This document shows positions 1 through 64,000 of a stretch of DNA of 64,000 nucleotides, one piece after another. The notes under the pieces are model-generated. The model was not told where the DNA came from. It did not search any database and saw nothing but the letters and a program-made list of their open reading frames with translations. Positions within the stretch are counted from its first letter, which is position 1. Every line of letters starts with the position of its first letter. Source of the stretch: Paraspadella gotoi (lineage: Eukaryota > Animalia > Chaetognatha); assembly GCA_051294375.1 (NCBI GenBank), contig CM119265.1, positions 11,161,818-11,225,817 of the forward strand. The letters are read 5' to 3'. The position numbers were made by a program, and so were the translations under genes.

Positions 1-764
1 TGCAACCTTGTTTATGAGCAATTTACGAGAGAGCTAATATCAGTTTATTTTTAATATATTTTTATGCCGCTCTCTGGAGGACGATATCAATATTCACTTG
101 CAAAAAAAACGTTTTTAAATTCCTACTATGGTTTCCGAGATATAGTCATAAACGTCAGCCTTGAAAAGCAAAATTTGTCAAAATATAATTTTCGAGTTTC
201 TTCTTAGATTTCTGACGCGCAAGTACTAACTATTTAAAAGAAAGAAAACGTTTTGCTGATTTCTTCCAGCATAATACATAAATGAGTAAGACGATGGGTA
301 CACCTGAAAGTGATATGTCTCTAGAAAACGGAAAATTTTTCTTTAGGTTTTATTTTGAAATTTAGGTAATGTACCAATTTGATAAATTGAGAATGAGATA
401 CTCCCCCCCTTTGCCGAAATTTTTATTTAACAAAGATTTGCAATGCGTACGGTACGCGAAGCGTAGAGTGTCCTTTTTCCAGGGATGAAATAACTCTTCT
501 ATTTTTACGTCCAATGAGCTGATATTTTAACATTAAATAGTCTCAACGTAGGTTTATTGCCCATTGGGTTAAAATTTAAATCGGACAATTCTAAACCACT
601 TAAAAATAGGCCCCCCCAAAAAAAAAATTAAAAGTTGCATACAATTGAAACGTTCTTTGAACTATTTTCCACTTCATTGATAGGGAAGCCAGGTACTCTG
701 GGAGTGAATAAACGAGACTGTGAGAGAGTCTTGATTGAAAGCTTGCAGGGACCTGCTATGTCAT

Positions 765-827
765 TATCTTGTAAGAGTGATGGAGGCCTTAAACCACCAA
801 AGCCTGTCCAAAGTCAGGGGCAAGATA
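765..827 (+). ncRNA. P5-type twister ribozyme, family A (copy 1)
   Basis: P5 TATCTTGT/GCAAGATA; GA[TGG]-AGGCCT-T^AA-ACC-AC; P4 CCTG-T[CCA]AAGT-CAGG; T1 CCA/UGG, T2 AC/GU; predicted cleavage 790|791; within a repeat (638-862) also found at 45526-45750. Confidence 0.72.
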
Positions 828-1014
828 GCTTATTTATTAAATGAATGGATAATTTTTATATTTCTGAGACGGCAAGCTCTGTAACTCGAGTAGAAATGAT
901 AATTTGAAAGCGAGTTTTTGTCTTGTTATCGAGGACTCATATGGCTACTCCCCCTTCGGTAAGCCATTGCTCTACGACCACTTTTGGGACATAGCAGTTT
1001 ATTGTAAAAGTTTA

Positions 1015-1089
1015 CCTTGAGTGGGATTCGAATCCTACCATTCCATTCTGCGTCGAAGTCTTAGTTTTTAACTACTCGGCCATCTCGTT
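1015..1089 (-). mobile_element. tRNA-derived SINE head
   Basis: A box TGGCCGAGTAG and B box GGATTCGAATCC on the minus strand; cloverleaf broken. Confidence 0.55.
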
Positions 1090-1142
1090 ATTTAAAAAAA
1101 AAAAAAATTCAAAATCCTAAATATAAATTTTTTTTTTCTTTT

Positions 1143-1555
1143 TAGTCAGATCTGCTTTCAGCAGATTCTGACTCTATAATTCACTTTGTCAGTCCCTCAG
1201 TCTTGTCGGGCATTCACTTATATCATGTCAGAACATCGAATTATAATAAATTATGCAAAAAAATGATGTCCATCTGTCCGTCCCACCTTAGCAAAAAGCA
1301 CTAATTACTCGTGATTTGATGGATGGATTGGAATGAAATTTTGTGTGTGGGTAGGGAAATTTGTAATTAAGCTGGATATGAAGTTTCAATGGAATCGTCC
1401 AAGTGGAAATGAGTTTGAATGGAAAAAAAAATTTACTATTTGAACACCAATTACTCAGGAGTGGATGGGGCGATTGACTTGAAATTTTGTATGTGGGTAG
1501 AAAAGTGTGTGATTAAGCTGGAAATCAAGTTTCGATGGAATCGTTTCGAGTGGAA
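1143..1555 (+). mobile_element. HINE/DINE-like element, 5' part
   Basis: Terminal hairpin TAGTCAGATCTGCTTTCAGCAGATTCTGACT and family core. Confidence 0.7.
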
Positions 1556-2259
1556 TTTTAAAACGGTTTTTTGCAAGTGAATATTGACATCATCCTCCAG
1601 GGACTGGCATAAAAATATATAAAAAATAAATTAAAACTAACTCCTATGAGTTATCTAGTACAAATCCTTGTTGGATCCAAATGAGTTCGATTTTAAGCGA
1701 AAGTTGATCGGTTTGAAGCGTGATTTTCGCGATCCTTTTTTGGCCATAACTTTTGAACGGATAATCCATTTTTGATGAAATTTCGAATGTAGATAATATT
1801 TAAAATTTCCTATCGATTGGCACCAAATTTATTTAAAAATACTTGTTTAGAAACGATGGACACCCCCAGAATTAATTATTTTTGATGATATCACGATAAC
1901 ACAAAAGGATTTAAAAGACTTTCAATCAATCATTTATATCCAAACCACTAAAGAAAAAGTGCAATTATAAAGGGTGCATATTGAGTAAATAATACTTTTT
2001 CGAGTAGAAGAACTAAGGGAAGCCTTGACATTGTGTCTACAATATTTGCAGTATATGAATAACATTAAAATTAAATAGATGGAAAAGCAAGAAAGGGGCA
2101 AACTCGAAATAAAAAAAATCACTTTTCTTATGTGGTAAAAACGTCGACATTGCATTTTACACGGAACGTACAATGTACATACATTACAAATAGGAAGAGA
2201 ATACCGAAAACTGGTCGACGACATTATAACTATATCACTTTTTATAAAAAAAGGAATAA

Positions 2260-2265
2260 TTTATT
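2260..2265 (-). promoter_or_regulatory. Candidate polyadenylation signal (AATAAA) of TUBGCP3
   Basis: TTTATT on the + strand ~120 nt downstream of the stop codon; weak evidence in AT-rich DNA. Confidence 0.4.
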
Positions 2266-2386
2266 AAAAAGAAAAGAGCGACGTTTTTTTTCTTCACCTC
2301 GCGACGGCGATTTCCGGAAATTTAAAAGGAATGCAGAGTCTTTTGTTTTGTTTTGTTTTGGCAGTGAAACAGCTTTTTCGTGACGA

Positions 2387-3929
2387 TCATAACGACGACA
2401 GACCCTGATGCCTTTTATCCGGCGCCACGGCATGGATCCTATCCATGGACGCGTGATGCTGCGCCGCCTGGAGCTGCGGGTGTTGTGGGGCGACGGGGGG
2501 TGAAGCGGACGCCGCGGCGGCGCACCCCGAGGTGGCGGGCCCGGCGGTGGGATGACGCCTGTAAGGACTCTGGAAACAGAGGGAGGTCCGCAGCTTGGGT
2601 TCTTTACCCTTGTAGTACTCGTTAAAATCGAGTCGAAAGGAGAGAAACTTGAGATTGTCGTCCGAGTGAGAATTGAGCATGAGAAGGAACTTGTTGACCA
2701 TGTCTTGATAGGTCTGGTAGAGGATCATCAGCTTGGACTTGTAGGCGGAGACGGTGTTCTTTTGGAAGGCCTGACGCCTGGCCACCTCTGTATACTCTTC
2801 TTCCTCGCCGCCGCCCCACTTACCCTCCTGGGTCCGCGCCGTCTTCCGACCCTCTAGGCGCCAACGTCGATTCTGCTCCTCCAAAGCCCGGGTGAACAGC
2901 TCGTTCTGAGGCGGCAAAAGAGAAATGGGAATTGGATGAGTCATTTAAAAATTATGTAAATGGGACGGCCAAAGACCGCGATGGATATCTCTTTACGATA
3001 ACTTCCCCCCCCCAAACGACCGAAATCCTCCTCTTCCCGCCTTCCCTCGCCTGAATAGTCTGAAACTTGGTGATCTGGTCCAGCAAAAGTCTGAGTTGAC
3101 TAAGAATGGTCTCGGATTTAGGGTCGAGCAAAGACCGAGCGATGATGGTGTCCAGAAACTCTTCGTGGGCAGAAATTAGTTGATCCATATCTCCCGCGGC
3201 TTTGACCTGAAAGATTGAAGTTGTTACGTAAAAAATAACAAAAACAACTGAGTATGCGAGAACTGGTAATCCCTCCGCCAACTCCACCTTTTTAAGAAGG
3301 ACGTCCCACGAACATTCGAGGACTTCGAAGGTAATGTAATATTGCAGTTGTCCGATGAAGTGAACCATCTCCGTAGTGATGACTTGACACAAGTGGATCA
3401 CGTAGGACATCTCCGTCAACACGGGACCGCGGGAACGCAGCAATCGACGACTGTCCGCCATCTGGTTGCTCCAGATGCTGGAAGGTTCAAAAATGTGATG
3501 AACTATCGGGTAAAGTTGCCCATCGGAGGTCGTTAGTTAAGAGAAGTTTTCCCTAATGTTATTTTAAATATTTTTACATTTACTGAGAGGAAATATTGTT
3601 GATGCAACATTTCAAATAAATCGGTTCACGCATTGAAAAATAATCTACAAAAATCTTAAAAGCAATAGGAATCGAGCCTACTTTTGATGATAACCAAATA
3701 TTGAAGCGATGATAACCAAATATTGATGCGATGATAACCAAATATTGATGCGATGATGACCGAAGGATTGATGCGATGATAACCAAATGATGGATGCGAT
3801 GATAGTCATTTATTGATGCGATGATAATCATTCATTGATGCGATAATAGTCCTTCATTGATCGGATGATAATCATTCATTGACGTGATGAGTTAATTAGA
3901 GAATTAGAGAGAGAGAAAAAGAGAGAGAG

Positions 3930-3960
<31 letters not shown>

Positions 3961-5050
3961 ATAATAAAATAATAACAAAAGTTTTTTAGAAGAAAAAAAA
4001 TAAAAATCTATGAAAATCTCGGAAATAAATTTGGGATTTTGTATTAGAAAAAAGTGGCGTTGATAAAAATAAAATTGTTTTATTAGAGTGTGATTAAGCA
4101 TCAATTAACTTTCTATTTTTTTTTTCAATTGAAATAAGACTGAAGTCTTTTGTTCATCTAGTTCAATGAGGTTGAATACCTTATTTTTTTTCATATTATT
4201 GAAAATGAATGAGATTGATATTGATTGTATGAAATGAAAATCGTCGCTATAAAGCTAAACTATTTTCAATAATAACGGTCAAAATTATAATCTCTATTAA
4301 CTAGAAGAGTTTGAAATGAATTTTCAACAACGATTTTATTTTTAATAAAAAAAACGGACATGTTTCGGCTTAACTACAAGCCTTCATCAGCATTAAAAAA
4401 GTTAGTGAATTTGAAACAAATTATGTGCATAAAGAAAGAGTGAGAGAGAGAGAGAGGAGAGAGCAAAGTTTCCAACACAGAGTTGAGAAAGGATTATACC
4501 ACAATCTCTATTAACAAAATATATAGTTGACAATAATCAGTTAACGACTATGATATTTTTGACTTCCAAATATTTTTTTTACTTATTCAAATTAAATTTT
4601 ATTTCCTCATCTTAAAAAAATTTAATTTTGAATGAAATTTTAGATTGTTATATTTTTATATATTATATGAAATTGGTTATATTATTTATATTAATCCGCG
4701 CAATTGCCGAATATATAGCAGGTATCGCCTACCTGTCACACAAGTTGATGTACATGAGACATTGCCTGCATTATAAGTTTTCTAAAATGATTTAACGAAA
4801 ATCTAGGATGTAAATTTGGGATTTTGTATTGAAAAAAAAAAATAAATGGCGATAATAAAAGTTTTTAGAAGGAAAGAAATAATAATAATTTTTTAAAAAA
4901 CGAACGATCGTACAGAGAGAGAGAGACAGAAAGACAGAGAGAGAGAAAGAAGCTGAACAGACGCTGCAGAGCCGGAACTCGTTTACTCGTCGCCTTGTGA
5001 TGGTGGTGAAAAAAAAAATGACTAAAAAATTTTTTTTTGTAAAAAAAAAT

Positions 5051-5081
<31 letters not shown>

Positions 5082-8000
5082 AAGAGAGAAAGAGAGAGAG
5101 AAAGAGACAGAAAGAGAGAGCGAGAGCCGGAACTCGTTTACTCGTCGCCTTGTGACGGTGGTTAAAAAAAAGTGAATAATTTTTTTTCTGTAAAAAAAAA
5201 AAGAGAGAGAGATAGAGAGAGAGAGAGGGAGAGAGACGGAGGGAGAGAGAGAGCCTGAACTCGTTTTTAAACGATTCAGAAAAGGCAGCGCCTGATCAAA
5301 TATATATTTTTTTTAGAAAGAAAAAAATAATCAGAATTTTTCAAAAAAGGAACGATCGCGCAAGAGATCGTACAGAGAAAGACAGACGCACTCAGAGAGA
5401 GACTGAACTCGTTTTTAAACAATTCAGAAAAGGCAGCGCCTGAAAAAAAAAATTATGTAATTAAAAAATAAATAAAAGGCAAAAAATGTTACAATGGTTT
5501 ACAATTGGAAATTTTTCCAATTTTTTCCAATACATAGGTCGTTAACGATTTTATTTTTATTTGTTATTAAAATTAAGATATAGCTCTCATTAAAAAGATC
5601 CTTTGAGTTCCCCATTTTTTATATTATAGATTAAAAATTTTTTTTTGAATTTCATCTTCAATATTATATACTGCAATATGAAAATTAGATTAAAGCATTT
5701 CTATATACTAATTTGGATATTATAATGAGTACTATAATCTCATTTGCATATTGCAGTAAATCATAATGAAGTGGAAATTCAAACCAAAAATACTTAAATC
5801 CAAATGTAATAAGAAAATATCAAAGCTATTTCAAGATAGAGAGCCCTATCTAAATTTTTAACTTACTATGATCGCACACTTTTATAAAACTTTATCATAA
5901 TTCATAATAATTATTATAAAAAAAAATGGTAAGTCACAGCCAACACTATAAAAAGCGTAGTAGTTTTTATTATAAAAACAGCGTGACGCCGACGACGACG
6001 TCATAACATTTTATTCATGAGTCCATTTAAACGTTAAAAATTAATCTATAAAAAAAAAAATTATCTTTGAATTTCAATATGTAGTTAGTTTTTACATAGT
6101 TTATTTTCCAGTCTTTTACACTGTTACTGTTTATTGGATTAGTTGTCAATTTACTCGGTTTTTGGTATTAATAATAAAAATTAAAAAAATTATTTTTCTT
6201 TTTCTTCTTTTTCTTGTTGTCTTTTGTTTTCGTTGATTTTTAATAGTTTAGTTTTTACTTGCTTACTGTCTTCTTATTTTTTACTTTTTATATTTTTTTG
6301 TTTAAAAATTTTATTTTTGAATGTTCTTGAACGTTATAATTTATAGTTTCTTATGAATTATTTCATAACATTTTATTCACGAGTCCATTTAAACGTTAAA
6401 AAATTTATCTAAAAAAAAAAAATTATCTTGAATTTCAATATGTAGTTTAGTTTTTACATAGTTTAGTTTTCCAGTCTTTTACACTGTTACTGTTTATGAT
6501 TATGTCAATACTGTTTTTGGTATTAATTTAAAAAAAAAAAAAAAAATATGTCACAAAGAAGCTCACCCGAAACAAAATCAAGCCTGAACCGGCTTCGCCG
6601 GTCATGGCTTGATAAAAATTTTAAAAAAACCCACTTTTTAGTGGGGTTTTTTGGATATTATAATGAGTACTATAATCTCATTTGCATATTGCAGTAAATC
6701 ATAATGAAGTGGAAATTCAAACAAAAAATACTTGAATCCAAATGTAATATGAAAATTTTAAAGCTATTTCAAAATGAGAAGCCATATCTAAATTTTTAAC
6801 TTACTATGATCGCACACTTTTATAAAAATATATCGTAATTCATATTTATTTTTATTTAAAAAAATCTTAAAAGCATAAGGATCGTCGCAATTGCATAAGA
6901 AAAATCTGGATTGACGACAAATTTTGATACTAAAAAAATCAAATTTGAGAAAAGAAAATTAATTTATAAACAAAGAAAAAAAAAGAATAATAAATATAAA
7001 ATAATAAAATAACTTATTTTCAAGTTTAATTTTTAGCAAGTGTTAAATATGGAAAGACATTATTGAAGGTACTTGTGACATACTCGTTTTTTTCCCCTAT
7101 GATTATGAATCAGTGACTAGGGAAAAGAGAGAGGGAGAGAGACATGTAATTAAAAGAGAAAAGAGAGAAAGAAATATGAAAATAAAAGAGAAAATTTGTT
7201 TGTTTTCATAAAACATAAACAAAACATATTTAATAACAGTCCAGACTCAATTTTAAGCAAATCGATGATGAGAAGCTGAATATAAATTTTCAGCTTCATA
7301 CATTGAAATTTAATCATAAAAAAGGCAATCTAAAATTTGGAGCGCCGACGACAACAAAAACGAGGACGACGCCACTTATGCGCAAAAGCGTTACAATATT
7401 GTCGCAAACGCTAAGCGATTGCGACGATAAAAAAACTAAGTCCCAGAAAAAACTATAAAAGCGTAGTAGTGTTTATAGAAAAAAAGCGTGACGCCGACGC
7501 CGACGACGACGTCACAAAGAATCGTCCTCTTCTCATTATCTCGCCAAGATTACTTGGCGAGATAAAAAAATGATTTTATTTGATATCTTTTGAACTAAAA
7601 ATGATAGAACGATGAGACTGGTATCATATTAAAGTCATAATTATGGGGCATCTTTTCCATATAATTTTTCTCAAACGTTTCTGAATCTTAGTCTAAAGTA
7701 TAACAACTTTTGAAATTAAATTAAACATACTTGGCTGTATTTAAAACAAGTTTGAGCGCAAACAATGTCGGATCTGCCTACGATAATTAATGAATTAAAT
7801 TGATTAATTAATTAATTTTAATATGTAATAATTAATTTTAAATTTATATTCAACTTATCATCATCGATGTCCTTAAAATTGGGTTATGGACAGTTATTAA
7901 ACATGTTTTGTTTACATTTTATCAAAACAAACAAATATCCTTTATTTTATTTTATGTCTCTCTCTCTCTCTTTTTATGCAATTGCGACGATCTTTATGCT

Positions 8001-9033
8001 TTTAAGATTTTTTTTAACTTGCATCATGTTTATCACATTATTAATTAATTAATTAATTTATTAGTAATCATCTAATATTAAAGATTCAAGTAAATGTGAC
8101 TTATGTTTTTCTCATCAAAAAAGAAAAAAGAATAAACTCATTTCCAGCTGGCACAAAATCCTCCCCCGTCAAAACTTTATATAATTATTATGATATTAAT
8201 AAATATTTAAAGCTTGCAGTTCAAGCAAACCCAATGAACTAAATTCAAAAACAATTACTTGAAAATCGATTTAGTAGTAAAAAGGAAAAAAAATTTTTTA
8301 AAGAGAATAGAAGTTGTAAAAAGTGTTCAATTTTGGCCCGCCTTACTAGATATTAGGCTCGGAACAGGTGAAAACTAGAAGTTCTCTCAAATGGTTAATG
8401 GTGAATGGTTAAGAGACTATTAAATAATATGAAAATGTAAATAATTTTTAAAAATTTGCTTATCAATTTTTTTTATAGATTCTGATAGAGCTTTAAAAGT
8501 TAGATAAAGGTTATTAATACAACTTTTTTTTTGTTTTATTAATGAAAAATATAAAAAACTAAAATTAAGCCAATAATGATGATGATGATAATTTTTTAAG
8601 GTTTTTTCTATTTTCAACCAATTTATTGTCAAAATTTGAAAAAATTATAGTACTAACTTTCATTTAACTTTTTAAGCTCTACAAGAACCCGTTCTTAAAA
8701 AAATCAAATTTAAATTTTTTTTTTTGGTCATTTGTTATATATTAATAAATATTTAAATGCTCAGTGCAACAACCCAAGAACTAATTCAAAAAGTTACATT
8801 GAAAATCGATTTAGTAGTAGAAGGAAAAAGAAATTTTTTGAGAACTAGAAGTTATAAAAAGTGTTCAATTTTGGCCCGCCTTACTAGATATATTGCATGT
8901 GATTAAACAATGTTATCGAAAATAATTTTATCAATTTATGTATTTTGTAAGTATTTTAATTATTTATTCTGTGAGTAAAATAACTTTTTTATTGGCTAAT
9001 TTTTATTTGACTCTCTCTCTCTCTTTCTTTCTT

Positions 9034-9069
<36 letters not shown>

Positions 9070-12000
9070 AATTGCAACGATCCTTATGCTCATTTTTCTG
9101 CTCTCTCTCTCTCTTTGCAATTGCTACTGACTTCCATTAGCTCATTTACTGTCTCATGCTTCTCCTTTACGCTACTTCTCAATTTCGTCTATACTCTCGT
9201 CTTCTCTCTCTCTCTCTCTCATCTCTCATAATATAAAGATTCAAGTGAATCATGTAACTATGTTTTTCATTTAAACTCATTTCCACTGGCACATATTCCG
9301 TAAATAAAATTTATATCGCTTCTTTCACACACTTTCACTACCCGCTCACAAATTTCAATCTCAATGCTATAGTAGTTTAAATAAAGTAAAAAGATTAAGT
9401 AATTGACTCATATTTTTTTCCATTTAACTCATTTCCACTGTACGCTTTCCACCGAAACTTTATATCAAGCGATCGTTACATCATGTTTTCTACCCACAAA
9501 AAAATTTAACCTCCAATCTATCCATCCATTATGATTAATTAGAGTCATTATCTGGTTAAAATAATTAAAAATTTTAGTAAATGCGACTTATGTTTTTTTC
9601 CTGCTTAAATCACACGATTCCGTCGAAACTTGTAATATCCAGCTTTATCACTCACTTCCACCCGTACACACACAAAATTTCTTTCCATCCAACCAGCCAA
9701 TCACGAGTTATTGGAGCTTTTTGCTAAGGTGGGACGGGATGGACGGATTGATTGACTGATAATTATTGATTAATTAATTAACTAATTGATTAATTAACTG
9801 ATTAATTATTGATTTATTAATACATCCTGCATATATCATTAATATAAAAGGAAAAAGAATCATAATAATTAGTGAAACAGGTTTTTTTTTCTATTTAAAC
9901 TCATTTCCACTCAAAAGATTCCATCGAAACTTGGTTTCCTGTTCAATCACACACTTTTCTACTCACATACAAATCCAGGTCAATCGATAATTAAGTGGCC
10001 ATAAGCTAACCTGTTCAACTTGCATAATTTAATCAACTTGCATAATGTTGGTCAACTGACATAATTTGGTTAACTGACATAATTTGGTCTACTGACATAA
10101 TTTGGTCAACTGACATAATTTGATCAAATAAGATAATTTGGTCAACCGGCATAATTTGGTCAACTGGCATAATCTATCAACTGGGCTAATTTGGTCAACT
10201 AGCATAATTTGGTCAACTAGCATAATTTGGTCAACTGCATATATTGGTCAACTGGTATGATTTGGTCAACAGGCATAATTTGGTCAACAGGCATAATTTG
10301 GTCAACTTGCAGAACTTGATCAACTTGCAGAATTTGGTCAACTGGCATAATTTGGTCTACTTTAAGAATTTGGTCAACTGGCATATTTTTGTCAATGTGC
10401 ATAAATTGGTCAATCAATCAGAGATAGAGAGAGAGAAACTTTAAAAAATTCAAATAAATGTATCTTTTGGTTTTCTAATTTGAACTCTTCCATCAAAAAT
10501 TTATATCCAGCTTTATCACATACTTCCTACCCACACACAAAATTCCATTTCGATTTATCTATCCAATTTTATATAAACTATAATTATGAGTAAATTTAAG
10601 TAAAATACTTCAAGTAAATATGACTTTTGTTTTTCCATTTTAACTCATTTCCACTCGCACGATCCATCGAAACTTTATATCAGCTCAATCACACACTTCC
10701 CTACCCATCATACAAAATTTCAAGTCAATTGCCCTATCCATCCATGAGCAATTGTGCGTTCAAATAGTGAAATATATTTTTTTGTTTTTTTTTCATTTAA
10801 ACCAATTTCCACTCGCACGATTCCCTCGAAACTTCATATCCATCTCAATCACACAGTTTCCTACCCACACACAAAATTTCATACCAATCCATCCATCCAA
10901 TCACGAGTAATTGGAGTTTTTGCTAAGGTGGGGCGGACGGACGGACGACGGACGGACGGACGGACGGAAGAGACGGACGGACATCGTTTTTTTTGCATAA
11001 TTTATCATAATTCGATGTTCTGCATGACATAAGTGTGTGCCCGACAATATTGAGGGGGCGGACCGACGGGACCGACAAAAGTGAGCTTATAGAGTCGGGA
11101 TTTGCTGATAAGCAGATCCGACTAAAAATAATATGGATAAAAATATTTGGAAAAGGAAATAAAAAATAAGCTAAATTTCAAAAGATAAAAAAATATGATA
11201 AATAAAAAGAATAAGAAAAATTAACATTGGAAATAAAAAAAGGGGCAAAAACCAATATTAATTGAAAAGGAAGATGGGGACAAAATGCAGGAATGGAAGG
11301 AAATAAAAAACTCGGTCAAAAATACTATAAATAAAAAAATATATATAAATTTGGTATCTATTGTCATTCAATAATTTTGCAAAACTGAGAACATGGTATT
11401 AAAAATTATTTTAAGCACTTAAAATTATAAGATTTTCAATTATTTACACATAAAATATTAATGAATGGCTCTATGCTCTTAATAATAGTGTTTTAGTTAT
11501 TATTTTTTGTAATATTATAAAAAATTATACATAATTTATTAAGTGTTCCGTTTTACCCCAGGGTGGGGTAAACGGAACACTTTTTCAATTTTTTTTTAAA
11601 AAAAGCGACCCCTCTGGGCCGCAGGATAAAAATGAATATATCAACCTGTAGCGGGGACACTTTCTAGATATATCACCAGAAATTTTTTTTTTTTAATAAA
11701 TTTTTACTATGCAAAAAATTTGATTACTTCCAAAAGTGTTCCGTATTACCCCGCACTACCCTATTTTAAGTATTTTTTAGTCAAAACCTTTATGGATTTT
11801 CTTCGTTCCGGCTGCGTTGGATAGCCCAAACACTGCAGTTTCAGAAATCATTCAGGGGTATGGAATATTTACTGCGCTACTGGTGCAAAAATTGCTAGGA
11901 ACCAAAATTATCAGAAACCGCTTCGTTCTTTCGGATTTTTTTCTAAGCGCGGAGCGACATATCTACATAAACATCAGCCACTTCGCGACATGGACAAAAA

Positions 12001-15000
12001 AACTAACCTGCTGAGAATATACTCCATCCTCTTGGCGCGCCAGAGAAAGTTGAAGACGCGAAGGTAAGTAAGCAAGGACTCTTGGGTAAAGACTGTGGAA
12101 ATAGGAGGATTAACATGATAGTCAAGGCAGAAGACGTCCCAACCGGCGTCACCAGGCGACACCTGCCAATTGGTTAACGTTAAATTTAAGATGAGAGTCA
12201 AATTAAAGTTTCGTTTTGCTAATTGGCGTCAAGGGTATTGAATGAATCCTCTGGACTTACCTGCAAGAGTCTGACGTCGAGCCGCTTCAAAATCTCAGGA
12301 TTGTCATACTGCGCGTTGGTGGCCCGGATGGCGGCCTCCAACGTCCCTACAAAAGATGCCAAACGTCAATCGGATTCGCTGAGGCTCGAAAACAGATCCC
12401 TACCACGATCATCTCACCGGTAAGATTATGCATGTAAAGCAGATTGGCCGGCTTTTCCAGGTCGTCGGCCAGGAGGTCCATGAGGTGACGGATGAAGTCA
12501 CCCTGGCCAAGGAGCAAGTACCGACGCATTCCCATCAAGTGGTCCATGAACTGATAACGCTGATGTAGAACCTGGGAAAAAGCAAAAAAATCAAGGAAAC
12601 CGCTGGAGGTGGTTGGTCTTTAACAATGAGGTTGATTAACCAATATCAATAGCCAATAACCATTTCACGTTTCTCAAGCTTTTTACCTCCAATAGATATT
12701 TGTTGGTGGAAGTGTACGAAGCATCTATAAGCTTTTGAAACTGACCGAGGATGTCTTGCTCGTACATGCATTGAACAGGTTGAAGAGTGGAGGATTTTCT
12801 GAGAAAGGGCGAGCAATAAAACTTATGAAAATAAGACGAAGGAACCTAAAAAGAGAGATGCAATTCCAAAGCTAACCCCGGTACGCCGGCGGCGTCTGCG
12901 GAGACGACGGGTCTTGCCGGGCATCCTGGAATTGCGCCAGGGGTGGCACCATCGGTGATCGCGTTGTCTTGACACAACTGACGAAGGAAATTGATTGATT
13001 TTCCGCTGAGAAGAATTTTGTTCGCTTGTTCCGTTGAGATGAAAGATGGAACCATGGATCGACGAAGGGTGTACTTGTCGTGCCAGAGTCGGTCCGCCTT
13101 CACCTGTATTTAAATAAACTCGTTTAATAAAAGAAGGAAAGGGAGTGGGGAGAAAGGAAATGAAAGAAGACCAACCTGCGGATCAGAGGCGACGAAAAAC
13201 TCGTGAAAGGCGTCGTCGAGTTCTCCGTCGAAGATCCAAGCCATCAACTGCGAATGAATTGGGAGCGCGATCCAGCACAACACGTTCTCCACGATGGAGC
13301 GAAGGTAAGGATTGCCCGTTTGCATGTGCGCGTGCACTGAGGATGCCAATGCGCCACCTTTTTGGCCCTTACAGGCATCCACCATGGCGGCGATGGCCTT
13401 GAGACGCATCAGTGGCTCCGCCAACCAAACTTGGAGACGCCTCAGCGTCAAAGCTTCGGAGGACGGCTCTCCGTTTGTGATAGCCTCTTCGTCCTGTAAA
13501 AGTGACAATTAATTGACGATAAATTACAATATTTGGGAAATACAAAATATAGCAAGACCACTATCTTTTAATTCTCGTCCTTCGTTTTCGATAAATTTGG
13601 TATCGATCGATAGCAAATTCCCTCTAGTTTCTTAGTTTAAAATTTCATTAAAATCGGTCCACGCGTTCAAAAGTAATCGCCAAAAAACGATCAAAAAAGT
13701 GAGCCACATAAGATTTGAAGTACGTAGTACTAATCATTAGTCCGACATGACTACATGTATTTACGCTCGTGACGGCGCGTGGGCGTGACCATAGGGGGAG
13801 AAAAGTGTCTCGACGGCGGACGGCCGTGAATTCGATAACAGGGTCTTACTTTGCCCTGTTTCTCGAGAGAGAGAGAGAGAACGCGACGACGATTATGAAG
13901 ATGAAGAATATTACGAGTCACGGGCAGTTACCTCTGACGTCATACGGTTTTAAGACCGTTTGTTTATGAGCGTTGTTTATATTTTTTATATCTTTAACTA
14001 ATCCTAATCTTAAATAATCTTTAATTAATTATCTTTATCTAATTAATCGTCACTTGAATTAGTAATAAACAAACAATATTTGAAACCAAGATCGTCGCCA
14101 TCCTGAGAGTCACCCAGAAAGTCGAGGCAGCTCAAATACTACAATTGGAGAACAACTGGACTGGACTTTATATTCTTTTAAATTATACATATAGATTCCT
14201 CTTTCAAAAGTCCTTATTTCCTATTCATAATTTTACAGCAGATTCCGACTTTATAATTCACTTTGCCAGTCCATCGGTCCGCCCCCTAATTTTATCGGTA
14301 AGTTACTTAAGGGGAGGAGCATCAATTTTTGGGCCTATATTCATTAGTTAGAGCTAATTTTCTACTTTAGAACGTCGAAAACCGCAGCCCTCTATCATTT
14401 CGGAAACCGGAGATATAGAGGTTACTAATGAAATTTCTTTGAAAAGTCCTAGGCGCCAAACGGAGTGACGGAGGTCATTCATTTTTTGGTTCAAATATCC
14501 TTACCTGAATATCTAAGTCTGACCGCATCCCTTTTTTTAAAATTCTTACAAGATTGAAATGGCCAAATCTTGGAAACGCAAAAAAAAATATTAGAAAATT
14601 TTTTTTCGGAAAAAACGATGCGGTCGGACCTGCGTAATCTCCTAAATCATCTAATGAATCAGTCACCCAATTTTTTCCATCTTTGATTTTTCTGATATGA
14701 TTTTTTTTAGATTTTCAAAATTCTTTTTCGAGTTTCCAAAATCTTTTTAGGGTAAGCACATTTTTTTCTTTTGAATTTCAATAAAATTTTCATTTTTTAT
14801 CCTAATGAAAGCAATCGCCGACGCTAATGATACAGAGAAATGTCAAAGAAAAGTTTCTGTAAAAATCAATTGTACAGTTCTTATCCTGCTTTAAGCTTTC
14901 CGTCCAAAAAAATAATTTTTAAATTAAAAAAAAAATGTAAAAAAAAGCGATTGGAAGAAGCGTTCGGAGAATAATAAACAAAAGAGGAATAAAGAAACTT

Positions 15001-18000
15001 AATCAAACACCAGTCACGGTAGATCAGTGATAAGCAAAGTGATAATAAGGTTTGCACTAATAAACAAAATTTTTATTACTTGCTTTTTCTTTATTTGTCC
15101 TAGATGAAGATTCAGGGTTTTCGCTCATATTATTTTATTACCTCTGCGACTGCCTTTCAAAAATGGATACCATCAACCAGGATACCAAACAGATCAGATT
15201 TTTTAAAATTTAAATGAAATGAAAAGAAATAAAACAAAGGAATTCTCTTCTTTTTTTTTTTAGACGAGTTTCACGTAGAAAGCTCCAAGTTTTAATCTTC
15301 TCAGGGAATCACCGTCTAATTGAGTCTACTACCAAGGAAGTATCGATAATATGTAGCAGTATGGCAACAGCCGGGTTGCCTGTGATGCCTGTTGGACATA
15401 AACTCTCGTCGTGGTCCGTCGACCTTATTTAGCCTTTTGTAAAACTGTTTAAAAATATAAACAATCGATATTTATTTATAACAATACAGTTCATTATTTT
15501 TCAATGCTTTGATTAATCATGATTCTATTTCATACAGATCGCATTAATGTTAGTTGGCCATGCGTCGGGGTTTTTTTTATATATATGGTTATTGGTTTAT
15601 GCGTTTCATGTTATTTGAATAGTGGCTAGGCCGAGCTTACCTGAGAGATCATTGCTGTTTCTATCGTTAACCGATGCTTACCTTTTGCTTACCCCCAGTT
15701 CTTGATTTCTAAAGACTCATTAAATCCTACGATATAGATACTCTCAGAAGGGTGAGCGACCAACGGAAAACCCCGCTCATCACTTGGTGCATCGTCCAGT
15801 TCACTTTTTGTGTCAGAATCCCGGGAATATCCCCCCCCCCTCGTCCACACCTTGTTTGGTGCGGATGCTTCGTCACCTTAAGTCTGTCAGGTGATTCTGA
15901 GGCACTTCCGAGGAGGTACCCACCATAAATTCCATCAGCAGTTCTGTTCAATTTTATCGGCCCATTCTCTTTAGGGTTTTGAACAGCATCTGTGAAGACG
16001 ACGGTTCTTTTCATCATTTTCATCTGCAGATGCTCTAGCGACAATCTGGAGTGCTTTTAGCTGATTCTTGTAGTTGAGTGCTTTGGTCATCTGGTTCATG
16101 TTGATCCATTCACGAACAGTCATTACCTTTGGTAGCTCGTTTCGGCTGATGCCTATGCCTGGGTAACCTGCGACGCTTGGCTATCGTGTTCTCACTTGAT
16201 CGCACCAACCGGAAGAGCTTGAGTTATACCGTTGACTCATATCATCTGCTGTCTTTTGAAGTCGGAGGTAGAAACGTGCTATGCTGTCTATCCTCATGTG
16301 GCACGACTCCGTCACATGGCCGTAAGTCCGCCTCTGCGGCATTTTGTGGCGCACCCCAATATCCCCCCTAATAGTGTCCTAGGCAGTCCTTACCTTTTTC
16401 AATCAAACAGTCTTCGTTTTATTCTGCGTCAGAGCCTGTTCTTACTTCTTGTGGGTACAAGTAGACGGAGAGTGCTAGATCAACTCCTGGCGGATCGTGA
16501 CCCCCCTGATTTAGCTCGACGTGTAATCAACTTAGCCTATTGATAACCTTTACTCTCGTTTCGTTTGGATTCTGGATTGAGTTTGGTCGACCTTTGTTTT
16601 GAAACCCCGACGATGTGCTATTGTGAAGAACTTTAACTTTTCTCCAAAATTTGCTTTCAAAAACTTTTTCGTGGATATTCCAACTTTTAATTTTATTTCG
16701 GTTGACGTCTACGTTTTTCAGACCCTTGCCTCCTCCGTTATTTTAGCGGTAGAGGGAAGCCCTTGCCCCCTCAACTGGCATATAAATCCCCCCCTCCCTC
16801 CAATCCTTCCTTGTGTGATCTATGTTGGGAAAAGCCTGATCTTTTACGAGATGGCTGTGTCCCAAATGGACCGTGCTGCTTCCACTATTGGAGTAGAAAC
16901 CTTCAATTGAATGCGCCAGCCAGACAAATATACAAGCAAAAGACTAAAGGGAATTATCCTGAGCTAAAAATAGAGTTGATTGGCTTGTTTGTGATCCTCA
17001 GGACACATACAACTTTTTGGCAAAAAAAAGATCATAAAATGGGATGGTGAAGAATCGTTCCATGCTCTAGCTTCCCGTGTCATTACCTTTGTGAATAAAC
17101 ATGATAAAATTTCAAATGAAGAAACAAAAAAGCGCGAGTATTTCTTTACTTTTCGCGCTGCTTTGGAAAAGCCTTACTGCAACGCGATTGATCTCGGTTG
17201 TGGACTGGAGAAGCGAACGATTAGGGCATGCGAAACAAGTTGCGCAGATGTTCCACATGATTCAAGTAGAAGATGATGACAAAATGGCAAAGGATTCAAA
17301 ATCGGTGGCTTTCACTGGCGCTGCGATGGAGGATGACCGTATACGGATCTTAGAGAATGCCGTTAGTGAGTTAACTGTTCAAGTTGAAATTTTAACTCCG
17401 ATTTCAGGGATGAACGTGATGGTAGTTACTGTAATGACCATCGTTATGATAGTCCTTACCGTTCTCATGATAGTCGCAGTTTCGGCGATAGAGGTATATT
17501 ACCGAGACGATTCAAGGAGAGATGATCGCTACCGAATCATCCCAGACAGATGATGAGGAGAGCGATTTTAGTGAGGGCGAGTTAGAGGTCCTCCGTCTAT
17601 ATCGCGAACAGCGTGATGCGATAAAGCTTGCAATAGCTCGTCTTCTCGTCGGCGGAGATCTGACAATACCCCAAACTAAATGGCTTTGCCAGGGTGCATG
17701 CGAGGTCACAAGGTAGGCATGTCCCGAATTTAACAATTTAAAACCTAAGTCGAAGGCCGAGTTTCATACGAGAGTGGGTAATAAGAAGTTAGCTGTTGTT
17801 ATAGTTGAAAGCTAAATTTTTTTAGGCGATGCACTCCTTCATTAAAAAGTAAATTTAGGCCCCTCTCATTCATTGGTACAGCAATTAATGGAACTCAGGT
17901 GTTAACTATAGGTATTGTAAATATTAAATTTCGCATATCAATTGTAGGGTAGTTCAACCTTTGACTGGGATTTCTCGTTTTCTTTGTAAATATAAGGCCT

Positions 18001-21000
18001 TTTTTTAAACCCAGTGGAAGATAAACTAAAGTTTTTTAGGAGTTTCCTCTACACCCTTGATTGAATATTCCCATAAATTATTTGGTTACTTCTATTGTAT
18101 CCCTTGAAGAAGATGTTGTCCCTTCCAATTCGAAGATGCATTTGGATGTTGAGCTTATGCTTGATGGAGATCAATCGAAGCTCACTCTAATACAGTTATG
18201 ACAGATCCATTTCTCAACGAAATTATGAATCTCAGTGAACATAGTCACAAGACCAAGGCTGGTTATGTCTAGGGCGACACTGAATTCACAGATGAGTCAT
18301 TGGGCGTTTTTGCATTGGAGATGGACAAGTTTCGTTCACTTGTGAATTACGATGCAGGTTATGAGACGGACGTTCCGGCAGGTTCGGTCGGTTCCGATGT
18401 CAAAGATGCGATTGATTCTCAAAGACCCTTAACCCTCTACATCTAAACCTTCTTTCATAGTCCTGAAACCCTGGATGCATCACAAGAATCTGGAGGTCCT
18501 CCCAGTTGTGATAGTGGTCCTTCAGATGTACTGGCGAGTTAACTGTCAGACCTTTTTTTGGTGATCCAGCTACCATTAAGTAAAATCTGAATCAGGATCT
18601 GAGAGAATTATAAATCCTCTTTAGAAAAGACGTCGGTAATTCTTCAGTGATGTTACAGAGAGGCTACAGACCCAGCTATTATATTATAGCTAAAAGCTAT
18701 TTGTCCTGTATATAATATTGCCTGTTAGTCTAGTTCTTACAGTAAATAACTTTATCACTGATACATCTTTTATTTATTTTATACCTCTTTTATCCATAAA
18801 ATTTTTAATGTTACAAAATACCCAGTGAAAATGGATTGATTTCTTGATTTTATGGCACATTTTTATTTTTTTTACTTTCTTTAACACATAATCTTTTCTG
18901 AGTCATGACATTGTTCAGTTTTCTTAGCAGTTCAATTAGTATATATGTGAGTGAGATTGGGAACGTTTGTAGCTTGAATGAATAATTGTACTTGCTAGCA
19001 CTATCATTGTTAAGACTCTTCTTATAGCTCGACGTGCAAGCTAATGTTGAAATCATAATCCTTCTTTATAGCTCATTGGGTTAAACCATTCTCATTTGTC
19101 TTAGAATTTTATTATTCAATATTATTTTGAGGAAAGCAAAAAAAAAAAATTAGTTACAGGATTGCATCTTTTAAATTATTATACTGCTAGTTATATATAA
19201 GCATTTCGTTTGATGATCAATTAAATGGCTATCCCCTATCTGCCTCCTCTGCTGTGTGAAGGCATGGAGCAGTCATAGGAACTTGATACGAAGAGAGCGC
19301 GTTCGCGTCATCGTTGTCGACTCCTATCTGCAGGATTTGGATGTTGACATTTGCAACCTTCCCCCTCATCGTGGTTCCAAAAAAGAGAACGAAAATGACG
19401 GATGGAGACCGTTATGAAAATTATGAGTACGAACCTGAGCGACGCAAAATTTGTCTGGAACAATTCATTGGGAAAAGTGTCCAGAAGGACGTTGATTCCA
19501 TCGCTAATTTCTCAGAGTTCCGTTTGCGGATTGCAAAAAGATCAAATACATTGACATCGCGAGCATGTATGGTTTTTGTTATAACCACTTAGAGGCCCCT
19601 TCCCTTTGTTGGATCGGGATTCCTCAATGTCCTTTTTCGGCGTTTGGGATCCCTTCCCTCAAATACCTCCATCATTTCGTCAAAAACCACTACATTCTCG
19701 ATAAAATATTTTTCCATCATAATCATCTTGCGGATTCCGATGAGAACAAATCCTTAGTTAAGCCTCCTCAAATTTGCTATGCAGCGCTGGATGCACTCGT
19801 CAGTCTGCAGACAGCGCTCAAGCTTTCAAACAAATATATTGTCCTTCTCTAAACTCTATTGTTCACGCTATGACCAATCCGCCATTGGCGATCAGGAGAA
19901 GAGCAATATTGGCGACTAAAGAAAATTGTGACGCCAGACTCAACGTCAATACAACTTATTTCAGACGCCCCAGCCCCCCCCCAAATACCCTCCTCCTGCT
20001 CTCTCTGCCCTAATCTCCCACCTCGTCCAGCCCACCTCCTTTCCTCATGTCGATATCCATCCCCCCTTATTCTCGTGAAACTTCCTTGGAGCAGCTCCAG
20101 CTCCCTGGCTCTACTTCAAACGACAAAGATCACTTAAAAAACATTTGCGTGCAATTGTGTCAATTTCTAACAGAAAAATGTAAGCGTAATCACGCTACGG
20201 CAAGGGATTTCAACGCCAACAATCGCAACGATTTTGTTTGTTCTATTCTTCGATGGCGGCTTCGGACGTGGTCGCCTTCATGCGTTGTGCCAACTTCAGT
20301 TTTTCTGTGTTCCACCTTTATTCTTTTGGACTTTTTGCGTCACCCATGGGACGCGATGCGGCATGAAGACTCATCCTTCCCTCACCTCTCTCTTGATTAA
20401 AGCTCCTGCTGGAAAGAGTAGAGTGTATGGCGACACAACAGCAATTTTGAGCCCAAATGTTACTCCCCTTCAATACCTGCCTCCACAGTCTCGTTCCAGA
20501 CTGCGGAGAGGACACCATAAGTGAGGAGGAGTGACATTTTCGATTCTCAGCGCTTTCTCATGTCCCTCTAAAGAATATTGGCGCCAAAGAAACTAATTTT
20601 CTCACATTTCGTGTCGAACGGCGCATCTTCCATTATTCTCCAGTCTTCACTCGCCGAGTATGGCATGACCAATATATTCACAAAATTAAGCATAAACTCT
20701 GTATTCACGTTTCAAAGTAAATGGATCCAAGAGTTCTTCGATTGTCAACTTTCACTAGTCTCCTTACAATGTTCTCGACGCCGCGGACACATGCATATCT
20801 TGCGGCCTTGTTCCGACGGTATGATTCATTGGCGGAATTTGTTACCAAGGGAAAATTCTGCCATCGTGCCTCCACTTCAGCGGGGAAGTCGTTCCTTCGC
20901 TGCAAGCGCTTTGTCAACGGGCGATATTTGTATCGCTTGTTTAGGAGTTTTGCGACAGGTGTTTTTGATTCGTTCCACGCTATTGAGAGAAAAAGAAGAC

Positions 21001-24000
21001 GCGAAGACTCTCTTGAAAGGTCCCAATTCAAAAACGACACTGAGCGGGGACGCTCAGATTTTATAAAGGGGAAAGTATCTGTTGGACATAAACTCTCCGT
21101 CGTGGTCCGTCGACCTTATTTACCTTTTGTAAAGTCTTTAAAAATATAAACAATCGATATTTATTTATAAACAATACAGTTCATTGTTATTTCAATGCTT
21201 TGATTAATCATGATTCTATTTCATACAGATCGCATTAATGTTAGTTGGCCATCGTCGGGGTTTTTTTATATATATATATGGTTATTGGTTTATGCGTTTC
21301 ATGTTATTTGAATAAGTGGCTAGGCGCGAGCTTACCTGAGAGATCATTGCTGTTTCTATCGTTAACCGGATGCTTACCTTTTGCTTACCCCAGTTCTTGA
21401 TTTCTAAAGACTCATTAAATCCTACGATATAGATACTCTCAGAAGGGTGAGCGACCAACGGAAAAACCCCGCTCATCATGCCCATTGGGATGGGGCATCT
21501 CACTGTTGGCTTTGGGGCTTCCGACCTCAGTGACGCCGCACCCAGTCACTGGCGCGGTTACCTAGGACGGTCTCGCTTTGCCAACGCAGAGGGAAGTCGT
21601 TAGGAGCTGTGGATGGAACACTACGCCTGGATGGTGTGTTCCCCCTCTGAGCCAATGGATTTGGCTGACGGATGGTTGGAAGCGTAGAGGCGGTGTGAAT
21701 ATACCGCCACAACAGGAAAATTTCAATTTAGAAAACGTGATTAATATTTCATTTAACCCAAACTTGAACATTTTTAGTGGAATGAAAAAGAACTTTCAAT
21801 AGCTAATAAACAATTTTTAATCTTTGTTATCAGATTATTGATTCATCTGAAAAGAGGAAAACACTGCAGTCGATTAATATATGTTAAGAAAAATATTGCC
21901 TTGCGTAGGTATTAATACAAAGAAAAAACTTATTTAGTAATTGACCGATGTAATTGAACTCGTATTTGTTTATGAATAAAGATCAACCTTTATTTATTTA
22001 ATGTGGGGTTCTAGTTGGTTGGCGACTTCGCCATGGCGATATCGCCAGGGCTTTGGCGATGTCGCCAGTCCCCCCACTGGCGACCTCGCCAGTGATAAAA
22101 GTAGCGAATATAATGAAAAGCGCAGCTAACACGGGGATGAACATCACCTACAGGCTTCTCTCCCAACCCTAAACCAAACCTCCCGTTCAACTCTGTGCCT
22201 CTCCCCTAACCCTAACCCGGGCCTGGGCCTCCCGTACATATCCGTGCCTCAACCCTAACCCTAACCGCCTTCGATGCATCAACCACGGGCCCCTCCCCCA
22301 ACCCTAAACCAAGCCTCCCGTTCAACTCCATGCCTCTCCCATAACCCTAACCCAGGCCCTTAGTAGTTAAGAGGGACGAGGCGCTTAACCCGCCTGTAAC
22401 ACGGTGTTACAACCTGATCCGAAGCTCAGGGACTGCTTATATTGAACGGTTTGTCAATAACTCATAACAATTATTACTGTCTCTTAAAAAGTAAATTTTA
22501 ATAAAAATTAAACCATAACAGTAACTTACGCGAACCTTACCTGCTTACTTCAAAATTTTTTAAACAAAATGCAATGTATACCCTGCCAGAATCATTATTA
22601 TACCAATTTGCTGTATAAAAAAAGCATTATATCAAATAATTTTAAAAAGATTAATATATCATCTAAATACTAAGAGTGAAGAGGCTGGTTTTACAGGGCG
22701 CCAAACCCGCAGCGGTGTCACCTCGTGGCGACAGCGAGACAGCATGTTTATGTAGTCCAGAGCTTTGGATCTGGCAGTAGGCCCATGCCTACAGGCGGGT
22801 TACCCGGGCCATCCCACTTTCTACATGACAACCTCAGGGCTCGAACCAGGGACGCACATTGGGATGGTGCATTAGTCCACTGAGCCACTGAGGTGCTGCG
22901 AAAGAAACAGCTTTAATCCATCTGTGGTGATAGGACCACCAGAAGAGACTATTATACAAATATTTATTCATATTTTAAAATCATTAAGAGTTTTAGTTAA
23001 AGGGGCACTTTTTGGCATAATGTATAGTTTTATGGTGACCTAAATCATCAGCGGCCAAGGAAAAAGGAGCAACCGAGTTATTGATTATCTGGATTTTACA
23101 ATAACACGGGTCACAAACAAAGCGTTTAAGACGAAAATGAAGTTTTTTAAAAAGTTGAACAATGGTAAAATCGCGAGGAGTTCTCTCAAAATATTTAAAA
23201 AATAAAATAAATAAAGTATACCAGTCATGATTCAACGACAATTTGCCATGTCGTTTTTAAATGAGCCATTGGTCCGTTAAAAGTCGCTGTCTTTAGTCCT
23301 TTGTTGCTTCGACAACAAAAGAACATACTCAAAAGCCATGGCTCGCGACCAGAATGCTCGTAACAAAGAATATATAATTTTTAATATATACATATATATA
23401 TAAGATATATATAAGATATAATTTAAAAAAGTCCATTCAAAAAAGTTCAGCGGGAAAGATGTTTCAAAATAAACGAGCCACAAAAATCCTCTTTCGCAAA
23501 CCGCGGTTGCTCGTCGCAAAGCCATGGCTTTCGGATTTGGATTTGCGGTATAGTAAATTATGCGCATTTGGGTCAAATATAAAATGTAAAACGAAACAAA
23601 AGCCTTTTGTTTTCTTCGGATTTATTTTAACGTTTAGAAAATTGATCCCGCGCTCCCCCCAAAAAAAAACACACTGGGCTTTCTTCCAGTGTATTCAAAA
23701 TAAACATTTATTGACGGCTTGAGGTCGGATTTAAAGGTTAAAAAAGTTGTTTATTTGATTACCAAAACAAGCAATCGAGCATAAATTTTTGTTTTCATTT
23801 TTTCAGTCAGGTGCTTGGAGGAGACAAAATGCTTTTTATATATAAAGTCAAAGTGATCTTTTGTTGAGTACAATTAAAGAACGAGCTGGTCTTTGGAGAG
23901 GAAGATTGGAAGGGGTTTAACCAATCTATTTAAAATGCATTTTAATACATGAAAAGGTTAAAATAAAGCTCGCGCTCCCCATTCATGTTCTTCCCAAGAA

Positions 24001-24416
24001 CCTACGCTTTCCGAATATACCCATATTGTCCCACTTTATTAAGTGCTTGACCATGGAATTTTAAAAATAATCGATCTCTAGCAAAAACCTGATCGCCCCT
24101 TCGACTCGAACGACTTGCATCCCCATTTAATGTAATCAACGACCAAGCCAGCCCGAGCGCGAGTCTCGTGTCTCGTCAGCCACGCATTCATCCTCCTCTT
24201 CCTCCTCCCAGCACCCAGGGCTCGAGGCTCACCCAGTTTTCACTTCTTCGACTGATAGGGGGAGTAAAAAAAACTAATTTAAAGTTTGTAAATTTTCTTT
24301 CTGTTTAAACTTTTTAGTTCAGAGAATTACAGCAATTTTTGTTAAAACAATTTCTTTGAACATGAAAAATTGTGAGCCTTTATCAGCGCGAAATAAATTG
24401 TAAAAAAAATTGTACT

Positions 24417-24447
<31 letters not shown>

Positions 24448-27400
24448 AGATAGACAAGAAAAGTTTCCAACAAAGAATTTTCGAGAGTGAGAATATATAC
24501 TTGTATCTCTCTATCTCTCTCTCTCTCTCTTTCTTTCTTTCTCACTCTCATTAAAAAATTTTTCATAATTTATTTCAGGTTGAGAAAGGCTCATAATATG
24601 TAGTTGTAGGTTGTAGGTCCGTCGGTCACATCCGAAAATCATCTTGTCGGTAAACAATTTTTAGTTCGATCTGCTTATCAGCAGATCACGACTTTATAAT
24701 CCGCTTTGTCGGTCCGTCGGTGGATGGGGCGATTGACTTGAAATTTTGTATTTGCGTAGTAAAGTGTGTGATTGAGCTGGAAATCAAGTTTCGATGGAAT
24801 CGTTTGAGTGGAAATGAGTTTAAATGGAAAAAAACAAAAAACCTGTTTCACTAATTGATTATGCTTCTTTTTTCCTTTTATTAGACGAGAATCTCGCTTA
24901 AAAAAAATTCAATTTTTCTAATAGAGATTTCCGTTAAAATCTGACTACCCAAATTGCAAACGAGATTGCTAGAAATTTGGGTAAAAAACAGTTGTAAAAA
25001 CACACGATTCCAGGGGAAATGCACTAGTCATTTCCAGAGAATTTTCAAACCTTGTTTTTACTATAGAAATGAACGGGAAATTGTAAACGGGGCTAGGGTA
25101 TGTTAACATTATAAATATTACTTTGAATTATGAGATTTAGAAAGCCTCTTGTCTCAAGAGCTTGCCAAATTTTTCTTTTCATTATTGACCAAACTCTTCA
25201 TAGTAAACCAACGTGGTAAAGTCCATTGGTCTGGTTTGACAACATGAAATTTTTATTTAATAAGAAATTAAAAGGAAGGTTGAAAGAAAAAACTGACTTT
25301 TCCTGATATCTTTTGAAGAAAAAAAGATACAGGGATGGCAATAGTACCAAAATGAAGCCATAATCATTGGGCACACACAAGTTACAATATTAGAATTATT
25401 TTTGCTGAAACCTCTTTACAGGGTGAGTGTCAAACTAAGTCAAAATTATAATGAATTTTAAAACTAATGAAACCCCATAAAAATAAATGAAAATTAAATT
25501 CTTTTTATTGATTCTGAAAGAAAAAAGGCTAAATTGTACTCTAGTAAAACTTTAAAGTTTTTTGGATAAAGAAAATATAATTTTTATTTAACTTAAATAT
25601 TTGTTTGACTGATATTACAAGCATGCTTACAAAATTCTACAAAATATTATTCACCCCATCAGAGCCTAAGTATTTATCTTTCATTTCCACCAGCAAAAAG
25701 TAAACATTATTTTATGCTAGAGAACAGGGATGTTTACTGAAATGAGCCGGAAGACATTCAACTTCTTCACTTTACTGTCATTTTTCAATAATAAAATAGG
25801 CGAATTTTTTAATTATTTAACTCTCACAGGCTTCACAAGACATTATACTTTCATAATATTATAAGGTTAATGTAATTCATTATATTTTTTTACCCAGAAA
25901 TTATAAAATAATAGAAAGTTATAGATTCCTTTTGTTCGTTTAAGGAAAAAAAATTAACTAGCGGAATTAAAGTTTGTAAGAGGAAGTAAGAATCGGCGAA
26001 AATCTTAAAAGGGGAAAATGTTGAAAAAAGGGAGAGGATTTTGGTTGTTTTTGATCGATTTCTTTTAAACCCATGGGCCAATTTAGACATAACTTAAGAT
26101 TTACATTATTCCAGTCATTCTTTATCCAAAAATATAAAAACATTATGAAAAAAGGTTTGGGATCGAGTTTAGGAATTTGGTTCTACTTTTATATTAAATG
26201 TAAATGAAGGATGTATTAATAAATCAAATAATCAGTTAATTAATCAATTAGTCAATTAATTAATCAATAATTAATTAGTCAATCCGTCCATCCGTCCCAT
26301 CTTAGCAAAAAGCTCCAATAACTTGTGATTGGCTGGAATGAAATTGGAATTGGATTGGAATGAAATTTTGTGTGTGGGTAGGACAGTGTGAGATGAAGTT
26401 GGATATAAAGTTTCGATGGAATCGTGCGAGTGGAAATGAGTTTAAATGGAAAAAACATAAGTTGCATTTACTAAAATCGTTTTACTTATTTTAACCAATA
26501 AATACTCTAATTAGGAGTCTACGTCGTTCTTAGAAATCGAGGAAGACTTTTTCAATGGAGATTTTCGTTAAAATCTGACTACCAAATAATGTCAACGCCC
26601 CTGGGAAAAATTCGGGTAAAAAATAGATGTAAAAACACTCGATTCCGATCCTGTTGCATCTGAAGGGCTCGCATTTTTTTTCTCTTGACAAATAACCATT
26701 ATTTTGACATCGAACCATTCGATTCAAATGGTCTGGTCCGCTCGGGAAAATATTTTTGACCCAATTTTTATATATAAAATAATGGGATTTCTCAACTTCA
26801 ATACAATGTCAACGCATTTAAGGTATGTTGTCATTTTACAATAAACTTCGAATTCAGGAATCCGATAGCAATATGTCTGAAGGGCTCTCAAAATTTTTCT
26901 TTACATTTCATTTGGTTATTTTAATATGATACGATCATGTTAAAGTGAATTAGTTCATTTTGCTGAAATTTTTATTTAAAGTAAAAGTAAAGAGGAGCTA
27001 ACAATCGGAATTCTAAGAGTTTTCAACTGGGAGTCAGATTCGGGAAAAAATCTTATATGGCGAAAATCTTCCAAAGAAGGGGTGATTTTCCGAAGATTTT
27101 GGTTAATATTTTCTATATTTATGGTCGGATTTTTTTGAAACTTAAAAATAGCAATATTGCCATCATTCTACATTGGCCGGTCAAAGAATATATTAAAAAA
27201 ACCTCTGACTTTTTCGTCAGAGCTTAGTCCTACTCTAATTAATCATAATTGGATGGATAGATTTAGTTGAAATTTTGTGTGTGGGTAGGAAAGTGTGTGA
27301 CGAAGCTTGATACAAAGTTTCGGTGGAAACGTACGAGTGAAAATGAGTTTAAAAAAAAAATATGAGTCATATTTACTTGAATCTTTTTGTTTCACGATCT

Positions 27401-30400
27401 TGTTAGTCCTGCAATGTTACTTATTTTAACCATAATTACTCGCATTAATCATAATTGAATTAATAGATTGAAAAGGAAAGTGTGTGAAGAAGCTAGATAT
27501 AAAGTTTTGACGGAATTGTGCCTGTGGAAATGAGTTTAAATAGAAAAAACATAATTCACATTTTCTTGAATCTTTTTATTTATGATTACTAATAAATGTT
27601 TTAATTAATTAATTAATTTGAAAAATTATGCAAGTTGAAAAAATTATGCAAGTTGAAAATTATGTAAGTTGAAAAATGATGCAAGTTGAAAAAATGATGC
27701 GAGTTAAAAAAATGATGCGAGTTAAAAAAATGATGCGAATTGTAAAAATGATGTAAATTGAAAAAATGATGAGTTGAAAAAATTATGTGGCGTGAAAAAA
27801 TTATACGAGTTCAAAAAATGATGCGAGTTAAAAAAAAAATTTAAAATATTGTGATTTATCATCTGATTAGCAGATTACCGCCTAATTATTGTAGGCAGAT
27901 CCGACATTGTTTGCTCAAACTTGTTTTCATAGGAATGTATTTTTCTTTACCCGCTGATATTGCGGTATATACCCATGGCTTTCGGATTTGGATTTCACGG
28001 CAGTCATTATGCTCGGTCGGGTCCAATATAAAATGTTAATCGAAACAAAAGGCCTTTGTTTTCTTAGGATTTTTTTAAAAAACACTTGAATTTTTTGTGC
28101 GCTCCACCCAGAAAAGGAAGAAAAAACCTTAATCTCGCCTTCGGGAAAATAAAAAGTAAAAAATACTATCGGCGTTAGGTTCGAATAAATGGTCGAAAAA
28201 GCAGTTGATTGTTAAATTAAACAAGCAAGCTTGCAAAAATAAAAATAAATTAAGATAACCTGTCTTAGCCAAGACGCCAATCTATCAAAATGTATAAGAT
28301 CAAAAAAATAATCAACTGTGGACGCAACAAGTTTCAGAGTAAGAATGATTTATTCTTCAACAACGTTATAAACAATAACAGTCAAAATGCTCAGATGCTA
28401 AGTCTATTACAATGGTATTTACAAAGGTCAACGTTTGACCATAAAGGTCAACGTTTTGACCATAAATAAGTTGGGGGAATTGAGCGAGATAAGTTCAGTA
28501 AGGTCATGTGGTTTGACCGTGGTTGCGTGTTCTCGATGTTCGTCCACACAACAAAGATTAGTAGAACGATCAAGTCTAATATGAGGTAGAAATAAAACCG
28601 TAAAACCAGTCCACTTCAGGTCCATTTTTTCATGTCAAGATGACAAAATTTTTCTTGCGCTCCACCGGTAAGGGCTTCCCAAGACGCCATGCTTTCGAAA
28701 TATGCCCATTTTTATACTATTTATTACGGGCATGCCGTTCGAATCGAGGCGAGACCATAAAAAAAGCCGAAATTCTCGGAAACCTGATCCCCCCTCTCGC
28801 GAAACTCGTGATCTTGCTACAGAATAGTAATTAAAATCATATCCCGCCAAAGCCTCACCTGATGCAGCTTGCTTTCCAACACGCCCACGAGACGGTAATA
28901 TTCGGTGAGTTCCTGGTTGAGCGCAGCCAAATAACTCTGGCCCACAAGACCGTAGGCGCGTTCGTTTCCCTTTCCGCCCACGTATTGGCGGATCCTTACG
29001 TGGAAGAAAACCTTCCTGTTCCTAAACTGTAACCGATAAATTCGACAAAAGCGACCACTCACTTGTTGTGCAGCCAACCGAGCTCGGCGAAGCGCAGCAT
29101 GTAGAGCCGTTTGGATTTGTTGACGCGACCAAGGGCGGCCTCTTCGTCGACGACCCAGACATCGCGGGCAGAATCAAATTTGAGAAACGCCCCGTCGATG
29201 CCTTGGAGGCTGTAGACGACCTCGCGAACTAGGGAAGTCTCTGGCACGGGGAGTAGTGGACCCGCGCGACCTGGGGTCATGGGTGAACGCCTCTGTTAGC
29301 TAATTAAATATTTCTTGTAAATTTTTTTTCAAAATTGCAAAATTTATACGACGATAAATACCGGTGAGAGTTATGCTAGAATGTGGGGGACCGGCCGACG
29401 TCCCCTTTTGATGAGAAGAGGGTAAGGTGTGCTGGGTAAGACCAGAAGTTAAACGAGAAGACTGACTCGTAAAACCTGAGAAAAAGATGTTGCGATAAAA
29501 TCTGCAGACGGATGGAGAAAGAGGTTGTCAAGGAAATGCGGTCACCTGAAGTCGGTGGTCGGATCGAGGAAATTCCGCTGGAATCAACTTGACTCAGGTT
29601 GACAAGTTGCGGAGTCGTCTGGTCGCCCCAAGGCCCCACGTAGGGTCGAGGTCCACCTTTCAGAGCTGGTAAGATAAATGGACACATGGACACAAAATAA
29701 TTTTTTTTTCATAAATAAAAACAAAATTACAAATTTTGATTTCTTTAGTTTCTGTTGGGAGAAAACTCTTTCTTTCTCTCATTCTTTCTTTCTTTTTCTT
29801 TCTCTTTTCACCCGCGGGGTGCGGTGTGGACGACGTGAAAGGCGGCGTGACGATCGAGGTCGCCAGAGACAAAAGCGGCGCGGCCGGAGACGCAACGGCG
29901 TTGTATTCGCTGACGAACCAAAAAAAATTGACAATGGCATCGTGGCGACGAACGACTGACGATCCCTGGAGGCGTCCGTGGAGTCTTGAATAGAATGATG
30001 GAGAGATTGGAGGTCGAAGATTCGATGACAGAATTAAAATTAAATACTTCACTGGTCATCACCTGGCAAAACTGGCGGCGTCTTCAACGCGGTCAATCTG
30101 AACGAGTCTTCGCTGAATCTTTTGACTCGTGGAAAAATCCCCGCCGTTGTTCGGGACTTGGGCTGCGAGATTGGGAGGAGAGGGGTCAGAGAGGGGAGAG
30201 AGAGAGAGAAAATTTAAAGGAAATGCTTAGAAGAACTTGTAATTTCTTTCAGAAAAATGTCTACCGTTGAAAATCCTGAGAGCGTGATGAAAGTAGCCAA
30301 GAATTTCCTCCTGCAAAAAAGGGAAACCAACGTGACGATCATTTTCGTTTCTCTCATCAAACTTTGAAACCACCCCTCATTTCTTACGTCTCGGTCCTTC

Positions 30401-30612
30401 TTAAGAATGGTCTTGCACAACTGGAGGACGAGTTCTGGAACGCTCACGCCCTTCAACGAACGCCCGTATCGTCCCGCTCCACCGGAAGTTCTCCCAGCAC
30501 CGCTGCCGCCAGACCGTCCCGTCGACGAGGACGAGACTCTAGGGGCGGCGGGCGGCGCCATCTTCTCGTCGACGCCGGAATGATCCGGGCGGGCTCCCCG
30601 GGCGGCGGGCAT
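2387..30612 (-). CDS. TUBGCP3: Gamma-tubulin complex component 3 (GCP3/Spc98), 17 exons, ~1012 aa
   Basis: Translated exons match GCP3 motifs ([121 protein letters not shown]). Manually spliced exons: 30388-30612, 30265-30310, 30063-30162, 29812-29984, 29546-29665, 29362-29475, 29063-29270, 28859-28994, 13176-13493, 12877-13103, 12687-12798, 12418-12571, 12261-12346, 12008-12162, 3288-3477, 3051-3206, 2387-2905. These sum to 3039 nt with phases consistent. The start could alternatively be the ATG near 30561. Confidence 0.95.
3690..3890 (+). repeat. ATTGATGCGATGATAACCAAAT-type minisatellite family (also ~43535-44395, ~60770-61170, ~63150-63690)
   Basis: ~14-22-bp tandem units, each array preceded by a shared AATCTTAAA(A)G... 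leader, i.e. internal to a dispersed element. Confidence 0.8.
4353..4394 (-). ncRNA. Minimal type I hammerhead ribozyme (Penelope-like element pLTR)
   Basis: AATG-CTGATGA-A-GGCTT...AAGCC-GAAAC-AT-GTC-CGTT; palindromic stem III ACATGT. Confidence 0.82.
7214..7435 (+). repeat. Short interspersed repeat ending in hairpin TCGCAAACGCTAAGCGATTGCGA (copies ~47260-47447, ~54660-54870)
   Basis: Three near-identical ~200-bp copies with a terminal stem-loop followed by an A-run; second HINE-like family. Confidence 0.65.
7744..11124 (-). mobile_element. Helentron-associated interspersed element (HINE/DINE-like), ~3.4 kb
   Basis: Terminal hairpin AGTCGG(G)ATCTGCT-nnn-AGCAGATCCGACT, subterminal IR GTCGGATCTGC at the other end (AAACAAGTTTGAGC..AAACAATGTCGGATCTGC), (GGAC)n microsatellite, T/A-run flanks, internal 18-bp minisatellite 10020-10410; inverted relative to 32680-36149. 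Confidence 0.8.
11236..11763. mobile_element. Non-autonomous DNA transposon fragment (second copy 48208-48763)
   Basis: Duplicated ~530-bp segment with internal palindrome AAGTGTTCCGTTTTACCCC/GGGGTAAACGGAACACTT and end ...CCCCGCACTACCCTA. Confidence 0.55.
16900..17990 (+). pseudogene. Degraded gag (coiled coil, RD-rich tract, decayed zinc knuckle) and retropepsin remnant
   Basis: Frameshifted fragments [32 protein letters not shown]...H...ACPEF, and [18 protein letters not shown] (protease-like), in the gag-PR position after the PBS. Confidence 0.6.
19225..19852 (+). pseudogene. DEDDy (DnaQ-like, WRN/EXD2/RNase D type) 3'-5' exonuclease carried by the LTR element, frameshifted
   Basis: ExoI-like AVIG/LDTK (frameshift near 19281), ExoII-like [13 protein letters not shown], then YIDIA...GIPSLKYL...LDK, and Exo[16 protein letters not shown], in the correct order across 2-3 frames. 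Confidence 0.78.
21505..21585 (-). ncRNA. P5-type twister ribozyme, family E (host element interrupted by the LTR element)
   Basis: Minus strand: GTTGGC-AAA-GCGA-GA[CCG]-T-CCTAGG-T^AA-CCGC-GC-P3(CAGTGAC/GTCACTG)-AGG-T[CGG]AAGC-CC...GCCAAC; T1 CGG/CCG; some mismatches; A-box-like TGGCTCAGAGG upstream (~21643-21653). Confidence 0.7.
22018..22355 (+). repeat. Palindromic TGGCGA-n-TCGCCA tandem plus CCCTAA-containing duplicated unit
   Basis: Four TGGCGA...TCGCCA motifs (22018-22091), then two copies of a CCCAACCCTAAACC...CCCTAACCC unit. Confidence 0.7.
22363..22436 (+). ncRNA. P5-type twister ribozyme, family B (5'-truncated element copy)
   Basis: Reverse complement of 36370-36444 with a few substitutions (GACGA instead of GACGG). 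Confidence 0.72.
22750..22826 (-). ncRNA. P5-type twister ribozyme, family C
   Basis: Minus strand: ATGTAG-AAA-GTGG-GA[TGG]-CCCGGG-T^AA-CCC-GC-P3(GTAGGC/GCCTAC)-CCAGA-T[CCA]AAGC-TCTGG-A-CTACAT; predicted cleavage 22802|22801. Confidence 0.85.
22829..22895 (-). mobile_element. tRNA-like Pol III head of twister family C element
   Basis: A box TGGCTCAGTGG, B box GGTTCGAGCCC, acceptor-like stem ACCTCAG/CTGAGGT, CCC in the anticodon-like loop. Confidence 0.75.
24662..27926 (+). mobile_element. HINE/DINE-like element with nested insertions
   Basis: Both termini present; internal AAAAATGATGCGAGTT array 27620-27830. Confidence 0.7.
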
Positions 30613-31335
30613 CGTCCGATCATAAATGAATTCAAAACTTTAAACGAGGAGAAAAATATGTTAAATAATAATGTAGTAAAAACATAATAATTTAACGGAA
30701 TGTATAAAACTAATTAAATGACGTAACTTATACTACTACTATACAACGAACTGACACTAATTAGTGATTAACATAGATTGAAGTTTCACAAAATGCATGA
30801 AGTTCGAAATGTGCGAGGAAGAGAGGTTACAAGTTACTAAACGAAGGGCGAGTAAGAAATAAATAAATTAAGGAAACCCCCTAATAATTCGGCTACATTT
30901 CGGGTCCCGGGTTTATTTTTTTGTCGACAATTCCAAATCGAGTTTGACGGTTCCAATTCCAATTCAAATCCACAAATTCCATTTATTCTCGATTGACCGT
31001 GAAATCTCCAAAATATTTTGAAAAAGCGACACCAAAAAGCCTCTCGACTAGTCACATAAATATACCGACCAATTATGTATTGGATAAGGATTGCCCACTA
31101 ACGAAAACGACAAAGTGGTTTTTAAATCCATATTCCGAAAGAACATCGAAGAGCTTACAAAATCAACCATTTTAAAACCACGAGCAAAACTAAAAGCATG
31201 AATACAAAAAAATTGTTGAAGACCGGCGTTTAATCAACGATTCACATAAAATCATGGCGTCAAAGTTCAAATTACACCTTAAATCCAATTTCTCATAGAA
31301 TGTACGCCTCCCCTCGGGTAAAAAGTGTTCCCTGA

Positions 31336-34300
31336 TCAAAGATCGGCTTCATCTTCCAGAATGGCTAAATTGTCGCAAGCTTCTGACCAAGAAACAAAAA
31401 CGGGCTCCTCATCCGATTTCTCCTTCGGGTAAGACCCAGGTAGATGACCCTTCTTCTTCAACGCGGCGGCGTGTTTGGTCATGATGACCACGCCTCCGCC
31501 AAAAACCGAAATTTCTTTTTTCCTCAAAAACTTTTGTCTCGAGGATTTTTTTTCGAAGTAGACGACGCCGTCGGTGAAGCCTTCGGGGAGGACGGCGTCG
31601 TTCGAGTCGGCGAGATCGTTGGGATCGAGGCGGACGAAGAAGACTTCGCCGACGACTGAGCGAAAGGCCAAAGTGACGGCATCGTAAATGTCCTGAAGAT
31701 GGCGGCTCGGTGCGCGACGGCTGACAAACGACTTAGTCCCCTTGGGGCGGACAGGGATGGGCTCGGTTAACTCTAAATCTCGTTGAACATCGTCACTCGA
31801 TTTCGATTCCGTCGCCGCCGACGAAGTTTCTCGCTTTCCGCTTTTGTCGTCGTCGTCGTCGTTATCGTCGGATTCAGTGGATGCGTCTGCGCGGTCGTTA
31901 GTCCCATCCACAGAAAGTTTTTCCAAAGAAGTCGCGGCTTCTGCGATATCTTTGTCTTCATCTTTTTTATTAGCCTCTTTGTCAACTTTATTGTCGTCTT
32001 TATCAACTTTGCTTTCGATATCTTTTTCATCATTGACTGCCATAACCACCTCTTTCACGTCGTCATCCTCTTTGCCATCGTCATCTTTTTTTACAGGGGC
32101 GGACAATGGGACTGCCTCGGTTACCTTTCTTGCATACTTGGATTGCAGATCCTCAATTGCATTAATGTCACAAAAAATTTCAAAAGACGCTGAAAAAAAA
32201 AATTAGAAAACAATTGAAATTAAAATATTTTAAAACCACATTAAGAAAAAGGGTCATTCAAATCAACTTCAAAAGTGAGCAAATATGAATAAAAGAAAAA
32301 TTTAGATTTCAATAAACTCCATTACTATTATTTGCGATCGGGACATTCAAATCAACTTTAAAATAGGCCTAAATGGAAAAAAAAAGCTGAGCACCTGGCG
32401 ATTCCGAAAATGTATTCATTTTATATCGGTTTTAATTATAATATAAAATAAAAGAAACCTATCTGAAGAGTTGCAGGTCAAACGAAAAAGCCATTCCATC
32501 TGATATTTTATATGATTTTTTTATTACTGAATTAGGAAAATGTAATAGAGACATTTTTAAATTTCAACTTGTATCCTTTAAAATGAAACATTTTTAAACT
32601 TTAACCCTGAATTCTTCCTAACTGGAACGTGTTTATCAAAATGTCTCTATTACATTTTTAAGATTGCTAATCAAATTTTTAGTCGGATCTGCTTGTCAGC
32701 AGACCCGACTCTATAACTCACTTTGTCGGTCCCGTCGGTCCGCCCCTCAATTGTCGGGCAACACTTATATGTTATATCATGTCAGAACATCGAATTATGA
32801 TTAATTATGCAAAAAAAAACGATGTCCGTCCGTCCGTCCGTCCGTCCCACCTTAGCAAAAATCTCCATACTATACTCGTGATTGGATGGATGGATTGGTA
32901 TGAAATTTTGTGTGTGGGTAGGAAACTGTGTGATTGAGGTGGATATGAAGTTTCGAGGGAATCGTGGCGAGTGGAAATTGGTTTAAATGGAAAAAACAAA
33001 AAATATATTTCACTATTTGAACGCCATTGCTCATGAGTGGATAGGGCAATTGACTTGAAATTTTGTGTGATGGTAGGAAAGTGTGTGATTGAGCTGGATA
33101 TAAAGTTTCGATGGAATCGTGCGAGTGGAAATGAGTTAAAATGGAAAAAAACAAAAGTCATATTTACTTGAAGTATTTTTACTTAAATTTACTCATAATA
33201 TTATGTTTTTAAAATTGGATAGATTAATCGAAATTGAACTTTGTGTGTGGGTAGGAAAGTATGTGATAAAGCTGATATAAATTTTTTGATGGAATCGTAG
33301 AGTGGAAAAGAGTTCAAATTAGAAAACCAAAAGACACATTTATTTGAATTTTTTAAGTTTCTCTCTCTCTATTCTCTCTTGATTGATTGACCAAATTATG
33401 CCAGTTGACCAAATTCATAAGTTGACCAAATTATGCCAGTTGACCAAATCTGCAAGTTGATCAAGTTCTGCAAGTTGACCAAATTATGCCTGTTGACCAA
33501 TTAATGCCAGTTGACCAATATATCCAGTTGACACAAATTAGGCCAGTTGAACCAAATTAGGCCAGTTGACCAAATTATGCCGGTTGACGAAATTATCTTA
33601 ATTGATCAAATTATGTCAGTTGACCAAATTATGTCAGTTGACCAAATATGCAAGTTGATTAAATTATGCAAGTTGACCAAGTTAGCTTATTACCACTTAA
33701 TTATCGATTGACCTGGAATTTTGTATGTGAGTAGAAAGTGTGTGGTTGAACAGGAAACCAAGTTTCGATGGAATCTTTTGAGTGGAAATGAGTTTAAATG
33801 GAAAAAAACAAAAAACCTGTTTCACTAATTGATTATGATTCTTTTTCCTTTTAAAATAAATGTATATGCAGGATGTATTAATAAATCAAATAATTAATCA
33901 ATTAGTCAATTAATTAACACTAATTTAATTAATCAGTCAATAAATCCGTCATCCCGTCCCACCTTAGCAAAAAGCTCCAATAACTCGTGATTGGCTGGTT
34001 GGATTGGAATGAAATTTTGTGTGTGGGTAGGAAAGTGTGTGATAAAAGCTGGATATAAAGTTTCGACGGAATCGTGTGAGTGGAAATGAGTTTTAAGTGG
34101 AAAAAACATAAGTCGCATTTACTAAAATATTTTTACTTATTTTAACTAATAAGTACTCTAATTAATCATAATTGGATGGATAGATTGAGTTCAAATTTTT
34201 TGTGTGGGTAGGAAAATGTGTAACGATGCTTGATATAAAGTTTCGGTGGAAACGTCGAGTGAAATGAGTTTAAATGAAAAAAATATGAGTCACATTTACT

Positions 34301-34619
34301 TGAATCTTTTTACTTATTTTAACCTATAATAGATTGAGATGAAATTTTGTGAGCGGGTAGGAAAGTGTGTGAAGAAGCTAGAATAAAGTTTTGACGGAAT
34401 TGTGCCAGTGGAAATGAGTTTAAATGGAAAAAACATAAGTCACATTTACTTGAATCTTTATTATTTATGATTACTAATTTATGATTACTAATAAATGTTA
34501 TAATTAATTAATTAATTAATGTAAAAAATGATGCAATTTAAAAATCATGCAAATTGAAAAAATGATGCAAGCAGAAAAATGATGAAGTTAAAAAAATCCT
34601 AAAAGATCGTCGCAATTGC

Positions 34620-34662
<43 letters not shown>

Positions 34663-34857
34663 AGAAAAATGAGCATAAGGATCGTCGCAATTGCAAGAGA
34701 GAGAGAGAAGAGAAGAGAGCAGAAAAATGAGCATAAGGATCGTCGCAATTGCAAAGAGAGAAAGAGAGAAGAAAATGAGCATAAGGATCGTCGCAATTGC
34801 AAAGAGAGAAAGAGGGAGAGAGAGAGCAGAAAAATGAGCATAGGATCGTTGCAATTG

Positions 34858-34898
<41 letters not shown>

Positions 34899-37800
34899 GT
34901 CCGAGATAAAATTAGCGAATAAAAAAGTTGTTATTTTACTCACTTAAAATACTTACAAAATACATAAAATTGATAAAATTATTATTCCGATAACATTGTT
35001 TAATCACATGCAATATATCTAGTAAGGCGGGCCAAAATTTAACACTTTTTATAACTTCCAGTTCTCTCAAAAAAATTTCTTTTTTCCTTCTACTACTAAA
35101 TCGATTTTCAATGTAACTTTTTGAATTAGTCCATTGGGTTGTGCACTGAAGCTTTTAAATATTTATTAATATATAACAAATGACAAAAAAAATTTAAAAA
35201 TTTGATTTTTTTAAGAACGGGTTCTTGTAGAGCTTAACAAGTTAAATGAAAGTTAGTACTATAAATTTTTTTCAAATTTTGACAATAAATTGGTTAAAAA
35301 TAGAAAAACACGTTAAAGAAATCATCATCATCATAATTGGCTAAATTTTATTTTTTCAAATTTTTCATTAATAAAACAAAAAAAATTTTAAAAGTTGTAT
35401 TAACTTTTAAAGCCCTATCAGAATCTATAAAAAAAATTGATAAGCAAAATTTTAAAAATTATTTTCATTTTCATATTATTTAATAGTCGCTTAACCATTA
35501 TTTATTTGAGAGAACTTCTAATTTTCAACCTGTTCCGGCCTAATATCTAGTAAGACGGGCCAAAATTGAACACTTTTTATAACTTCTAGTTCTCTTTAAA
35601 AATTTTTTTCTTTTTACTATTAAATCGATTTTCAATGTAACTTTTTGAATTAGTTCATTGGGTTGTTGCACTGAAGCTTTTAAATATTTATTAATATATA
35701 ATAATTATATAAAGTTTTGACGGAATTGTGCCAGTGGAAATGAGTTTAGATGGAAAAAATATAAGTCACATTTACTTGAATCTTTAATATTAATGATTAC
35801 TAATAAATGTTTTAATTAATTAATTAATTAATGTGAAAAAATGATGCAAGTTAAAAAAATGTTAAAAGCATAAAGATCGTCGCATAAAAAGAGAGAGAGA
35901 GAGAGTGAGAGAGAGAGAGAGAAGGAGACATAAAATAAAATAGAGGATATTTGTTTGTTTTGATAAAATGTAAACAAAACATATTTAATAACTGTCCTAA
36001 CCCAATTTTAAGGACATCGATGATGATAAGTTGAATATAAATTTAAAATTAATTATTACATTTTAAAATTAATTAATTAATTAATTAATCGATTAATTAA
36101 TTAATTAATTATTGTGGGCAGATCCGACATTGTTTGCTCAAACTTGTTTAATCAATATTATTGCAGTCGTTTAGTCCGCAACTCTTCAAATTCAGTGTAG
36201 ATTCATTGTAGCTCGAATTTCTTTACCATTTATTTAACTGAAGATTTTGTTCATGACTGGAAAACCAACAGAGTAACAAGATTAATTGTTTATTTCTCCC
36301 CTTCTAATTTATCCCTTTGAAGAGACAGTAATTATTGATAAGTGTTAATGACAGAACCGTTCAATATAAGCAGTCCCTGAGCTTCGGATCAGGCTGTAAC
36401 ACCAATGTTACAGGCGGGTTAAGCGCCCCGTCCCTCTTAACTGCCAGACGACCACCGGGCTAGAACCCCGGACCTTTGGGTTGGGAGGCGAATGACTTGC
36501 CTCCGGCACCAATGGCCGCTGATGAACGGTTGGTGGATTTTAGTCCACCATACATCCCCCCTCCCGTAGGGAGAAGTCTGTTGCGTCTCTTCGGTGAATT
36601 GTTGTTGTTGGTGGAAAGTTCGTCACCAAGTTGAGGCATGTCGCCTGATGTGTTGTGGGCGGAAAGTGCATCGCCAGGTTGAGGCATGTCGCCTGAAAGT
36701 GTTGTTGTTGCTGTTGTGTTCGGAAGTCGGGCTCACCAATGAAGAGACAGTAATTATTGATAAGTGTTAATGACAGAACCGTTCAATATAAGCAGTCCCT
36801 GAGCTTCGGATCAGGCTGTAACACCATGTTACAGGCGGTTAAGCGCCCCGTCCCTCTTAACTGCCAGACGACCACCGGGCTAGAACCCCGGACCTTTGGG
36901 TTGGGAGGCGAATGACTTGCCTCCGGCACCAATGGCCGCTGATGAACGGTTGGTGGATTTTAGTCCACCATACCTTACCATTTTTTAACTTCTTACCTAA
37001 AATTTTTTAACAACCAGATTGAAAAACAAATCTTTAAAAAATGTGCTTACCCATTTAACTTGACAATTTTGTTATTTATTTATTTTTTTGTGATTACCGA
37101 TGACTATAATGTATTTCTCAATGTATTAGCTCTAATACATCAATGATTACGCATTAGGGTGGAGTGATGAAAAGATTGAGCGATGGAACAATATTTTTTT
37201 GCTGCCTTTGTATATGTAATAAAAAATAATTAAACCCTTTTTCAAAAAAAATTTGCACAACAGTATCATTAATTGAATTTTCTTTATAGTAATATCCTTA
37301 TAAAATCATAAAATTTCAAAATCATATTTTTTTAATTTTAAAAACAGTTTTGGATTCGCCGGAAAAAACTGAAAAACTTTTGTAAAATATATTACATGAT
37401 ATTTTTAGGTTAAAGCTTCGAAAAATGATTAAGAAGTTTTATCATATAATAATTTTTATTACAAAGTGTAAAAAAGTAGAGAATTTGACCTTTTTTTTCC
37501 CCATTTTTGACGCTGAAGACATTGAAATTTTTAATAACATATTTTATATTTTTGATCTAACTTTTTGTGAAGAATCAGAATCTTTAATAAAAATTTAAAA
37601 AAAAATTATTCTAAAAATTTATGGTTTTATAAGAATATTACTATAAATATATTGTAATTAATGATACTGTTCCCCAAACAATATAAGCAAAATACTTTTT
37701 GTACTCCTTAATCATACTATCTCACGTCTAAATATCCTTGTTTGATCACTCAAATAAAATTCATGTTCCCCAGTGCTCCATTCTATTACGCATTGTTATG

Positions 37801-38769
37801 ATGAATGACCTTTCCTCTTAAAAAACTTTCGGCCATCTCGTAGTTATTCCATTTTTTCAAAATCTTACCCTCTAGTATTTTACCTTTTTGCAAGAAATCG
37901 CTGACGGTCAAGTCCCAGTCCAGGAGTTCACGACTCTCGGGCAGAACCATCGCTCGAAACGCAAATCGGGCAAGAAAAGATGTCAAACCGTCCTGCAAAT
38001 CATAAGAACAGCATTAATAATGCCAGCATTATAGCATCAACGCTATATTTAAAATAATTCGACGACTCAGATAAATTTCCCAAAACCATTCGGCATTCCC
38101 ATTTCCCAACCTTAGACACGAAATGAACAATGGCTCGTTTGGCCTTTTGCATCTCCACATTGATGACCATTTGCTCTGCTAGGAAAAAGCTGGTCAATTC
38201 ATCCGATGATTTGGCTGAAGAAAAAAAATTGAGCTGTATCTCCAAACTCAGTCATAAATCTTTTCCTCTTCCAGATTAACTCACCCGAATATCCAAGGAC
38301 TTGAAGCGGCCATTTTTTGGAGTTGGAAGCCAGCGTGATTTTCGCGGTTTTCTCACCAAACTTGAGATCAGGTTTTGATGAGAGGATCTTCTTGGCGGCC
38401 GGCAAATCCATCCAAACAAAGGCGTTACATCCTGAAGCGAGCAAAAAATATTTTACCATATAATTAATCGGGACACAAAAGTTTAAATATAGCTGTAAAT
38501 CTATTCTAACTTCCACCACCAACCTTTGGCGCTCTTAACTTTGACAGATTCTCCAATGATGGCGGCCAAGGCTTCAGCCAGGGTTGACTTGAAAATCCCG
38601 AGAGGCAAGTCGGTCAGTCTTGTCTCCACACGAAGCTTTTTTTTCCTCTTCAACATTTTATCTTTTTCTTCTTCATCTGCGTCCTTCGCCGCCCTCCCCT
38701 CTTCCTCTTCCTCCTCCACATCCTCGGCTTCCTTGTCCTCGTATTCATCCTCGTCGGGAAGAGACGAAA
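31336..38769 (-). CDS. Acidic multi-RRM-like putative RNA-binding protein, paralogue 2 (first exon uncertain)
   Basis: Exons 38524-38769, 38285-38431, 38111-38214, 37884-37992 and 31336-32189 join in frame through GT-AG introns. RRM-like segments: LTDLPLG...NAFVWM, WPLQVLGY...INVE...AIVHF, VFFVRL...GVVYFEKKSS; D/E-rich tracts. A phase-1 upstream exon is needed; candidate 40322-40334 (ATG ATC GAA GCA A|GTTAGC), low confidence. Confidence 0.8.
32680..36149 (+). mobile_element. HINE/DINE-like element, ~3.5 kb
   Basis: Same termini; colinear reverse complement of 7744-11124. Confidence 0.8.
36370..36444 (-). ncRNA. P5-type twister ribozyme, family B
   Basis: Minus strand: GCAGTT-AA-GAGG-GA[CGG]-GGCGCT-T^AA-CCC-GC-P3(CTGTAACA/TGTTACAG)-CCTGA-T[CCG]AAGC-TCAGG-GACTGC; T1 CCG/CGG; predicted cleavage 36421|36420. 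Confidence 0.85.
36792..36864 (-). ncRNA. P5-type twister ribozyme, family B (tandem copy)
   Basis: As 36370-36444 with two 1-nt deletions; predicted cleavage 36841|36840, 420 nt from the other site. Confidence 0.8.
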
Positions 38770-40120
38770 CTGAAGAAAAGAATATTTGCATAAAATGTAA
38801 AAGTGGATTATAAGTAATGACAAGTGTCATACTCAAATGCTGACTTGTGTTTTGAAGGTCGTACACCAATTAAATTTCTGTCCCACCTCAGTTAGTATAG
38901 TGTTTAATTCAATTATTAATGAGATAAAGTTCACCATATTAGAGATGATTTAGTGAACTACCAAAGACTCGATGCCAATTTATTGATTATTATATAATTA
39001 TTAAGGCGGGCCAAAATTGAACACTTTTTATAACTTCTAGTTCTCTCAAAAAAATTTTTCCTTCATTGGGTTGTTGCACTGAAGCTTTTAAATATTTATT
39101 AATATATAACAAATGACAACAAAAATTTTAAAAATTTCATTTTTTAAGAACAGATTCCTATAGAGCTTGAAAAGTTAAATGAAAGTTAGTACTAAAATCA
39201 TCATCATCATCCTCACTTCCATTTGCTGAATTTTATAGTTTTTTAAAATTTTCTTTATAAAAAAAAACAAATAAAAAGTTCTATTAATAACCTTTATCTA
39301 ACTTTGAAAGCTCTAGGCTCTACTCCCGCTTCGGGTATTTTAGACAATGATTTTGAAATTCGAATAACTATCATTTATTTTCATCCCACTGATAAATATA
39401 GGACATTCTTCAGTTAAAAAAACGGTTGGCTATAGTTATCTTTTCCTTATTACATCGAGCACACTAGGTGAATTTCTATGCCTTCAAAATATGGTAAGAC
39501 ATGATTTCTTCAATCAAATCTCGTTATCTGATTAATTTAAGAAAACAATATTTGCGATTTTTCATGTTAAGGACAACTTTTAAGGATCAAATTGCTCGTA
39601 GGAATTTACGCGTCAATCAGATTCACAGAACTCTTCAGGATAAAGATGACACTTAAAAATTTTCTTTTTTCCCCTCCATTTTACTTTTTTCTTCTCTTTC
39701 TCCCTCTCTGTCACTCTCTCTGTCACTCTTTCTTTCCCTCCTTTAATACTTCTCTCATCCCTTTCCTCTCTTTTGCCTTTTTTCCCCCCCCCTTCTTATT
39801 TTTTTCTTCCTTTTATTTCTGCTTTTCTTTTTCTATCATCGATTCTCTCTCTTTTTTTGTCTTTTCTTTTCTTTCCTTCTCTCTTGTTCTCAACCTCCTC
39901 TTAATCTTTTTTCTACTTTCAAATCCGATCGCTCTCCCTCTACCTCTACTTTCTTTTCACACACTCATTCTCCCTCCACTTCTCTTTTTTTCCCTCTACA
40001 ATTTTTAGTGATTATATTTTTAAAAATAAAAATAAAGAGTTATTATATATTCTCTCTCTCTGATATTTTTTTCTGTATCAGGGCTAAAATCTATTATGTT
40101 TGCAGAAAATATATGTTATA

Positions 40121-40281
40121 TTCTATGCCTCAAGGTGTTGCGCGTTCTATATGTCGCCCGTTTAAAGAATTCGACGGTCTTTGGATAATTATTGTTTTAT
40201 TAGTATCAATAATATTAAAAACCCTCGTCTTACTCTTTAAACGGGCGACGTCTAAAACGCGCGACACCTTGAGGCACAGAA
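40121..40281. mobile_element. Small hairpin MITE
   Basis: ~50-bp imperfect TIRs TTCT(A/G)TGCCTCAAGGTGT(T/C)GCGCG...GTCGCCCGTTTAAAGA. Confidence 0.6.
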
Positions 40282-41851
40282 AATCTGCAGTAGAAACTTT
40301 AATTAACGGGCAGACGCTAACTTGCTTCGATCATAATCGTTTCACAGAAAAAGATCTGCCATCGGATGAATAGGCATGATTTTATTTCAATTTTGGTCGC
40401 CTCGCAAATTTAGTAAATCGACAGATTTTGCGAAAAATATTTTCCGCAAAATCTGTCGATTCTCAGAAAAAACAAGTCCTGACGCTTTCCATTGGGTTAA
40501 AAGGATGCGGTTTTTTTTATTAATCAACGTCAGTATGTATATCATCTTTTAAAACTAATAAATGAGTTTAAAATATTCTCTTTATTAAAAATAAATGCAA
40601 GTCACAAAAAGTCACAAATTAATAGGCGTCTTTAAAAATTATGTGGCTAAACGAAACAGGTTTTTATGATAATTTTGTAGGTATTAAAAGCTTATTCAAT
40701 AGGCTATATTTTCTGTTAATTTAAACTAATTTGAACAATTTTTGTTTAACAAATTATGATAAAAACTGAAAATGAAACTTTTTGACTTGTCAACTTTAAA
40801 ATTAATTCATAGGCAAACTATAAATGATTTAAGGAAATAAATTTACCCTGAGGCGAAGAAGATAAGGAAGAACGGATTTCCCAAGTAAAAGATTTTTCTC
40901 AACTTTCCTTGCCATTCAAATCAGAAGACGAAAGTGAAAATGGATGAAAATGGACATGATTTTTTTTCCTAAATGTTGCAATAATTGTACTTTTTTATCA
41001 TTAGAAACAGGTAGAGATGATTTTAACCAATCCCTAATTCGGCCCAATTTGTATTGTGGTACAAATTAAATTAATAATGTAACAACTGAACAATATTAGA
41101 AAAAGTTGTTTTTTGCTAAATGCGACGTTTGTAAGCGGAACCTCTATCAGAATCTATTAAAAAAAATTTAAAAATGAAAAAAAAATTTTGTACTTTATAT
41201 AGTAATAAAATAATCTTTAAATGCTTCCGTGCGCTAATTAATAAGCTAAATTTTAAAAATTATTTTCATATTCTTTAACAGTCACTTAACCATTATTTAT
41301 TTGAGAGAACTTCTTGTTTTCAACCTGTTCCGGCCTGATAATTATGTATGAATTTATTGTTTATAATCTATAATTACAGGGACTTCAATCAAGAGTGATA
41401 CGAAAAGATAGAGAGAGAAAATTTCATTTTCACAACGAATTAGTTTAATAAAATAATTTGTGAACTTATGTAATATTTTGCCTGATTAACTGAGAAAAGT
41501 GTCACTTATGGTGGACTAAAATCCACCAAATCCGCTCATGACCTAGCTCATTAAGTAAAAAGATTTGTTTAAGATACAGAAAGTACAAAACTAATGGTCA
41601 TGATATACAAACAAAAAAGTATAAGAAAATTCAGCCTCCAGCTATTTTTATTATTAACAGAAGTTTTAACTCAGTTAAATTAAGAAATAAAATTTATTAA
41701 CATTAAATTTTTTTTGTTGAAAATATTCTAGGGCTTAAACTAATTTAATGTCAATGTTAAACTAAGTTTTATTTGAAAAATATTTATAAATTAATACCCT
41801 TTAGAACAAAGTTTGAAGAGAGATTTAACAACGATTTTTATTTCATAGTGA

Positions 41852-41893
41852 AACGGACATGTTTCGACTCACATACGAGTCTTCTTCAGCGCC
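41852..41893 (-). ncRNA. Minimal type I hammerhead ribozyme (PLE pLTR)
   Basis: GGCG-CTGAAGA-A-GACTC...GAGTC-GAAAC-AT-GTC-CGTT. Confidence 0.8.
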
Positions 41894-42029
41894 AATTCAA
41901 TTTGTGAAAAAAAAACACAAATTAATACCCTAAAATAGAGCATTTTATTAATTTATATTTAATTTTTTATCAATTTATTTGAATTTTTTAAAATAATGTT
42001 TCTCTTCTTAATTTTAGCAAATTAGATCA

Positions 42030-42149
42030 ATTAAAAACGAAAATTTTCGTGGAACAACAATAAAGTTTTTTATTAACTTTGGACATGTTTCGGCTTACAA
42101 CTCAAGCCTACATCAGCATTTGAAATCATAAATAATTTATTTCACAAAC

Positions 42150-42197
<48 letters not shown>

Positions 42198-42995
42198 TCC
42201 AACAAAGAATTTAGTAAAGGAAAGTGGTCAGATGTGAGGACAGGTGAAGATGAGGACAGGGATGAAAAGGAGGGTGAATGTGAAATTGGTGAAAAGGGAG
42301 AGAGAGAGGGAGAGAGAGACACAGAGAGAGAGAGAGAAATAATAGTATACATTAGGCAATGTACAACAAAGATAAATAGTATTATAAACTAGACATAACA
42401 AAGATTGAAATAAATTAAATTAGGCTGTTTGTGCATTTTTGAAATAGTGCAATATTGAAAATGAAATGGAAAAGGATAGTTTGTGAGGGATAGTTAAGAT
42501 AAAGAGGTAAGAGAAAAACAAGTAAAGAAAGAGCTCAAAATGAGCTGGTCCCCCCCCAGCCGGGCAAATGAGGGATATTACTGATGAATTTCGGTTCATA
42601 GGCCTGTCATAGGTTGAGAGAGTATTGTGGAGTTAGTTAGGCTGGGATCTGGTAATGATCCACCTGGAAAAATGCCCAGTGCCACTCGAATGTCTCTCTG
42701 ACCTGATAAGCCTGCCGAATGCCCTCCTCTCCCCGGACGGTGAGGCGGGCGATTGCCTGTTCTGGCCTGTTTTGGTACAGGAGATACAGACTCCTCCCCC
42801 TCCTCCTGCAGCCGTCGTTTTGGGCTCTCTCTCTCAATGTTTGTGAAATAAATTATTTGTGATTTTAAATGCTGATGAAGGCTTGAGTTGTAAGCCGAAA
42901 CATGTCCAAAGTTAATAAAAAACTTTATTGTTGTTCCTCGAAAATTTTCGTTTTTAATTAATCTCAACAAACAACAAAAGAAAGGATTAATACAA
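42030..42995 (-). mobile_element. Truncated Penelope-like insertion with inverted pLTR copies and two hammerheads
   Basis: Inverted repeat ~42030-42160 / ~42825-42960; hammerheads at 42079-42120 (minus, core mutated CTGATGT) and 42867-42910 (plus, CTGATGA); 14-bp TSD AGCAAATTAGATCA at 42016-42029 and 42996-43009. Confidence 0.8.
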
Positions 42996-44707
42996 AGCAA
43001 ATTAGATCATAAATTTGTCAGTTATATTTCTGTTTTAAAGCTGTCAATTAAAAATTGCCTACTTTTATTCAGTTTACTAGGTAAACCTAAAATAGTCTAT
43101 TACCTACTTAAGAAAATATCTTTACCTAAGTTCACCCCTTAGTTGTGCAAATCAAATTGATTCTCTAAATATTTTAAGGAAAACAAAAAAACTTGTAATA
43201 TAATCAAAACAAAAAGCAATCAGGTTATAAAATTTGTTCATACTAATAGAAAAATACTTAAACTTTTTTTTTTACCAAATCATAACATTCTAGCTATGTT
43301 ATAAACATTTTCCTCAGAGGGAAAATTTCAGAAGAAGCAAAATTTTTACTTTGAAAGTGGATCTTGCTATCAATTGCATTAAAACAATTGAATTTTTTTC
43401 ATGCTTCATTTTTTTGTTTAATAAGATACTGTAGTAAATGTATCAGGAACTAGAATAAAAAAATCTTAAAGTATAGTGATCTCGCCAGACGTTACTATCA
43501 AAGAAAATTAATGAAAAAATCCAGAAAAAAAAATATTGATGCAATAACAAATTGATTGATGTAATAATAATTGATTGATATAATAGTAATTGATTGAATT
43601 AATAATAATTGATTGAATTAATAATAATTGATTGAATTAATAATAATTGATTGAATTAATAATAATTGATTGAATTAATAATAATTGATTAAATTAAAAG
43701 AAATTGATTGAAGTAATAGTAATTGATTTATGTAATAGTAATTGATTAATATAATAACAATTGAATAATACAATAATAAGTAATAGTAATTGAATAATAC
43801 AATAGTAAGTAATAGTAATTAATTGATTGATACAATAGTAAGTAATAGTAATTGATTGATACAATAGTAAGTAATAGTAATTGATTGATATAATAGTAAG
43901 TAATAGTAATTGATTGATATAATAGTAAGTAATAGTAATTGATTGATTATAATAATAATTGATTGATCTAATAATAATAATTGATTGATATAATAATAAT
44001 TGATTGATATAATAATAAATTATGTAATAATAATTGATTGATATAATAATAATTTTATGTAATAATAATTGATTGATATAATAATAATTGATTTATATAA
44101 TAATAATTGATTGATATAATAGTAATTGATTGATAGAATAATAATTGATTGATGTAATAGTAATTGATTGATTTAATAGTAATTGATTAATATAATAGTA
44201 ATTGATTAATATAATATATATTTATAACCAATAACATAATAACTAAATATTGATGCAATGATAACCAAATATTGATGCAATAATAACCAAATAATTGATA
44301 CGATGATAACCAAAGGATGCAATAATAACCAAATGATTGATACAATAATAACCAAGTGATTGATTGATGTTATGATCACCAAATGATTGCTATGATTTCC
44401 ATCCACTGCATATCAGATAAAACTACGACTGAAAAAAATAAATGAAAAATAAGTTTGAGCAAACAATGTCGGATTTGCCTACAATAATTAAGCAATAAGC
44501 TAATCCGATTATAAATTACGGTAATGTTTTCTGACTTTCAATTTATGATTTTAACAGATCATAACACATTATAACATAAAAAATCATAACATACTTCTTA
44601 ATAAATCTTAAAAAAATTTAAACATTGTTGTGATTCTTTCTTTTTCGTTGTGTTTGTGTTTAAGGAATAACGTATTTTTAGTGTGTAACAACGAATTTTT
44701 ATTTCAT

Positions 44708-44752
44708 AGGGACATGTTTCGACTCTGTGGTTGAGAGTCTTCATCAGCAATT
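44708..44752 (-). ncRNA. Minimal type I hammerhead ribozyme (PLE pLTR)
   Basis: CTGATGA-A-GACTCTC...AGAGTC-GAAAC-AT-GTC; followed on + by the (GA)n-TTCCAACAAAGA pLTR segment also seen at 4470 and 42197. Confidence 0.75.
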
Positions 44753-45652
44753 GATTCAATCAACAATTTTCTCATTAATGTTAGTTTTTAGAGAGAGAGA
44801 GAGAGGAAGGAATAGAGAGAGAGACAAAAAGAGGGAGATTCCAACAAAGAATTGAGAAAGGACAGATGTGATGCCCTTACCTTCACCTGTCCTCACATCT
44901 GACCATCTAATCTAATCTATCAAAAATTACCAGTATCCTTGCCAATACCAGTTTGCTTAATTTGCTAATTTTGCATAATTGGGTCAACTTGCATAATTTA
45001 ATCCACTGGTATTATTTGGTCAACTAAAATAATTTTTTTTAACTTGCAGAATTTGGTCACTTAGATAATTGTTCAACTGGCATAATTTGGTCAACTTGCA
45101 ATCAATCAATCAATCAGAGAGAAAGAGAATTTAAAAAAAATTCAAATAAATGTATATTAGAGTGATGTGAAAATGATACAATTTTAAAAAATTAAAATTT
45201 AGCATATAAAATATGAAAATAAAAACCAATAAAAATACTTTGGTAAATTTCTTTTTTAATTGTATACATTGGTGGGCACTAGTGAACTATATTTATATAT
45301 AGTATTAAGTATATAATAGGCTAAAATTTCAAATTTCTAATTCCTAAATTTTAAGATCGGATTTGGATTCTTTGCAAAAAGTTAACATAAGAAAGTATAA
45401 TTCTTTTTTAAAAATTATTTCATTAAGTTGGTTAAAAATGTAAAAAAATATATTTAAGACGCCGATTTTCAATTTGCAGGTTTAAAAATATAATTTTTTA
45501 TAATTTTAACCTACTTGGGTCTTTTCATACAATTGAAACATTCTTTGAATATTATACCACTTCATTGATAGGGAAGACAGGTACTCTGGGAGTGAATAAA
45601 CGAGACTGTGAGAGAGTCTTGATTGAAAGCTCGCAGGGACCTGCTATGTCAT

Positions 45653-45715
45653 TATCTTGTAAGAGTGATGGAGGCCTTAAACCACCAAAGCCTGTCCAAA
45701 GTCAGGGGCAAGATA
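45653..45715 (+). ncRNA. P5-type twister ribozyme, family A (copy 2)
   Basis: Same sequence as 765-827. Confidence 0.72.
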
Positions 45716-46944
45716 GCTTATTTATTAAATGAATGGATAATTTTTATATTGGTTGTACCAATTTCATAATTTTTAAAAAAGATTTATATTTTATATTTTA
45801 TCAACTTTTAACGAGGAATCTGAATCTGTTCTCAGAATTAAAAAAAAACATTTTAAAATTTTGACATTATATAAGGGTAGTACTATATACAAAATAAGCT
45901 GACTGGGCGGGCTACTATATTTAAAAAAAAAACAAAAAAACTACAGATTAATATTTACTAATATGATAGTTTTTAAGATATAACTGCTAAATTTCGATTC
46001 CAAACTTTCACTTCACCCTAATGTATATTTTGGTTTTTTAATTTAAACTCTTTTCCACTCCTACAATTCCATCAAAAATTTATTTCCAGCTTAGTTGCAT
46101 ACTTTCCTACCTACACACAAAATTTCATCTGAATTTGTCAATCTAATTTTTAATAAACATAATAATTATGAGTAAATTTAAGTAAATATGACTTTTATTT
46201 TTTCCATTTTAACCTATTTCCACTTGCACGATTCCATTAAAACTTTATATCCAGCTCAATCACACACACACATCGTAACATCATACAAAATTTCAAGTCA
46301 ATTGCCCTATCCACTCATGAGCAATTGGCGTTCAAATAGTGAAATATTTTTTTTTTCCATTTAAACCAATTTCCACTCGCACAATTCCAGCGAAACTTCA
46401 TATCCATCTCAATCACAGTTTCCTACCAACACACAAAATTTCATACCAATCTATCCATACCATACCAATTGGAGTTTTTTGCTAGGGGGGGACAGACAGA
46501 CGGACGGACGGACGGATGGAAGGACATTATTTTTGCATATTTTATCATAATTTGAGATTCTGATATTATAATAATGATTTACCGACAATATTTTGGGGTG
46601 GGACCGACGGACCGACAAAGTGAATTATAGAGTCGGAATCTGCTGATAAGCAGTTCCGACTAAAAATAAGCATGACGATGCCAACGACGACGGTACAAAG
46701 AAGCAATAGCGAACATATTGCCCAAGACGGGTCTCAGCCGGTCTGGCGAGATAAAAATTTTATAATATGAATAATACTAATAATAATCATCACGTTTTCC
46801 CTTTAAAATCTATTAAAATTATGAAAGACGACTTTGTTGATAAATAATAGTTATTATAATAAGTAAGGTTTTGTGGATAAGGCGCTAAGTGGGCTGAAGA
46901 TGACTATCCGTAACTTCTATAACCACCTTTAGTAGCTATGGAAC

Positions 46945-47020
46945 CGGTCCTGGGCTTGGAACCAGGCTTGAGGGTTCGCCACACCCCCAAGGCGGCTTAC
47001 GGCCGTCCTCACGCTTCCCG
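46945..47020 (-). ncRNA. P5-type twister ribozyme, family D
   Basis: Minus strand: CGGG-AA-GCGT-GA[GGA]-CGGCCG-T^AA-GCC-GC-P3(CTTGGGGG/CCCTCAAG)-CCTGG-T[TCC]AAGC-CCAGG-A-CCG; T1 UCC/GGA; preceded by tRNA-like head 47030-47100 (TGGCTCATTG, GGTTCAATCCC). Confidence 0.82.
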
Positions 47021-47469
47021 CAGGGTAGGTACTGGGTTGGGATTGAACCCGGTACCTAGTGGTCATGAGCTAATGGCTTTACTCAATGAGCCACCGGGTC
47101 AGGACTGAAGGTGTCATGCTTATAGGCGGGGTGAACCTAGGCAATGCCCGACTACAGTTTTACATGAAAATTTTTTTTAATAATACTAATTTGACTTTTT
47201 ATCACCAAAAATTCCCATTTTTATATAAGATGACTTTACAATCAGCGTTAAAAATTGTTAAACTCAATTTTAAGCACATCGATGATGAGAAGCTGTATAT
47301 TAATTTTCAGCTTCATACACACAAATTTAATCATAAAAAAGGCGATCTATAATTTGGAACGCCGAAAACAACGCCGACGACGACGCCACTTATGCGCAAA
47401 AGCGTTACAAGATCGTCGCAAACGCTAAGCGATTGCGACGATAAAAATAACATAAATAACATTGGAAAT

Positions 47470-48207
47470 AAACAAGTTTGAGAAAACAATGTCGGATCTG
47501 CCCACGATCATTATCGGTAATTAATTAATTAATAAATAATTAATTATATAATTAATTAATAATTAATTTATTCAAGTTAATTATGCGATTATGCAATTAA
47601 TTTGATCCAAACTGTTTGTTTTGATTGATTAATTAACTGATTAATTAATTATTGATTAATTAACTGACTAATTGATTAATTAACTAATTAATTATTTGAT
47701 TAATTAATACATCTTGCATTTACATTTAAAATAAAAAGAAAAAGAAGAATAATCAATTAGTGAAATAATTTCTTTGTTTTTTTCATTTAAACTCATTTCC
47801 ATTCAAACAATTCCATCGAAACTTTATTTCCAGTTTAATCACACACTTTTCTACCCAAATACAAAATTTCATGAGTAATTGGTGTTCAAATAGTGAAATA
47901 TATTTTTTTGTTTTTTCCATTTAAAGTCATTTCCACTCAAACGATTCCATCGAAACTTCATATCCAGCTCAATCACACACTTCCCTACCCACACACAAAA
48001 TTTCATCCATCTAATCACGAGTAATTAATTGGTGTTTTTTGCTAAGGACGGACGGACAGACAGATGGACGGACGTTTTTTTTTGCATAATTTATCATAAT
48101 TCGATGTTTTGACATATAAGTGAATGCCCGACAAGATTGAGGGGGCGGACCGACGGACCGACAAAGTGAATTATAGAGTCGGGATCTGCTGAAAGCAGAT
48201 CCGACTA
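47470..48207 (-). mobile_element. Short HINE/DINE-like element
   Basis: Both termini present. Confidence 0.75.
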
Positions 48208-48945
48208 AAAAAGGGGCAAAAACCAATATTAATTGAAAAGGAAGATGGGGACAGGAATGGAAGGAAATAACAAACTCAGTCAAAAATACTATGAATAAAA
48301 AAATATATATAAAAATATTATATTGGTTGTACCAATTTTATATAAATTTGGTATCTATTGTCATTCAATAATTTTGCAAAACTGAGAACATGTTATTAAA
48401 AATTATTTTAAGCACTTAAAAATATAAGATTTTCAATTTTTTATACCTAAAACATTAATGAAAGGCTCTATGCTCTTAATAATAGTGTTTTAGTTATTAT
48501 AAATTATAATAAATTATAAATAATAAATTATACAAAATTTATTAAGTGTTCCTTTTACCCAAGGGTGGGGTAAAACGGAACACTTTTCTATTTTTTTAAA
48601 AAATGCGACCCCTAGGGGCCGCAGGATAAAAATGAATACATTATCCTGTAGCGGGGACAATTTCCTAGATATATCACCAGAAAATCTTTTTTTAAAAATC
48701 AATTTACTATGCGAAAAATTTGATTACTTCCAAAAGTGTTCCGAATTACCCCGTAATACCCTATTTGATGGCTGAATTTTAAGATATAGAGATATAAAAT
48801 AAAGCTTGAAAGATAGAGCGATTGGTCAAAGTCCCAATAAAATCGAACAAAGCGTTCTAAAGTTATGGGACGACAAAGTTGATTGGTACAAAAATCGAAA
48901 AAGAAGAAGGTTTCGTCAAAAAGAGTCAATGACTTTTCCTTTGTT

Positions 48946-48987
48946 AACGCTGAAGAAGGCTTGTATGTAAGCCGAAACATGTACGTT
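48946..48987 (+). ncRNA. Minimal type I hammerhead ribozyme (PLE pLTR)
   Basis: AACG-CTGAAGA-A-GGCTT...AAGCC-GAAAC-AT-GTA-CGTT; perfect stem I. Confidence 0.82.
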
Positions 48988-49604
48988 TTTACAAATAAAG
49001 TCGTTGTAGAAAAACATTAAAAACGTCTTCCAAATAGTTTTTCATATTTTTCACACACTTATGATCGAAATATCGAAAAAAGAATTATACTTTGTGTAGA
49101 CAACTTTTTACAAGCTACCTGAATTTGATCTTAAAAATAAAAAAATCCTAAAACAAATTTTAGCCTTTCCTATTTATAAATAAATATTAAAAAATTAATA
49201 TATATAGTATGGAGTAATAATAAAATTTTTTGTCTATTAAATTTTCGTTTGAGCTGAGTGAGGCTCCCCCTAATATAAACGTCAAGTAGTTTTCTAACTA
49301 ATAAATGTTATAAAAATAATATACAGTGAAAGAATTACGAGTTTAATCAAGTCTTTTCGTATCGCTACAGATTGACGTCCCTGTATTATTCCTTTCGGTT
49401 CGGATCAGGCTATGGTTCGTGAAATGACTAACTATGGCTAAAATTAACTTACTTGCATCCTTTTGTTAAGGATTTTGAGTTTCTAGATCTTCTGTAATGC
49501 TAGTCACAATCTACTATTTATGATTATTAATTTAATATTAAAGGTTTTATCATATTGAATGTAACTTTCGAAAAAAAGCAAAAATATTCAAATTTCTACA
49601 TCAG

Positions 49605-52600
49605 TCAAATTCCTTCTTCTTTAAGAAACCCGTGTTCTGAAGCAGGGTAAACATTTCGATCATCATTGAAATTGATATGAACGTATAGTTTATTTCGACC
49701 GAATTCATAGTCAATCCTCTCACTTTCGGGTTTCATTTGGTCGTCTTCCTTGTCGTCGCCGCTGTCATCTTCGCCGTCGGGTTCCTCCACTTCCTCCTCC
49801 TCATCCTCCTCGCTCTTCTCCCGGATCTTCCCCGTGGCGTCGGCCGTCCGCGGCACGATCTTGACGCCCTCCACCGTCAGCTCCTCGCTCTTCAAAAACT
49901 CTTCCAACGACGACTTTTTCTCAAAGTAGATGAAACCTGGAGAGAGAAGGAGTTGAGAAAGCGGAATTTCGCGAAAGGAAATAGGATTCTCGCAGATAGA
50001 CATCAATCTTGTTAGTAATATTTAAATTAGCCTCCAATTTAGTAATTAACTTTCTTTCAAATTTTGTCTCTCTTAATTCTGTAAGTTCCAAAGTTTAATA
50101 TTTCATAGATTCCCAGGAACTTGGCGCCTATTTTGTAAACATTTTGTCTAAGTAGAATAAACAAAGGAAGAGAGACGAGAAGGAGGCCGAGATTTTAGTA
50201 CATTCCATTTTTAGATCTCAAGGGAGTAAGACGCAATATTTTAACAACTGTTTGATTTACTAATACAACTTTGGCAATCTACAATTATTTCAGGTAACTT
50301 CAAAAAATAAGACTAGTCAATCATGTACCACCTAGCTCTCTATCTGTCATCTATTGAGGGTCACAGGTCACGTTACCGACATGGTGGCCAGCGTTGTTCG
50401 CTTAACGGACAGCCTCGAAGTTATCTGTACGCGCGAATGTTTGTTTTTGTCCGAGTTAATAAGGGGGTAATATAAGATTTTTTTCTTTTCCCAATAAAAC
50501 GAAATGCATTGTAAAGTGAAGAAATTTTTTTCTTAAAACGTTTAGTATATTTTTTTTGTTTTTGTTTTAGCCTCTCTGACTTACGAACATGATTTATTGT
50601 TGATAACGATGAATTTTGGGATGTTCTTACTCGAAAACCAAAACAAATTTAGTTTTGTTTATTAACCGGTAATCTTTATAATTCGACGTTTGGGTTATTC
50701 AATATTATTATTATTCAATTCGCTCGATTCCTACATTAAAGATTTCATTCGGCATAATTTTTTTACTTTCGATATTTTTAATTTACACGGTTGAAACGGA
50801 CAATGTATTTGGGTAACAAAGATAGTAAGCACGGATGGTTACAAAGCATTTTAAATTGGGTCGAATGATATAAACGAGTTGAGATAGAATTTTTCCTTCC
50901 TTTGGGAGGGAGGGAAACTGCCACCATGTCGGTAACGTGACCTGTGACCCTCAATAGATGACAGATAGAGAGCTAGGTGGTACATGATTGACTAGTCTTA
51001 TTTTTTGAAGTTACCTGAAATAATTGTAGATTGCCAAAGTTGTATTAGTAAATCAAACAGTTGTTAAAATATTGCGTCTTACTCCCTTGAGATCTAAAAA
51101 TGGAATGTACTAAAATCTCGGCCTCCCTCTTGTCTCTCTTCCTTTGTTTATTCTACTTAGACAAAATGTTTACAAAATAGGCGCCGAGTTCCTGGGAATC
51201 TATGAAATATTAAACTTTGGAACTTACAGAATTAAGAGAGACAAAATTTGAAAGAAAGTTAATTACTAAATTGGAGGATAATTAAAATATTACTAACCAA
51301 ATTTTTTTATTTCTTCTCGCGTTTATATTTTTATATTCCAGCCGAGTGAAAAGAAAAGAAAAGAATAACAGAAAAAAACAATCAAAAAACAGTGGGATGA
51401 TCACCCGCATCGGGGGTCGCGAGTCTGACGAAAAAGACTGTGCCGAACTTCTTCTCGCATGTCGTCTTGAGTTTCAGTCGCGTCATGTCGGTTGACGGAT
51501 GATCCGTCTCTTCAGTAGAAGTCAGAGAGAACCCGCCCTTTTTAAAGATCGAGTCGCCTACCGCGATCTCCCACTAGAAAAAAATGGGAAGATTTTGAAA
51601 GTTAGCTTTTTACTTATAGATAACAAGAAAATAATAATTATTTTTAGCCGGATTTGCTTACAGCAGATTCCGGCTCTATAATTCACTTTGTCGGTCCGTC
51701 TGTCGGCCCCCCTATTTTGTCGGGCATTCACTTATATCATATAAAAACATCAAATTAAAATAAATTATGCAAAAAAAATTATGTCCGTCTGTCCCACCTT
51801 AGCAAAAAACAACAATTACTCGTGATTTGATGGATGGATTGGAATGAAATTTTGTGTGTGGGTAAGAAAGTGTGTGATTGAATGATGGAATCGTCCAAGT
51901 GGAAATGAGTTAAAATAAAAAAAACAAACAATCTATTTCACTATGCTTTTTTATTTTTATATTAAATGTAAATTCAAGCTGCATTAATTAATTATTAAAA
52001 AATAAGTAATTAATTATTAACTATTTGTAATTAATTAATTTTGTGATCGAGATTGTTGTTTTGTGATTGAGAGGCGAGACAAAGTAGAAAACGATTTTGA
52101 TACGAATAAAAAAAAATAATTAAATTAATTATCTGATTAGCTGCTTACCTCTAATTATCGTGGTCAGATCCGGCATTGTTTGCTCAAACTTGTTTTAATA
52201 CAAAAGGCTTCATATTATAAATTGAAGTACTATGGCAACGGGGGGACATGTGTGATGCCTGTGATGAGGCATCTCCCGACAGCTGGCGCTCAGGGCTTTG
52301 GACCTGCAGTGACCACCCCATGTCATTGGGGTGTTTATGCCGACACCATCACACTTTAACCAGCGTGACCGTGAGGGGATTGAACCCGGAACTCACTGTT
52401 GGTGAACGAGTACTTAGCTGTCCAATCCAATGGGACGAGTTGAGTTTCACCAAGCTATACAGAAATTTAAGATTCACCACACATGCCCCCCCCAAGACAG
52501 CACACTGGGGTCCTCAAGCCCGGAGTGACTGTCTTGAGAGTAGATGGGCTCATTGCCATAGAGAGCGAGCGAGCGAGCAGTAGGGCATAGGCGTGGGATG

Positions 52601-55600
52601 CATACCCTTAAGCGACAGTATGCAGCGGTTGCGTGTTCGATAGTAGGGCTTACCACTTATGGCAATGGGGGGACATGTACATGGTGACAATTTTACAAGC
52701 GCCAGTAGAAATACGCTGTCATTTGCAAACCAGGGTTGGCATTAAAAAACCCACCCAAAAAAAAAACAGCTAAAAAAACCTAAAAAAACTCACGAAAAAG
52801 TGGGTTTTTTGGGGTTTTTTTTTATATTTTTTTTAAAATTACTTAAATTTTTTAATATGAAACATTAAATTGTTGAAGCAAAAATCTAAATCATATAAGA
52901 TCTATCATTTTTACAAAGCTTAATATATAATTTAATGAAAATGCAGGAAAATAATATATTGACGTCAGGAAAAAATCTTAACTTAATTAAACACCTTAAT
53001 ATTTTATTAACTCAAATATTGTATTCGAACATCAAAATTTATTTTTAGCCCAAAAGACAAGTTAGTTCGGCAAAAACATGTACTAAAGATGTACTTCAAT
53101 TTTTAATGTATTAGTAATTTATATAAATGTTTATGATGCATATTTATATCAAATTATTTTGAGTATTTAATTACCATTTTCTAATAAGATTAAGTTTATG
53201 CACTTTTTTCATAACAGGTTTTATTCAGAAAATATAATATTTATATTTATTACATTTTTGTTTACCATAAAAGATATTAATTAATTAATACTATTATTAA
53301 ATATTATCAGTATATTTTTATCAGTAATCACTTAAAAAGTATAAATATTTTAAATTTGTATATTAAAAAGTATTAATATGACAGTCTGCTATCTATAAAA
53401 AACCCAAAAAAACCCAGTTGCAAACCAGTGGTTATTTCATTGATTTTAAAAATTAGTTTAGTAGAAAATACTAAAACCAAATGTGTTATTGATCAGTTAA
53501 GATATTCCTTGACAATGAGTGGAGAAAGTTGGCTTTTCAAATCGGGTTTCATTTTCCAACTCACTGTTTTTAAATTCAATTTTTTGCTACTTTTAATAAA
53601 AAAATTATGTCCATTTTTGTCCATTTTGACTTTTGTCTTAAGATTTTTAAATATACTAGTCAAAAATTTACTTTATTACAATTTTTTAAACGAAAATACT
53701 TCAAAATGTCCACAAATCTAATCAAATATTCCATTTCAACGGTGCTTCTAAAAAATTCTAAAAAATTAGGGCAAAAATTTAATAGTTTTTAAGTCAACTT
53801 TTAATTTGTGAGGATTTGTGAGGTGCGTTTTATTTGAACTAAAAACTCGAATAGAAAGGAAAGAAAGAATAGAAAGGAAAGAAAGAATAGAAAGGAAAGA
53901 AAGGAAAGAAAGAAAAGAAAGAAAAGAAAGAAAAGAAAGAATAGAAAGGAATGAAAGAATAGAAAGGAAAGAAAGAATAGAAAGGAAAGAAAGAATAGAA
54001 AGGGGAAAAAAAGAAAATTAATTTATAAACAGAAAGAAAAATTCTATTGTGTGATTGTCAATTTACAGTTACAGTTTCTGAAAAAAAAGGGAAAAAAAAA
54101 GGGAAAAAAAATATTTTTCATTGTCAAAAGAATAAATATAAAACAGTAAAATAACTTATTTTCGAGTTTAATTTTTAGCAAGTGCTAAGACTGGAGTAAC
54201 ATTATTGAAGGTACTTTTGTTTTACTTTAAGCACGCATAAGCGAGCAGTTTGATCGAATGCGACCTCTCTTAACACTGACAGCATTCCCAGACAAAAGAC
54301 AAAGTGAAACTTGAATCAGACTGACGAAGTGAAGTAAAGATTAAAGTGAAATAAAAACCCGATGTTACGATAGCAAAATTATAACATGCATGAATGCGAT
54401 GCCTAATTTTACGAGTTCAATCCCAATTCAATCTTTTTTTTAATAAAAACACACACAGAGAGAGAGAGAGTGAGAGAAAAAGAAAGAAATCAAATGGCAG
54501 CAGCAGAAGCAGCAGGAGAAAAGAGAGAGCCCCTGCAGAGCCAGCTGCAGACTTAAAAGGCAGCAGCAAAAGCAGCAGGAGAAAATAGAAAAAAAGAATA
54601 AGCCCCTGCAGAGCCCGCTGCAGACTCGTTTTTTTCCCTATGATTATGAATCAGTGATAAAACGTAAACAAAACATATTTAATAACTGTCCAGACTCAAT
54701 TTTAAGCACATCGATGATGAGAAGCTGTATATAAATTTTCAGCTTCATAAACCCAAATTTAATCATAAAAAAGGCGATCTATAATTTGGAACGCCGACGA
54801 CGACGACGCCACTTATGCGCAAAAGTGTTACAATATCGTCGCAAACGCTTAGCGATTGCGACGATAAAAAATAGTGGAAAAAATGGAAAAAAAATTTTAA
54901 AATATAGCTTGCCGTTTTTTTGCCTAAACTAAAAAACGCGATTTATCTGACGAGCAATTTAATCTTTAAAAGTTGCCCTTACCATGAAAAATCGTTTTAG
55001 TTTCATCTTAATTAGGGCAGATACCATAATTAGAATGATTAAGGTAAAAGAAATTATGTCTTACCGTACTTTGAAAGCATAGAAATTCACCCAGTGAGTT
55101 CGATGTTATAAGGAGAAAATAACTATAGCCCAACTTTTTTTTAAATAAAGCGTGTTTTATATTAATCAGTGGAAACAAAAGAAATAATAGTTACATAAGT
55201 TTTAATTTTATTGTTATCCATTGTATTAATCCTTTCCGCTTCGTTGAGTTTAGAAATTTGAACAAAGTTTGAAAAATAATTTCATCAACGATTTTATTTA
55301 TGTACGGACATGTTTCGACTCTTTATTTTTCGAGTCTTCAATAAAGAGTCGAAACATGTCCGTACATAATAAAAATCGTTGATGAAATTTTTCAAACTTT
55401 GTTCAAATTTTATTGTTGAAAATACCCGAATAGAAATCACTGTCCTTGGTTTTATTAAGAGTGTCATAAGTGAATTATTTAAAATTTTAAATCTTTTTTC
55501 AAAATATATGACCTGTTTAAATTATTAAAACAAAATATTATTATTTATGTAAGTATCATGAAATAGCCTATCACAATTTGATAAAAATCATAAATTTACT

Positions 55601-58600
55601 CTCCAGCTATTGATTTTTAAAAAGATGCCTCATTTTTTAGTATCCTAATTAAATTAAAGCTGGGTCAGTTAAATTTTATACTACAGTATTCGTAGGTACG
55701 TCATTCTCTTTAGATTTGAAAGAGCTTCCAAAAAATAATAATATTATTATTTTATTTCGAATTTCTTCAGAAAACTTACTGAAAGTAAGAAAAAAATTAA
55801 ATATAAAAAAAGTGAGTTTAAAAATTAGAGACGATTTTCAAATCCATCTTCCTGCTATCATTGCTGAGGCATATCAAAGTCGATTCTGATAAAATTTGCA
55901 TATATAATTAGTTTGGGTTTTTACTATTAAATTCCTATTTAACACTGAAAAAATCTTTATGGGTTTCCAAATAACAGCGTTTTTCTACCGGCGATTGCAA
56001 AATTGTCACCATGTATGATGCCTGGGGTGTGAGGCATCTCCCGACAGCTGGCGCTCAGGGCTTTGGATCTGCAGTGACCACCCCATGTCACTGGCGTGTT
56101 TATGCCGACACCATCACACTAATCAGCGTGACCATGAGGGGAATGAACCAATCCAATGGGACGAGCTGAGTTTCACCAAGCTATACGGGAGGCGATTTTT
56201 TTGTGACCAGAACACGTTCCGAGAAAACTATTGAATTGATTTGAATGAAATTTGGTATGAACGATCCCTATGTGAATACAAATATTGAGGCGAATTTCAA
56301 TATTTGACTCCTGAGCCGAGATATGGGGCCCGTTAGGGGTCACCCATATAAATATATATATAATATATATATAATATATTATATATTAATTAGCAAAAAA
56401 ATTATTAATTTTAGTTTTAAAAAATATTTTTATGTTTAAGACATTGATGAGCCTGATTCTACAAAAAAGTTATAAAAATTAAAACAAATTTTTAGCCTTT
56501 TTTGGCCCCCAAGGGCCCTGTATCTCTCGTCAGGGGTTGAATATTAAAATTCGCCTCGATAGTTCCATTTATATCGTCATTACAACAATGTAAAATTTCA
56601 TGAAATTCTAACGGGTAGTTTGGTGGGAACAGATTCTGGTCACAAAAAAGGGGTACCTCATTTTATAATATGAAGCCTTCTGTATATCACAACCTTGAGG
56701 GTGCACTTTCCATCCCTGATGGAAAAAGAGTTTGGTCTGACGATGAAAGTCTTCAATGATTGTTTGTCAGCAAAGTGAAGATAAGTTCTTGGCTCGCGCC
56801 GGCGCGGGCCTTTGGGAAAGTATTCCACATTGATGATGTTTTCTTGACGGAGAAATATTCTGTAAATGAGAAAAATCTTAACGACAAAATTAGCGCCAAG
56901 GAATATCGTCCAGGACATGATACATTTAATTAGCATCAAATACAGAAGGCTTCATATTATAAAATGAGGAACCCCTTTTTTGTGACCAGAACTCGTTCCT
57001 AGAAAACTACTGGACCAAATTTATTGAAATTTGGAATGAACGATCCCTATGTGAATACTAATATAACTATCGAGGCGAATTTCAATATTTGACCGCTGAG
57101 CCGAGATATGGGCCCCCCGGGGGTCACCCATGGGGGTAAAAAAATGGTCAAAAATTTTTTTTAAATTTTTTTTATTATTTTTGTTTTGAACAGTTGGACA
57201 GACGTTTACTCTTCCACAAAAACATATTTATTACCTCAGAAATATTAATTTACCTTAATTTTTAGCTTCATGAACATCAGCAGTTAAAGTCAGATTTGGA
57301 ATAATTTGGGAAAATTTGAAGTAAAACGATGAACCATGCATCTTCAACCATGCTTAATTATTACAAATTTATCAATTTCAGTTCTAAAATGTTTTTTTCT
57401 TATGTTTAAAACGTCATTGCACCTGATGCTACTAAAAAATTTTGAAAAATAAAATAAAAATTTTTAGCATTTTTTGGCCCCCAAGGGGTCCACCCCCAGG
57501 GCCCTGTATCTCTTGTCAGGGGTTGAATATCAAAATTCGCCTTGGTAGTTCCATTTATTTAGTCATTAGCACTCTAAATGTTAAATTTCATTAAATTCGA
57601 TTGGGTAGTTTGGTGGGAACAGATTCTGGTCACAAAAAAGGGGTACCACATTTTATAATATGAAGCCATCTGTAATCTGTATGCTTTCCAAGCGCGATTC
57701 ATCTATTCTCACTTTTGCAATTCCTCCAAGGTAACGTCGTCCGGAAACCCGCTTAGCTGAAGAGGCCAACTCTTGAACTTTTTTGTCAGTGTGTAGGAAA
57801 GGCAGGCGGTGCCCAAGGTGATCCGTGGCTTCTCAGCCAAAACTTTACGGCCGACCTGATAATCCATCCAAACAAATGCCACCCGGTTTCGCATCCACGT
57901 CACCTGAAAAAAAAATTAGAAAATGCCAGTTCTACACGGATTTCAAATCGGAGTTTAATGAAAAGATGTTATTGCTCACTCAATATGGTTGATACTTAAT
58001 CATTTCATTAGTTAGAAAATTCCCTGATGTTTATGTTTCTAAATAACAAATTGAGAATAATTGGTTCGTTTGTCTTCCAGCAGCTTTTTTTGCTGCATTT
58101 TTCCCTCTTATTTGATAATTCAAATTCATTGTGAAAAAAATTGAGACGAATAATTTCTTTTATATTCATTTGGGGATGTGCATCGTTTCTAAAACTATTT
58201 AGTAATTTTAAATGATATTGGTACCGATCGATAGGAAATTCAAAATATTATCTACATACAAAATTTCATCAAAATCGGATAATCCGTTCAAAAGTTATGG
58301 CAAAAAAACAATCTCGAAAATCGCGCTTCAAATCGATCAACTTTCACTTAAAATCGAACTCGTTTTGATCCAATAAGGATTTGAACTACGCGTTAGACTA
58401 AGCTTTAAATCGGTAATCGAGATTAGGCGCAATCCGGGCCTCGTAAGAAGTAATTGAAGAAGCGAAACAAGGAAAAGAGGTAATCATTAGAAAGGTAAAT
58501 GAATAAAATAATAAAATTATAACAAATATGTAGATAAATCATAAGAGAACAAAACAAGTTATCAATGAAAAGTATAGCGAGTGATTCGCCAGGAAAATTA

Positions 58601-61600
58601 CTATTTAACTAACGTCAATTTAAATTTATATCGTTAATTTAAGATCAGAGAATTCACTATCGTACTTCACGATTAATTTTTCATTTTTGAATCTTTCAAT
58701 TTGACGAAAATTGATTTGACTATGATAACATAAAACTATGATTAAAAAAATGATTGATTATGACAAATTGATGAAATGAATAAATATTATAACTAATAAC
58801 GATGACGATGGTTTAATATTTAAAATTTGTCATATCTGAATCCTTATTTATTTATAAATAAGTTGAGCAAACAATATCGGATTTGCCTACAATAATTAGT
58901 GCCAATCAGCTAAAAAGATGCAAGTTGAAAAAGTATGCAGATGAAAAAGTATGCAAGTGAAAAAAGTATGCAAGGTGAAAAAAGTATGCAAGTTGAAAAA
59001 AGTATGCAAGTTGAAAAAAGTATGCAAGATTGAAAAAAGTATGCAAGTTAAAAAAGTATGCAAGTTGAAAAAAAGCTATGCAGTTGAAAAAAAGTATGCA
59101 AGTTGAAAAAAGTATGCAAGTTGAAAAAAAGTATGCAAGTTGAAAAAAAGTATGCAATTAAAATAGTATGCAATTTAAAATAAGTATGCATTTAAATGTA
59201 TGCAATTTGAAGAAAGTATGCAAAAGTATTGCAATTTGAAAAAATGTATGCAAAAGTATGCAATTTGAAAAAATGTATGCAAAAGTATGCAATTTGAAAA
59301 AATGTATGCAAATATGCAATTTGAAAAAATGTATGCAAAAGTATGCAATTTGAAAAAATGTATGCAAAAGTTATGCAATTTGAAAAAATGTATACAAAAG
59401 TATGCAATTTGAAAAAATGTATGCAAAAGTATGCAATTGTGAAAAATGTATGCAAAAGTATGCAATTTGAAAAAATGTATGCAAAAGTATGCAATTTAAA
59501 AAAGTTATGCAAAAGTATGCAATTTAAAAAAGTATGCAAAAGTATGCATAATTGAAAAATTATGCATACTTTGAAAAAAAGTAGGCATATTTTAAAAAAG
59601 TATGCATACTTCAAAAAGTATGCATACTTGATAAAAGTATACATACTTTTTTCAAAGTATGCATACTTTGAAAAAGTATGCATACTTTGAAAAAATATGC
59701 ATATTTTAAAAAAATATGCATACTTCAAAAAAGTATGCATACTTCAAAAAAAGTATGCATCTTCAAAAAAGTATGCAACTTTGAAAAAAGTATGCATACT
59801 TGAAAAAAGTATGCATACTTTGAAAAAAGTATGCATACTTTGAAAGTATCGATACTTTGAACAAAAGTATGGCATACTTGAAAAAAGAATATGCATTATT
59901 TTAAAAAAAAGTATGCATACTTCAAAAAGATATGCATATTTTATTAAAAAGTATGCGATACTTTGAAAAAGTAATTGCATACTTTGAAAATAGTATGCAT
60001 TATTTTACACAAAAAGTATGATACTCAAAATTTAATTCCAACCCAAACAGCCAATCACGAGTTATTGAGCTTTTTGCTAAGGTGGGACGGATGGACGGAT
60101 TGATTAACTAATTAATTAATTATTGATTAATTTATTTACTAATTGATTATTAACTGATTAATTATTTGATTTATTAATACATCCTGCATATACATTTAAT
60201 ATAAAAGGAAAAAGAAGCATAATCAATTAGTAAAACATGTTTTTTGTTTTTTTCCATTTAAACTCATTTCCACTCAAACGATTCCATCGAAACTTGATTT
60301 CCTGTTCAATCACACACTTTCCAACCCACATACAAATTCCAGGTCAATCAGCCCATCCACTCATGAGCAATTGGTGTTCAAATAGTGAATATATTTTTTG
60401 GTTTTTTCCATTTAAACTCATTTCCACTCGGACGATTCCATCGAAACTTCATATCCAGCTCAATCACACACTTACCTATCACACACAAAATTTCATTCCA
60501 AATCCATCCATCCAATCACGAGTAATTGGTGTTTTTTGCTAAGGTGGGACGGACGGACGGACACGACGGACGGACATCATTTTTTTGCATAATTTATCAT
60601 AATTCGATGTTCTGACATGATATAAGTTAGTGCCCGACAATATTGAGGGGCGGACCGACGGACCGACAAAGTGAATATTAGAGTCGGGATCTGCTGATAA
60701 GCAGATCCGACTAAAAATATTATAGAGTTTTATTTATCAAAATCTTAAGAGTAGTTATCTCGCCAGAAAATGATTGATGCGATAACGAATTATTGATGTA
60801 AAAGTAATTGTTTGATGTAATTAGTAATTGATTGATGTAATAGTAATTTATTGATGTAATAGTAATTGATTATTGATGCGATGATAACCAAATATTGATG
60901 CGATGATAACCAATAATTGATGCGATGATAACCAATAATTGATTCGATGATAACCAAATGATTAATGCGATGATAACCAATAATTGATGCGATGATAACC
61001 AAATGATTGATGCAATGATAACAAAATATTCATGCAATGATAAACAAATGATTGATGTGATGATAACCAAATGATAGACATTAATTGTTGTGATGATAAT
61101 CATCATTGATATGATGATAGTCATTATTTGATGCGATGATAGTCATTCATTGACACAATGAATCATTCATCGTAAATAAAACAAACTAATGCGTGTATGA
61201 GTACAAACGCTGCAGAGCCCCAACTCGTTTACTCGTCGCCTAGTGACGGTGGTGAAATCTAGGTCAAGACGATCGAACTTTATTTACAACAAAAGTTTTC
61301 CTGCCAACGAGTCGCATTATTAGGTCACTCTCGTTTATATCGGTTATCCGTTGCTCGCAATGGCGGGCGTGATCTAGGTTTTTTTATACAGCTAACGCCT
61401 CGACGCTTTGAAATTGGGTCATGTTGATTTTTTTTTATACACGTAACATTTCCGTTACCATTGAAACGCGTTATTAGGTTATGTTCCTCGACATTGTTTA
61501 CATAAAAAAATAAGAATATGATATGAAAATGACAATTTCAAAGATCTTGATTATTAGGAGCCATATCTAAATTTTCAACTCCCTATGATATCATCACCTT

Positions 61601-64000
61601 TTACAGAAATCAATCGTTTTAAAATAAAACAAACTAATCCGAACATTATACCGTTCCGATCCGTTCCGATCCGTTTCGTGTCGTTTCGTTTCGTTCCGTT
61701 CGTTCCGTTCCGTTTCTTCGTTTTCGTTTCGTTCCGTTTCGTTCCGTTTCGTTCCGTTCGTTCGTGTTCCGTTTCGTTCCGTTTCGTCCGTTTCGTTCCG
61801 TTTCGTTCCGTTTCGTTCCGTTTCGTTCCGTTTCGTTCCGTTCCGTTCCGTTTCGTTTCGTTTCGTTCCGTTTCGTTCCGTTTCGTTCCGTTCGTTCCGT
61901 TTCGTTCCGTTTCGTTCTATTCCGTTCGTTCCATTAAAAAATACGGTAAAGCCATGTTGAAAAGCTGTTTTAATCTGGCCCGGATCGCGCATGATCAATC
62001 CTTTTTTTTCGATCAAGTCCTCATTAGATAACCTCTATAACCAGTTTTAAATACGGCCCGGATTGCGCTTAAAATCGGCTTTACCGTGCGATAAACGGAC
62101 TTCATTCGTATTTGCATGATAATTTAATAGACTAAATTTTAGTCCGCGCGTCTACCTGAAACAGATAGTATAAACAATACAGTTTCTTTCGATGTGTTTA
62201 GAAAAAAAAAAAAAATGAAGGCTTGACTATGCAGTTTTCACCTAAAAACCAGTTCATTTGATTGCTTTATCAAGCATTAAAGATTGCAAAATTTAAACTT
62301 TTCTTTTTTTTATTGTGTAGAGAAGACAAAAGGCTATCCGAAACCGTACTGATATGTATGATTTGTTCTATTTTCCAAAAGATCAAACAGGCTTTTGGGA
62401 AAAGGGAAAAAACGGCCTGACCAGTCAATTTAAATACCATTTTTGGGATGATAAAATGGAAATTTCGATCGCGCTCTACCTCCGTTGGCTTCCCAAGACG
62501 CCAAGCTTTCAGAATCTGCCCATATTGTTATAATTTTTTTGGGCCGGTGACTTATGCGAGTTAATGTGATAGAGTGAGGATATTAGAGGATTCTGATTCG
62601 GAACTTCGATTCGAACGATGCGCAGCCCTAATTCATTATGTAGTATAATTTCTTGAGAGCATGAACACAAATTATCATTAATAATAATTCTCTTGCCAGA
62701 TCATTGTTCTTTTCCAATTTTTTTTCAAAGATTAAATTTTTATTTTCTATAAGTTTCTATAAGATGGAAAGGGCGGTCTTGTGACAGTGAAAAAGTTTTT
62801 GACATTCTGATTGCTGAGACACATAATTTAATGTCTATATTTGCAAGATAAACCCAAATTTTTTTATCATTTCATTCTTTCATTTCTTTCAAATACAAAA
62901 ATTTCCTTTTTTGAAATTCGATCATGGCATTAATGAGGTGTTTTTAATCATATCAAGAAATGATGCAGATTTATGTACAAATACATTAACAGGTAAATAA
63001 AATAAAACAAAAAAAGAAAACGAAAAAGTTAGGTAATCAAAGCAAGCTGGACTACTGGGAGTTAAAAAATATAAAAAAATCTTAAAAGTATAATGATCTC
63101 GCCGGACGTTACTATCAAAGAAAATTAAAGAAAAAATCTGAAAAAAAAGCATGATTGATGCGATAACAAATTATTAATGTAATAATAATTGATTGATTGA
63201 TGTAATAGTAATTGATTGATTGATGTAGTAATTGATTGATTGATATAATAGTAGTTAATTGATGTAATAGTAATTGATTGTTTGATATAATAGTAATTGA
63301 TTGATTAATGTAATAGTAATTAACTATTTATGCGATGATAACCAATTATTGATGCGATGATAACCAATTATTGATGCGATAATAACAAAAGAATTGATGC
63401 GATGATAACCAAATGATTGATACGATAATAACCAAATGATGGATGCGCTAATAGTCATTCATTGATGCTATGATAATCATTCACTGATGCGATGATAATC
63501 ATTCAATGATGCGATGATAATCATTCAATGATGCGATGATAATCATTCACTGATGCGATGATAATCATTCATTGATGCGAATATAATCATTCATTGATAC
63601 AATGATAATCAATTAATTCATTGATACAATGATAATCATTCATTGATACAATGATAGTCATTTATTGATGCGATGATAATCATTCATCGTAAATAAAACA
63701 AACAAATGCATGTATGAGTGAGACAGTGAAAAAAAGAGAGAGAAAGAGAAAAAGAGATAAAAAGAAGCTGGGATCAAAATTTGAAGTAGCTATAATTAAT
63801 AATTTAGGCACAGTATTTGATCTTTTCATTTCACTCACATTTTAAATCAGTATAAATTGGTATTGCTCTTCTCTCTCGGCGTTTTAACAATGCTTTAGAA
63901 TATTTTCATAACTCGAAATTTTACCTTAACCGGAGTGCCGAGTTCACGCCTCATCCTCTCAGCCAAGACGTGCTTAAAAAGGCCGGACGGAAGATTGGAA
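49605..64000 (-). CDS. Acidic multi-RRM-like putative RNA-binding protein, paralogue 1 (5' end outside window)
   Basis: Exons 63925-64000 (partial), 57713-57903, 56694-56859, 51405-51573 and 49605-49936 join in frame through GT-AG introns: SNLPSGLFK...VAFVWMD...WPLQLSGF...INVE...TYLHF...VFFVRL...GFIYFEKKSS. Colinear with the 31336-38769 protein. Confidence 0.8.
50011..51297. mobile_element. Foldback/MITE with ~380-bp terminal inverted repeats
   Basis: 50011-50390 is the near-perfect reverse complement of 50918-51297; ~530-bp non-coding spacer; TSD unclear; occupies most of the last intron of RRM-like paralogue 1. Confidence 0.85.
51644..52196 (+). mobile_element. Short HINE/DINE-like element
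   Basis: Both termini present. Confidence 0.75.
52282..52364 (-). ncRNA. P5-type twister ribozyme, family F (copy 1)
   Basis: Minus strand: GCTGG-TTAAA-GTGT-GA[TGG]-TGTCGGCA-T^AA-ACAC-..-P3-CAGG-T[CCA]AAGC-CCTG...CCAGC. Confidence 0.78.
53848..54004 (+). repeat. Purine-rich 9/18-bp tandem repeat (AGAAAGGAA/AGAAAGAAT)
   Basis: Direct observation. Confidence 0.9.
55252..55411. mobile_element. Palindromic PLE pLTR remnant (inverted duplication of hammerhead 3' half plus tail)
   Basis: ~75-bp arms ...ACGGACATGTTTCGACTCTTTATT / AATAAAGAGTCGAAACATGTCCGT... Confidence 0.75.
56047..56127 (-). ncRNA. P5-type twister ribozyme, family F (copy 2)
   Basis: As copy 1, with intact T2 GC and a perfect P3 CAGTGAC/GTCACTG. 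Confidence 0.78.
56943..57672. mobile_element. Tc1/mariner-type MITE with TA TSD
   Basis: TIRs CAGAAGGCTTCATATTATAAAATG... / ...CATTTTATAATATGAAGCCATCTG flanked by TA; second, interrupted copy 52201-56682. Confidence 0.8.
58858..60713 (-). mobile_element. HINE/DINE-like element with expanded TATGCA minisatellite (58915-60000)
   Basis: Both termini present; ~1.1-kb array of ~17-18-bp units. Confidence 0.75.
61650..61932 (+). repeat. (CGTTY)n microsatellite
   Basis: Tandem CGTTT/CGTTC. Confidence 0.95.

What the first reader, a model, noticed from the sequence alone, without database searches (positions are those of the whole stretch)
22803..22808. Twister P1 replaced by a loopless palindrome in every family: candidate dimer-activated minimal twister
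Seen: the segment between GA[NNN] and U^AA is AGGCCU (A), GGCGCU (B, with G-U), CCCGGG (C), CGGCCG (D), (U)CCUAGG (E) and UGUCGGCA (F, with G-U). The sequences all differ, yet each is self-complementary up to its centre, leaving no room for a hairpin loop. Established: minimal hammerheads of Penelope elements and metazoan retrozymes have a palindromic stem III and cleave efficiently as dimers. Inference: two twisters in one tandem transcript could form P1 with each other and cleave, while a single twister in an excised or circular monomer stays largely inactive. I know of no description of this for twisters. Alternative: P1 is partly dispensable in engineered mini-twisters, so monomers could be active.
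Basis: partly seen in the sequence, partly recalled or inferred. Interest (0 to 1): 0.93.

Follow-up and report, generated by a model that had tools for sequence, protein, structure and literature searches.

The report
Palindrome-linked twister ribozymes in mini-retrotransposons
Several families of tiny gene-less jumping elements in this genome carry a twister-type RNA fold, predicted to cut itself, in their end repeats, and one of its helices is shrunk to a short palindrome that likely pairs the two end-repeat copies of one transcript so that both are cut together to release a circle-ready RNA.

Summary
Ten twister folds of six families lie in the window, all in the type-P5 order, with covarying pseudoknots. 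All six P1 linkers have a self-complementary core of four bases (five different cores), whereas 34 of 36 phage type-P5 matches have a normal P1 hairpin. Corrections: the focal CCCGGG is private to this copy (over 99% of public contig depth reads ACCGGG, so only CCGG is palindromic), and 36370-36864 is not a tandem array but LTR-internal-LTR with primer site and polypurine tract. Families B, C, D, F (E less clearly) are tRNA-promoter LTRs of Helenus-like mini-retrotransposons; A is not. Best reading: an animal counterpart of plant LTR retrozymes that uses a twister, whose palindrome likely pairs the 5' and 3' LTR copies. Strict dimer dependence is uncertain (about 45%), since P1 is dispensable in tested twisters. 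Cleavage, transcripts and circles are not shown. I found no paper on it in eight searches; this scan noted a palindrome-armed twister once before, in Naiad elements of another genome.

The parts
22803..22808 (-). Focal P1 linker of family C: CCCGGG in this copy, ACCGGG in the family majority; palindromic core CCGG (22804-22807); predicted cut between 22802 and 22801
22758..22819 (-). Twister fold C (type-P5 order), all pairings of T1, T2, P2, P4 intact
22677..22943 (-). Solo LTR of family C, 267 nt, ends in CA, starts TC rather than TG, flanked by CTCT on both sides; A box and B box (22837-22847) upstream of the twister; no run of four T
   Evidence: loose ends at 22677
36318..36974 (-). Complete family-B mini LTR retrotransposon, 657 nt, non-coding, no run of four T on the sense strand
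36740..36974 (-). 5' LTR of B with twister B3 (linker 36842-36847; one C of P2 missing in this assembly); 234 of 237 positions identical to the 3' LTR
36555..36739 (-). Internal region of B, 185 nt: primer-binding site 36726-36738 (tRNA-Trp-like) and polypurine tract 36555-36565
36318..36554 (-). 3' LTR of B, TG...CA, 237 nt: tRNA-like part with B box 36457-36467, twister B2 36377-36438 (intact; linker 36422-36427; predicted cut after 36421, 420 nt from the cut in the 5' LTR)
22365..22485 (+). 5'-truncated B LTR with decayed twister B1 (T1 mismatch, conserved C-G pair lost; linker 22380-22385 intact)
46872..47156 (-). Solo LTR of family D, 285 nt, TGT...ACA, 4-bp target duplication AAAC, B box 47039-47049, twister 46950-47016 (linker 47000-47005)
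21080..21714 (-). Family E element, 635 nt, TGTTG...CAACA ends, A box, degenerate B box, no target duplication, T runs downstream; twister about 21514-21578 (linker 21561-21567)
52233..52680 (-). Family F element: remnant of 5' LTR (to 52660), internal region 52484-52659 with primer site 52643-52655 and polypurine tract 52484-52492, 3' LTR 52233-52483 (TG...CA) with twister F2 (T2 mismatch; linker 52338-52345)
56010..56186 (-). Truncated F LTR with twister F1 56056-56121 (P4 mismatch; linker 56103-56110)
635..862 (+). Family A copy 1, 228 nt, twister 773-818 without P3, T2 is AC/GU (linker 784-789); no LTR ends, no B box
45523..45750 (+). Family A copy 2, 97% identical to copy 1, twister 45661-45706 (linker 45672-45677)

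Best explanation
These are gene-less LTR mini-retrotransposons whose LTRs hold tRNA-type promoter boxes followed by a type-P5 twister fold with P1 shrunk to a palindromic linker, and the linker likely pairs the 5'-LTR and 3'-LTR copies of one transcript so that both are cut together, which would release a unit-length RNA that is predicted to be closed into a circle. Steps: (1, shown) LTR, primer site, polypurine tract, B box and twister anatomy. (2, inferred) RNA polymerase III starts in the 5' LTR and reads through the whole element, which has no T4 stop (B, F). (3, inferred) A lone twister is weak because its P1 is one pair closing a tetraloop; two copies form a 4-8 bp duplex and a strand-swapped double ribozyme, in which one active site is made of the left half of the 3' LTR and the right half of the 5' LTR. 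(4, inferred) Two cuts give a 420-nt RNA (B) with no terminal repeat, its ends already clamped by the P5 helix; a host ligase would close it. (5, inferred from plant retrozymes) A tRNA-Trp-like primer and a Gypsy-type reverse transcriptase copy the circle back to LTR-internal-LTR. The circle and solo-LTR transcripts hold one twister and would mostly stay uncut. My odds by step: LTR element with selected twister 0.9; cut and circle 0.7; palindrome used for pairing between copies 0.65; monomer much slower than dimer 0.45.
For: Twister nucleotides GA, UAA, AAG kept in 10 of 10 copies; T1 occurs as UGG/CCA, CGG/CCG, GGA/UCC, CCG/CGG and T2 as GC/GC and AC/GU. Central linker pair complementary in 6 of 6 families, three pair types; self-duplex -8.1 to -11.5 kcal/mol against +2.9 to +5.6 for the monomer hairpin. 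Control: 34 of 36 phage matches have a 15-26 nt P1 hairpin of -8 to -23 kcal/mol; the other 2 are tandem type-P1 folds. No majority change at B's linker among the 40 of 115 differences shown; none at 4% or more in C's CCGG, 2 rows hidden. LTR ends: loose ends pile up at 36317/8, 36552, 36740, 36972 in 3 of 4 runs. B box 45-50 nt before the cut in B, C, D, F. B primer site matches the tRNA-Trp site of Helenus-2_SyJa at 13 of 14 bases. 22 pairs with p>0.5 join the ends of the predicted 420-nt RNA; circular folds z -2.7 (B) and -4.2 (F). Precedent: axolotl hammerhead with one pair and a palindromic tetraloop, much better as a dimer (PMC7229834); circle model of plant LTR retrozymes (PMC4918200). 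Weak: solo copies C and E lie in sense inside a 15-kb intron of a GCP3 gene, easier to tolerate if monomers are slow.
Against: P1 is dispensable in an engineered twister and P1 defects did not lower cleavage among natural type-P1 twisters; truncated twisters of RTE elements are reported active (PMC7761336); against that, PMC8501958 calls P1-less cleavage inefficient. Family C's majority linker has an A.G outer pair, so the palindrome is only four bases there. The statistic shrinks to p about 0.02 if G+C richness is taken as given, and the families share an ancestor. Nested folding of the full B transcript gives the linker-linker pair p=0.0001 (the program cannot model pseudoknots or kissing pairs). 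In the predicted B circle the T1 strand pairs with P2/T2, an off state that needs no dimer rule. Family A has the palindrome but no LTR signs. Rfam scores only A, below threshold (25.8 vs 37.6 bits). B's target duplication AAGG needs the loss of the first TG; E has none.
Confidence: 0.5

Rival explanations
1. The twisters cut well as monomers; the palindrome is selected for another pairing job, such as dimerising the RNA for packaging by the helper retrotransposon (as palindromic loops do in retroviruses; recalled) or holding two cut ends together for ligation.
For: P1 dispensable. In the predicted B circle the linker is displayed unpaired in an 8-nt hairpin loop, free for a kissing pair. The circle has its own predicted off fold, as plant retrozymes do.
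Against: The palindrome sits exactly at P1 in 6 of 6 families, also in A, which lacks LTR signs; a packaging signal need not. An active monomer would cut the promoter off each 5' LTR transcript at once and re-open circles.
Confidence: 0.28
2. The linker is just a minimal G+C-rich tetraloop on a dispensable P1; self-complementarity is inheritance plus chance, and the elements are monomer-cutting LTR retrozymes.
For: p only about 0.02 when each 4-mer's letters are permuted; families share architecture and so ancestry; outer pair broken in the C majority.
Against: Five different cores (GGCC, GCGC, CCGG, CUAG, UCGG), each change needing two or more matched substitutions; none is a UUCG or GNRA loop, which a monomer would favour (recalled).
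Confidence: 0.12
3. The fold no longer cuts; it is a structural or binding element of ordinary Helenus-type TRIMs, which transpose through a linear RNA with terminal repeats.
For: Cleavage untested; 5 of 10 copies (B1, B3, E, F1, F2) have a defect in a core pairing; published Helenus work without a ribozyme.
Against: Catalytic G and A positions and both pseudoknots are kept with covariation across six divergent families; defects differ per copy, as neutral decay gives.
Confidence: 0.1

Closest known systems
Plant LTR retrozymes (Cervera 2016, PMC4918200; passages read)
   Same: Non-coding, two LTRs each with a self-cleaving ribozyme, PBS, PPT, 4-bp target duplication, solo LTRs; two cuts would give a unit RNA with no R repeat.
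   Different: Twister instead of type III hammerhead; likely animal host; shorter (420-nt unit against about 700); tRNA-type promoter boxes in the LTR; palindromic minimal P1. Circles are shown for plants, not here.
Helenus / TRIMp3 (Kojima 2024, PMC10886601; main text parts 1-4 of 6, supplement parts 1 and 5-9 of 11)
   Same: TRIM under 1 kb, tRNA-like A/B boxes in the LTR, tRNA-type PBS (Trp, as in Helenus-2_SyJa), PPT, 4-bp duplications, many solo LTRs.
   Different: A twister follows the tRNA part; the paper's main text never mentions twister or self-cleavage and I saw no twister by eye in the animal consensus sequences; B, C, D, F LTRs have no T4 run.
Dimer-acting minimal hammerheads of amphibian retrozymes and Penelope elements (PMC7229834, PMC6765202; passages)
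   Same: One pair closing a palindromic tetraloop at a ribozyme helix; two ribozyme copies in one transcript.
   Different: Other ribozyme class; helix III is needed for the hammerhead core, while twister P1 is dispensable; those elements are tandem or pseudo-LTR, with no PBS or PPT.
Type-P5 twister ribozyme (Rfam RF02684)
   Same: Order of strands, GA and UAA, T1, T2, P2, P4, closing P5 helix.
   Different: P1 is 6-8 nt against 15-26 nt in phage matches; P2 is three pairs with a bulge in A-D; below the Rfam threshold.
Schistosoma T-variant twisters of Perere-3 (PMC8501958; passages)
   Same: Twister with a weak or variable P1 in an animal retrotransposon.
   Different: Type P1, at the 5' end of an autonomous non-LTR element, P1 completed by the insertion site; no dimer or palindrome mentioned (0 occurrences).

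Membership tests
Type-P5 twister | Conserved GA and U-AA at the active site, AAG in L4 | tested here: met
   10 of 10 copies
Type-P5 twister | Pseudoknots T1 and T2, stems P2 and P4 | tested here: met
   Covary across families; 5 of 10 copies without a core defect; P2 bulged in A-D
Type-P5 twister | Termini in a P5 helix | tested here: met
   A flanking duplex of 6-9 pairs is found next to the core in A, B, C, E, F; D was misparsed in that call and is not counted
Type-P5 twister | Intramolecular P1 stem of two or more pairs | tested here: not met
   One pair in A, B, D, E, none in the C majority, two in F; so filed as a variant
Type-P5 twister | Rfam RF02684 gathering score | tested here: not met
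   Only A1, A2, at 25.8 of 37.6 bits
Type-P5 twister | Site-specific self-cleavage | not testable with these tools
   Needs an in vitro assay or raw RNA reads
Helenus (TRIMp3) | Two LTRs, under 1 kb, non-coding, PBS and PPT | tested here: met
   B complete (657 nt); F has PBS, PPT, one whole LTR and a remnant
Helenus (TRIMp3) | tRNA-like sequence with A and B boxes in the LTR | tested here: met
   B box in B, C, D, F; A box found in C and E, degenerate in B, D, F; neither in A; ARAGORN calls no tRNA
Helenus (TRIMp3) | 4-bp target duplication (animals) | tested here: inconclusive
   Clean for D (AAAC); C has CTCT but no TG start; B has AAGG only if TG was lost; none for E
Helenus (TRIMp3) | Transcription by RNA polymerase III | not testable with these tools
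   Also untested in the paper
LTR retrozyme | Ribozyme in each LTR, PBS, PPT, non-coding | tested here: met
   Element B
LTR retrozyme | Type III hammerhead | tested here: not met
   Twister instead; a hammerhead-core scan of the window gave 1 weak AT-rich match outside the elements; works like, not a member
LTR retrozyme | Circular and linear unit RNAs accumulate | not testable with these tools
   Only assembled contigs were available
Metazoan non-LTR retrozyme | Tandem monomers without LTR, PBS, PPT; type I hammerhead | tested here: not met
   B is LTR-internal-LTR with PBS and PPT; A undecided

The most novel reading that the evidence does not exclude
The first natural dimer-gated twister: a strand-swapped double ribozyme made from the two LTRs of an animal, polymerase-III-driven LTR retrozyme, which cuts only once the whole element has been transcribed and leaves the two ends of the unit RNA pre-assembled for circularisation. 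With the hammerhead cases it would show that retroelements evolved the same two-copy switch on two unrelated ribozyme folds.
Probability: 0.4. Interest if true: 0.88.

Novelty: new variant of a known kind. Interest (0 to 1): 0.74.

Why it matters
LTR retrozymes are described mainly from plants and with hammerheads, and animal retrozymes are described as lacking LTR, PBS and PPT. Twister-bearing, tRNA-promoter LTR elements would join two lines of work (retrozymes and Helenus) and give eukaryotic type-P5 twisters a job. The palindromic linker poses a cheap, sharp test of how a ribozyme-bearing element avoids cutting itself at the wrong time, and of why P1 is conserved although dispensable in vitro. 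A twister that needs a partner copy would also be a useful AND-type part for circular-RNA production.

Tried and rejected
No assembly is held for this window, so no genome-wide count of linkers was possible. Metagenome pattern scan: 10 matches, none with a twister fold or Rfam hit, taken as chance. Viral scans with the B/C-type pattern: 3 matches, one ordinary P5-like with a long P1 (L047), two chance; short-P1 pattern: 2 matches with no Rfam hit. Sequencing runs: no RNA holder listed; run X9 is only guessed to be RNA and contigs cannot show ends or circles. The absence of rows at B1's linker was not used, because the expected majority difference at 22379 beside it was not listed either. The first descriptor script had an index error; one search picked the wrong L4 for D and no P4 for F1, so searches are used for these. 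The MAFFT alignment is out of register at F and was used only for a sequence model. The shuffle null gave 3 linkers in all, 1 of length 6-8, and that one was self-complementary: too few to use. Pfam on 22 of the window's ORFs found only GCP domains, no helper retrotransposon. Readings as SINE or tandem non-LTR retrozyme were dropped once LTR ends, PBS and PPT were seen. Roth 2014 and Lunse 2017 are not held; their supplements, and those of PMC11662667, which I did not open, may list such short-P1 twisters.

Full report
Observation. The focal six bases, 22803-22808, read CCCGGG on the minus strand between GA-UGG and UAA of a twister fold. Descriptor and motif scans found ten such folds in six families, and a sequence model built from them found these ten and nothing else above 4 bits. 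A strict descriptor recovers 6 of the 10 against 0.03 hits per shuffled window. Rfam sees only the two A copies, as Twister-P5 at 25.8 bits, below its 37.6 threshold. Strand order is type P5: P2 3' strand, GA, T1, linker, UAA, P2, T2, optional P3, P4, L4, with a flanking P5 duplex. T1 occurs in four complementary versions and T2 in two, which is strong evidence that the fold is under selection. Five copies (A1, A2, B2, C, D) have no core defect; five have one or two.

The linker. Its central four bases are GGCC (A, D), GCGC (B), CCGG (C), CUAG (E) and UCGG within GUCGGC (F). The two middle bases are complementary in all six and occur as G-C, C-G and U-A; adjacent bases cannot pair within one strand, so this points to pairing between two RNAs. 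Among 1883 LTR 4-mers 5.7% are palindromes; the joint chance is about 3e-7 for independent families, 2e-4 for three independent changes after a palindromic ancestor, 0.002-0.016 on an all-G+C background, and 0.02 given each 4-mer's letters. Self-duplexes are -8.1 to -11.5 kcal/mol; the monomer hairpin is +2.9 to +5.6. As a control, 34 of 36 phage matches to the Rfam-type pattern have a 15-26 nt P1 hairpin; the two exceptions are junctions of tandem type-P1 folds (17 of the 36 were scanned against Rfam, 16 matched Twister-P5 and 15 of these passed the threshold).

A correction at the focal site. Contigs of three public runs laid on 22350-22870 show only three listed differences inside family C (22704, 22749, 22808), each in over 99% of depth, with 2 rows hidden. 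The window copy thus carries private changes, and the family linker is ACCGGG: a four-base palindrome with an A.G outer pair, still -8.1 kcal/mol as a duplex. For B, none of the 40 shown of 115 differences lies in either linker, while a 99% difference elsewhere (36593) is shown, so GGCGCU is the family state. A and F have two identical copies each; D and E are unchecked.

What the elements are. The two B twisters are not tandem monomers. 36318-36974 is a 237-nt TG...CA LTR, a 185-nt internal region with a primer site and a polypurine tract, and a second LTR, 234 of 237 identical. Contig alignments break off at 36317/8, 36552, 36740 and 36972 into unrelated AT-rich flanks in runs X2, X5 and X9 (X10 laid 2 contigs), as for a dispersed LTR family with many insertion sites. 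F2 has the same layout with a truncated 5' LTR; D is a solo LTR with a 4-bp duplication, C a solo LTR with CTCT on both sides, E a 635-nt LTR-like unit without duplication. A B box lies 45-50 nt before the predicted cut in B, C, D and F, and B folds a tRNA-like domain there. This matches Helenus, TRIMs with tRNA-derived LTRs (PMC10886601); B's primer site matches the tRNA-Trp site given there at 13 of 14 bases. Family A has no LTR ends and no boxes. The host has a GCP3 gene with long introns whose exons match vertebrate GCP3; an animal is inferred, not shown.

Mechanism (inferred). B and F have no T4 run, so a polymerase III transcript would run through both LTRs. Cuts at both twisters give a 420-nt RNA with no terminal repeat, the situation that plant retrozymes solve by circularising (PMC4918200). 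The ends of this RNA are predicted to be joined by 22 pairs including P5. If linkers of two copies pair, geometry demands strand exchange: the G and T1 strand of one copy meet the U-AA of the other. One of the two sites is then exactly the fold of the future circle junction. A circle, or a solo-LTR transcript, has one twister and would stay uncut. The axolotl hammerhead, with one pair and a palindromic tetraloop, behaves so (PMC7229834). Against a strict rule: P1 can be deleted with near wild-type rate (PMC5408937), P1 defects did not matter in a screen that covered type-P1 forms only (PMC11662667), the B circle has a predicted off fold of its own, and nested folding does not predict the linker-linker pair. 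I give 0.65 to functional pairing between copies and 0.45 to marked dimer dependence.

Literature. Eight full-text searches listed no paper on dimer-acting twisters or twisters in LTRs. Seen: PMC10886601 main text parts 1-4 of 6, supplement parts 1 and 5-9 of 11 by eye, parts 2-4 by term search only; passages of PMC6765202, PMC10085705, PMC7761336, PMC7229834, PMC11662667, PMC5408937, PMC8501958, PMC4918200, PMC8557442, PMC13725137, PMC11620745 and bioRxiv 10.64898/2026.07.22.740005; listing only for PMC9695139, which reports a promoter in a plant retrozyme LTR. Roth 2014, Kosutic 2015 and Lunse 2017 were seen only as cited. Subscription journals and Repbase were not searchable. The promoter-box consensus used and the remarks on retroviral dimer loops and stable tetraloops are recalled.

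Verdict. A real and selected feature, a new variant that joins twister ribozymes, Helenus-like TRIMs and the retrozyme life cycle. The dimer switch is a good, testable hypothesis rather than a finding, and the focal copy overstates the palindrome of its family. Interest 0.74.

Noticed in passing
PMC10886601 supplement, Helenus-2_SyJa-LTR and Helenus-2_SyUm-LTR: By eye these wasp Helenus LTRs carry a type III hammerhead-like motif right after the tRNA part and use a tRNA-Trp primer site like family B; the paper does not remark on it. They would be hammerhead counterparts of the elements here.
   Followed up: partly
L036:129-228 (-) and L042:113-212 (+): Phage contigs with two twister folds head to tail, joined by six bases; Rfam scores each as weak type P1 (37-42 bits, below threshold).
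   Followed up: partly
window 13508-28817: A 15-kb intron of the minus-strand GCP3 gene holds twister copies C and E in sense and B1 in antisense.
   Followed up: partly
window 15389-15782 (-): Second copy of the E element, 96% identical, that lacks the 5' part with the twister.
   Followed up: partly
window 22140-22360: Degenerate repeats rich in CCCTAA directly abut the truncated B1 LTR.
   Followed up: no
window 635-862 and 45523-45750: Family A copies share both ends yet have no LTR ends, promoter boxes or target duplication; the host element is unexplained.
   Followed up: partly
window 49994-50388 and 50920-51314; 42024-42163 and 42825-42964: Long inverted repeats (97% and 96%), probably DNA-transposon ends.
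   Followed up: no
window 46950-46970 and 52295-52305 (-): The twister's own P4/L4 sequence resembles a polymerase III B box within one mismatch in D and F.
   Followed up: no

What the first reader, a model, noticed from the sequence alone, without database searches (positions are those of the whole stretch)
36318..36973. Retrozyme-like 1.5-mer: two twisters 420 nt apart, with a tRNA-like Pol III head
Seen: a direct repeat places two same-sense twisters with cleavage sites 420 nt apart. Each is preceded by a tRNA(Gly-CCC)-like head, and the spacer base-pairs with the repeat. There is no credible ORF. Established: non-LTR retrozymes are partial-tandem monomers released by two ribozyme cuts (5'-OH, 2',3'-cyclic phosphate), circularised and copied in trans by a helper RT; described metazoan cases use hammerheads. 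Inference: a twister-based retrozyme/SINE hybrid producing a ~420-nt structured circular RNA that carries its own internal promoter.
Basis: partly seen in the sequence, partly recalled or inferred. Interest (0 to 1): 0.88.

Follow-up and report, generated by a model that had tools for sequence, protein, structure and literature searches.

The report
Animal LTR mini-retrotransposon with twister ribozymes
This 655-base jumping element in an animal genome has the ends and priming sites of an LTR retrotransposon and, in each terminal repeat, a tRNA-like segment followed by a twister ribozyme fold that is predicted to cut out a 420-base RNA which would be circularised and copied by a helper element, a design so far described only in plants and only with hammerhead ribozymes.

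Summary
The repeat and the two same-sense twister folds, with predicted cuts 420 nt apart, are real, but this is not a non-LTR 1.5-mer. On the minus strand it is a miniature LTR retrotransposon (TRIM), 36318-36972: 233/235-bp LTRs, a tRNA-Trp-type primer-binding site, a polypurine tract and a 4-bp target duplication. Contigs of one run show fixed ends in many different flanks, and four empty-site joints each lack 659 bp. Each LTR holds a degenerate tRNA-like segment (as in Helenus TRIMs) followed by a P5-permuted twister; Rfam misses it, but both pseudoknots covary across five families in the window. In all nine copies the P1 helix is replaced by a loopless palindrome, which suggests cutting as a strand-swapped dimer. 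Best reading: an animal LTR retrozyme that uses twisters and possibly Pol III. Cleavage, transcription and circles are untested; no RNA data were available. Two published wasp Helenus LTRs carry an unannotated hammerhead at the same place. I found no paper on animal LTR retrozymes or twisters in LTRs.

The parts
36318..36972 (-). Whole element, 655 bp, termini TA...CA
   Evidence: TSD and ends; loose ends of contigs at 36316-36318 and 36552; empty-site joints
36973..36976 (+). Target-site duplication copy (CCTT on +)
   Evidence: sequence
36314..36317 (+). Target-site duplication copy (CCTT on +)
   Evidence: sequence
36740..36972 (-). 5' LTR, 233 bp (lacks 1 nt in twister P2 and 1 nt in the P3 loop relative to the 3' LTR)
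36318..36552 (-). 3' LTR, 235 bp
36553..36739 (-). Internal non-coding region, 187 bp, with a 46-nt duplication at 48-nt spacing
36726..36738 (-). Primer-binding site, tRNA-Trp type (TGGTGAGCCCGAC), 1 nt behind the 5' LTR
   Evidence: 13 of 14 nt identical to the Trp PBS of Gypsy-32_NVi and Helenus-2_SyJa in Fig. S2 of PMC10886601
36555..36565 (-). Polypurine tract, 2 nt before the 3' LTR
36868..36939 (-). tRNA-like segment of the 5' LTR (A-box-like 36931-36920, B-box-like 36887-36877); predicted Pol III promoter, degenerate
   Evidence: not found by ARAGORN or Rfam
36448..36519 (-). tRNA-like segment of the 3' LTR
36792..36864 (-). P5-permuted twister fold of the 5' LTR; predicted cut 36841|36840
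36370..36444 (-). P5-permuted twister fold of the 3' LTR; predicted cut 36421|36420
36842..36847 (-). Loopless self-complementary hexamer in place of P1 (5' LTR)
36422..36427 (-). Loopless self-complementary hexamer in place of P1 (3' LTR)
36421..36840 (-). Predicted cut-to-cut monomer and circle, 420 nt
   Evidence: inferred from the two predicted cuts; fold z -2.53
22365..22487 (+). 5'-truncated LTR copy of the same family (twister plus LTR end; one T1 mismatch)
41507..41539 (+). 33-nt fragment of the same LTR's 5' end, also beginning at TATGG
22677..22943 (-). Family 2 solo LTR: canonical A/B boxes, twister, 4-bp TSD; in an intron of the GCP3 gene, sense strand
46931..47156 (-). Family 3 solo-LTR-like unit: tRNA-like segment plus twister, imperfect 4-bp TSD (3 of 4)

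Best explanation
The element is a non-coding miniature LTR retrotransposon with a tRNA-like segment and a twister-ribozyme fold in each LTR, and it likely moves as an LTR retrozyme: a transcript spanning both LTRs is predicted to be cut by the two twisters to a 420-nt monomer that a host ligase would circularise and a Gypsy-type helper would copy and integrate. Steps: (1, inferred) Pol III, or read-through Pol II, starts near 36940 and runs to the first T4 at 36264; the element has no T4 on its sense strand. [quoted passage not shown] (3, inferred, as proposed for plant retrozymes) Ligation by an RtcB-type ligase closes the circle, which replaces the first strand transfer: RT primed by tRNA-Trp at the PBS runs across the junction, the PPT primes the plus strand, and two full LTRs are rebuilt. 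(4, shown for the product) Integration gives fixed ends and a 4-bp duplication. (5, more speculative) Because P1 is a loopless palindrome, the two twisters may fold together as a strand-swapped pair, so that two-LTR precursors are cut while solo LTRs and monomer circles are spared.
For: LTR anatomy: PBS, PPT, TSD, CA end. Dispersed family with fixed ends: in run X1, 46 contigs leave the LTR at 36316-36318 and 29 at 36552 into unlike AT-rich flanks (6 of 117 loose-end rows shown); 4 of 11 listed joints join the two flanks with known letters between, and all 4 lack 659 bp = 655 + 4. Twister: UAA cut site, GA-n-G-n general-base strand, both pseudoknots, P2, P3, P4 and P5 in the order of the P5 permutation, matching the element table of PMC8501958 and the Rfam P5 model order. 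Across 9 copies of 5 families, 89% of cells pair and 10 of 16 pairs change on both sides, including 2 of 3 T1 pairs and 1 of 2 T2 pairs; 0 of 500 shuffles reach this. P1 and P2 flaws are tolerated and pseudoknots and catalytic bases are what matter (PMC11662667); those are intact here. All 4 families with a B box have a twister fold about 35-40 nt behind it. Same layout with a hammerhead and a Trp PBS seen by eye in Helenus-2_SyJa and Helenus-2_SyUm. Circle-replaces-R model: PMC4918200.
Against: Nothing here shows transcription, cleavage or a circle. Rfam does not match the focal twisters even at E up to 10. The A and B boxes of this family depart from the Helenus consensus (TRGCY and YGG not met; T after GGTTC), so Pol III use is uncertain. 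The 5' LTR of this copy lacks one P2 base that most contigs have, so it may cut poorly or carry an assembly error. The unit is only 54% paired against above 70% quoted for retrozymes. In equilibrium folds the 5' twister of the precursor and the twister of the circle are mispaired, the palindromes do not pair with each other, and the first PBS bases are buried (pseudoknots are not modelled). A 4% variant breaks a T1 pair with no partner change listed. No helper element was found in the window. The structure used for the pair counts was derived from these sequences, and the families are related.
Confidence: 0.68

Rival explanations
1. It is an ordinary Helenus-type TRIM that replicates through a linear Pol III transcript with a short R region; the twister is a passenger or only trims ends.
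For: Helenus and Cassandra work without a described ribozyme (PMC10886601); no twister L4 in the Helenus data by motif search. No cleavage data.
Against: The fold is kept with two-sided changes in both pseudoknots across families whose other sequence is only about 70% alike or unalignable. An active twister at this place removes R and leaves circularisation as the simplest route. Two wasp Helenus have a different ribozyme at the same place.
Confidence: 0.14
2. One reading: a non-LTR retrozyme/SINE hybrid, a 1.5-mer with circularly permuted ends inserted by target-primed reverse transcription.
For: Repeat-spacer-repeat layout, tRNA-like segment, ribozyme spacing of 420 nt.
Against: PBS, PPT, 4-bp TSD and fixed ends; metazoan non-LTR retrozymes lack PBS and PPT and have larger TSDs; family 2 occurs as a solo LTR with a 4-bp TSD.
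Confidence: 0.04
3. The twisters cut as monomers and the palindrome has another job, such as a kissing signal for dimer packaging into helper Gag particles, or is inherited from a donor element.
For: P1 is dispensable in tested twisters. Phage twister-like matches with a 6-nt linker exist without a palindrome (2 of 3 distinct sequences). GC-rich 6-nt palindromes as retroviral dimer signals is recalled knowledge; Ty1/Ty3 palindrome papers seen only as listings. This rival changes step 5 only.
Against: The palindrome sits exactly at P1, has no loop in 9 of 9 copies, and also occurs in family 5, which has no tRNA segment or LTR signs; Rfam's P5 consensus has a 14-nt loop there. The hammerhead precedent (palindromic helix III, dimer-only cleavage) is close.
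Confidence: 0.45
4. A local tandem duplication of a SINE with no meaning as a unit.
For: The two repeats are nearly identical.
Against: The internal region is itself multi-copy in run X1, is bounded by PBS and PPT, and the whole 655 bp is absent from empty-site contigs.
Confidence: 0.02

Closest known systems
Plant LTR retrozymes (Cervera, Urbina, de la Pena 2016, PMC4918200)
   Same: Non-coding, two LTRs each with a self-cleaving ribozyme, PBS, PPT, 4-bp TSD; cut-to-cut RNA lacks R; ribozyme blocked in the predicted circle fold.
   Different: Animal host; twister instead of type III hammerhead; tRNA-Trp instead of tRNA-Met primer; tRNA-like promoter segment in the LTR; smaller (420 vs 600-1000 nt) and less paired; circles not shown here.
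Helenus / TRIMp3 (Kojima 2024, PMC10886601)
   Same: TRIM under 1 kb with tRNA-like sequence in the LTR, PBS and PPT, 4-bp TSD as in animal Helenus, Trp PBS as in Synergus Helenus-2, TA...CA ends as in several wasp families.
   Different: The paper's main text mentions no ribozyme in Helenus and its consensus set shows no twister by motif search; box A here is degenerate; no T-run terminator behind the tRNA-like segment. No sequence relationship shown; Kojima regards Helenus as of multiple origin.
Type-P5 twister ribozyme (Rfam RF02684)
   Same: Strand order, UAA cut site, GA-n-G general-base strand, both pseudoknots, P4/L4.
   Different: P1 hairpin replaced by a loopless palindrome; P3 and P5 both present; covaried T1 pair; below Rfam detection for this family.
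T-variant twisters of Perere-3 RTE elements (Liu et al. 2021, PMC8501958)
   Same: Twister in an animal retroelement, weak P1; P3 stem starts with the same CUGUA as in the Schistosoma table.
   Different: Those are P1-type, single, at the 5' end of a coding non-LTR element; no circle.
Metazoan non-LTR retrozymes and dimeric hammerheads (PMC7229834, PMC4209133)
   Same: Animal ribozyme repeats giving 170-400-nt circles; palindromic minimal helix that works as a dimer.
   Different: They lack LTR, PBS and PPT and use type I hammerheads.

Membership tests
TRIM (miniature LTR retrotransposon) | Two LTRs, under 1 kb, no coding capacity | tested here: met
TRIM (miniature LTR retrotransposon) | PBS behind the 5' LTR and PPT before the 3' LTR | tested here: met
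   one mismatch to the honeybee tRNA-Trp shown in the paper; the host's tRNA was not available
TRIM (miniature LTR retrotransposon) | Short TSD and fixed termini | tested here: met
   4-bp TSD; 4 of 4 flank-to-flank joints lack 659 bp; loose ends at 36316-36318 and 36552. 657+2 fits the arithmetic too but not the loose ends.
TRIM (miniature LTR retrotransposon) | Autonomous helper with matching PBS | not testable with these tools
   no genome held; none among 102 frames scanned in the window
Helenus / TRIMp3 | tRNA-like sequence in the LTR with boxes A and B | tested here: inconclusive
   GGTTC of box B met, acceptor-like stem and T-arm fold; box A consensus TRGCY/YGG not met in this family but met in family 2; ARAGORN and Rfam negative
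Helenus / TRIMp3 | 4-bp TSD in animals | tested here: met
Helenus / TRIMp3 | Pol III transcription | not testable with these tools
   unproven for Helenus too
Twister ribozyme, type P5 | U/AA cut site, general-base G strand, P2, P4/L4, pseudoknots T1 and T2 in P5 order | tested here: met
Twister ribozyme, type P5 | P1 stem closed by a loop | tested here: not met
   loopless palindrome; no hairpin predicted, self-duplex -8.3 kcal/mol; P1 reported dispensable
Twister ribozyme, type P5 | Rfam RF02684 match at gathering score | tested here: not met
   no match for the focal copies; family 5 scores 25.8 bits against 37.6
Twister ribozyme, type P5 | Site-specific self-cleavage | not testable with these tools
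   needs an in vitro assay
LTR retrozyme | Ribozyme at the same place in both LTRs, PBS, PPT, 4-bp TSD, non-coding centre | tested here: met
LTR retrozyme | Ribozyme is a type III hammerhead (strict definition) | tested here: not met
   no hammerhead core in the element; twister instead
LTR retrozyme | Abundant unit-length circular RNA | not testable with these tools
   no RNA holder listed
Non-LTR retrozyme | Tandem monomers without LTR, PBS, PPT; larger TSD | tested here: not met

The most novel reading that the evidence does not exclude
Animals have their own LTR retrozymes, hidden among tRNA-promoter TRIMs, in which the ribozyme slot is interchangeable (twister here, hammerhead in Synergus wasps), and the twister here is an obligate strand-swapped dimer: the palindromic P1 lets the 5' and 3' LTR copies build two active sites together, so only full-length precursors are cut and the resulting circle, which carries its own Pol III promoter sequence, is protected from recutting.
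Probability: 0.35. Interest if true: 0.86.

Novelty: new variant of a known kind. Interest (0 to 1): 0.73.

Why it matters
The papers read state that animal ribozyme repeats lack LTRs, PBS and PPT and define retrozymes by hammerheads; the Helenus paper does not report ribozymes. This element would extend LTR retrozymes to animals, show that the ribozyme class is exchangeable, give genomic twisters a third role in retroelements besides 5'-end processing, and tie two separately described groups (TRIMp3 and retrozymes) together. A natural dimer-dependent twister was not found in the searches run; it is testable with a short in vitro transcript and would be a useful copy-number-sensing RNA switch. 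It also offers a genomic source for one-sided twister circles seen in transcriptome surveys.

Tried and rejected
No whole genome was held, so copy number, TSD survey and helper search could not be done genome-wide. Sequencing runs: no RNA holder listed; X1 is labelled RNA by guess only, covers flanking repeats in 28 of 30 bins and runs into unlike AT-rich flanks, so I read it as DNA and possibly the source of the assembly; it says nothing on expression, and summed depth is no copy number (LTR bins about 16,000-54,000, internal bins 3,600-11,200). X2 laid 0 and X3 1 contig. The joint 36739 to 36318 is the ordinary internal-LTR junction, not a circle. Plus-strand readings as pistol, HDV-like or hammerhead were considered by eye and dropped: only the minus strand gives a complete fold. 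TG...CA termini with a mutated first base were rejected because 29 contigs end at 36552 and the 41507 fragment also starts at TATGG. Collection scans for relatives: 15 + 29 viral loci, of which 5 loci (3 distinct sequences) have a 4-bp P4 and 1 of those 3 a palindromic linker; 18 of 18 metagenome loci lack P4 and are chance. Genome contigs was not scanned. A mis-specified window pattern found nothing. Roth et al. 2014 and Lunse et al. 2017 are not held. Earlier-finding look-ups by place, by sequence and by eight words were empty. A CTTAACCCGCC stretch shared with Ajax LTRs has no L4 behind it and was treated as chance. The host lineage could not be narrowed beyond animal.

Full report
Observation. 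The flagged stretch is a GC-richer island in AT-rich, repeat-filled animal DNA. The nearest gene is a gamma-tubulin complex component 3 on the minus strand, with exons found from about 30.5 kb down to 2.4 kb; all named relatives among the 120 of 233 hits listed are animals, at 42-46% identity, and the best unnamed hit is 58%, so the lineage is not resolved. Two repeats, 36318-36553 and 36740-36973, are 99.2% identical and differ by two single-base indels. Everything of interest reads on the minus strand.

It is an LTR element. One base behind the upstream repeat lies TGGTGAGCCCGAC (36738-36726); with the base before it, 13 of 14 nt equal the tRNA-Trp primer-binding site printed for Gypsy-32_NVi and Helenus-2_SyJa (PMC10886601 Fig. 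S2). An 11-nt polypurine tract (36565-36555) ends 2 nt before the downstream repeat. The element 36318-36972 is flanked by a 4-bp duplication. Contigs of run X1, which behaves like genomic DNA, test this. Of 11 joints listed, 4 connect left and right flank with known letters between, and each lacks exactly 659 bp, that is 655 plus 4; these come from other copies of the repeat into which the element inserted. A fifth flank-spanning joint has unknown letters between and was not counted. Among 1079 contigs laid on one LTR plus the internal region, 46 leave the LTR at 36316-36318 and 29 at 36552 into unlike flanks (6 of 117 rows were shown). So ends are fixed, TA...CA, and the family is dispersed. 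TA...CA ends also occur in several wasp Helenus consensus LTRs. The element has no credible ORF. This is a TRIM, not a permuted non-LTR tandem.

The tRNA-like segment. Each LTR has an A-box-like and a B-box-like motif inside a 72-nt segment that folds with a 7-bp closing stem and a T-arm. ARAGORN and Rfam do not call it, the anticodon stem does not form, and box A departs from the Helenus consensus; the Gly-CCC label rests on a CCC triplet and recalled resemblance only. Family 2 in the window has canonical boxes. The sense strand has no T4 within the element; the first lies at 36264. That fits Pol III read-through but is not rare by chance. TRIMs with a tRNA-like LTR segment are the Helenus group (PMC10886601; main text parts 1-4 of 6 read).

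The ribozyme. Behind the B box comes, in order, P5, P2, the general-base strand GACGG, a 6-nt linker, the cut site U/AA, P2, the T2 dinucleotide, P3, P4 with loop TCCGAAGC, and P5: the P5 permutation of the twister. The elements match the table in PMC8501958 (section 17), down to the start of P3; the usual L4 C and L1 G of the first T1 pair are exchanged together. Rfam does not detect it. A descriptor gave 5 sites against 0.04 in shuffles; a second one with a free 0-40-nt linker gave 6 sites against 0 in 60 shuffles. With copies read by eye or found by Rfam the window holds 9 copies in 5 families. On their alignment (8 distinct rows) 89% of cells pair, 10 of 16 pairs change on both sides, 2 of 3 in T1 and 1 of 2 in T2; no shuffle of 500 reaches this and slid structures pair at most 52%. 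Caveats: the structure came from these sequences, the families are kin, and the two family 4 rows are out of register at P1 and P2. A high-throughput test of natural twisters found P1 and P2 flaws tolerated and pseudoknots and catalytic bases critical (PMC11662667, passages and section 32 part 1); the latter are intact in both LTRs. Among 28 variant rows at 1% or more in X1, none falls on the cut site, the general-base strand, the linker or T2; one at 4% breaks a T1 pair. The family is young, so this is weak evidence.

The palindromic P1. In all 9 copies the linker is self-complementary with no loop: GGCGCT, CCCGGG, CGGCCG, TGTCGGCA, AGGCCT. None folds as a hairpin; self-duplexes of the first four are -8.3 to -11.5 kcal/mol. 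A random hexamer is self-complementary 5.3% of the time with G-U allowed; Rfam's P5 consensus has a 14-nt loop here. The parallel is the animal hammerhead with a palindromic minimal helix III that cleaves as a dimer, thought to allow cutting in multimers and to spare monomer circles (PMC4209133, passages). Against: P1 is dispensable, 2 of 3 distinct phage twister-like matches with a 6-nt linker are not palindromic, and an equilibrium fold without pseudoknots does not pair the two palindromes. A family 2 solo LTR with an intact fold sits in sense in a GCP3 intron, which is easier to tolerate if monomers cut poorly, but proves nothing. I noted the dimer idea before seeing that earlier AI notes report palindrome-armed P5 twisters in Naiad Penelope-like elements of other genomes; those notes are unchecked and suggest a possible donor, and family 5, which has no tRNA segment, may be such a tail.

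Mechanism. Shown: an integrase-type product with fixed ends, priming signals, and a conserved twister fold in each LTR. Inferred: transcription across both LTRs, two cuts 420 nt apart, loss of R, ligation to a circle, tRNA-Trp-primed copying across the junction by a Gypsy-type RT, PPT-primed second strand, integration. This is the model proposed for plant retrozymes (PMC4918200, passages), with RtcB as ligase as tested for animal non-LTR retrozymes (PMC7229834, passages). The 420-nt unit folds better than 100 of 100 shuffles (z -2.53) with the ribozyme blocked and the LTR end paired to the spacer, but is only 54% paired.

Comparison and novelty. The papers read say that animal hammerhead repeats have no PBS or PPT. 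The Helenus main text has no mention of twister or self-cleavage, and ribozyme appears only in a reference title. In its supplement (parts 1 and 5-10 of 11 read; parts 2-4 and 11 only through motif searches, which miss motifs broken by line ends) I saw no twister, but Helenus-2_SyJa and Helenus-2_SyUm carry, by eye, a complete type III hammerhead right behind the tRNA-like segment and use the Trp PBS: the same layout with another ribozyme. Nine full-text searches listed no paper on twisters in LTRs, animal LTR retrozymes or natural dimeric twisters; subscription papers, Roth 2014, Lunse 2017, Repbase and the large twister lists in supplements were not seen and may bear on this. Other papers seen as passages: PMC7761336, PMC6765202, PMC10085705, PMC11721086, bioRxiv 2022.07.19.500677; PMC9695139 as listing and abstract start only (it reports an LTR promoter in a plant retrozyme). 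Verdict: a new variant of a known kind. It works like an LTR retrozyme and is built like a Helenus TRIM; it fails the strict hammerhead definition and the P1-hairpin feature. Interest 0.73; activity is untested.

Noticed in passing
PMC10886601 supplement DataS1, Helenus-2_SyJa-LTR and Helenus-2_SyUm-LTR: An unannotated type III hammerhead with complementary loops lies just behind the tRNA-like segment; PBS is tRNA-Trp. Read by eye only. These would be animal LTR retrozymes with hammerheads.
   Followed up: partly
window 22677-22943 (-) and 46931-47156 (-): Families 2 and 3: solo-LTR-like units with tRNA-like boxes and a palindrome-linker twister; family 2 lies in sense in a large GCP3 intron.
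   Followed up: partly
window about 52230-52680 (-) and 56010-56186 (-): Family 4: tRNA-like segment plus twister with an 8-nt palindromic linker; ends unresolved (21-nt direct repeats, terminal inverted repeats, a PBS-like stretch, and a shared flank in opposite orientation in the two copies).
   Followed up: partly
window 635-862 (+) and 45523-45750 (+): Family 5: 228-nt repeat, 97% identical, with a P5-type twister (Rfam 25.8 bits, below cut-off), no P3, no tRNA segment, T2 pair changed on both sides; possibly the tail of a Penelope-like element (untested).
   Followed up: partly
window 4390 (-), 41889 (-), 42872 (+), 44747 (-), 48950 (+): Five minimal hammerhead-like cores, each followed by the palindrome CATG, as described for Penelope-like elements.
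   Followed up: no
window 22160-22360 (+): Degenerate (CCCTAA)n telomere-like repeats directly before the truncated LTR copy.
   Followed up: no
L002, L003/L015, L007/L013 (viral contigs): Three distinct P5-type twister-like motifs with 6-nt P1 linkers in phage contigs; one linker is self-complementary.
   Followed up: partly
window 34461-36149 with 7744-11129: The element inserted next to or into a long repeat that has an inverted copy at 7.7-11.1 kb (82-84% identical); run X1 holds empty-site copies of the flanking repeat.
   Followed up: partly
window 36403: Nine contigs of X1 diverge from the LTR at the P3 loop, perhaps a subfamily with a different or broken twister.
   Followed up: no
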